A stretch of DNA of 55,848 bases, filler included, from Jimgerdemannia flammicorona (lineage: Eukaryota), in the NCBI GenBank assembly GCA_003990765.1. It is 2 parts of 2 records of this genome, joined end to end, with 100 filler letters (N's around TTAATTAATTAA, not from the genome) between each part and the next. Parts side by side here need not be neighbours in the genome. Positions count along the whole stretch, not along the records: positions 27,998 to 55,848 come from RBNJ01000595.1; 1 more part is not named here. The stretch is one strand, 5' to 3'. Numbering within the stretch: position 1 is the first letter of the stretch; every line of letters starts with the position of its first letter. Under the pieces are notes generated by a model. That model saw only the letters and a program-made list of their open reading frames with translations. It did no database searches and had not been told where the DNA came from. This document shows positions 1 through 55,848 of the stretch, piece by piece. The position numbers and the translations under genes are program-made.

Positions 1-140
1 CCCCCTCTCCTCCTCTCCTCTACCCTCTCTTAATGAAAGACCACTTTGTCAAACACTATCTCCACCTACCCACTACTCTGTTCACAGATCCCTTCCACCA
101 GACAGTGACACCACCCACCCTGGGGACCCCAACAGTCTGC
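1..140 (-). mobile_element. 3'-terminal fragment of an L1/Tx1-like LINE (end of ORF2), runs off the window
   Basis: Reverse complement (..ttggggtccccagggtgggtgg..ctgtgaacagagtagtggg) resembles the ORF2 3' end of LINE-D at ~27820-27890; same G-rich sense-strand bias. Confidence 0.5.
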
Positions 141-655
141 TTGCTCATTCTTGTATCTTATTATGATAGAGACATAGTATATAACTAGCCTATAGTAGAG
201 TGAGATCCTAGTAGGAATATGATGGTATTTATCAGATACAATCTACTTGGTAGCTACTTCTTTAGCTGCAGAGGGTGAGATATAATCTAGAAATTCCTGA
301 GTGACTGCAGCAGTAGATTCTTGTGTCCTAGTGGTTCTAAGATGACTATAGAGAAGTGTGTAGAACCTATAATAGTTGACTATATTCCTAAGACCTGAGT
401 GAAAAGTCCTAAAGGTCTAGTATAGATCTTTATATACTTGATCAATTATAAAGTGGTAAATCCTTGGGTCTGTGGTTTCCTGATACTACCTAGTCCTAAT
501 GGCAAGGGCTTGTCTGGCTCTGGTTTTGGGGTTTGTTTCTAGGGAATCCACAGTTAGTTCTGGGAGTTACTCCTGTCCAAGGTTGGTCTTATTCCAACTT
601 CTTAGAAGTATGTTCTTGATGCCTTCTTGGTTTGATAATTCTGCTGCTACCAAGT
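141..655 (-). mobile_element. Decayed internal (leader/gag) region of an LTR retrotransposon, with PBS
   Basis: Follows the end of the minus-strand LTR at 656; minus strand reads TGGTAGCAGCAG at 652-641, a TGG-initiated PBS compatible with tRNA-iMet; no intact ORF. Confidence 0.6.
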
Positions 656-722
656 TGTAATAACTATTATTTCTATCCCTCTCTTATCCTTTGGATAATT
701 AGGGAAACAAGGTATTACTTGG

Positions 723-1481
723 TGTAATAGAACGAACGAGCAAACAGACGAGACGCGACGAGCGATCACGTGACCCGGCGATGACGTCATCATACGATCG
801 AGCGCGACATACGATCGAGCGCGACATACGATATTACGAACGACGAACGTAACGAACGATGCGAACAACGCGAATAAACGATATCCAGCTTATCCCCGGT
901 AATCGGCGCCGCAGTATGGCACCGCAGCAACCAGCACCGCAGTATGGCACTGCAGTAACCAGTGCCGCAGCAATGCTAGCAATAGATGTCGCAATCACAA
1001 ACCTCACCAGAAATCGCAGACCAACTTGTATAAATACCCCCAGTTTCCATCCGAAATAAAGCAGTTTTAGTTCAGTCTTTGATACAAGAATCAAGTCCCC
1101 CCCACACTCACATATTTCCCCTGAGTCTTAGTAATGACATCTAAGTGATTCTAGTATTTCTGACTAAACTCCAGAAGCCTAGCTAACTTCTGCCAGAACT
1201 GAGACTGGTATATAAATCCCCAAAGACTTAAGTAAACCCATTGAACCTGAATTCCAAGGTGAATTCAGTCTGTGCACAGCAAAGAACAAGACCCTTGAAA
1301 GATGGGGCAAAAGAGAAAGACCTTTGAAAGATAAGGTACTATTGCTACAACTACTTTTAAGTGAGTGCTTCCTCAAACTGAAGGCTTCTTGATACACATT
1401 GTGTACTAAGTCCCTAAGTAATAGTCTTACTTCCCTAATTATCCAAAGGATAAGAGAGGGGTAGAAGTGAGAGTTATTACA
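723..1481 (+). mobile_element. Solo LTR (759 bp) inserted antiparallel into an older copy of itself
   Basis: Termini TGTAATA...TATTACA; perfect 5-bp TSD CTTGG at 718-722 and 1482-1486. Confidence 0.92.
1029..1060 (+). promoter_or_regulatory. LTR TATA box (TATAAATA 1029-1036) and poly(A) signal (AATAAA 1055-1060)
   Basis: Motifs seen directly; the same TATA + AATAAA + cagtc arrangement recurs in the LTR at ~35259-35300. Confidence 0.6.
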
Positions 1482-2160
1482 CTTGGGGACTTAGTATACT
1501 ATATATGTATACTAAGAAGCCTTCAGTTTGAGGAAGTACTTGCTTGAAAATAGTAATAGTAGCAGTACTCTTCTTATCAATCTTGGTTGTAAGGGACTTG
1601 TTTATTGCTATATACACCTTGGAATTCAGGTTCAATGGGTTTACTTAAGTCTTTGTGATTTATATACTAGTCTCAGTTTTGATAGAAGTTAGCTAGGCTT
1701 TTGGAGTTCAGTTAGAAATACTAGAGTCACTTAGATATTATTACTAAGACTTAAAGAAATGTGTATATGTGGGGGAGACTTGATTTTTATATCAAGAACT
1801 GAACTAAAACTACTTTAATTTAAATGAAAATTGGGGAGTATTTATACAAATTGGTCTACAATTTCTGATGAAGTATAAGTAACTAATTTAGTAACTATAG
1901 TAAGATTTGTAATTACAATCTTTGTCAGATAGTTTGTAATCAGAAATATTTTGTAATCAGGACCTCTATTGCTAAATAATGATCAATATTACTATAGTAC
2001 TGGTTGCTATAATACTGATTACTAGAGATATGCTGGATATTGTTTTTTATATTATTTATTTGTTATATTTATCATTTGTATATATATATCACACTCAATT
2101 GTAATATCATTGCTGGGTTACATGATCTCTTATTATATATCATCTATTTGCTCTATTATA

Positions 2161-5100
2161 CCTGACTAGTACTCTACCCCTTCTACCACCCATTCAATAA
2201 GTCTAATATCAATTACTCTCATCTAGTAATCCTTACCCCTAGTATCAACTGTCTACCTTTCTCAAATATATACAAATAATATCCAGTAAGCCCAATCTAA
2301 ATAGCCAGTACCTATTCTAATATCAGTCACTCATCTTCCACCCCTCTCATCAATCTTCTCCTGAGGTCACCACATCTCTCTCCCATTATTAGCTCAGATA
2401 GATATATTCCCAACTACATCTCAATTATACTCCAAAAGTCCCCTATTACCTCACACTCCTCTAGCCAATATTCAGACATCTGTACTACTTCCTTCTCTTG
2501 CCCAATATTTAGACACTCTTCATACTCCCAGATACTCTCTTCTACCAAGTGACTCAACCAGTAGTTCAACATTATATTATGCTAAAGAAGTCTCCACTAT
2601 GCTACTTAGAACTTGGGGGCATCTATCTCACTACCTGTCTGCTCCATAGCTAAATACTATTTCAATCCTACTCTTCTTCAATTTCTACTCTCTGCCATAC
2701 CTTAGGCCACAGATCTCTCCTATACTCTATAGATACTCCATGCCATTCTCCAAGCAGAAGTTCTCTACTAATGCCCTACCTGGCAGCAGATGATCCCACC
2801 TCTATATCTGGGGTCTCCAGTCCTCCTATCTCTTATTACCCTATCATTAGAGATCAATATGGTGAGCCTCATCTATTATCCACTATCAGAATTCTTAAAA
2901 GTGTATCCTCTGACTCTCCTCCAAAGCTACTAGAGATAGTAGGTCCCTAGTCATACTCTAAGAAGAGAAATGGGTCTCTCATACTCTCTACATGAGGGGA
3001 ATTCACTTACTACCCCTCAACTCATTAGTATACTTTAGCCACTATGTCTATAAGTAATGAAGATACTTGGAAAAGTCTATCAGACCCAGTTCTCTCCAGT
3101 CTACTGATAAGGTCAACACCTCTCAGCCAATTTGACTCCATCACTCTACTCATATCCAGATTCTGACTATCTTCAATAATCTCTTGACCACTTATATCAA
3201 AAAGTTCAAGTAGTACCCCAGGTATTATAGCTTAGACAATCTCTCTATCAGAGATATATAATGACTACTCCACCTCAAGAGAGTACTTCTTCACTCCACT
3301 AACTGCTGTTTCCACTATCTGTAAGGTAGCAAGAAGCTATATACTAAGAAATAGATTCTTAGATACTAAATAGCCTCTTCTGTAGAGACAATCATTCCAA
3401 TCATATCTCTATCTACTATTCCTCCTCCTAACACTAAAGTCTCACACTTATATCAGTTGAGCTTAGCCTCTGAGTACTCCTCATACTACTTAACTACTCT
3501 TCTTAGTATTACCATATCCTCCACTGATCCTAACCTAACCACCATATCATCAGCAAAGGCCCCTACCTTTCAATTAACCTCCAGAATATCCAACCCTCCC
3601 ACCCTCTGCCAAATCCTATCCAGTAGTGGCTCCAGAGACAATATATACAAGATTAGTAATAGTAGATCCTCTTGTAGTACTCTTCTGCCTAGGGAAAATG
3701 AAACCTCTCTATAGTTATTTACCAGAATCACTGCCTGACTCTCTTTCAGCAGTCTGACCAAAACCTGCTAAACTTCTGAAGAAATTCCTATATATTTCAG
3801 CACTTCTTTCAACCATACTTACTAGACCCTGTCATAGGCCTTCTTCTGATTCAGAAAGACTAGTTGGCTATCTACCCTAGTAGTGCAAGCTTCTTAAATG
3901 ATACCATGTCTCCAGGCTATCCCATTTCTAATCAGACAACCCCCTATAAAATCTCTCTGTTTAGCCCCCAGTACTCACTGAGTTATACCTTACAGCCTAG
4001 CTACTAGTATCTTATGATTTATATCCAGAAGTATGATTGGTCTTCAGTTTTTCTACTCTTCTCTCTTTCTCTTATTCTTAAATAACAGAGCTATCAGACC
4101 TAAACAATGTTCTCCAATTCACTCTCCTGAACTAATAATCTTATTTCACATTATCATTATCTTCTCCAGAATTAACTCAACTCCTGCTATATTTTTCCAA
4201 AAATCTCATAATAAGCCATCTTCCTCTAGTGCTATCTCTGAGCTCATTATTATCAGTATCTGCTAAATTTTCTCCCCTCAGACAGAAGTGCCAAGATCAC
4301 CTAAGCCCTCTACCAAATCAGAGTACCAGTCCTTCAGGTACCTTTCAATATTCAGTACCCCCACTCTCTCTTTCTCCTTACTCCACAATTGTCCCTACTA
4401 TTTGCTCAACTAGTCCAAAATCTCTAGTATCTCAACAACCAACTCCCCAGCCTCATCCAAGACCCCCTCCCACTGCTGCTATACTCTCCTCACCTACAGA
4501 AGCTATAATAAAAATTTGATAGGCCTCTCTCTCTTCTCCAATCTCTACCACCTCAGTTGGGCTATCATGCTCTTAATCTATAGGTCCTCCTCTTGCCTCA
4601 GCATACTCTTCAACTCCTTCACCTTCAGCCTGATCTGCTGTATTCTCCAATCTTCCTTCTCACTATCATTCAATAGATCTGTCTAAGATACCAACAATCT
4701 TGTCAATCTCTGAGAGGTCTATCTCACTTAATTTTTTCTCTGAGTACCTCACATCCTTTCTGTCTCCCTCCAATACTGTTGTGTATTAGATTTTAATCTC
4801 TTCTAGTGATCTCCAATCACCAGCCCCTCTACTCTCCAAATAAGTATCCTAGAGCTAATATCTACTACCTATATATTCTATACGGAAACCTCTCTTAGCA
4901 AAAAGATATTCAAATACCAATGTCTAGGCCTCTCTCCACTTTCTCCAAAATACCCCCCCCCTCCTAGAAGACTCCAGTGGTCTGACCACAGATATCAAAC
5001 AGTTTCCAAAGTTCTTCAGATATCAACTTCTCAGCATTCAGTAGTTAATATTTAGTCAATCCTCAAGCCCAGCCCTACTACTTAATAAGTATAAACTCTA

Positions 5101-7603
5101 TGATCCCCTCATCCAAGTCTCTCAGTATTCACTAATGAGCTCAGATATTTGACTTTCTTCCAGGCTTTCATATTATCACTCCTATCAGTTCTTCTATCAG
5201 TTCTGTCTATCTTTCTATTATATATCATATTAAAGTTCTCTCCTAGACAGTTAATCTCTACCTCTATCAATACTTCAGACTCTTGTAGCCCTTGAATCTA
5301 TTCCACTCTCTTCCTCCTTTCCACTGGACAATAATATGACTCAACCATTAAGGATCTTTAGCCTGGTCTCTTCAAAACTCCCCATACTACCCTATTTCTC
5401 CAATATCCAATATCTCTAATGTCTTCTTTACCCTTCCTAATCAGAATACTCACATACCCATACCAAATAGCTATACTACTCCATTTCTTCATCTAGTCCA
5501 AAATATCCCAGTCTCTATTACACCTAATATCTTGTAGTAAAAACAAATCTGCATCTATCTCCTTCAGCTATCTAAAGATATTTCAATATCTTGCCACTTC
5601 TCATAGCTCATTGATATTCAAAGATAAGATTCTAGTTGTACTGTTTATATTGAATAATGTTATTTGAAGAACAGCTGTTTACTCTACAATTCCATACTTA
5701 CTATATCACTAGTAATATCTAGATTCCTCTCTACCTCAAGCTCATCTATCTCTCTCTGCTGAGCCTCCAATGCCTCTAAGATCTCCTGACAATATGTATC
5801 ATCTACAGCTTTCATCTTTATCTGGTATTTCTTACACACTAACTACTACTTTGCCAGCCACTTCCTTGGACCCTACATATATACAGTCTTATTATTTGTA
5901 ATTACTAGAAGTACTGCCTCTCTGTCATCATCTACTTGATATGTCTCAGCCTCTAGCAAAACTGCTATTATCTCATCTTGGAATTTCTACAGCACCTCCT
6001 CACTATACAGAATTTCACCCCAGTACCTCTCACTCAGTATCCAAAAGTCATCTCTCCTTCAGCTTCTCAGCCACTGTATTCTCTAGTATTTTCCACAGCC
6101 ATTTCTCCTCATCCACAGCCTCCTCCACTCTCTGGGCCACTCCCTTCCCTTCTTCCATCTGCTCACTTTTTATATTCCTTCTCACTAACTTGTCTCAATC
6201 CTCCTCTAGTATATGTATTTTACAGTTTGTCATCTCCTTCAGCTCTATCTGGCACTCCTTACTGAGGGTGCTCCCCCTCTACTATCTCCTTATTATCCAT
6301 AACAATACTCAGTTCTAAGCCTCCTCCCTCCCCTGGGGTTTTCTCTGGTGCCACTCTCTCCTCTCCTGTCTAGGCACTTGCCCTTGATCCAGCTTCTTCA
6401 ATAGTAGTCCCCCCAGCTATCTCTCCTTCCAACTTAATCAATAGATCCCTCTAAATATACCTCCCCTATACTCTCTCCCAGACTGTCTAATCTAGTTACA
6501 CCCTCTTGCAATTCACAATCTCCACTATTATCTTGGTCTCAAACTTCTTTCAGACTAATCTCCTCCTCTCCATAGCTCTAGCCAGATCCTTCAATATCTT
6601 CAGCAAGTCCTCTTCTTTCTCTGACATCCCTTTCACTCTTGATATCTTATACTCTATAGATCTCTATTTGAGGACTATTAGCTAGTCTCTCACTTTCTCC
6701 ATATTCTCCTTGCCTACTAGATATACTCTGATGTCTATATCTTCTATCCTAAACTCTATACCTTTTCAGATCCAAAACCCAATATCCATAATATTCTTAT
6801 ACTCCTTGATGGTCTCTATAATCAACCCTCTGACAATCTCCTTTGATATTATTAGAATATCCAATACTGTCAGCTGCACTACTTGAGGATCTCAGTATAA
6901 ACACTAGACTATAAAGATTGCTACCCCCCCCTCACTACTACTCCCTTCTCCATTACTTCCAATAGTATATCCTCCTTCTCAAAGCCTACCTCCACCTCTT
7001 CCTGACCCTTCAAAAATTTCACTGAGACTGCTCTCTTCATCTCTTAGGCCAGAAGCCTCAGAATCATTCTTATTGTTATTGCTAAGTCCTAGAAATACAA
7101 TATGACAGTAAATTTTGATCATGATTTCTTGAGTAATGGCACTGCCACCAGACCTGTTATACTATTTATCAGATCTCCAGACCTTGTGCCTACCCCTTGT
7201 CCAGATTCACTATCAACTGTTATATCTTCAGATTAGTAGTCTCCTTACTATCAGCAGTTCCACTCCCCCCAGCCACTACTCTCTCAGCCCTACTTCTCTC
7301 ACTACTATGGACTACTCCATCAGACTCTGCAGCCCTTGCTATCTCCTTGTCCTTTCTTAGCCAACTCTCCAATTCAGTTGATAAATGTCCCCCCTTCATC
7401 TTGTCTACAAAGCTCATCCTCCCAGTCCTCTGTTTCCCAGCACTGCCTCCTCCTCTTTTACATTCGCTAGTCAGCAAGTTCTGCATGCTTCTCCCCAAGC
7501 CATGACTTCTCCCAGTTAAATATACTAGAGCCACTCTGCCCAGCATATACCTTGGAATACTCATTGATTGCCATATTACTAATATCTATTTTCCAAAAAC
7601 AAT
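2161..7603 (-). mobile_element. LINE-A: near full-length decayed L1/Tx1-clade non-LTR retrotransposon (ORF1 plus EN-RT ORF2)
   Basis: 5' terminus tgtttttggaaaa..tagtaatatgg matches the LINE-C 5' end; ORF1 SFVDKMK motif; RT remnant (LGRRVLQEDLL..LYILSLEPLL); 3' end cut by the LTR at 2160. Confidence 0.85.
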
Positions 7604-10600
7604 ATCTTAAGTATTGCTCAAAGTTTATATAATCCAAATATTATCAGAGAAAGATGCAAGTCTGGGTTTGATTTATATCTTCTTGTACTGTGTAATCTGT
7701 ATTATTATATTCTCTCAATAGTATCTCTTAATATATCCAAAGTCTCCTGGAACTACTTCTTAGAGATAGGCTAGAGCTAGTTATTATCTTTGAACAACTT
7801 ATTAACTTATTTAGTAATTGTGATCTGAGTATGAGAGAGCTGGCACTCTCTGATCCAGTCTTCTTTTCTTATTTCTGGCTATGAGTTTGGTAGCTATCCC
7901 AACTTGAAGTATTCTTGAAACTCAGTCTGGTTCTGGTAAATCTTGAAATGTGAGATTCATAACAAGTATATCTGAACTATACTCTGGATGCTATCAAAGG
8001 ATTTTTCTATGATTGGTGATTTGATAGTATACCATTTTCTTTCTATAGCTCATTGTATAGTACTAATATTCTTAAGAGCTGCAGTAGTACTTTATTAATT
8101 AGCTATGATATTTCTTTAGTTGATTTTGGTAAATGGTAGTGGAGATGATTGTGCCAGAGAGTTTTTATAGCCAAAAGGTGGTTCCTTTTATATCTTGCAC
8201 CAAGTAAGGTCCTTTCCACTTAGGCTTTAGCTTTTATGACCATAAAGCTTCTACTATATTCTAATATACTAGAACTTTGTCTCCTATTTTGATAATCTTT
8301 AGAGACTTGTGAATCTTTTCCACATTATTCTATTATAGTATCTATGTCTTGATTATAATAATTCTTAACCTTTTTCCTAATTTGGTATAGTCTCTATATC
8401 TCTATATCCATGTATTTCCATATAGTATCTCTATTAGATAATAAGATTCCTTATGAACTTTCTTCTCTAAACAGCATCTCTTGAGAGGTAAAATGGGTAC
8501 TCTGTAATCAGATATTCTGAAGAGTAGCTAATACTATTGGCAGATAGTAATTCCAGTTTTTATAGTTATTATAGATTTTGGTAATAATATTCTTGAGAGT
8601 CTTATTAGTTCTTTCTACTTATCTATTTCTCTGAGAGTAATAGGCTATAGTCCAAATGTACTGGATCTTGTACTTTTTGTAGAAAATCTCAAAGAACTAG
8701 TTTACAAATTCTATTCCTTTATCTATAGTTACTTATAATGAGGTCTTGAATTATCAGATGATTTCTTTGTAGAAAAAATTAATAATTAACTATGCATTGG
8801 CTTTTTTGAGAGATCCTGCCTCTATTTATTTTGTAAAAAGGTTTATAATAATAATAATATATCAGTTGTCAGTCAAAGTCAGGGATAGAGGGTCAATTAT
8901 ATCTATTATTATATGGGCAAAGGATACTAGTTCTATATATACTGATCCTGGGATCTGATTTCATTGATCTTGTTTCTGTTTCTGGCATTTGGTACTGGAC
9001 TTGACAAATCATCTAATATCTTCTTCTATTGCCAGCCACTATATTGTTCATCTTGCTTTATCATATACATATATTTATTCCTCTTAGATAGCCAAGTTTA
9101 TATACTGATTTCATTACTTACTCTTTCTTGTATTCAGATATAACTAGTAGCTTTCCTTTCTTCAATATTTCTCCATTAGCTTTAAATTGTTTCCATGTTC
9201 TATTGATAATCATTTTTATCTATTCTTCCAGATATTGGAGTATCTTTTACTGTTCCAGATAAGTGATAATTTTATAGTAAAGCTTTTTATTCATTATTGA
9301 TTTATAGATTGGAAGTCCTTTAGGGTGTCTATAAGAGAGCATCTGCATTGATATTAGTTCTTCCAGAGCAGTGCATAATGGTTATATTATAGGTCTATAA
9401 CTTCATAATCCATCTGATATAGATTTCTTTAGATTGCCCAGTGGTTAGTAGCTAAGTGAGAGCTGAGTGATCTGTCTAAAAGTAAAGTATCTTCCTATAA
9501 GATAGTAGTGGAATTTCTCTATAGCTCAGATAACTGTAAGACATTCTAACTTATATAATTCATACTCTATTTTAGCTTTTCAGGTTCCTTGGCTGAGATA
9601 TGTGATTATATATTCTACTTTATCTTTCTTTTAGACCAAGACTACTCCTAGTCCTTATGTACTTACATCTGTCTACAGGATGAATTCTTGAGTCCAATCA
9701 AGTCTTCTGAGAATAGGTGCTTGAGTTAGTCTGATTTTGAGTTTATCAAATACTTTTTATTGTCTGCCAGTTTATTGAAACTTAATATTCTTCTTATTAA
9801 GTTTGTAGATAGGGCCTGCAATATTGGAGAATTCTTTAATAAATCTGCAATAGAATGAGACTAGTCCCATGAAGGCTTGGTCTAGTAGATCTTGGATATG
9901 CTACTATTGCTTAAATCTTAAGAGGATCTGTGTATATTCTATCTCAGTTAATAATATAGCTAAGATAAGAGATTTCAATTTCTGCAAACTTGTACTTCTT
10001 GGGCTTGATATAAAGACTATACTTTCTTAGCTTCTCTATCAACTACTGGATATACTATAGATATTCTTCTGATATCTTACTATAGATAATAACATCATCT
10101 ATATAAACTATCATCTATCTTTCTATATCATAGTGGAAGATTTTGTTCATCATTTACTAGAAGCTTACTAGTATATTATATATTCCAAATAGTATTCACA
10201 AATAGATATACATAGGTTCTGTTTAGAGTAATGAAGGCTGATTTTTTACTTACTACTTCTGTGAGGTCAATTTGATAGAATTCTGAATATAAGTCTAAGG
10301 TATTATAGTATTATACTTTATCTTCTAAGGTTACAAGGATATTACTAATGAGGAATGGTAACTGGTAATCCTTCTTAGTAATCAGATTGAGCTTTTTGTA
10401 ATCAGTATAGAGTCTTAGGGCAAATTCTCCTAGCTTGCTTTCTTTTTTGGGGGCTAGTATAACTGGTAAAGCCCAAGGACTGCTGACTTCTTTGATAATA
10501 CTTGCTTCTTTCATCTGCTTGATTTCTTCTCTGAGCCATCATAGTAGGCTGATAGTATTGGTGTTGCTTTTTGATAGATGGTTCAGTATCCTCTATATCT

Positions 10601-10994
10601 ATATTATAATAGTAGTGTGGAGTCTTTCTCTTGATATTCTTAAAGTCTGTAGCTAGGACATCCTTAAATTTATAGAATATCTTCTTGAGTTCCTTCTTGA
10701 GTGAAAATTCATCTCCAATAGTATAACTATACTTATTTGTGGGTTTCTCCTTCTTGTGATCCAGTTCAGTGATCTTGGTACTAGTAAATACTTCTTTTTC
10801 TGTAGATCTGAATTCTTTTCTTTCTCTTTCTGTTTCCTCCAGCTTCTTGACTTCTATAATTTTTAACTAAAGAACTGGAAAGATCAATATCTATATCAGT
10901 TAGTCCTTCTTCTTGATTGTAAATGAAATTATAGAGTTGTGGTTTCTAGTAATAAGTAGTATTTCTCTGATATAATCTGAATCAAAGACTTCTC
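7604..10994 (-). mobile_element. pol: Decayed Ty3/Gypsy pol region (dUTPase-RT-RNase H, then integrase, then a post-integrase region)
   Basis: RT SSPWALPVILAPKK..LYTDYKKLN (10311-10514); RNase H end NADAL (~9340); integrase C-terminal KGPYLV (~8210); interrupted by LINE-B at 10995 and LINE-A at 7603. Confidence 0.85.
10870..10994 (-). pseudogene. dut: dUTPase domain remnant upstream of RT
   Basis: Manual translation EVFDSDYIREILLITRNHNS..FTIKKKD*LI*ILIFPV matches dUTPase motif 3 (GVIDxDYRGE) and the motif 4 region. Confidence 0.65.
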
Positions 10995-13900
10995 TTTTTT
11001 TTTTTTATAGTTTCTTAGACTTCACCATTTATTATCAGTCTATCAAATATATATAAATACAGTACTCCAGCCCACTACCCAATCTCCCTAGGGGACTCCC
11101 CTCTCTATACTCTCATACTTGAAGCCACTATACCATCTACTACTATAACTCCTCCCCAACTCTGTCCACAAATCTTCTCTATCAAGTATTATCAATAACT
11201 TCCCTACAGACCCCATCCCAGCCATCAACCCATCAAGACATCTATCATCAACCCTTTCTATCTTACCAGCTACTCCCCCAAACTCAATTGTCTTCCCTTC
11301 TTAAATACAAACAACTAGTGCTCAGCTAGCTCTATCTATATAGCTAAAGTCCATCCAACTATGAGCTACTTATTTCCAATCCCCCCCACCAATCTATCTC
11401 TCAAATCTTCCCATCAACCTCACTCATCAACCTTCCTCCTCACTACTTCCAGTTGAGCTCCAACTGTCAACCAAAAGTCTCTAAGTATCTCATACTCTCT
11501 AAGCTAATGTTCTGGTATCTATATAAAATCTCCTTTCTGTTTTACATTATAATACTCCTCATACTCAAATTATCCACTCTCTATGAGGTGACCTGAGTGA
11601 AAATTGAGCATAATGTTCCTCTTCTACAAGTACCACCATACTATTCAGAACTTAGATAGTAACTATTGCTAGATTTCAGCACTTCAGAACCTGACTCCAT
11701 TTCAGTTCTACTCCTCTCCAATATCTGCTGTCTGCCATCTATTAGGCCATATATTCTGCCCTAACCCTTCCTGGCACTCTACTCTATTACCAATATTAAA
11801 GTCAATCAGCAGAGTATCTCTCAATAACATGTGATCTCATCTCTATATTGCTGGACTCCATAATATCTCTCCCTCAGCTCTCTGCTAGTAAAAACTGATA
11901 CAGTGTGCCCTATCAACTACTCTCTATCAGAAGCCCTTATACTACATATACCTACTACTTCTAAGTCTAACTAAGGATAAAAGATCTCCAAAAGAGCTCC
12001 TTAGTAAAAATCTCATCTCTCAGACCTTTTATATCAGAAGAACCCAGCCACTACCTCTCAGTTCTATAGCTCTCTTTAGCCACTATGCTTTCAGACAATA
12101 TAGCCTCTTTGGGAAGTCAACTAGTCTAAGACCTCCTCTATTCACTGGTAATAACAGAACTTCTCAGCTAATCTGACTTTATATTTTAGCCTAGATCTAG
12201 TTTTTGATTAGTTTCAAAAACCTTCTTACTATCTAAATCAGAAAGTTCAAATAATATGCCAAATATCATAGCTTCAGAAGTCAGTAAATATTCAAAATTG
12301 AAACATAGCCTACTAAAGAGATATGATAGTCTCTCTAGCTCTACAGGGCCTCTCCCCAAATAGCCACTCTCTACTCTTATTAAATTTTAGATAGCACTGA
12401 TCTATAGACTAAAAGAAAAATACCCAAGTACTACACAGCATCTCCAGCAGAAACAATTGTTCCAATGATATTCCCTCTTACTAGATTATTGCCCAATACT
12501 ATGTTTTTATACTTGTACCAGTTAAGCTTCACCCCAGAGTATACCTCATACCACTCTATTGTTTTCTGAAGTACTCTTATATCTGCAATTGACCCAAGAC
12601 CCACTACTATATCATCTACAAAGACTCCAACCTTCCAGACAATTCCAAATATAGAGAGCCCCACCACCTCATACCAAATTCTATCCATCAATAGCTCCAA
12701 AGATAGAGTATACAAAATAGAGAATAGCAGGTCTCTCTGAGGAATACCTCTACCTAGAGAGAATACCACTCTCTGATGACTATTATATATGAGTACTGCC
12801 TACTTCCTTCCAGTAGACTGATTATTAACACTTAGAACTGCTGAGAGACTTTAATTCTATTCAGTATCTTTGTCAATCAGACCTGTTAGACACAGTCATA
12901 GGTCTTCCTCTGATCTAGAAAGACCAATCTCCCATCCAACCCATATGCTCAAGCCTCTTTAATAATACTATAAATCCAAGCTATACTATCCCTGATAAGC
13001 TAGCTCTCAATAAAGCCCCACTGCTCCTCACCTAAGACTTGCTGAGCCACCTTCTGCAGCCTTACAACAACTATCTTAGTGACCATCTTTCTGTCTATAT
13101 CCAAGAGTATGATTGGTTACCCGTTCTTCCAATCCTCTCTCCTGCTCTTATTTTTATACAACAGTACCATCAGCCCCAGATCCTACTCCTCCACTCACTT
13201 TCCTGACTGTAATACTAAGTTACAAAGTACTATCATCTCTCCCAACACCCCAGAGACTTCCACCATCTTCTTTCAGAAGTCCTAAAGCAGACCATCCTCT
13301 CCTGGTATAGTGCCCAGCATAGTCACAGCAAGAACCTAGTATATCTCCTTCTCTTGAACTAGTAATACCAAACTGCCTAGCCTATTTACTTATAGGGAAT
13401 ACCACTTTTTTAAAGTATATTCAATGGTGGCAACATCAGCCCCACCCTCCTCCTCACTCCATAGACTACTCCACCTCTCCTTTAGTAAGTCCAAAATGTT
13501 TTATGAACCATATACTAGCAGACTATCAGAATCCAGTACTCTTATCTCACCCTCCTCACCTAAAGGAGCCTTGAGAGATACTTAGAGGGCCTCTCTATCT
13601 TCTCCAGCTCCTGCTGGTACAGTCATATAGCTATTTCTTATATACAAGTCTCCTTCTCCTCCTTCAATATCTGTTGTAACTTGATAACCTCTAGCTTTGC
13701 TTGCAATAACCTTCAATCCTCAATCCTCTTCAAGTTCAAAAGATCTGCTCAATTCTTCTGAAGCTGGGCCAATCTAGTAGAGGCCCAGACCACCCTCCTC
13801 TGCCACTATCTTCCAGTCACCTTGCTAGCCTCACCTCAGTAATCTCTAGTAGCCTCTTTTAATCTCACCTATTGAATATCCATAGAGGTGCCCTCTCAGA

Positions 13901-14757
13901 CCCAACTATCTATCTTCTGTCTAATATTCTTAGTCCAAGTATCCCACAACTCCTTCTTAGCTAATAAAGAGAAATTGAGATACTAATGTCAAGACCCATC
14001 TCTACTTTTCCCAAACCAACCTTACTCTAATAAGCCCCAATGGTCTGATCATAGATATCACTCAACCTCTAGAGACTTTCAGACATCCAGACCTCAATAA
14101 TCTGCTGTTAGCACTCAGTCTATTCTTGTTTCAAGTCTACTCATCCAATAGGTGTAGACCCTCCTATCTCCTCATATTGCTCAACCAGTATCCACCAAGG
14201 ATCCAATTTGCTTTACTTTCTTTCAATCTTTCAGACTACAACTCCTGCTTTCAGCATTTCTCCCTCTATCTGTCCTGTCTAACTATATCAAACAAATTGT
14301 ATTAAAGTCACCCCCCAGCATATCCACTCTTATCTCCACAAGTACTCTACTATTCAAAAGACCAGTAATCCACTCCACATACTTGCTTCTAACAGTAGGG
14401 CAGTAACAAGATCCAATCACAGTTAGCACCCACTCTGACTGATGTCATTCTCTCCAAATCAGTCAATCTCTCCAATTTTTACTATCATATTTTTCACCTT
14501 ACTCTCTCTACATCAGTATCTCAACCTTACTCATCTAAACTACTGCCTCTCTCCATTTCTTCATCTACTTCTGTTAATTTAAATTCTTCTCACATTACAT
14601 ATTTTATAGAAGAAAGAGATCAGCTTCTAATCTCTTTAACTAAGTAAAAATATTATATTACCTCTAAGCTCTCCTCAAGTCATTTATGTATGTTAGTTGT
14701 ATTATTCATAGGGAATAATGTTGAAATAGATGCATCCTCTTCACAATTTCATATTTC

Positions 14758-15500
14758 TTTTTTTTTTTTTTTTTTTTCGGAGAAAATATCTCGGAAACCA
14801 ACTTTCCTAATTCATATATATATCTTCGTGGTGATTGTGTGTGCGGCATTTGCAACTCCTTTACATAAATAATGAAGGACATGAACTCCTATTTTTGTTA
14901 TGATTTACAGCTTGGCGTTAAGAATAGCCTCAGCACCAGACGGACCAACTCCAGGTTCAGTCTCAACACCAACATACTTGACAACTAAATTATTAACTAC
15001 AATGGCAAACCTTTTAGCACAAAGTTCGCCCATACCCACATGCTTCAAGTTCTGGGTCAGACCAAGCACCACATAGAACTCGCCATTGCCATCACCAGCC
15101 ATTATGATCTTATCGTAGACGCCAACTACCTTTCCAAAAGCATTCATGATGTATCCATCAGTGATGGAAACACAGATGATATGGTCATAGCCTTGGTCCT
15201 TGAGCTCAGCATGCCTAGTCAGGTAGCTTGGAATGTATACCTCCTGGCAGGTCAGAGTAAAGGTGCTGGAGATTGAAAAGATAATGGCCTTTTTTCCCTT
15301 GAGGAAAGAGTGGGTCTTGAGGGTCACAGAGTGCTGGCATGCTTCAACACTAGCACTAGGGTCATGCTCGACATAGTGAAGGATGACGTTGGGTAGCTGG
15401 TCACCAACAGAAATAGTCATGGTTCAAGTGGTGCAGGTTTTATGGATGGTATATAGGAAAAAAAAAGAGACAAGAAGAACCAGAAAACAGGGGTCCCTGT
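14758..15500 (-). pseudogene. Processed pseudogene (retrocopy) of a type II/Prx5-family peroxiredoxin mRNA with UTRs and poly(A)
   Basis: 20-nt poly(A) (14758-14777), no introns, TSD ACAATTTCATATTTC(T) at 14743-14757 and 15501-15515. Confidence 0.93.
14905..15420 (-). CDS. AHP1: Open 171-aa frame of a Prx5/Ahp1/PMP20-like peroxiredoxin with degraded active-site motif and C-terminal PTS1 (AKL)
   Basis: KGKKAIIF-SISSTFTLTC (family VPGAFTPTC), GDGNGEF, KRFAIVV; N-terminal Cys28 at the Ahp1-type resolving position. Confidence 0.85.
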   Translation of the reverse strand: MTISVGDQLPNVILHYVEHDPSASVEACQHSVTLKTHSFLKGKKAIIFSISSTFTLTCQEVYIPSYLTRHAELKDQGYDHIICVSITDGYIMNAFGKVVGVYDKIIMAGDGNGEFYVVLGLTQNLKHVGMGELCAKRFAIVVNNLVVKYVGVETEPGVGPSGAEAILNAKL

Positions 15501-16378
15501 ACAATTTCATATTTCTCTCCTTTCTAGTCAAGTCTAGTCTATATTCTACAACAATCTCCTTCTCCTTGACTTACTTAGTCTCAAGTCCAACCAGAAGCTC
15601 ATCTATTACTATATCATCCTTCAACTTCATCTTCTTCTAGTACTCTAAACAAGTCTTTTATCAGATCTCCAGCCCATACCTCTACTCTTACCAATAGACT
15701 GCCTGCTCCCTAGTAGCTATCACAATTTCTACCTCTCTTACTTCATTCATCATATAGCCTTTCACATCTAGGAATACTACTAATACCTCTGTTGTCAGAG
15801 CCTCTACAATACTATCTCTCTGTAGTATCCTTGCTCTGTACTTCTTGATGACTCACAAATCTATATCTCTCAACTTCTCAGCCATTAAGTTATTTATCAC
15901 CCAGTATATCTACTGCAAGTCTCCAATCTTCTTTCCTCCAGAGATCACCAGTCAGTCTGCCCCCAGTATCACTGTATCTGCTCCCACACTCACAGATTTA
16001 TCTCACTCCTTCTCAGGAACATCCACTAGCTCATCTTCTCCAACCTCAACTATCTGCCCTCCACTCACTATCTCAGGTACTTCAAACTGAACATAATAAG
16101 TCCCCAATATCTCCACATCCTCTCCAGCTCTTAGCTGTATAATATCAGACCTCCCTTCCAAATCCTCACTCTCTTTCCATACCTCCAGTATACCATCATC
16201 ATAGAGAGCCTGATCCCTTGCCTCCTAGCTCCCACTCATAGCCTTTGCACTTCTCTCTATCTCAACATCTGCCCAGACACTCTTCTGAGTACTCTCTATA
16301 GCTTTATCAGAGCTGGGCACCACTACATCTTTCACTGGTAACATTCAGGTGACATAAGACTCAGATAATACTTTCAAC

Positions 16379-19300
16379 AATGTTTTTGGTAAAAGGTGAC
16401 TAGTAATATGGAAAGCGATTAATATATGGGTGCATGTACTAGGTCAGGTGAACCTAGGGCCTTCAACTGGCAGCAGGTGGGGAGGAGTTATGGTCTGGAG
16501 ATAGGGGCCTTCAGAGGGCCTAAGAGTGGAGAAGGCTCTGGAGGGGGACTGGTGTTCAGTGGCAATGGGGGAAGATCTGGTCTCCTGAGCTTCATGGATA
16601 AGGTAAAGGAGAGTGGGTGGCTGGCTGGTACTAGGACTGGTACTGCTGAGGGGAAGGATAAGATGAGCCTTGGGAGGGGGGGTAGTGCTCCAGCTAGGAG
16701 TGTAGGAGTAGGGGCTGGAGGTGCTGTGGCTGGGGGTGTGACTGTTGATGGGAGTGTGATGGGGAATCAGGAAAAAAAAAGAGATATGATGGCTGATGGC
16801 CAGGTGGGGCAGGGGTTCCCGATGCAGAAGGGGGATCTGGCAGAAAAAGGACTCCTTTTGCTTGAACTATTCAGAGCAAGCTAAGCTACATAGATGTCAT
16901 TTTGTGACAAGCAACATATTTTCAAGTTTTCCCATCATCTATTCTAATATACATGGTGCGGCAGGAGTCTAGCTACAGTATACAACAAGTCTTATCTGTT
17001 TTGGTGGAGTTTTTATTGGATGGCAACCCAGGATTCATCAAGCTCTGAGCGTTTGGAGAGAAGGAGGCTGGCCTGGGTCTTCCAAAGAGTTTTGTGGTGA
17101 CAGTTGGAGCTGGTGTAGGGGTGAGAGGAGTAGGTAGTCAGAAGAGACAGGCTGGTATTGAGAGTTGGCACACAGTGACAGGGGGCAGGAGGGCAGCTAC
17201 TAGGCCCTTGGGAGTAGGGCAGGGGGAACATAGTGTTGACAGGGGTGGGAGTCAGGTGACTGGCCAGGTGGCTGGTCAGGTGATGGGTCAGGTGCCCACT
17301 AGGGGCCAGGGGTCTGGAAGTGGTGTGGCTGGGACTGGTATTCCTGGGGCTGGGCTGGTGGCTGGGGTGACTGCTGGAGTGTTGGAGAACAGGAAGAAGA
17401 TGATGATGGCAGCAGGTTCTGGCAAACTGGTGGTGTGTCCCTTCTTCTACAAGTCAGTGTCAATGTGGGCCATTTCAGCGAATTTTCTGGGACTGGGGAT
17501 GTCTGCCAGGGAGGTCTTGTAGCTAGTGGGAGAGGAGATTATAGGGGCAGAGTCACTGAAGTTCATCCCATCAGCTGAGGCAGTTGAGATAGGATTTGTC
17601 GAGGAGGAGGAGTTGGTGAAGACCTTGGAGAAAGGACTGGTCATCAAGAACATCAAGGTTGGTATGGCGAGGTGCCTGAGATGGGACCTACAAGCAGTGC
17701 AGCTGGTGATTGAAGGGCTGCCGACATTGGGGAGACAGAAGACCAAAGGAAAGATGACAGAGGCACTGGGGGCATTTGGTGAGATGGTTGATTTTGGATT
17801 TTGGGTTCATGTTCTGGGAGGGGACTAAGCTAAGGAATGGCAATTGTAAGGTGATGGTGAGGCTGGAAGGCAAGGAGACCACAGGGCAAGGGAGGGACTG
17901 GCCAGAGGTGATCTGTATCAGAGAGCAGGAGTGCAAAGTGTAGAGAAGAAAGGGTTCTGAACAGGAGAAGGAGGAATTGCTAGTTGCCCTAGAGGAGAGA
18001 GAGACTGCGAAGGAACTGAGGAAGTGAAGATGGGAGGAGTTTGCCAAAGACTGGATCTGGATCCCAACAGATGAGAGGAGGAAGAGGTGGCAAAGAGCAA
18101 ACTGGGAGCACCTGCAGACAGTCCTCCAGGGCTCAGAAAGGGAGGAAAAGGAAAGAGCAGAGATGGCCAAAAATCAGATGGAAGAAGTGGAGATGGCTGA
18201 GGTGTCCTTTTCACAACTAGGGGGTGTGGAGAACTCCACTCATGCACTGGTAAAGGGGAAGTGTGCTGATAAGGAGGAGGCAACCACTGGGGGCTTTGAG
18301 GAGGTTATTGAGGTGGTACCAGAGACCTAGTTGGAGGATGTTCACATGGCAGGAGCAGCAAATGTTCATTGGGAATGCCCAGAAGTGGGCGAAGTGGTTT
18401 GGCTGGAGAAAGACACTGAGGAGGATGACCTGGTGGATGTGGCATCTGACATGTCAGTAGATAGAGAGATGCTGTAGAAGTTGAGTAGGACCCCAAGGCC
18501 AGCCACTCCTGGGCCCATGGTGATGACGGCGGATGACTGGTATCAGACAGTGCTCGAGGAACTTGCAGAGGAGGATATAAAGGAAGTGGATGTGTTTAAT
18601 AGATTGTAGGAAGCCTGGGAAGGGTTCCTCAATATGGCATTACAGGGGCCAAAGTTGGTGATAGTGATGGTGGCAGCACTTCTGGATGATGAAGGATATG
18701 AGGTAGATGAGGTCCATATGGCTGATATCAGGAAGGTAGCATCAGAGTGAGTGGATGCCTTCTGCAGTGGTGGGAATGGAGCCTGTATCTGGAGGGCTAT
18801 CTGTGAGGAATGGAAGGCAATAATCTGTGGTAGGGCTGAAAAGGTGATGGCGATTCCAACAGAGCTTTAAATATTTATATCCATGATGATGAACAGTCTA
18901 CACATATTATCGCTAAATATCAATGGTTTGTGTGATAGAGTGAAGCAAAGGCATTTATTTTGGTGACTGAAGATCAGGAGGTATGATGTAGTATTTCTGC
19001 AGGACATTTGGGCCTATGGGGAGTAAGATTATGAGGAGTGGGGCAAGGAATGGTATGGTAGTACAGGGTGGAATGAGCAGGTGGGCATCTTGGTTGGCTT
19101 GGGGAGAGGAGAGCTGAAGGAGGTTAAGATATATAGTGATCAATTGGTCTGGGGGAGATTGAAAGAAGAAGCTGGTGATGGACTGGTGGTAGGCTCTATA
19201 TATCTGCCAGCAGTTGGCAGAGAGCAAAATCAATGGGTGGAAGGTTGGCTGGATTGGGGAGGCCGAGATAAGATTGGGCTGGACATTCTGAGAGGGGACT

Positions 19301-22300
19301 TCAACATGGTGCATGACAGGACACTAGATAGGTCTGATGGTGGAGTCAGTGTGGCAGTTTCTACAGGGCTCTCGTGATGGCTTCAAGTTGAGAAGGAAAT
19401 GGGATTGGTTGATAGAGTATGACAATATCATGGTGAGAAGTCAGGGCTATTCACTAGGTGGCATCTGGTTGGTGAGGATTTGGTTGGCATGAGAATTGAC
19501 TGGATTCTGGTAGCAGAATGCTGGGGCAATGTTTTGGATTTGACAGAGGTATGGTGGTGTCCCTGGTCAGATCACTGGGGTGTCGAGGTGTGTGGGAGAT
19601 TCCAGGCAGCCAGTGGTGGTGGAGGTAGATGGAGACTTAATGTGGCACTACTCAAGAGACAGGTGGAGTGAGACCAGTTTGTTAAAATTGCAAGAAAGGA
19701 AGTGACATGGTGGAAGAACAGTGGCCAGTCAATAGCTCAGTGGTGGGGGAAATTTAAACATCTGGCAGGTGCATATTGGTGTGATGTAGGAGAGGTAGCT
19801 AGGAGGGAACAGAAGGATAGAGAAAGGAGAGTGGAGCAGGGGCTTTGCTAGTGGCTGAGACTTCTGGAAGGAGAGAACTCCTCAGGGGTATAATGCTCCC
19901 TATTGATCAAGGAGGTGGCTGAGTTGTGGTCAGATTTGAAGGCAGCAGAAAATAGGGTGGTGGATGGGTTGCTGGCAAGATTGTGAGCAAAGTGGTTGGA
20001 AGAAGGTGAGCGACCCACCAAATACTTGTCTGGAATCCTGAAGGCCAGAAGAGTGCAGCACAGCTGGGCTTCGGTATTGTATGAGGATGGAACTGAGGTG
20101 ACTGATATCACAGATATGCTTGGGGAGATCTCTGGTCAATAGTGCACTCTATGCCAGAATGATGGAGGACTGGTGGAGGGAGAGACAGTGCTGGAGGCTA
20201 ATAACAATTTGGTTGGTGGCTGGCCAGTGATGGCAGAGCCAGCAATTGGTGGGGTGGTAATGGGTAGGGTGACCCTTGAAGAGGTGTTGGAGGTTCTGAG
20301 GAAAGTACAGCAGGGGAGGATAGACTGCCTTGGGAGTTCTGGAAGGAGTATCAAATGGAGTTTGGAGCATAGCTCATAGAAATAGTGAACTTTACATTGG
20401 GGGAAGGCTGCTGGATTGGCAATAGCTCCTTAGGGCTAGTCTCTCTGCTCTATAAGGAGAAAGGAGACAGATGTGTGTGGCAGAACTGGAGGCCCATCAT
20501 GTTACTGAATGTGGATAGGAAGTTGGTTTCCAAGATTCTGGCAGGGAGAATGCAACAATGGATTGACTGATTGGTGGGTGATGAACAGCAAGGGTTTGTG
20601 AAGGGGAGACAGATTCAAGACAGCACAGCCTGAGTGCAAAATGTCTTGGAGGGTTGTAGAAGCAGGCAGATCAATGGAAGAATGGTGTTCTTGGACTAGG
20701 AGAAGGTGTACAACAGGGTGTGGTGGGACTACTTGGAGGTAGTTCTACAGAAGGCCAGGTTTGGCATGAGGGAGACTCAAAAACTAATGGATCTGGTGCA
20801 AGGTTGCAGGGCAACAGTGTTGATGAATAGGTGGAGTGGCCTAGAGTTTTTCTTAGGGCAAGGTGTGCCACAGGGAGATCCTCTTTCACCCCTGCTTTAT
20901 ATTTTATCTTTGGAGCCCTTGTTAGCATGGCTGAAGAGGAGGCTTATCAGGTTAAAGATAGGGGATGTGGTCTGGAAGCTGGGGGCCTTTGTGAACAACA
21001 TGGTGGTAGGGTTGGGCAGGGTGGAAGATGTGGCAAGCTTGCAGGAAGGGGTAGGACAGTATGAGATATTGGCAGGAGTGAAGCTGAACTGGGGTAAGTG
21101 TGAGACCATGGAGCTTAGAGCTAACTTGGGGGAGCATGGACACTTTGGACAATTAGTTGGTCCTGGGGAGGCAGTTCGATATTTAGGTGTTTGGTTCTCA
21201 GTATATGGGACAGTGCTGCCAAAAGAGTAATGGTGTGGATTGCTACAGAAGTGGGAGAATGCCTTGGTGGACTGGTCTGGGAGGAGCTTCTTCTTGGTTG
21301 GGAGGATTATAGTCTTGAACGTATATTGGTTACTGAAGCTATAGTACTTGGGATATCACTTGAACTTTCCAGGATGGGTGGTGCAGAAACTGAAGAAGGT
21401 GGTTGAAGGATGGCTATGGCAGAGGAGGAGACCACAGATTAGTTGGAAGGTAATGGTGATGCTGAGGGCAGATGGAGGTCTGGGGCTGGTGGACTTTAGA
21501 AGGCATCTGAAGGTGCTCCAGGGCTGGTAGGGTTATCGAATGGTAGAATTAGGAGGGAAAGGTTGGAGCAAACTGGCTATGAATAACTGGGAAGTTAGGT
21601 TCTGCCCCCAGGGTGAGGTTCGGAAGAATATGTAAGGTTTGCTCCAGGTTGGAAGGGTTGGCAGGTTGTGCTATCGGGGATTCTGGTGGAGTATTGTGGA
21701 AGCTTGGCTAGTAATAGGCCTGATGGGCCCAGAGCCTGGCAAAGAAGAGAAGGACCCAGATCAGCAATGGTGGCAATTTGGTGAGATTCATATTGGCAGC
21801 CACCTGTTGGTTGACTACTCTCTAACTGGGGTGATGGAGTGGATCCGGACTGGTCTACTTGAGAGGTGGCCAGTTGGTTGGCAGAAGGCTGGGTTTGGGG
21901 AAGAGTGGGAGTGGGGTTGGGTTTGGAGCTGGGGGACCTCACTACTCAAGATTGCCCCACCTAAGTTCTGGGTGGTATGGTGGCAATTTTTGCAGAGAAA
22001 TGTCATACTGGGGTATAGGATGGGGTGGATGGTAGATAAAGGTGTAAAGGAATGTGAGTGGTGCTATAAACTGGATGGGGGAGTGGTGCAGATGCCGGAG
22101 CATATTCTGGTGGCCTGCTCAGGGGTTGAAGGATTTTAGCAGACATTAGAAGGTTATTGGGGAGAAGAGAGTGAGTAGGCAGGGGGCCCCACTTGCCAGG
22201 TGATCAAGCATCGACTGGTAGGGGACATTGGGGATGTCTGGGGAGGCCTGGGTTGGATTATCGGCATCTGGGTACTGATGGCAGTATACTGGTGGTGGGT

Positions 22301-22630
22301 GTTCAAGAGAAATCCTTGGATGGGAATTGGCAAATTGGTGGAGCGGTGGAAGGGGTTACTTTTGGAAGTGGTGCAAGGGTAGTGATATCAGAGGAAGAGG
22401 CACCAGTTGGGGGCCATGAAGAAAGTGTTAGAAATTGTCCAGAGGAGTCAGGGGTACCTTGTACTTAGTAAGAAGGGGGTGAGGTGGAAAGAAGGTATAG
22501 GCTGACAAGCTCTTCCTTGTATTATAATTTAATAGTCGAAGGTTGGGTTCATTGTTGTTCTAAGGTAATCGATGGGATAAGTGGATAGTATAACTCTATA
22601 GACTAGTGGAATAAAGGAAGTCCAAGAGAC

Positions 22631-22672
<42 letters not shown>
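16379..22672 (+). mobile_element. LINE-C: full-length (~6.3 kb) L1/Tx1-clade LINE, disabled; ORF1 ~16426-18870, ORF2 ~18883-22470
   Basis: APE endonuclease SLNING..FLQD..GDFN..RIDWIL..SDHW; RT NWRPIMLLNVDRK, GVPQGDPLSPLLYILSLEPL, AFVNN (ADD site); C-terminal CEWC..EHILVAC; AATAAA 22610-22615 and 39-nt poly(A) 22634-22672. Confidence 0.93.
16841..17094 (+). mobile_element. 254-bp insertion in LINE-C ORF1 (possible non-autonomous DNA transposon or captured fragment)
   Basis: Compositional break from the G-rich LINE; CA...TG ends; TGG repeated on both sides; removing it plus one TGG rejoins ORF1 in frame (QKGDL-V-TVGAG). Confidence 0.5.
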
Positions 22673-22675
<3 letters not shown>

Positions 22676-25600
22676 ACACCTAGCAGATGGTATAATGGGG
22701 CTGGCGGTGACTCTGTTACTCAAGAAGTCGATCTCGGAGTTCATGGTAACCTTGTGCTTCCAGGGCTTGGTGGTAATGACAAGGATGGTTCTGGGGCTTG
22801 TTTTGAAGCAGGTGGCTGGGGCAGCCTCAGTGAAGTTCTTGAAGGGTCTGGAGGGGGTCAAGGTGGGCTTTGAGGAGGTGGGCCTACTGGATGAGGTGCT
22901 GAAGACTGAAGTTGTGGTTGGGGAGGTAGTGGTCCCCATGGTGTGGTGCTTGTGATGGGACCCCAGGGTGGTACAGCTCCTGGTGAAGGGGGTGCCCATA
23001 GTGACTAAGAAGGAGACTAAGAAGAGGGTGGAGGAGGTGATGATTGAGTATGGTGATATAGTGGACATTGGCTTTCAGGTGTGGGAGGGGACAATGATCA
23101 GAACAGGTGACATTGATGTCAGGATTTAGCTGGCAGGTAAGGAGGCCACAGAGAAGGCAAGTGACTGGCCTTCTGTGCTGATGTGGGGGGCATTTATCTG
23201 TAAGGTGTCGAGGGTGAAGGGGAGTGAGGAGGAGGAGAAGGACTTGTTGGAGACACTGGAGGAGATGAGTGGAGCTGTGGAGAGGAGGGCAAGGGCCTGG
23301 AAGATGTATGAGGAGTCAATACATCTAGAGGTTGTGGATGGGAAATATATCTATACTGACAGGAAGCAGTGGAAGTAGGTACAGGGGCACAGGAGGCAGA
23401 GAGAGCTACTTGTGAGTATAAAAGTAGAGGTGAAGCAGAAGACAGTAGGAGCTGAAGGGTCTGGAGGTATTGAAGCCAGTGTTTGGGCAAGTAAAGGGGT
23501 TGGAGAGGTGGAGGCAGGTAAAGAAGGGGCTGCAAGAATGCTGAGCAAGGACCTCTTTACCAACAGCACTTTTGAGGTCTGGGAGCCAGAGCTGAATGCA
23601 ATCCCCCCCCCCCTCTTATCAGAAGGGACCCAGCTGGAAAGAGATGGACAATGGAGAATATACCGATGAAGGGGGCCCAGTGAGTATACTTTGGGGTCCC
23701 TGATGTGGGAAAAGAGGGTCAGGTGGTGGCAGTTGGCAAGGATGAGCTGGTGGATGTCCCTGAGGAGGAGTGGGATGAGGCTACCAGTGTAGGGGCTGAC
23801 ATCATGATGTTGGACATAGGATGGCCAGGGACTCCAGGAGGGAAGGAGGTGGGAAACTTGCTGTAGATGAGCAAGGTGATGGATAACCTCATGGCTGAGA
23901 CTTTGGGGGAAGTGGACCTGCGAGTAATGCCTGAGGAGCATTAGATACAGATTTTGAGTGGTGAGAGAGTGGTGGAGGCACTGAAGGGGGAGATTCTTTC
24001 GATTTTCCTGGAGGAGGAGAGATATGAGGTTGATGTAGTGAGGAGGGCCAAGCTGGCAGTGGTCGCTGGTGAGCAGGCAGTATACTGTTGGGTGGAGTGA
24101 CATGGTTTGTGGTTCTGGCAGGAAGCCTGTCACAAATATCATGAGGACTTTGAGGAGCGAGAAGATGGAGCAATGGTAGAACTTCTGGGAGGGTTGAAGG
24201 CACAGGAAGCTGATGAAAGGGAACTAGCTACTGATCATGACTTGGATTTATTGCAGGAGGAGCAGGATGTGGAATTGTAGAGAGTGGGTTCATGATACAA
24301 ATTTTTCTCTTATGAACAGTATAACCAACATTTTCTCTTTGAATGTGAATAGGCTAAGGGGATCTGGGCAGCATAAGAACATTTTTAATTAGCTCAGGGG
24401 ATTGGAGGCTGGTCTCTTTTTACTGCAGGATGTTTGGTGTGAGGATGAGGATAATCAGGTTGAGTGGACTAGGGAATGGAGTTGGGCTACTACTTGATTT
24501 GGAAAAGTGGTGATTCTGGTAAGGAAGGGTAGAGGAGACTTGGGGGGTATTGGAAGCTAGAGTGATTGCTTGGTCTGGGGAGATTGACATCAGCCAGGGT
24601 AGAAGTCAGTGAGGGTTGGCTCTTGCTACTGCTCTGCAGTTAGGGGTGAGAGGATTGCATGGATTAAGGAGCTGCTGGAGGAGGGTATTCTCTTGGCAGA
24701 AGGGGTTGATGTGCTTGGGGGAGACTTTAATATGGTTCAGGATCAGTATCTGGACCAAACTGATGGTGGAAGGAGTGCAGGAGGGAGAAGTGGAGGCCTG
24801 GATACATGGGAGGAAGTGGAGCAGCTGAGCTTCTTAGGAGATATGGGCAGAATATGATGGGGCAATTCCAGGGTCTACATGCATTGGGTGAATGGCTTAG
24901 ATATAAGGATTGACTAGATTCTGACAGCAGAATGCTGGGGGTCTGATGTCTGGAAGATATTGGAGGTGGAATGGTGCCTGTGGTCTGATCACTGAGGACT
25001 ATTGGGACAGGAGCAGTTTGGGGGGAGTGGAGATGGACCTGGACATTGGTGCCTTAACTCCTCCCTGCTAGCTGAGAAGGGGTTGTGGGATTCGTGAGTA
25101 GAGGACATTCAGGCGAAAGTTGCTTGCTGGAGGTATGAGGGTTTGTCTGTGGGTGTCTGTTGGATGAGATTGAAAGAGGCTGTGAGAGTCTATTGGGGAG
25201 GGGCTGAGAGAGAGGCTGGGAGGTGGAGGAGGAAGTACATGAGGTGTACTTCCAACAGGCTAAGGAGATTGCAAATGGATTGGGCAGGTCTGCTTACTTC
25301 TGATGGGGTAGAGGATTGGAGGTTAGCATGGATTAAATTAGAGATTTTGGAATTGCAACAGGTGTTGAGAGAAGAGGAAGAGATGCATATGTGAGGTATG
25401 GCTGCTAGGCTAAGGTGGCAGGGGCTTAAAGAGGATGAGAGGCCTACTAGATATTTATCCCATCTGCTCAAAGCTAGGAGGGTGCAATATTGATGGGATG
25501 GAGTCCAAGATGCTGATGGGGACATAGTATATGGCATGCAACAAATCTTAGGGGTTTTGAAAGAGAGATAGTAGGGTTTGTAGAGTGAGAAAGAAGGGGG

Positions 25601-27897
25601 TGCTGATGAGGTGGTTATTGAAGATATATTAGGGGAATGGAGGCTGCCACAAGTGGCTGGACTGGATGACTTGGCCTTGCCGGTGCAAGGTGAGGAGGTC
25701 CAGAGTGTCCTTGTAGCAACTAAAACTGGAATAGCACTAGGAGAGGATAGACTACCATGGGACTTCTGGAAGAAGATGGTTAGGGTCCCTGGTATTTTGG
25801 GTGAAATGACTGCTCTCTGTGATCATGTTCTTCAGAGTGGTGAGTGGGTTGGAGAGTAGGACCTCAGGCTGGTGGCTTTATTATACAAAGACAAGGGGAG
25901 GAGAGAAGACTGGAAGAACTGGCAACTGATCATGCTTTTAGATATGGACAGGAAGATGGTGACTAAGGTGGTTATTGCAAGGCTGCAGAAGGTTGCCCAA
26001 CAGGTGCTGGGGGAGGAGTAGTGGGGCTTTGTTGGAGGCAGACTTATAAGAGATGGGACTGCATAGGTGCATGGTATCATTGAAGGGGTCCAGGCTTGTG
26101 GCCTGGATGGAAGGTTGGTCTTCTTGGACCAGGAGAAGGCCTATGACCAGGTCCAGTGGGTTTGGCTGGGCAAGGTGTTGGATCATATTGATGTACCTTC
26201 AGGATTTTGGGCTTCTATGTTGAATCTGCTAGAGGGCAGTTGGGCAGCACTGATGTGTAATAGTTACTATGGTCTGGCATTTACCTTGAAAAGAGGGGTT
26301 CCTCAGGGGGACCCCCTGTTCCCTATTCTTTATGCCCTCTCATTGGAGCTATTGATGGATAGAATTCACCAGAAGGTGGTAGGGCTCTCTATCTATAGCA
26401 TAGTGTGGAAGGTGGGAGCCTTTGTGGATGATATGGTAGTTGGCCTTGGGTCTGTGGTAGATGTTGAGGCACTTAGAAAGATGGTGGAATGGTATGAGGA
26501 TCACTCTGGGGCAAATCAACTGGCATAAGTGTGAGACTATAGTGCTTGGGAATAGACTGATAAGTGGGGATATCATTGGAACAATTATCCCTACTGGTGA
26601 GGTAGTATGATATCTGGGCATCTTTCTCTCTATGTATGGCTCTGTCTTGTTATGTGTATGGTGAGAGAGCAGGGTGGCTGTTTGGGGGGAGGCCCTTCAA
26701 GGTTGGGGAGGCCGCCATATCTCTCTAGCAGGGCAGGTATCAATTCTGAATATATACTAGTTCCCTAAGCTGTGGTATATAGCCTACTACCTAGACTTCC
26801 CAGCTTGGGTGGTGAAGAGGCTGATGAAGGTGGCTAAGGATTGGATTTGGGCAGGAAGGAGGTCCCAGATCAGTTGGAATACTCTTGCAATACTGGTGGT
26901 CAGGGGAGGTCTTGGCCTTGTGAATTTCCCTAAGAGATTGTACTGCTTGCGAGTCTGGTGATTGAAGAGAGCAGCTGAACTGCAAGGAGGGGGTTGGGTG
27001 CCTCTGCTGTAGAAGGTGTGGGAGATGAGAACCTCTCCCTAAGGGTCCTCAGGAGATCTACTCTCTTTGGTGGGGCTCAATGGAATTCAGAGGCTGCAGT
27101 TTAAGGGCTTTTGATGAGGAGTGGTCAATGGAGTACACAGGATTGGTCTGTGCTGGCAGGGCAATGAGGGGGAGGTATTGTGGGAACCTAGTATGTGGCA
27201 GTAGGATAGGCTGCTACTGGGGGGTACTCTACTTGCTGTCTTTGATATTGGGGACAGAGTGGAGTATCAGCAGGGTCTTGGCCAGGATCTTTGGCCAAGT
27301 GGTTGGCAGGCAGTTGGGATTGGTGAGGAGTGGGACTGGGCAGGTATCTGGTCTTGGAGTGCTGAGGTATGGTGGTGGCTTCCCCCCAAGTTCTGGGTGG
27401 TGTGGTGGTAAATGCTATAGAGGAATGTTATGCTGAATTTTCACACTGGGCATCTGGTAGATGGTGGCTGTTTTGATTGTGAGGAGTGTTACAATGTAGG
27501 GCAAGCTAGGGGTTTGGTGCAGATGCTGGAACATTGGCTGGAAGAGTGTGAGGTTTTGGGGGACTTTTGGATTGAAATAGGGAATAGACTGGGTGTGGAG
27601 TGCAGGCCAGTAGGTGAGGGGGATCGCTGAGAGGACTTGAGATCTCAGCTAGTGGGGGGGGTGGGTGATAGTTGGCTCACTGTCAGGTGGGTGTTAGCAG
27701 TTTAGGTGAGATTGGTGGGACATTGGCTATTTGTGTTTGAGGAAGGGCAGTAGATGAGACTACAGGAGAAGGTTTTAAGGTGGGAGGAGCTGTTGGGGGA
27801 TCTGTTGACTGGATGGTGGATGGGTTGGGGTCCTTCAGGGGGGTGATGGTGAGGTTTGGTGGTGAGAATATGTAAACAGAGTGGTGGGAGGGGGGGG
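22673..27897 (+). mobile_element. LINE-D: 5'-incomplete L1/Tx1-like LINE abutting the LINE-C tail; 3' end lost in the gap
   Basis: ORF1 homologous to LINE-A; ORF2 from ~24312 (MNSITNIFSLNVN, LLQD, LGGDFN, SDH); RT LDQEKAYD..RGVPQGDPL..AFVDD; CEEC..EHWLEEC. Confidence 0.9.
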
Positions 27898-27997
27898 NNN
27901 NNNNNNNNNNNNNNNNNNNNNNNNNNNNNNNNNNNNNNNNNTTAATTAATTAANNNNNNNNNNNNNNNNNNNNNNNNNNNNNNNNNNNNNNNNNNNN
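27898..27997. other. Assembly gap with artificial six-frame stop linker
   Basis: N runs flanking TTAATTAATTAA at 27942-27953. Confidence 0.95.
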
Positions 27998-28440
27998 GCC
28001 ATTCTTCTTCAGACACTCCACAAGAACAGGAGAAGTGAGTTAGAAGAGATACTCCTGAACCAGAAGCCGGACCATCTAGGACAACCCCCAGCTCTACCCT
28101 GCCAGACCTTGAAGAAGATGAGCACATGAGTATAGAATCTTCAGCTGATGAAATGCCCATCAGAAATGAGAGACTACACCCCAAGGGACCAAGACTCCGA
28201 AGAAGCAGCAAGCCCCATGCAGCAGTCTCACTTTGAGAACATATCCGCCTACAGAATGCTGGTCTTACAGTTGAGCAAGTCTTCAAGAATGCACCAGAGG
28301 TCAGGCGCAAATTCCTGAAAGAAGCCAAGGAAGATACCAAGAGACTTCCAGTCTAAGGACCACACACTCAAGAACCTAGTACTATCCACACAGTCCATGA
28401 GAGCCAGCGACATGAACATCAATCTACAAGACTCGCCAAT

Positions 28441-28800
28441 GGAAAAGTGCATGGTGAAAATGCCAGAATTCTCATTGATACTGGAGCAGCAGTATGCATT
28501 ATCACCCAAAGGATGTTGGAGCAAATTGGATGGGGAATAGATGAAGGAACCAAAGCAAGAGTTATCATGGCCAACAGATCAGCTTCCACACCCCTTGGAC
28601 TTGTCAGAGACATCCCCATTCAAGTTGGAAAGGTCTGCCTCAATGTACCCAAAGCCGTCGTGACCCCCGCAACCTCCTATGACCTGATCCTGAGAACTGA
28701 CTGGTTAAGCCAAGTTGGAGCCAATGTAGATATCAAGAAACAATTCCTGGTCTCAACTCCTGGTCTTCTCCATTCATGGACAGAAGCACAAGGTGCCCAT
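28441..28800 (+). pseudogene. Retropepsin aspartic protease domain
   Basis: ILIDTGAAVCII..VIMAN..YDLILRTDWL; a 13-bp tandem duplication at 28741-28766 shifts the frame at its end. Confidence 0.9.
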
Positions 28801-29911
28801 TGACTTGAAAGGATTATCCAAAAAGACGAATCAAGCCTCAGAAACAGAATGGCAAGGATATGGCGACACCCCCACTACTACTGAGGATGAAAGCGAGGCC
28901 AATTTCCTATAAGAACTAGGAAGTGATTTCGATGTCCCAAGGGACCAAGAAAGTGAACAAGAAGACTCTTTCATTGGAGTTATTGGTGTTGAAGGCCTGG
29001 AAGAAAGCATTGATAGAGCCATTAATGCAAGGGCAGCACTTGAGTTTGCAGGACCTTCTGCTCAACCACCACCACCACTGGTAGAAAATCAGATCATGTA
29101 AGCCTTTTGTCGAGGCATATGTGAACACTTCATCAGCTTCCACTCACCAAGAGATTGCAGCAATTGCCGAATCCTGGATCTCAAGAAGGTTCCAATACCA
29201 GAAATTGATGACAAGGACGAATTGAAGCAAGTACCATCTCACAGCCAAATACAACCTCAAACCCCGAAGACCTTCAAGAAGACCTATAAGAAAGGACGGA
29301 AGATCCTCGTCTGCTAAACATTCGAGTCCCTTACCATCAAAGGAGAAAGCAACAGCTCTTACACTATCACCTGGGCCCTCCAGATCACACAGCCCACCTA
29401 TGACAAGTATCAGAAGAGATTCCCTACCAGTAGAGAGATCAAACAGTGAAATGAAGACTTTGTCAAGAAGGGACATTGTGATTGTGGAAAGACCTTTACC
29501 TGCCACTGGTGTGAACATCGAGATGTTCACCTCAGCGAGGATGTCTACAAGAGCCACGTCAAGAGAAAGGATCCCACCCTGCAAGAACCTCGAATTCGCT
29601 GGGCCTGCCAGAAGTGCAAAGAAATCAACCATGAAGGAGATTGCAAGTTCAAGAGCAAGACCTCTATCTGGGACCTACCATTGGAAGTTCTTGCCATCAT
29701 TCGCTGGTACTGCCACCCTCATCAAGGAAAAGAAGGTACTAATCTTGCCTTCATCCTTATGGAAGCTCTGGACTCTCTAGGAAAGACTGGATTCAATTAC
29801 ACAAGAAACTTAAAGACAGGAGCTCACTGGCCTTTCTTCAAACTGGAGTGCATGGACTTCTCACCTATAATGGCAACAGCTGAAGTGCTATTTCTCAAAG
29901 CTCAACCAATT

Positions 29912-30316
29912 ATCCAGGTCAAGCTGCCTTCACCCTGGGCACAGCCACCTCTTGCACAAACAGAAGGATCAGTTGGTTATGACCTCTGCCTCCCCTACCA
30001 AGCAAGAATCCGACCCAGAAGTACCAGGACTTTTGACCTATAGATCGCACTCGCTATACCACCTGGGCATTATGGACAATTGGCCTCAAGATCCTCATTG
30101 GCAACCAAAGGAGTCACAGTAGAAGGAGGAGTCATTGATCAGGACTACTGAGGTCTCTTGAAGGCCATTATCTGCAATTCTAGTAGAACCAGCTGATTCT
30201 TCAGTCCTATGGAAGCCATCTGCCAAATCCTGTTTATCAAGACATCACAGCCGACCATCCAAGAGATAGACCAACTGGAAGATACCAACAGAGGACAAGG
30301 AGGCTTTGGGAGCACC
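29912..30316 (+). pseudogene. dut: Trimeric dUTPase domain within the Gypsy polyprotein
   Basis: All five motifs in one frame: GSVGYDL, ASRSSLA, GGVIDQDY*G, AICQI, RGQGGFGST. Confidence 0.92.
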
Positions 30317-30879
30317 AATAGAAATCTATGGACACCATCTATTGAGGTTCATTTGGCAACAGTTGCTTAATTCCGACAAATGAGACCCCACATCTGCCGC
30401 CCAATCTGAGTAAGAGAAGACATCCTCCTGCAGCCCTACCAGCAAAAAGACCTAGATGTGCACCTACCAGTAGAAGCAAACAACTTGATATTTGCACCAT
30501 CACTGGAGCTTCAAAAGGAATACCACATCCTCCTGGCTGAAGAATGAATTCATGACCAGATGTCACCGATCCACATCCCTATCAGAAACTTGGGCTTCGA
30601 AGTGATAACTATCCCCAAGGGAACAACACTGGGATATTTTGAACTACTGATAGACACCTACATGGAAGAAGTCTTCGAATTCTTGGGAAATGGCAAGCCC
30701 TCTCCAGTGAGACTGATGGTACCAGGGAGGAAGACTCAGCAAATTCAGCAATCAAAGCCATCGACATCGAGACAACTCTAACCAAGGACCAGCAACAACA
30801 GATACAGGAGTTGATAGAAGAGTACAAAGATATATTTACCACCACATATGATAACTTCCCACCATATCAATACAGAGAA

Positions 30880-32220
30880 CACCCTATACATACTGGAGAT
30901 GCAAGACCAATCTGACAACGACCCTACCGAACACCACATTATCTGATTGAATTCGAACAACAACACATAGATGAAATGCTACGAAATGGAGTCATCAGAC
31001 CATCATCAAGCCCCTGGGCTTCACCAGCAATCATAGTACCAAAGAAAGGAGGATGGAGATTAGTCGTGGATTTCAGAAAACTCAACAAAGTTACCACAGA
31101 AGATGCCTACCCACTGCCAAGAATTGATGACCTCATCAATGCCCTCAGAAAAGCCAAGTACATGACCACTACTGACCAGTTCCAAGGATTCCAAGTAATA
31201 TCCATTGCCAAAGAAGATATCTGCAAGATGGCCTTCATCACCAGACAAGGACAGTACAAATACCTATGAATGCCCTTTGGACTCTGCAATGCACCTGCCT
31301 CATTCTAATGAATGATAAACTATGTCTACCAGGACCTCATTGGAAGAAATGTACTAGTGTACATAGATGATATAATCATCTACTCCGAGACATTCAAGCA
31401 GCATTTACAAGACCTCCGCGAAGTATTCAATACCATTCGAAATTCAGGACTCAGACTCAATGCAAAGTAGTGCTTCTTCGGAAAACATCAAGTCGAATAT
31501 CTAGGATATGTTGTCTCAGCTCAAGGAATACATGCTGACCCCCGCAAGGTGGAGAAAGTCAAGAACTACCCAACCCCAACCTCAGCAAAGGAGACCCTAT
31601 CTTTCCTTATGCTGGCATTCTACTATTGACGATTCATCCCAAGGTTTTCAGATAAGGCAGCACCTCTCCGAGATATCTCCAAGAAGGACCAACCATTCTA
31701 CTGGAAAGAAGGACAATAAAAGTCATTCGACCTACTCAAGAAGGCCCTTACCGAAGCCCCTGTCCTGGTGCGACCAGACTTTGGCAAACCATTCATCCTG
31801 GCAACTAATGCCTCAGCCTTAGGACTTGGATCAATTCTGTCTCAGCAAGATGACCAGAAGAGGGAGCATGTTATCGAATATGCTAGCAAGGCCACAAACG
31901 AAACACAAGCGAACTATGGAGCCACTAAGTTGGAATGCCTAGCAGTAGTTTGGGCTGTGGACCACTTCTGACACTATCTCTTGGGAAAGAGATTCGCCCT
32001 CATCACTGACCATCAAGCTCTACAATGGTTGTTCAATAAGCCGGAGCCCTCAGGAATCTTCACTAGATGGATCATGTCTCTGCAAGAATATCAGTTCACT
32101 ATTGTCTACAAGAAAGATGCTAAGAATTCCAACATCAATACCCTGTCAAGAATCCCACGAAACCAACAAGAAGGGAAGGAGCCCCTACAAGAGAAGGCTA
32201 CTTCCTGCTCACCTAAATGA
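30880..32220 (+). pseudogene. pol: Reverse transcriptase and RNase H
   Basis: SSSPWASP..VDFRKLN..YPLPRIDD..MPFGLCNAP..VYIDD (~31360); FILATNAS..YASK..LECLAVVWAV..TDHQAL; one frame ending at TGA 32218-32220. Confidence 0.95.
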
Positions 32221-33437
32221 ACCAAGAATTGCGCCTCGCCCTCACCTGGAGTCTGCACCATAGAAGCTTCAAGAAAGAAATCCAACCAGCCCACAAGTTG
32301 TTTATCCAAAGGAATTTCAAGAAATTCCAAGAAAGTGATGGCAAACTTTGGAGAATAGAAGGAGAGCAGTACACCCGAGTTCCAAGAGAAGAAGAAATAT
32401 CGAAGATCCTGACAACAAATCATGACCAAAATGCACACCGAGGAATTGGCGCCACAATTGCAACAATCAAGAAACGATACTGGTGGCCCAAGATGAGAAA
32501 ACAAATTTCAATGCACATTCAACAATGTGATACCTGCCAAAGATACCAACAAAAGCCTACTGATAGAGCACCATTAATACCAATCGCAGCACCAGCTGGA
32601 GCCTTTCAAAGACTGGGAATAGACATTATTGGACCCCTACCAGTAACCAGCCGAGGAAGATGCTATATCCTCACTATCGAAGACCATCTGACAAAATGGC
32701 CTGAAGCCTTTGCCATTGAGACGGCCGATGCTCATACAATTATTGGGATCCTGTATGATGAAGTTTTCAGCCGCCATAGTGTGCCCAAGGAAATCATTAC
32801 AGACCAAGGCTGAGAATTCATCAACCAAGCCATGAAGACCTTTGCAAGCAACTTTAAGATCAAGCTACGACCAACAACAGCCTACCACCCTCAGGCAAAT
32901 GGACTCACTGAATGAATGAATCAGACCATCAAGCGAGGTCTTAGTAGAACCAGAGATCAACTAAACTGGGATATCTATCTATCGGCAATTCTGTTCAGCA
33001 TCCGTACCTCTAAGGCAACCACTACCAAACAGACTCCCTTCTATTTGGTGTATGGCCGAGAAGCACAAGATCCTACTGAACCAATCCAGCTAGATCTGTC
33101 AAAACGAGTCACAGAGGCGATCACCTGGTTACATGACATATGCCAGCAAGTACGAGGATTTATCACCAAGGCACAAGAACGACAAAAGAGGTACTACGAC
33201 CACAAAGCTGACCTTGAACCCATGCTCATTGGACAAAAGATTCGGGTGTACCATACCATCATAGAAGGAAATTGGAGTACCAAGCTTGAACCAAAATGGG
33301 AAGGCCCCTATCTCATACACCAAGTATTCTCGAACCACACTTATCAACTCAAGACCTTGGATGGAGTTATAGTCAAGACCAAGATACACCGCAACCACTT
33401 AAGACTCTACTACTCAAGAGAAGCAAAACGCATTTGA
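32217..33437 (+). pseudogene. Integrase as a separate ORF (H2C2 zinc domain, rve core, GPY-type C-terminus)
   Basis: HDQNAH..YWWP..CDTCQ; GIDIIGPLP; ITDQG; AYHPQANGLTE; KWEGPY; ATG overlaps the RNase H stop (ATGA). Confidence 0.9.
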
Positions 33438-33651
33438 ACAATCCCATTCACTCTGCCTGTATTGTCTCTGCTGGAGATATGACAGACGTTTCACTCAGAA
33501 CTCAAGAAAGCCAACAACATTGGAACCAGACTCAAGCCCATCCACATGACAGACATTGTTACTAAGAAATTGCCTCGGATTACAAGAAATACTATTTCTG
33601 ATGGGTTCGAATCCCCAGCCGCGACTATGGGAGCCCTCGCCCTAGACAAGG

Positions 33652-34924
33652 ATGGCCAGTCCTCACAAATGCGCCGACATTCTGCTCGTCCCTGGAGTTA
33701 AGATCACTCAACTCTGTGTAACCTTCACCGCTGAGGACAGCTCTAATTTCGCAAGGGGCAGATGTGACATACACAATTGACAACAGAGTACTGGTGACTG
33801 CTAAGATCAGATGATATAATGGCGTGACAATCAAATAGACAGCCTGACCCATTAGGTGATCATCCCAAAAGGAGACAAGATAATCCAAGCCAAAATGAAG
33901 ATCACGTTATTTAAGGAACCATACTCCGCCTCAGGGACCAGTACCAAAGAACCAAGTACCTACCACATAATGCCTCCCATTCGCCGATCCAACCAGACCT
34001 CCCGCCGCTCTATCCCTTTGCCTGGCCCAAAGACCCTGATCTTTGAAGCTATCAAGAAGGCCATCTGGCACCCAGATACTTCCGAACACTTGAACTTCTA
34101 CACCGAGGACCTTGGACACTTCATCAACTACCGGTATATAATGACCCAGTAGCTCAAAGACACTACCGAACGAATGACCCTCTGGCATGACTACGAAATC
34201 GGACACCACCTTTGCAATGAGACTCAAGAAGATGACTGGGAAGGGCTCATTACCGAATTGATAACCACTAGCTGGCTAATCAAGAGAGCCCTCCTTGTCT
34301 GCCAAATCTTCTGCCATATTTCCTGGACCATAGCACACTTGCAAGGAGTAACAGCTGGCAGCCTCTCCTGCCTTTCAACTGGAGATGCTGACTGGATAGA
34401 ATCTGAAGTAGCCAACTCTATTGGCAGCAACCGCGTCGCCATAGGAAGCCAACAAACTGAACCTTCTCAGCCAGGTTTCCACATCACCCCACTTTGAGAC
34501 AACCATCAAGGTCACCTATTGAGTCTTATGGAGATATTTGAAGGACCACCCATTACCATAGAAGCACCCGTTGAAGCTATCCCAACCACCCACCGCTCTG
34601 TTAGCCACAATTCACATCTCATCATTTGGGAACCGAATCAAGAAGAAGCCCAAGAACTCCAAGTTCCTGCCCCTGAAGAAACCCCCTCTGACACTGAAAC
34701 TGACGAGTTTTCAGAAGAAGAAGAGGAGCAACAGAGAGTCTACCAGTCCTCTGTCCGCATTCAAGCTGTTCAAGGATTGGAGAATGTTGTTGAAGATGAC
34801 TAGCCACTTTTCTACCCCCTCACCTCTTGGCCGGCACTTCCCCCTTTTGAGGAGAGGTATGATGAAGAAGAAATCTTAACCCAGTAAGATTTGCCTGCTG
34901 TGGATGAAAGGTACTATTTCCTCT
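33652..34924 (+). pseudogene. Accessory ORF(s) of unknown function at the env position
   Basis: Track ORFs 33856, 34174 and 34519 share one frame, extendable back to ATG 33652, separated only by single stops; acidic C-terminal part. Confidence 0.6.
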
Positions 34925-35753
34925 AGAAGTACCACCCGTCAGCTGTGAGAATTGTACAGCCTTCATATCAGTAAGTCAGTAAGTCTGAATCCAGCATTGC
35001 TATCCAGTGCCACCGTTTTCAGCATTTTGTCAGCAAGTCCGAATCCGGCGTTGCTACCCAGTACAACCATTTCCAGTGTTGCTATCCAGTGCCACCGTTT
35101 TCAGCGTTTTGTCAGCAAGTCCGAATCCAGCATTGCTATCCCCTACAACCCAATCCATAGTAAACAATAGCCTGCACCTCGCATCGTACAAGCCAATAGC
35201 ATAGCGAATTTTTGTCACAATGTAGTATACCTTAGTCACATCCATAGCTAGTAAACTTGTATAAATAACCCATATTCTTAGAGTGAATAAACCTCAGTCA
35301 GTTTGTGTTTAAAAGTAAAAAGGATTACAAAGAAACCACTGCCTCCAAGAGACTGGATAAATTCTGAGAACAAGATAACAACCTAGAGCAACGGATCACT
35401 CGGAAGTTTGAGTTAAAGAATTTTCTCTTGCCATGGAAAGAAAACATTATCTGACCACCACCATTCGAGACCACCATTCGAGATTCAAGACCCAGAAACC
35501 CAAGTTACCCAGCCAAAGGACACAAGACCGCAGCCAAAGACCCAAATGACTGCCAGGAACCTTTCAAGTTAACCAAGACGGACAATCGAACAATCGAACT
35601 CCCGCTATCAATTATCATACGAATTGGATAAACCAATCACATGACCAATGACCCATAACCGTCGCGAATGCACTCAGACATATACCATGCACTCCACCAA
35701 GTGGCACCTTGAGTCGTGCCAGAAGCTACTAGGGATACAAACTGAACACCACA
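34858..35753 (+). repeat. 3' LTR of the dUTPase Gypsy element, with U3 internal repeats (~34977-35140)
   Basis: Preceded by PPT GAGGAGAGG; termini TATGATG (decayed TG)...CACCACA; TATAAATA ~35259 and AATAAA ~35286; repeated ttgctatccagtgccaccgttttcagc..gtccgaatcc units. Confidence 0.7.
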
Positions 35754-37672
35754 CTATATATACTGTGCAAAATTATTTCTGAGATATATTTGATAATCTA
35801 TTGATAGATCCACTTCTTATCATATATTTAAGACTCATCTTACTGATATATTCTAAGCATTGATGACATATATTAGATATATTTGATATAGTGATTATAT
35901 ATACAGAAACTTTTATACTATTTAATATCTCATTGATCATATAAAGATTATTATATTTCAAGACTATCAATAGCTCATTATCATTTAAATTATATACTGT
36001 TATGTCTTTTGAATATATATATATCTCTTTATTGTTATAGAATATCATCTTGCTTATTGAAAAGAGTTTTTTACCAATTTCTGATATGTATAATATATCA
36101 AGGAAGGTACCAGTGGGTTCAGTGGGTTCTACAATATTGCTATAGAAATATATCCTTATATTTTCCTTTTCTTGAGTATAGATGATATTGTTATCTCTCA
36201 GTTTGATAGATATAGGGTACTCAAAAGACTTATATATAGAGAACTATTTTCTATATAGTATTATATATTGTTTGGCTCTAGAATATATGAGCTAGATATT
36301 ATTATCATTAACTATATTTATAATATATTCATTACTAGTAGTACTAATATTATGACTACTTTTTATTAGCTTAAAAGTATTTCACTGACTGAAATTTATA
36401 GATGATGAGTTAGTAGATTTGATGGTAGAACTACTCATAGATATAGATCTCATACTGACAGAACTGATAGTAGAAATATAGTCATCTATATATATTGCTT
36501 ACATGAAGAATATATCACTATTGTCACTTTCAGTAGTGTTGGCATTATCACACTTCCCTTTGCCTCAATAGTTCTTTCCACTGCCTCTATATTGTCAATA
36601 CTGGCTTCCATATTATTGCTTATTTTTACTACTCTTCTTGTCATTTTTCTAGCAATAACAATAGTGCTTACTGTATCTATATTTATGTACTATAGTATTT
36701 ATATTAGCATCATACTTAGTTAATTGATAACTATTATATTGATTTTAGATTTAAATTTATTAGTCTTATTTTCTATACTTTTGACTTCATTTGGTACTAT
36801 GTCTACAGAACCCATAGTGCTACTACCATTTTCTTAATACATTTTCTCATTTATAAAACTCATTATTATATATGTATAGTCTATAAGTCTATCACTTTTA
36901 TATATAGTATAATAATAACATTATATATATATATCCAGCAGACCTCTTATAAGTACTATAACCTTATCATTATTGCTAATATAATTCATAGATATATTGA
37001 GAGAATTTACTTAATTCATCAGATTATTAATATAACTGGCATATTAGCAGATACTCTTCTTAGACTTTATTTATAGATTAAATAGCAGATATTTCAGATA
37101 GAATTGATTTGATATAGATACTTATATATAATAATTATTAGAGTCTACTATATCTTATAAGCTATATATCACAGTATATATTATAAGCTTTATTTGAGAA
37201 TTTGATAATGTAAATATAATCTCATATAATGTTTAGTAATTTTTTGTAGTATTATAATCTTGAATTAATACTTATAGTTTTGTATACTCTACTAAGCTAT
37301 ATTTATTAAGGAGATTTACATATCATAGAACATCCAAATAGTATAATTTTTCCCATCAAAGATCAGAATAGACCTCTTGGCTATATTTATAATTATAACT
37401 AAGACTGTGTTTCCTATATTTATTGTAATTATATCTATAGGAATACTTATATTTAGTATATCTATATTACTAGGCTAATTGTCACTTATTATTTCTAGTA
37501 TAATATATATTTAAGAAGTATTTTTTTTTTTTTTTTTACTATAGTCACTTAGTGCTAATAGAGCTTATAACCTTTATTATAAAATAGAGGTTAATTTTAT
37601 TAAAGTTATATAGATCATATATTTTATATATTACTAATAAATGATATAATATATCAAGTTGCCATTCTAACA
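35754..37672 (-). mobile_element. Copia-A: heavily decayed Ty1/Copia 5' half (LTR ~37575-37672, PBS, gag-protease), interrupted by the Gypsy element
   Basis: PBS GGTTATAAGCTC (37572-37561); FLDILYISEIGKKLFSI resembles Copia-C VNVLYAPDIGKNLFSI; LTR starts TGTTAGAATGGCAAC. Confidence 0.8.
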
Positions 37673-37862
37673 AGATTAGTTATATAATTCTATAGTTATT
37701 GAAGATGAGAAAAAAAATTTAAACAACCTATTATTATGTATTTTTTTATAAATATTAGTAACTATATATTATTATATTAAATTTTTAGAAATCTTACAAA
37801 GAGTGCCAAATAGTTTTATATATTTCTATTATAAAGATACTGGAAAAAGGTACTTTTTATAT

Positions 37863-38032
37863 TCTTTTTTCTAGAAAAATTTACTAATTTATACTAATTG
37901 ACTAAAGTTACTTAATTTTTTTTTTTCTCTAAAAAATTATTAATTTATATTAATTAATTAAAGTTACTTACTTTATTTTATTTTTTATTATTTTTTTACT
38001 AAAAAATTACTATTACATACTGATTGACTGAA
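37863..38032 (+). repeat. Three diverged ~60-bp AT-rich tandem units
   Basis: tttttt-ct-a(g)aaaaatt-tactaatttatactaattgactaaagttactta recurs at ~37863, ~37921 and ~37991. Confidence 0.55.
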
Positions 38033-38706
38033 GAAAATATCCTATTTTATATACTTACTCCTAACTGTAGTTTGATTATAATTTATTATATAAAGAATTT
38101 AAGCTAATTCAAATTCTTTATATAAGAATTTTGTATTCAATCTCTGAAAAATTCAAATTAATTGAAATATCTCATATGAAGAATTTAGATTAGTTAAAAT
38201 TTATTATTTAATAGATTTAATTCTATTTGAAATAATTAATTAATTGATAAATTTAAATTGAGTTTGAATTCCCCTGACTTATTTAAAGCTCTAATTATAT
38301 ATCTAGAGTGATTAAACCTCAGATCAAAATAGTTTAAAAGTGAAAACCTAAGTAGTCTGCAGATAGATATACTTGGAACTCCCCTCTGTACCCCTGTTAA
38401 GAACTCTGAGAAGTTAAGGAGAATAAAAATATAAGCTAAATAAATCTGATATACTTCCCAAGTTATACATTCAGTACATTATACTGGTTATGTTTATATC
38501 ATCAAAGGTGTTAAATAAATAAATAAATAAAACCCCCTAGTTGAACAATGGGCTGAAGGAAAATAATAATATTTGATAAAATTACTAGTAATCTGGATTC
38601 TTTTATCAGAAAAAATGATTATATAATTAAAATCCTGCAATAAGAGCAAAAAACAGCTATTATATAAACAATTCATCAGGAACTGAGAAGCAATGTTCTT
38701 AGTGCA

Positions 38707-41295
38707 GGGGAGAGACACACGGATCTTGCATTCTCGAACATAACAAACACACGCATTCACCTACCGTCCTTCACCACCACACGTACCTGCATTCACCACC
38801 ACCACACACCCAACATCTTTTCCACAGGCCGCCGTTGCCAGTCAGGAAGGTGCTCCACGGTTACAGAATGACCTTTCCCGTACCTTTACTAATCCGCATT
38901 TTAAACATTCAATATCGGCTGACTTAACTATGATCCTCCGTTAGGTCCTTGTCCATAAACGCCATCACACCTTCCCTTCGTCGGGGAAGTGAGAAATATC
39001 AAGACTTTGACTATTCGCGAACTTTTGAGCGTAAGTGCTTAATGAATTCAGTAAAAAAAGTATGAACAAACTTGTTTGATAAATATAATTGATTAAGGTT
39101 AATGGTGATAGTCTTGTCATGGTAAGGGCAAATATGTTTATAAGGACAACGACCCATTGGCCCTGTAACATTGAATTTATCCGTGGCATTTCCATCCGAC
39201 AAATAAGCATTACTAACAAGTATTCCGACTATGATTACATCTGTTGGAGGTTCTGCCCATGTAGAGGAGAGGCAATTTCTGGCCATGTGTGGTCTAGAAA
39301 TTGGCATTGATGTATAGTTCGTCAGTGGAGGAAGTTGATGAAGAATGCTGTTTTGGATGTAGCAGATCAATATTCAATTTATCTCCACCAGACTACCAAA
39401 TGATTCAGCTGAGTTTCGAATAGCTTTGATGTTATGGACACTACAAGTGGAATGCGATTGACGTGGTTATATTTGCATGGGTAATAAATATGCTCTTGTT
39501 AACCGAATTTGAGCCATAAGGTATTATTGCGATTTATATTAAACCTATCAATGAGTTTTGGCTTAATTAAAAATCTAATATAAAGGTAACACTCTCCAAA
39601 TTGTGTACTTGGAACTTCAGGTACCCACCCCTGAAATATTCCCCTTGCATATGGACTACCGAGCTACTCGTAGTTCTAAAATTGACACTGCTGATAGGCA
39701 AATCTTTCGTATGTTAATTTTTTTTTTTTTAAGTTTGAGCAGAGACCTTTTGATTCCGTTTATGCCAGCGTTATCTCATATAACAAACTGATAGCGTACT
39801 TGACCAGTGCGTTCTCCAAATTTGAAGACAAAATAATTGATTTGCAAAAAATTTCCATCAATCATTATATTCAAAACCATGCATGATTTCCTGTTCCAAT
39901 AGCTAAACAAAAAATGAATTTACATTATGGCATCACTGTATTCAAAATTCTAAAAGCTTATGATACGCTTATCAAAAACCTCTATCTTCCCTCCCGCAAT
40001 CCCAAGTTGTTCACATGCGTCGCGAACGATAATTCCGATTGGTTTCTGGGTCAAATACTGTAGTCCGTTGGGTTCCACCTTCATTTCTAGGGAGATTGAC
40101 TTGATATTTCTCTGCAGCCACATCCGATCTCGCATGTCGAGCTTGGTCATGGCATCGAGGTGTTTAACTACAAGTCCGGCGAGCTTCTCCCAAGCTTGCT
40201 GTCGCGCGATGAACATTTCCAGATGATCTGGAAATGTGGCACCGTAAGCCTTGGTGACGAATCGATAGATACTGCTGGCCGCGTAATAAGGCTTGCCGTC
40301 GTGGATAAAATGTAGGATGAACGAATGATCGTCTTCGAGGATTTTTGACTTCGAAATTGTCCTGTCCGTGAATATTCTCGTTGAAATATGTTTTTCAGAG
40401 CACGCGATACACAAATTCGACGATGAGCCGCTTGATGCGAATTTGTTCGTGAATTTGATCTTTCTATCACATTGATTGCAGAACAACAGTCAGTGCGAGT
40501 AGTGTTTTCCGAAAGCCTTTTAGCACAGATGTTGTGTTGGCAAAACACGGCCGAGAAATCGCCCTATGTTGGATTTGCGTCAAATTATTGTGCATTATCT
40601 TGGCTGAGTTGGTAAAATGACAGTTAGGGTCCAAGTTTCAAACATATGCATTTAGATAAATTGTTTCACAACAGTTCCAACTTACCGCTTTCAACTCGTA
40701 ATAGGAAACAGGTTGAGGCGAACCGGAGAAGAACGTCCGGGCGCGAGTATTGTAGAACCAAAACGAGGACGTCGAGCACCAATTTCACGTCAGGTTGAGT
40801 TGAGCGGGTTTTCATGCAATCGCCAGCGCCAGGGACCTGTTTCGACCTTGATTTACCGGCCTTTGTTGTATCGGAATATGCAGTCCTCACCCTCTTGCGA
40901 AACTTGTGGTCCTTTGCTTGGTTGTTCATAGTATGGAATGGAATGAGAGAGTTGAGGCGAAAATATTTTCTTGCATAATAATATATAGTTGGGCAATCGT
41001 CCAATCACATGTTTGTTTCATCGATAGTCATGCAACGGAATGGCATTCAAAATCCGTGGAATTACCAGACGATGACGAACTTCAAATGACGACAACGAAC
41101 GTATGTGATTGGAAACCCGTTTTGTGAGTAATAATCCGAAACCTATCGTATATCGGTTAATTCTACGGCGAAAGGAGAACATATTATCAACTTACTTTTG
41201 AATGCACATTATGGTTATTTTTGTCTATCGGCGATGTCTTGATTGTCTAATCTACGCAGTCGTGGGTCGTTAATTAACATATACCCGTTTGCCCC
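38707..41295. mobile_element. Candidate non-autonomous gene-carrying insertion (CpG-intact 2.6-kb cassette)
   Basis: GGGG...CCCC ends; AGTGCA(G) direct repeat at 38701 and 41296; CpG present inside and essentially absent in both flanks; no transposase. Confidence 0.5.
39950..40929 (-). pseudogene. F-box protein gene with CxxC..CxxC zinc-binding region; two exons (40929-40686, 40603-39950); frameshifted by a 4-bp duplication
   Basis: KLVLDVLVLVLQYSRPDVLLRFASTCFLLR is F-box-like; 82-nt intron GTAAGT..CTAAC..CAG; removing one ACTG of ACTGACTG (40487-40494) gives a 297-aa frame ..LLALLFCNQC..NLCIAC. Confidence 0.75.
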
Positions 41296-44126
41296 AGTGC
41301 AGCTCAGTATTCTATATTATGAATCTTCTTAACAATATAGCTTAGTAGAGTACATGAGACTACAAATGATTATTAAATATTATTCATAATTACATTCTTT
41401 GTCTAACTCTCAAATGATACTCATAATATATAAGTAATGATTGCTTATAAAATATAGGAGACTTGACAATTACATATTTAAATATTAACATTAAATTGAT
41501 TCTATCTAAAATCACAGTTATTCAATCTATGAATAAAGTCTAAGGAGACTATTTATAAATATATTAATTTCATTGATAATCTGGAAAATTAGGTGAATTC
41601 TCTAAGTATGTCAACAAAGTATATAAGTGATAAAGACATGGTCTTGACTCTTATAAGAAACCTCTCTGAAGCAGTCATTTTGTAGTAGCAGCAATGCAGA
41701 AAAGTACCAAGCTTACCAATTATATCCATATCTTCACAAGTCTCATAAATAAGAAAATGCATTAAGGAAATAGTACTACTAATAATGATAAAAATTTATT
41801 CTATGGATCACATAGATGAAGGTTACTGTGAATACTATAGTAAGTATGGATACAGGAGTTTGTTATCACTGGGAAAATGACAAGGAGAGCAGTGAAAGTA
41901 AAAGTAGAAGTCAGTATTAATAATATTATAGTAGTAGAAAGAACTATTGGGAAAATAGCAGAAGCCAGGAGAATGCAAATACTACTAAAACAAATGAAAG
42001 CAATAGTATATTCTTTATATAAGCAATATATATATATCATAGTTTTACTGTTAAATCTACTAACTCATTATCTATATCTATAATTTCTGATAAACAGCAA
42101 AACACTTTTCACTTAATAAAAAGTAGCAATGATGTCAGCCATACATTTAGCTGCCAATGCACTACAAATATAGCCAATGATAATAATATCTGATAAATGG
42201 ATTCTGGAGCCATATAATATATTACACTATATAGGAAATAGTTCCTATATATAAGCCTTTTAAATACTTTATACCTATTAAACTAAGAGATAACAACATC
42301 ATCTATATTCAAGAAAAAAGGAATGTAGAGATATATCTCTATAGTAATATTGTAGAACTCACCAGTATATTTCTAGATATACTATATACTTTAGAAATTG
42401 GTAAGAATTTCTTTTTGATGAGAAAAATGATGTCCTGTGATAATAAAGAGATATATATTCATATAAAGAATATAATAGTATATGATTTGCATGATAATAA
42501 GCTAATGGTAGTTTTGAAATATAATAATCTTTAAGATTCTAAATAGAATAAAAGTCTCTATATATATGATAACTCATTAGTAGTATCTAATATATAGTAT
42601 AAATACTTAGGATATATCAGCAAATCCATCCTTGGAAGGATGATCATAAGCAGCTCTATAAATGGACTACTGTTATATATATACTTGAAGAATAACTTTT
42701 ATAAGATATGTATAGAAAATAAGATATTTAGGTGACTATTTGAAGAATAGTTAAAGTATATATCTAGATCTTTGATCTTATGTTTATAGATATTTGTAAG
42801 CTAATGTATATATAATCATACTCTGAGAAGAAATATTTCATCATATTCATCAATGATTATATATACAAGGCATATGTATACTTTCTATCAGTAAAGAGTA
42901 AAGTATTAGAGAAATTCAAAAAATTCAAAGCAATTACCTAGAATGAAACAGAATATAGAATATATACTATATAATCAGATAATGGATATGAATATATTAA
43001 TAATATATTCAGGTAATTTTTAAATAAATACCATATATAATAGTAAGTAATAGCTCCTTGTACATATCAGTAGCATGGTATAGCTGAGCATTTAATTATA
43101 CAGTTATAGAAATAGCTTATATAATGATCAATATAGCCAGACTGGTATACTTATATTAGGCCAAAGCTATCAATTGATAACATATATATAATCAATGTAT
43201 ATCTTGAGTATTAAGTAAGAAAGCTAATAACAATAAGTATAAGGATGATGATATCAGATCTAAAGAATTATAGTACAGATCTAAGCCTGATATATCACAT
43301 ATATATATATTCAGATATAATATATATATTCTTAAAAAAAATAATGACAATTAGTATAAATTTGAGCCAAAAGCCAGCAAGTATATATTTCTTGAGTATT
43401 CTGATAAGACATATAGACTCTGGGATTAATATAAGTAGCATATAGTCCATTTTGTATAATATACAATTTAGAGTAAAAAAAAATCAAGAATTCTGCATAG
43501 ATATACTAATTGAAATCTCTATATACTAGCTAGTTCAAATATAATAACTGTTGCTAACCTCTTTAGTAGTTAATCAAAATTATTTTCAACTACTATATAT
43601 ATCTAAGTCTGAGCTAGAAATAATGAGATTCAATAATGAAGATAAATCCTTTAGTAATAAGGGAACCTCTATAAAGAGTAGACAAAAATATCCCAATATC
43701 TACTAAGAAACTCATTCCAAATTAGGAAGATATTAGGACATACTAGTCTATAAGCCCTAGATAGTAGCAAAGGCAGGATCATGTGAGCTATGCCAAAGTA
43801 TACAAATGTGCATATATTACAATATCCAGTGAGCCAAACATATATGATAAAGTCATGTAATTTCCAGATAGCAAAAAATAAAAATGTATAATAGATGAGA
43901 AATATGATTTACTTATTGAGAATAGTATATAGAATCTTATATTTCTTTCACCAAATCATCTAATAATTAGATCAAAGTGAGTCTATAGAATCAAGCATAA
44001 GAGTAATAGAAGTGTAGAGCAATATAAAGCTCATTTTATTACTAAGAGTCACTCATAGAATTATGATAAAGATTATGATATAACATTTTTACTATTATTT
44101 AAGCTTACTTTGCTTAGAATTCTTTA

Positions 44127-47100
44127 TATTGAAATATGTAGGTTACAACTCGATATATGGTGGCGCAGCCTTCCTTGACTACGTCATCATGTAAATGTCA
44201 CTAATTGCGATGCGTAACAGCGCATAAGAATTAGCAATAAACAGATCGCTTCTTCCCTCCATTCCAAGTATTGCACAACAAAAGGTTATGAGCCCCGCTT
44301 AGTGGCTATACACCCCTCTTACACATACGCTACACTACACTATACAATGGCTACTAGTCCAAGCAGTGCTAGCAGCGTGCCACCAAGTTCTGGTAACACA
44401 AACACAGCCGGAACGGGTTTCGCTTCCATGATGACGAACATTCCGGCAGTGGCGCCAACGTCAATGGTAAAGAGGACGATTCCTGTCTTTGACGGTAAGG
44501 ACTACACCATATGAGCATACCATATGAAGAATCTCCTAGAAGAATGTGGTTTGGAGGACTACTGGAAGCCACAGGCGCAAGTAATGACATACGACACTGC
44601 GAAAGATCGCAAAGTGCTAAGGGAGATTACGTTCACCCTTTCAAATGTGCAAATGAAGCTGGTAATCAATGCTATGATGGCGAATGAAGTCTGGGAGATT
44701 TTACGCAATCATCATCAATAGGCATCTGCATCAAACAGATTCCACTTAAAGGTGCAACTATTCAATCTTCGAATTAAGTCCAAGGAGAGCATCTGGGACT
44801 ATGCCAATTGAGTCGACGAGCTGGCGAATCAAGTGAATTCCCTTACATCTACACTGGCGGACACCATCAAGAATGAAGACAAGGTCCTGGCTCTTATACG
44901 AGGCCTTCCTGAAGCATACAACGTGGTTGTCGCTGCTATGAGGGAATCCAGCAGATTATCAGATTATAAGCATGTCGTCACAAGCCTTTTAAATGAGGAA
45001 ACAAGGCTAGGCAGCAACAACGCCAATGAGGAATATGATGAGAAAGCATTCTACAGCGGAGCATGTAGACAAGGCAAAGGCAAGCCGAACAAAGGTCGAG
45101 GCCAGCAATGCGAGAAATTTGACAGTAAATGCTTTTACTGTAATAAGCATAGACATCGTGAGTAGGACTGCAACCACAAGAAGAAGGAAAAGGGTGGCCA
45201 ACAGCAAGGACAATGGCAGGCAAACACAGTGGATGCCAACAATGAAAACAGCGGTGGCAGAGGTCTATTCTTCACAGAAGTGGTGACCTATCCATATGCA
45301 GAAACTATTGAAATAGGTGGAAATTCAGAACCAACTGCCAGTTCAACCAATGCTAGTTGCAGATGCAATTCCACCAGTTTGACATCTATAAATCCTGGTC
45401 GACAAAACACTTTTCAGACAGCAAAAAATAGTGACATCAACATCAGCGCCAGTGCAAATATAAGCTATATGCCGAACAGTACTTATGCATGTAGCGAAGA
45501 GGTCTGGCTTATGGATTTGGGCGCAACAAAGCATATGACAGCTCACCGGGAGTGGTTCTCTATGTACGAGAAGTTCGAGCATCCCATACCTATCAAGCTA
45601 GGTGACAATAATGTCATTTATGCTCAAGGGAAAGGCAATGTAGGCATACATCTACATGGAAATGTTGATGAACCTTCAAGCATCTTTGTCAATGTACTAT
45701 ATGCTCCAGATATAGGCAAGAACCTCTTCTCGATAGGCCGGATGATGGCTTGCGGGGACAGAGGAGTAAATATATGACCGAATGGTGTAACGGTAATCAA
45801 TCTGAAGAACAATAAGGAGTTAATATATGCATCAAAAAAGGGGAATCTATACGCAATCAATGGCATACTGAGTGGCGCATCATTCGCATATTCTGCAACT
45901 ACGACTGGAGAGGATCTCTGGCGTATATGGCATGAACGCTTAGGATATATCGGCAAGATGAGCCTGGAACGGATGATAAGGAGCAAGTCCGTATATGGTT
46001 TACCAGACTATATGCTACTGGATTTCAGTTTTTGTGATGGATGCGCGGCAAACAAGGCTTCCCAGCGACCTTTTCAGGAATGAACGAAGCGAGTGGCCAG
46101 CATTCTTGACCTGATACATATGGATATCTGCAGCCCCATGTGAACAGCAACACACTCTGGGAAGAAGTACTTCATTACTTTCATAGATGACTACACTTGT
46201 AAGGTCCACGTATACTTCCTCTCTGCAAAGAGCGAAGTATTTGAGAAATTCAAAGAATTCAAGGCAGCCATGGAGAACGAGATGGGACATAGAATACGAA
46301 CCCTACGCTCAGATAACAGCAAAGAATATGTCAACAAGTGTTTCGGACACTTCTTGAAGAAGAACAGTATATAGCACTCTACGACAGCCCCTTATACACC
46401 TCAGCAAAATGGCATGGCAGAATGATTCAATCGAATGGTAGTGGAAATGGCTAGAACGATGATGAATATGGCTGGCTTACCGAAGTCCTTTTGGGCGGAA
46501 GCGGTGAATACAGTGGCATATATTCGAAATCATTGTTTCTCTCGAGCTCTAAGCAAGGATCCTGGCAAGCAATCCAGGAATGACAGCAATCTTAACCCTG
46601 AGGAATTATGGAATGGATCCAAGCCTGACATTTCACACTTACGCATATTTGGAAGCGAGGCATACATTCTGGACAAAGGTGGCAACTGAGGCAAGTTCGA
46701 ACCGAAGACAGATAAGTATATATTCCTTGGATACGATGGAGCGGGATACAGACTTTGGAACCCACAGAAACAATGTATGATCATTTCACGCGATGTACAG
46801 TTCAAAGAGACTAAGCAGGAAATTTACATGGAAATTCCTATCTCAAATCTGATGGTGAATTTGACAGAACAGCCAGCGACATCTACGCCAACTGCAAAGG
46901 CTAGCAGAACAACATCTACACCCGGAACGATACCGAAGACTATGCCAAAGACATCCTTGAGACCTACACCAGCGAAAACGCAACCCATTCAAATGGAAAT
47001 GAAGTTGCAAGAACCAAGGATAACGGAAATTATGGATGAGGATGATGAAGAGGATACCTCTCTGAAGAGCAAACAAAAGTGCAAATCCAGAGTTCTAGAT

Positions 47101-49203
47101 ACAGATTTAGGAGGTTATTGGGACCTGCCTAAGACATCCCATTGCAGCAATAATAGTGGACATCACGTGAACTACACTGATTCTTACGAATGCGCTTAGA
47201 TAGCAATGACCGGTGAGCCAGCACACTACGACAAAGCCATTCATTTGAACGATAAAAAGGAGTGGAAAAAGGGTATGGACGAGGAGTATAACTCACTCAT
47301 CAAGAATGACACGTGGAACTTGGTCCCTCTTCCGGCAAATCGACAAGCCATAGGATCCCGATGGGTGTATAAAATTAAACATGATAGCAACGGCGGCATA
47401 GAACGATACAAGGCCTGATTCATGGCAAAGGGGTATTCACAAGACTTTGGAGTCGACTATGACAAAACATTTTCCCCAGTATTTAAGCTTACTTCGCTTA
47501 GAATAATTCTTGCGATCAGAGCCAAGTATAACTATGAGATACATCAAATGGACGTTAAGACAGCCTTCCTAAATGGAGACGTGGATACCGAACTATACGT
47601 TCTTCAACCACAAGGATACGAACTATATGACAACGATGGAAATGAGCTTGTATGTAAATTACGCAAAGGGCTCTACAGAATCAAGCAAGCGGCGAGGCTG
47701 TGGAATCGAAAGATCGATGATTATCTCATAGAAGAGAATGGGTTCAAATGATGCGAAGCAGACCCATGCATATACACTCGTCATACATCCTCAGGAATGG
47801 TATACCTGGGAATTTGGGTTGATGATATCATTCTGGTCGGGATGACAAGTGAGATCAATGAAGTAAAGGCAGCATTACGCAAGAAGTTCAAGATGACAGA
47901 TATGGGTGATGCGTCTTTCCTTTTGGGGATATCCATCGTATGTGACAGGAGCATGCATACTATACACCTAAGCCAAGAAGCCTACATTCAGACAATACTC
48001 GAGTGATTCGGCATGAGTGAGTGCAAGCCAGTCGGAACACCGATGGAGACATCTGTGAGATTAAAGAAGTCTGGAACTACGCTCGAAAATAACAACATCC
48101 CCTATCGACAAGCTGTGGGATCCCTCATGTATCTTATGCTCGGGACAAGACCTGACATATCATTTGCAGTCAACAAAGTGGCGCAATACTCGTCATGCTA
48201 TAATAATTCGCATTGGATGGCGGTTAAGCGCATTCTTCGGTACATTAAAGGAACCGCGAACTATATGCTCAGTTTGGGTGGTGATAATGGGCAAAGCGGG
48301 AGTACTATACGCCTACTCAGTTCTTATGATGCCTATTGGGCCGGCGACTTAGATGACAGAAGGTCTATGACTGAATACATCTTTAAAGTAAACAACAGAT
48401 CCATTTCGTGGCAAATGCATAAGCAATCTTCAGTAGCAACATCCTCTACGCAAGCAGAATATCAAGCATTATCAATAGCAACAAAGGAGGGTATCTGGCT
48501 TCGAGAACTGTTAAAGAAGCTGGGATACAAGTAACGGCACTCTACACTACTCCAGCAAAATAACCAATCAACGATTGCTTTGGCGAAGAACCCTATACAT
48601 TACACCAGAATGAAACACATTGACATACAGCATCATTTCATACATGAATGAATGGAAAACGGCACTATACACCTTGAATACACCCCAACAGAATATATGA
48701 CAGCGGATTCATTGACTAAAGTCCTTCCAAAGGCATAATTTGACTTATACGTGTAAGGAATGGGTGTTACGGGACTCTACACTGGTAATTAAGGATAATT
48801 CGGAATGAGATAGGATAATAGAGCGACAGCAAGCTTCTTTAACATTGATTCCTGCATTGGTGATTTCTACCAACATTGCTCATCTACGAATGTTCACATT
48901 TCTACTTTTCAACCTACTTTTTGAGCTTTAAGCAGACAATTTGAGTATTTTTCGGTTTCTAGATAGCGGTCTGAACATTACAGTGAGATTTGCAGTAGTT
49001 ATAGCTTAGTATTGCAGTTTGGGAATTTACATATCTCATTGAGCGGGAGTATTGAAATATATAGGTTACAACTCAATATATGGTGGCACAGCCTTCCTTG
49101 ACTACGTCATCATGTAAACATCACTAATTGCGATATGTAAAAGCGCGTAAGAATTAGCAATAAACAGATTACTTCTTCCCTCCATTCCAAGTATTGCACA
49201 ATA
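44127..49203 (+). mobile_element. Copia-C: structurally complete Ty1/Copia (5077 bp) nested in the RT of Copia-B
   Basis: 154-bp LTRs 44127-44280 and 49050-49203; TSD CTTTA 44122-44126 and 49204-49208; PBS GGTTATGAGCCC (copia-type internal tRNA-iMet fragment priming); PPT GAGCGGGAG. Confidence 0.96.
44347..48792 (+). pseudogene. Copia gag-pol polyprotein in a single frame broken only by nonsense codons
   Basis: All track fragments from 44302 to 48013 share one frame; CFYC knuckle, WLMDLGATKHMT, PQQNGMAE, HQMDVKTAFLNG, WVDD, ADSLTK. Confidence 0.93.
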
Positions 49204-49865
49204 CTTTATAATTAGTATACTTTATAATCTAGAAATCCATCAAATAGATATCAAGATAGTATTTTTGAATGGTGACATAGATACCAAATATGTATCTGTA
49301 AACTACAAGAATATGAACTCTATTATGATGATAAGAATGAGTTTATATATAAACTATATAAGAGATTATATAGCATCAAATAAGATATATAATTATTGAA
49401 TAAAAAGATTAATAAATATCTTCTTGATGATAGATTTATATATTACAAAATAGATAATTACATATATATCTAATACTATAATTTCAGCAGAGTATTTAAT
49501 AGTATCTAGATTGATGATATAATTATCATTATCAGTAAGAACAGACTTAACCAAGTCAAAGAAACCCTATACTGAGAATTAAAGATAATAGATATGAGTG
49601 ATGTATCCTTCCTTTTGGGGATATTTATAAATATAATAGAAATATATATACCATATATCTCTTGTAAGTAATATATACTCAAACAATCTTCAAATATTTC
49701 AATATAAATAAATGCAAGCCTATTGATACTCCTATGGATACTTCTGTAAAGTTAAGGAAGCCAGACACTACTCCTAGGATGATAATGATATACTAAATAA
49801 GAATAGTACTAAAGATATACCTTATTGATAAGTGATCAGTTCACTTATATATCTTATATTAGAAA

Positions 49866-51592
49866 TGTTATAATGATCAAAAGAAAAGATTTATTCAAAA
49901 TATCTAAGTCTTATATTTTATATATTACTGATAAATAATATAAAACTGATAAAATGGTATAAGATCACATGCTAATATATTGAGTTACCATCTCAATACT
50001 CCTGCTTAATGAGATATATAACTAAAAAAAAAAGAATATAACATATATCTAAAAAAAAGAATACAAACTAAATTAGAGGCAATGTATAATATATATAAAA
50101 CTAAAACTGTATGTAATCCAATTTACTATATAAAATCCTATATTTAAGGAATTTTTGCAGGTTGAAAAGTATTCTGAAATACTCAAAATATAATATATAT
50201 ATAATACAAATGTAAAAATATATATTGAAAGATATCATTATTATAGATGTTAATACTACTGATACCATTATTACAGATACTATTACTCCCACTTAATTCA
50301 ATACTGTAGTTATTATAGATACCATTTTAGAGGTCATCTCTGACTCCAACTTTAACTTGATATACATATATATATCTTTAGATATTTCTAGTTTATCATT
50401 CAAACTCTTGACTGAGCAGTTTCTCTTTCAGTAGTTGAAAATCATTATTACCTAGGTCTGCATAATCATCATCTAGGTTGAATAACTATTGTTATTATAT
50501 ATATATTTTGAAATATATGGAATATATAATATTGTTATTATCCAGTTCAATAAGAATTGATTCCTTGAACTTATTGTATATAGTAAACTATTCATGATAT
50601 AGTATTATATATTATATTGTACCAAAATTCATTGCCAGACATTATCTTCATTATTATCAGCTATGTTGTATATTTGCTGAATATTGTTGGTAATACTTGT
50701 ACTGCTGAAGTTGTTGGCAGTACTTATACTACTGATGTTATTGATGGTATCCATTCTGCTGATATTGTTGACAGTACCTATACTGGTGTATTCATGCTTT
50801 TGCTGACTAGTTGTTTGTACAAATATTACTGGTCTTATTGGCCTTCTCTGTGGCCTTGTCTATACTTAGGACTTTTTTGGTATTTATCTTATCTATGTTT
50901 TTGACCTAGTTGGTACTTCTTGCCTCATTAGTGATCTCTTATTACTGGCTATATTACTGACCTTGTTGATCTTGTTGATCTCATTGGTGGTTTTATATAT
51001 ACTGGCTTTGTTTGGCCTCATTAGCTAGTATTCTTGTTGTTATAATTATCTCAACTATTTGGAAGAGCTTCATAATTATCTTGACACTAGGGAGGATTTT
51101 ACCTACTGTCTGAGTAGACTTGTAATTGTCTTGAACACCTAGGCAGACATCTTAGTAATCATCTCTATCATTAGAGAGGACTTTGTAATTACCTCAAATA
51201 TCTGGATAAGTTCCTTTGTTGTAATTGCCTTCTGCTATCAGAGAGGACTTCATTATTACTATTATCAGGCTTCTCTTACAACAGAACTGTATTTTCTATT
51301 ACTAGGGGGCCATTGTAGAGATGCCCATTTTAGTACTCTGGCTCACACCTATATTTATCAGTATAGTGAATAAACTAGAGGAGTTCTAGCCACTAACCAG
51401 AGCTTACTACTAACCAGGCTATATATCTACTAAGTTGCTAATAGGGCTTATAACCTGTTATGATGAATAAAAGAAGTAATTTACTCAAAATGCCTAAGTT
51501 TCATATTTTATATATTACTAATAAATGATATATAACTGATGAAATAGTATAAGATCATATACCGACATATATATCAAGTTGCCATCTCAACA
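49866..51592 (-). mobile_element. Non-autonomous Copia-family LTR element (TRIM/LARD-like, 1.7 kb) with a non-gag/pol interior
   Basis: LTRs 49866-49998 and 51456-51592; TSD AGAAA 49861-49865 and 51593-51597; PBS GGTTATAAGCCC; PPT ATTAAGCAGGAG; LTR and 3' noncoding region resemble those of Copia-B. Confidence 0.88.
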
Positions 51593-54237
51593 AGAAATAA
51601 GACCTGATATATTATATACTATAAATAAGATGGTATAGTATTCCTCCTACTATGGTAATTATATTAGAGTACTATCAAGAGAATATTCTAGTATCTTAAG
51701 AGTATAGTATACTATATACTTAAATTAGATAATGATAGCAGTAGGAGAAATAATAAAAAAAAATAGATTTGACTATTTGGTATATATGATACCAATTGGA
51801 TAGATGATCTAGATGACTACTAATCTATAACTGAGTATTTCTTTCATATTAGTGAAAATAATAAAAGAGTCATCTTATAATAAAGATATAAGCAATTATC
51901 TATAGTAATATCATCAATATAGACAGAGTACTTGGTGTTGTCATTGGTAATAAAAGGAGCTATTTGGCTCTGCAAACTATTAAAAGAACTTGGATTTACT
52001 CAAAAATAGAGCACTAAACTTGCCAAGATAATCAGTTTATAATTGCACTTATTAAGAATCCAGTACATTATAGTAAAATGAAATATATCAATATATAACA
52101 TCATTTTATAAGAATATATAGAAAATGATATATTATACTTGAAATATATCACTACAGAGTATATGATTACTGATTTACTTACAAAAGCCCTTCTAAAGCT
52201 AAAATTCATACTATATATTAAAGGAATAGGTCTTACTAGATGATTTGAGATACTGCTAGAGATATTTTTGAGACTGCAAAAAGCCTCCCTTACTGTATTA
52301 CTTATTACATATATATTTGATAATATGTTAGTTATATCTCTCATTTATAAGTGGATTCTATAGATAATATATATTATATTTTATAGATATTATAGATATT
52401 TTGGATATATTTCAGAATACTTTTTGACTCACAAATATTACTTAGATATAGGATTTCATAATAGTAATTCTGAGTTATATATAATTTTCTAAGTTATATA
52501 CAGTTTGAGTTTTTATATAGATTGTATTACCTTTTACTCTAGTTTTTTTTTTTTTTTTTTTAGATTATATATATATCTTATTAAGCTAGAGTATTGGAAT
52601 AGCAAATCAATATATCAATACATAATTATGCCATTTCATCAGATTTATGTTATTTATTAATAATATATAAAATATGTGACTTAAGAACTTCAATAAATAC
52701 CTATCTCTTTATAATAGTTTTTACTTTAATTTTTGAACTAAGATTTATTTACTCTTATCTCTGAAATTTTTTTTTCATTTTAATTACTATCTCAGTTACT
52801 ATTTGGATAATTATAAATTATGCAGTATGGTTAAATATAGTATGTAACTTTCTTTATATATAAAATAACTATAAATATTATAATGTATAAATAATATAGA
52901 ATAACTAAATGATATAAATACTTAGTACATAATAGTTACTTCCATAATTACTCAGTTATTATAGAAATTATATAAATAGTATAAATAATCAGATTGAGAA
53001 TAACTATATCCTAAAGAAATTGTTGTTATTACTTGATTTTATTATGTAATTATATTTCTACTTATATTATATTCTTATATATTATCTTATTGAGTAGATG
53101 TATTGAAATTCTTATTATATATCTTAATAATATAGCTTAGACTATAATTCTTTAAGCTATATGTTCAATATATAAAAATATAAGCAATTAATAAATGGTT
53201 CTGCTACTCCTCTCTACTCTCTATATTCTCAATAAAGCTATAATAATTATAGTAAATAATATTTTGTTTTTTTATTCATTATTGTAAACTTTCCTACTTA
53301 ACTGTAATTTTATTTTCAAATTTTATTTATTTTGTTTTTTAAATAAGATTTTTTTTAACAAAATTGATTTTTCTTTATTACTCTATAGATTAGAATTATT
53401 GAATATTTTAGTTAATTAATATCTCAATTCTAAATAATTCTTTCTATTATATAGTTATGGAGTATTTAACTATTTAATATTCTTTATATATATATATCAA
53501 CTTTTATAGTAAATTAAGAACTATAGATATAGATAGATCTACTAATAAGTTAAATTTCTTGATATATTTTTATAAAAATTATTTTAGCTATCTTATCTCT
53601 AATGATCTCTAAAATTATATTCAGATATAGGAGATATTGAATATTTATTTATTTTTAATAAATTATATAAGGTAATTCATTCAAACTTATAATATAGTAG
53701 TAGTTTATAATTAAATCTTCTATATATATAAAATTATAGCTTTATTAATTTTAGTATAATTTATAATTATATATAAATATAGTTTATGCTAAATCTCAAA
53801 ACCTTATATATAAGAGAAATATCTTTTATACTGAAGTTAGAAACTAATCTATTAGAGATATAATTATAGAATTTTAGATTTCTTAAAGATATTTTTAAAA
53901 GAAGTTTAAGTAGTAGTTATTTATTATTTCTTAAAAGATATAAATTTATCTAAAATTATTAACTAATAATTATTAAGTTATAATATTGTAGATATATATT
54001 TAATATAAGATATATGTATATTGAATTTCTTTATCTTAAATTTTTAATCTTCTCTAATTTTTAGAGATAATTATAAAAAGTTGTATAAGCTTGAAAGAGA
54101 TATCTTTCTATAAATTACTAGTTCTTTTCTTTAAACTATATATATCTATTATAATGAGAGCAAAAATATAATAAAGTTGAATAATATTGTAATATCTCTA
54201 GCTCAATAAAGACAAATTACAGAGTTGGTAGATTAAT

Positions 54238-55749
54238 GTAGTTTGGCTTGAGTCCACAGTTACTTTGTCAAAAAGCAACAAAATATTCTTATAATTTCTG
54301 AGATCCTTGGTATTTAGTAGTATAATAGTCAAAGCTAGATATTTGTAAGCAATTCTAGTGATTTTCTTATGAGAATAGTTCTCTGAGCATAGTGATAATT
54401 AGTATATATATAGTATAGTATATATGACAGTCTGGTAATTTAGCTGTTTTCTTCTTGAGTAGTGATCTCCAAAAGTATGTAATTTCTATATAATGATTTC
54501 TATATAGTATAATAATCTAAAAGATGTGATTTCTGTATGATGATCTTATATAGTATGATAATCTAATATATAGTATCCCTTATACAGATTTGGTAGATAA
54601 TACAATTTAATGGACAACTTGATTTTAGCACAGATTCTCCTAAATCAGGATTATTGAGAATAGAGAGTAGTGTGGATTCTTCTGAATTGAACTTACTGAG
54701 AATAGATAAATAACTTAGATAGCAGATAACTTAGATAACTCAGACATCATGGATAACTTCAGTAATGCAGATTCTTCCTAAATTAGCTCTTCTGGGAATA
54801 TTAGATATCTTGATGACTTGGGTATCTCAGATGGTAGATTCTTGGCAAATTATATAAAGGCTGACTTTATTTGTATAAGGTTACATCATAGACTGGCTCC
54901 ATTATAAAGTTGTATCAGATAGATTAGCTTGGTGACAAGAATCAGGCTTTCTGAGAATAACAGACTTCTTGAGCAAAGTTGCATGAAGACTGGCTTCGTT
55001 TACAGGTTATTGGGTTCAAATAGTTAAGTAGTACAAATAACTGGCTTTATTTACAGGTTGTTGGGTTTGAACAGTTAAGTAGTACAAATGACTGGCTTCA
55101 TTTACATAGAATTATATTGATAGACTAGCTCTACTATAAAGTTATATCAACAGACTAACTTTGGTGACAAGATGGTAGACTTCTTGAAAATGACAGCTTT
55201 TTCTTAAGTTGCAGATTACTCAAATGGTGGCAAAGTTCTTTACTCAAACTTGGTAGATTTTTCAGATTCTTCACTGAATGAGAAAAGGGAACCAAGCTCA
55301 CAACTCCTAGTAGTGGCTTTAGAGTGGCCATTTCTCCTAAGTATTACAATTCTTCCTAGATCAAGTGTCTTTTGGCAGGTATATCCCTTGAAGTATAATA
55401 GGCAGACTTGTCTTTTGCTCTAAATTTTGGACTTTTTAGACTGAGGCTTATTCACTCATATCTCTGGGGTATTTTATACATTATAGTTATCATTGATTAC
55501 TATCTAGATAATTATAGATTTACTATCTCTGGTAATGTTTGGGTATATCTATAGAATATAATTGTGTCTGCAGGACATAAGTGTATTCACAGGATATGAG
55601 TATATCTATCAGATATAGATATGTCCTCAGAATATAATAAATACCCTCAATTGGGTATCCTGGCTAATTATAAGTATAGTGGATATAAGTAACTATGCTA
55701 TATGAGAAGTTCATATTATCTGGCTATATTATACTATTTGCTCATCACA
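54238..55749 (-). repeat. Probable long Gypsy-type LTR (left boundary uncertain)
   Basis: Minus strand starts TGTGATG after GAGGGCTGA; tataaaataccc..gagtgaataagcctcagtc (~55440-55480) parallels the 34858-35753 LTR. Confidence 0.45.
54989..55106 (+). repeat. 51-bp tandem repeat, ~2.3 copies
   Basis: actggcttcgtttacaggttattgggttcaaatagttaagtagtacaaat units start at 54989, 55040 and 55091. Confidence 0.85.
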
Positions 55750-55833
55750 TCAGCCCTCACTGAAGAATAGTCTGCCTCACACTATTCTTCACTTATCATC
55801 TCAATAAATATGAGCAGCTTCAATTTCTATACC

Positions 55834-55848
55834 TTTTTTTTTTTTTTT
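55834..55848 (-). other. Poly(T) run at the window edge, likely the poly(A) tail of a further minus-strand retroposed insertion
   Basis: 15 T at the end of the window; same pattern as 10995 and 14758. Confidence 0.4.

Follow-up and report, generated by a model that had tools for sequence, protein, structure and literature searches.

Results

A decayed Ty3/Gypsy element with a dUTPase between protease and reverse transcriptase

The window (the whole stretch of Jimgerdemannia flammicorona DNA analysed, 55,848 nucleotides, filler included) contains a dead Ty3/Gypsy retrotransposon with a truncated 5′ end, which occupies 7.6 kb of the + strand from 27998 to ~35600 (Table 1). Base composition is uniform over this stretch (A 33%, C 26%, G 20%, T 21%). 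From 5′ to 3′, the Pol region comprises a protease, an acidic tract, a module of ~270 residues, a dUTPase, reverse transcriptase (RT), RNase H and integrase, and the Pfam matches across 28294-33434 follow the protease-RT-RNase H-integrase order of Ty3/Gypsy (Metaviridae) Pol. The protease is recognised by the Pfam families gag-asp_proteas (E 1.9e-10) and RVP_2 (E 2.5e-07), as well as by tblastn with residues 349-498 of P0004, a relative described below (E 7.7e-20). Self-comparison of 27998-35600 against the window returned no LTR pair, the sole repeat pair being an 82-bp tandem repeat, and there is no second copy of the element region elsewhere in the window. LTR and gag are absent from this copy, whose 5′ end is lost in the gap, and their absence is a property of the copy from which the family is not judged.

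Table 1. Position and character of the features of the element, numbered along the window
Feature	Position	Strand	Remarks
Gap	27898..27997	.	Two 44-N runs flanking the TTAATTAATTAA linker; removes the 5′ part of the element (LTR, most of gag)
Aspartic protease	28294..28753	+	Frame 1; active-site DTGA within LIDTGAAV
13-bp tandem duplication	28741..28766	+	Units 28741-28753 and 28754-28766, 12/13 bases identical; frame 1 to frame 2
Acidic low-complexity tract	28802..29083	+	Downstream of the protease; 1 in-frame stop
Cys/His motif A	29102..29167	+	AF..G.C.H...F.S..(D)C..C, or C-x-H-x9-10-C-x2-C; invariant in 3/3 sequences
Cys/His motif B	29471..29542	+	G.C.CG...C..C..R.VH.S.D, or C-x-C-x5-11-C-x2-C plus His; invariant in 2/2 sequences
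Third Cys cluster, CQKCKEINHEGDC	29606..29644	+	C-x2-C-x4-H-x3-C; in a segment missing from P0004
LPxE helix-1-like motif, TSIWDLPLEVLAIIRWYC	29660..29713	+	LPLEV at 29675-29689; LPLEVLAII at 29675-29701
Conserved block GT.L...A.D..G..G.NYTR......WP	29735..29833	+	No known family; BLASTP to P0004 830-860, E 1e-05
dUTPase	29906..30316	+	3 in-frame stops, one within the conserved GVID..Y(R)G motif
Linker upstream of RT	30317..30915	+	Colinear with P0004 to 30682; frame 2 to frame 1 inside the linker
RT and RNase H	31036..32091	+	Frame 1; Pfam RVT_1 E 5.9e-32, RT_RNaseH E 8.6e-36
Integrase (H2C2 zinc domain and catalytic core)	32388..32891	+	Frame 0; Integrase_H2C2 E 2.4e-17, rve E 2.4e-13

The dUTPase gives a Pfam PF00692 match (E 8.7e-28) that spans profile positions 6-128 of 129 and corresponds to 29948-30316 (read-through residues 407-529). 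A preliminary description of this DNA had reported a complete dUTPase between protease and RT, and the match agrees with it, though three stops interrupt the domain. When compared with PDB sequences, it gave 78 matches at E up to 10 (best E 4.3e-23), and the best 60 of these 78 are all dUTPases or dUTPase-containing proteins.

Reading frame and decay

At least three frame changes occur along the element, and the window copy makes no protein any longer. The preliminary description had attributed a break in frame to a 13-bp duplication at the end of the protease, followed by one frame running through ~370 extra codons into the dUTPase, and both points are borne out. Residues 1-18 of the relative P0003 match frame 1 and its residues 13-153 match frame 2 (tblastn), and since P0003 reads straight through this junction without the duplication, the frame change is located on the duplication. 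In frame 2, the 382 codons of 28802-29947, up to the start of the dUTPase Pfam match, hold four stops (three TAA, one TGA), compared with 7, 21, 11, 17 and 34 in the five other frames of the same interval. Over the longer interval 28730-30370, frame 2 has eight stops in 547 codons (four TAA, three TGA, one TAG). The same description had explained such stops as mutated CAA, CGA and CAG codons. This explanation stands at four of the eight, which align reliably to relatives bearing Gln at two TAA sites and Arg at two TGA sites and which would fit an origin by C-to-T change; the remaining four fall at alignment positions that are unreliable or variable.

The element is depleted in CpG (observed/expected 0.34) with TpG at 1.36, and this depletion fits methyl-CpG deamination as the origin of the TGA stops. 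Neurospora-type RIP was rejected as the source of stops in the element, given a TpA/ApT of 0.64 and a (CpA+TpG)/(ApC+GpT) of 1.5 set against the usual thresholds of the RIP indices. The base composition of the module is that of the whole element. Its stop density (4/382) is similar to that of the RT-RNase H frame (8 in-frame stops in 525 codons over 30643-32217) and of the integrase frame (2 in 406 codons over 32217-33434), indicating that the module decayed together with the rest.

Sequence features of the module

The peptides quoted in the preliminary description were all found where it had placed them, including CRGICEHFISFHSPRDCSNC, which reads from 29108, the HCDCGK... stretch from 29474, the ...NHEGDC stretch that ends at 29644, and the LPxE-bearing peptide listed in Table 1. 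Upstream of these, the acidic tract is 67% identical to P0003, and a longer acidic tract stands at the same place in P0004. Motifs A and B have the common form G-x-C-x-[H/C]...C-x2-C, with four ligands each. A cross-alignment of A with B gave E 0.74, a weak hint at an internal duplication. The stretch between the two motifs makes up about half of the module and is poorly conserved. It is basic in the window and mixed or acidic in P0004. Across the module as a whole, the window and P0004 share 27% identity (68/248 aligned columns), and seven of the eight Cys residues in the P0004 module align with Cys in the window.

The third Cys cluster sits opposite a 19-residue gap in P0004 and is, as judged from this alignment, a lineage-specific insertion. 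Its spacing is one residue short of the retroviral CCHC knuckle (PF00098, C-x2-C-x4-H-x4-C), and no zf-CCHC Pfam match was obtained in the module, though the knuckle in the gag of P0004 was detected by the identical scan (E 6.5e-05). Further downstream, the G.NYTR...WP block aligns with P0004 over 30 residues at 39% identity and passes uninterrupted into the first dUTPase strand.

A single instance of LPxE[IV]LxxI, the one at 29675-29701, exists among the 111,692 codons in the six frames of the window. The expectation for this pattern is ~0.0004 per 2000-residue polyprotein of this composition, a figure that overstates the significance because the pattern was picked after the sequence had been read. 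The counterpart in P0004 is SLPVEIYQQI, which retains L, P, E, [IV] and I and differs at the sixth residue. The pairing of LPLEVLAII with LPVEIYQQI comes from global alignments and lies outside the significant local match, which starts 20 residues later.

Relatives of the module

A phmmer search of all 1.84 billion representative proteins with a 382-residue module-only query (cut-off E <= 0.001) returned two relatives in total, P0003 (E 1.4e-40) and P0004 (E 2.3e-05, library-wide). P0003 is a 153-residue fragment (ENA) that resembles the window from the protease end to motif A, its frame 2 part being 67% identical. P0004 is an uninterrupted protein of 1179 residues (JGI/IMG) with the source label 'dUTP pyrophosphatase', and carries, in order, a gag with a CCHC knuckle (residues 169-184), a protease, a long acidic tract, the module, a dUTPase and a pre-RT linker. 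It shares the entire protease-acidic tract-module-dUTPase order of the window element, from which it differs in its 27-28% identity and in having no third Cys cluster. The two are colinear over 28294-28749 in frame 1 and 29084-30682 in frame 2 (tblastn E 5.5e-49; BLASTP E 6e-43, 28% identity). With the dUTPase removed, the module still matches P0004, both in the half that bears the Cys motifs (E 3e-09) and in the downstream block (E 1e-05). P0004 and P0003 are single sequences on short contigs of 6987 and 682 bases, respectively, and as they are the only two relatives found, with P0004 alone covering motif B and the LPxE stretch, the conservation described here is that of two to three sequences.

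No further protein with the module came from other searches. In a word-indexed protein search with region 20-400 of the read-through, none of 1463 candidates bore the module, and the same kind of search with P0004 560-890 returned P0004 itself only. An alignment-based protein search gave P0004 and P0005-P0007, and the match of the latter three is confined to the dUTPase, covering 27-30% of the query. None of these three has the module; Pfam and inspection identify two of them as Copia-type and the third as a Gypsy Pol whose dUTPase is C-terminal. When prokaryote genome contigs were scanned with the alignment of the module, a pattern was matched at 129 stretches, none of which was confirmed. 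The view that this module belongs to no standard Gypsy architecture, voiced in the preliminary description, is in line with these results and with the lack of a Pfam family for it. Conservation among the relatives that cover the respective parts extends to motifs A and B and to LPxE[IV]xxxI, and does not extend to the third Cys cluster.

The homologues P0003 and P0004, together with a composition and stop density like those of the rest of the element, indicate that the module has been inherited as coding sequence in a rare lineage of elements and is no random open frame. A nested foreign insertion is rejected on account of the colinear relatives and the equal base composition. Across the module, no credible Pfam match came from the remaining frames or from the opposite strand.

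Profile, atlas and structure searches

Pfam-A searches with hmmscan at E up to 10 found no zinc-finger family in the module of read-through P0001, of P0003, of P0004 or in window 29450-29947, with the proviso that HMMER filters may drop matches weaker than ~E 0.1; NCBIfam returned no family on the module. Two candidates were set aside. Ribosomal protein uL15 (6zu5), the sole match of a PDB profile search (E 0.29, not significant), is regarded as a chance match and lies partly on the first strand of the dUTPase, and Pfam DUF5617 (E 0.24 in the window copy) falls far short of the cut-off and is missing in P0004. In a protein atlas, residues 636-885 of P0004 had no usable match. For window 29450-29947 the atlas gave nameless, mostly Basidiomycota clusters (0.95) and RAG1 zinc modules (0.94), a result that is weak in that its recognition value of 1914 is below the guide value of 2300, with 146-158 shared features, and that offers a weak lead towards 'Cys/His-rich, perhaps basidiomycete' without being counted as evidence.

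An AlphaFold2 model from a three-sequence alignment had a mean pLDDT of 35, with the module below 50 throughout and the dUTPase blocks at only 50-68. Since the dUTPase is affected too, we attribute the low pLDDT to the three-sequence alignment rather than to disorder. A second model, of window 29642-29947 from a two-sequence alignment, had a mean pLDDT of 39 and consists of two helices followed by strands. When this model was compared with the PDB by Foldseek, none of the 358 matches reached E <= 0.001. At this quality, neither model speaks for or against a fold or a function.

Discussion

Our analysis places a Cys/His-rich module directly before the dUTPase of a decayed Gypsy element. Seven of eight Cys residues are kept at 27% identity, with motif A retained in all three sequences and motif B in both that cover it, which argues for a role of these residues as ligands. 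On this basis the module is probably an orphan, zinc-binding accessory domain fused to the dUTPase, in which motifs A and B would most likely each bind one zinc ion. Because Pfam and NCBIfam hold no zinc-finger family that matches, the case for zinc binding is made entirely by ligand spacing and conservation. The two motifs would be followed by a helical stretch starting at LPxE[IV] and then by the G.NYTR...WP block, leading straight into the dUTPase. In the active ancestor, the module and dUTPase may have been released from Pol as one, and this joint release upon protease cleavage is an assumption of ours. The module could then have tethered the dUTPase to element nucleic acid or to partner proteins in the particle, so that dUTP would be removed at the site of cDNA synthesis and no uracil would enter the new cDNA. 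As an overall explanation, we give a dead Gypsy element with an inherited zinc-binding module that tethers the dUTPase a probability of about 0.5. The charge of the stretch between the motifs, basic in one sequence and mixed or acidic in the other, does not favour a conserved nucleic-acid-binding surface. Separately, the conserved LPxE[IV]xxxI is a feature for which a zinc-dependent tether does not account.

The acidic tract and module could instead be a flexible linker with protease sites, whose Cys motifs stabilise a small fold and bind nothing. The acidic tract is indeed of low complexity and varies in length among the relatives, the stretch from A to B, about half of the module, shows little conservation, and AlphaFold2 confidence is low over the whole module. 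A pair of four-ligand Cys/His motifs plus a 30-residue block at 39% identity is more than a linker would usually preserve, however, and the low confidence extends to the dUTPase, where it reflects the small alignment, which together make a mere spacer unlikely. It is also conceivable that the module, or at least the part from LPxE to the dUTPase, was captured along with the dUTPase from a host gene, whose N-terminal region it formed, and had no role of its own. An origin of this kind would suit the unbroken passage of the conserved block into the first dUTPase strand, the absence of the module from the dUTPase-bearing retroelement proteins P0005-P0007, and the independent acquisition of dUTPases at differing positions in fungal Gypsy families, as given in the accessible part of PMC2864245. 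Against it, the 1.84 billion representatives yielded no cellular protein that bears the module, and retention of seven of eight Cys residues at such low identity is not expected of a useless passenger, so that we consider an idle passenger quite unlikely. We retain a zinc-binding module that tethers the dUTPase as the preferred reading.

The preliminary description had gone further and read the LPxE stretch as the first half of an F-box, by which the element may have encoded an SCF ubiquitin-ligase adaptor. The F-box consensus has LPxE(I/L)(L/I)xxI in helix 1, with hydrophobic residues at positions 10 and 13, and the domain is represented by the Pfam families PF00646 and PF12937. In such a scenario, LPxE[IV]LxxI would be a divergent F-box helix 1, predicted to bind host Skp1, and the Cys-rich part would bind the substrate. 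The element would in this way bring in an SCF ubiquitin ligase to degrade a host factor that acts in restriction or silencing. The likeness is confined to LPxE[IV]LxxI in the window and LPxE[IV]xxxI in P0004. LPLEVLAII fits the helix-1 motif perfectly and is unique in the window, five of its positions are retained in P0004 despite the low overall identity, and the low-confidence model puts a helix on the LPxE stretch. This bears out the earlier remark that only the first half of an F-box is evident, as the helix-1 motif alone fits. Beyond it, at positions 10 and 13, where the consensus is hydrophobic, the window has R and C and P0004 has E and F; helix 1 is followed by a loop of ~9 residues; there is no conserved Trp-bearing third helix; the helix 2-3 pattern of the F-box is absent; and the G.NYTR...WP block has no F-box counterpart. 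The model, of low confidence as it is, turns to strands after its two helices, no F-box protein is among the best 50 of the 358 Foldseek matches, and the motif is not within the significant local alignment with P0004. The F-box Pfam families gave no match at E up to 10 in P0001, P0003, P0004 or the 166-residue stop-free piece (29450-29947), within the limits of the HMMER filters given above, so that the profile comparison, which the preliminary description had named as a check for both F-box and zinc-finger models, came out empty for the window copy and for P0004. An F-box would also be expected near the N-terminus of a free protein, which makes its location within a polyprotein unusual.

Certain viral F-box-like motifs escape profile detection because of their shortness, and the same could hold here. 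LPxE[IV]xxxI might accordingly be a minimal, profile-invisible F-box-like motif that binds Skp1, with the Cys/His motifs binding substrate, so that Pol would carry its own SCF adaptor against host defence. We hold the divergent F-box to be very improbable, and give similarly little credence to this minimal form. Our literature search found no paper describing an SCF adaptor or F-box in any LTR retrotransposon polyprotein. Judged by its sequence, an F-box identity of the module is not supported, and the claim is weakened, not refuted. It would be the more exciting reading, and little speaks for it.

To our knowledge, LTR retrotransposons seldom fix additional protein domains, and each extra domain that is fixed reveals what an element needs from its host, or does to it. 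As the window copy is dead, its value lies in defining the family rather than this locus. The novelty is the conserved ~270-residue module ahead of the dUTPase, with two sites that probably bind zinc, which has so far been found in three sequences only.

Fungal Gypsy elements with a dUTPase between protease and RT have been described before. The closest known arrangement is that of PosPlaTy3-5 from Postia placenta, a fungal Ty3/Gypsy element with the Gypsy domain order and a dUTPase inserted between protease and RT (PMC2864245). It differs from the window element in that the accessible part of that source describes no Cys/His-rich module before the dUTPase, the two being compared by description only. 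The same part of PMC2864245 records a dUTPase, its position unspecified, in elements of Phanerochaete chrysosporium and Tuber melanosporum, and the accessible part of a survey of fungal LTR elements (PMC3248453) mentions neither dUTPase, zinc nor F-box. Our search of the literature on dUTPase elements in fungi found no paper describing such a Cys/His module.

Outside the fungi, Mason-Pfizer monkey virus is reported to make an NC-dUTPase fusion protein (accessible part of PMC1802613), which resembles the window element in having Cys/His motifs directly N-terminal to the dUTPase in a retroelement polyprotein. In the betaretroviral protein, the zinc-binding part is formed by the gag nucleocapsid with its CCHC knuckles, ahead of the protease, whereas the module of the window element comes after the protease, differs in its ligand spacings and gives no zf-CCHC match. 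By analogy, and with no claim of homology, this suggests an enzyme that may be tethered via a zinc-binding part, as in the betaretroviral NC-dUTPase. If the dUTPase of this rare Gypsy lineage is tethered to the replication complex in such a manner, the joining of a zinc domain to a dUTPase, known from betaretroviruses, would have been invented independently a second time.

Sequence context of the Gypsy element

The decayed Ty3/Gypsy retrotransposon lies to the right of a segment (27898-27997) in which the linker TTAATTAATTAA is placed between two 44-N runs, and which by its appearance looks like an artificial contig join. To the left of this join is a G-rich element with reverse-transcriptase fragments that bears no relation to the Gypsy on the right, and the adjacency of the two may therefore not be real.

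Base composition left of the join shows strong strand asymmetry in three blocks, 17000-27898, 2000-7500 and 11000-15500. The first is composed of 36.5% G and 13.4% C with CpG at 0.08 of expectation, and the other two mirror it, with 10-12% G, 27-29% C and CpG at 0.01-0.09. Within one of these skewed blocks, the Redoxin frame is possibly a host gene.

On the 3′ side of the Gypsy integrase, 33483-35150 (plus strand) includes ~1.4 kb with open frames, such as 33856-34800, which reads through two stops. A Pfam scan of these frames returned no match and no chromodomain, and the region could represent an additional ORF or a portion of the 3′ LTR region. Beyond the Gypsy, the weaker Copia fragment adjoins, with an overlap at the left end, a very AT-rich stretch (36000-38000) with a G+C content of 18-25%. 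The dinucleotide indices of this stretch, TpA/ApT of 1.13 and (CpA+TpG)/(ApC+GpT) of 0.9, look RIP-like, in contrast to those of the Gypsy.

Features to the left and right of the Gypsy protein-coding modules in the window
Feature	Position	Strand	Evidence or remark
Reverse-transcriptase fragment	20700-21230	+	Pfam RVT_1, E 8e-10; inside 17000-27898
Reverse-transcriptase fragment	26067-26528	+	Pfam RVT_1, E 3e-11; inside 17000-27898
Open frame, 172 residues	14905-15423	-	Pfam Redoxin, E 5.7e-18
Tandem repeat, 82 bp	34990-35150		2 copies, 89% matches; after the open-frame stretch
Copia-type Pol fragment	45166-47199	+	Pol_BBD, E 2.3e-23; SH3_retrovirus, E 2.3e-13
Copia-type Pol fragment, weaker	35773-36243	-	Pol_BBD, E 1.3e-04

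Cys/His motifs preceding the dUTPase

Motifs A (29102-29167) and B (29471-29542), both on the plus strand between protease and dUTPase, have the common form G-x-C-x-[H/C]...C-x2-C, and there is a weak alignment (E 0.74) between the window's motif B and motif A of P0004, the uninterrupted relative. This shared form, together with the weak cross-alignment, hints that the two motifs arose by internal duplication of one small, putative zinc-binding unit. N-terminal to the dUTPase, a lineage-specific insertion carries a further Cys cluster (29606-29644, plus strand), which is missing from P0004 in its alignment with the window copy. The cluster reads C-x2-C-x4-H-x3-C, whereas the spacing of the retroviral CCHC knuckle is one residue longer.
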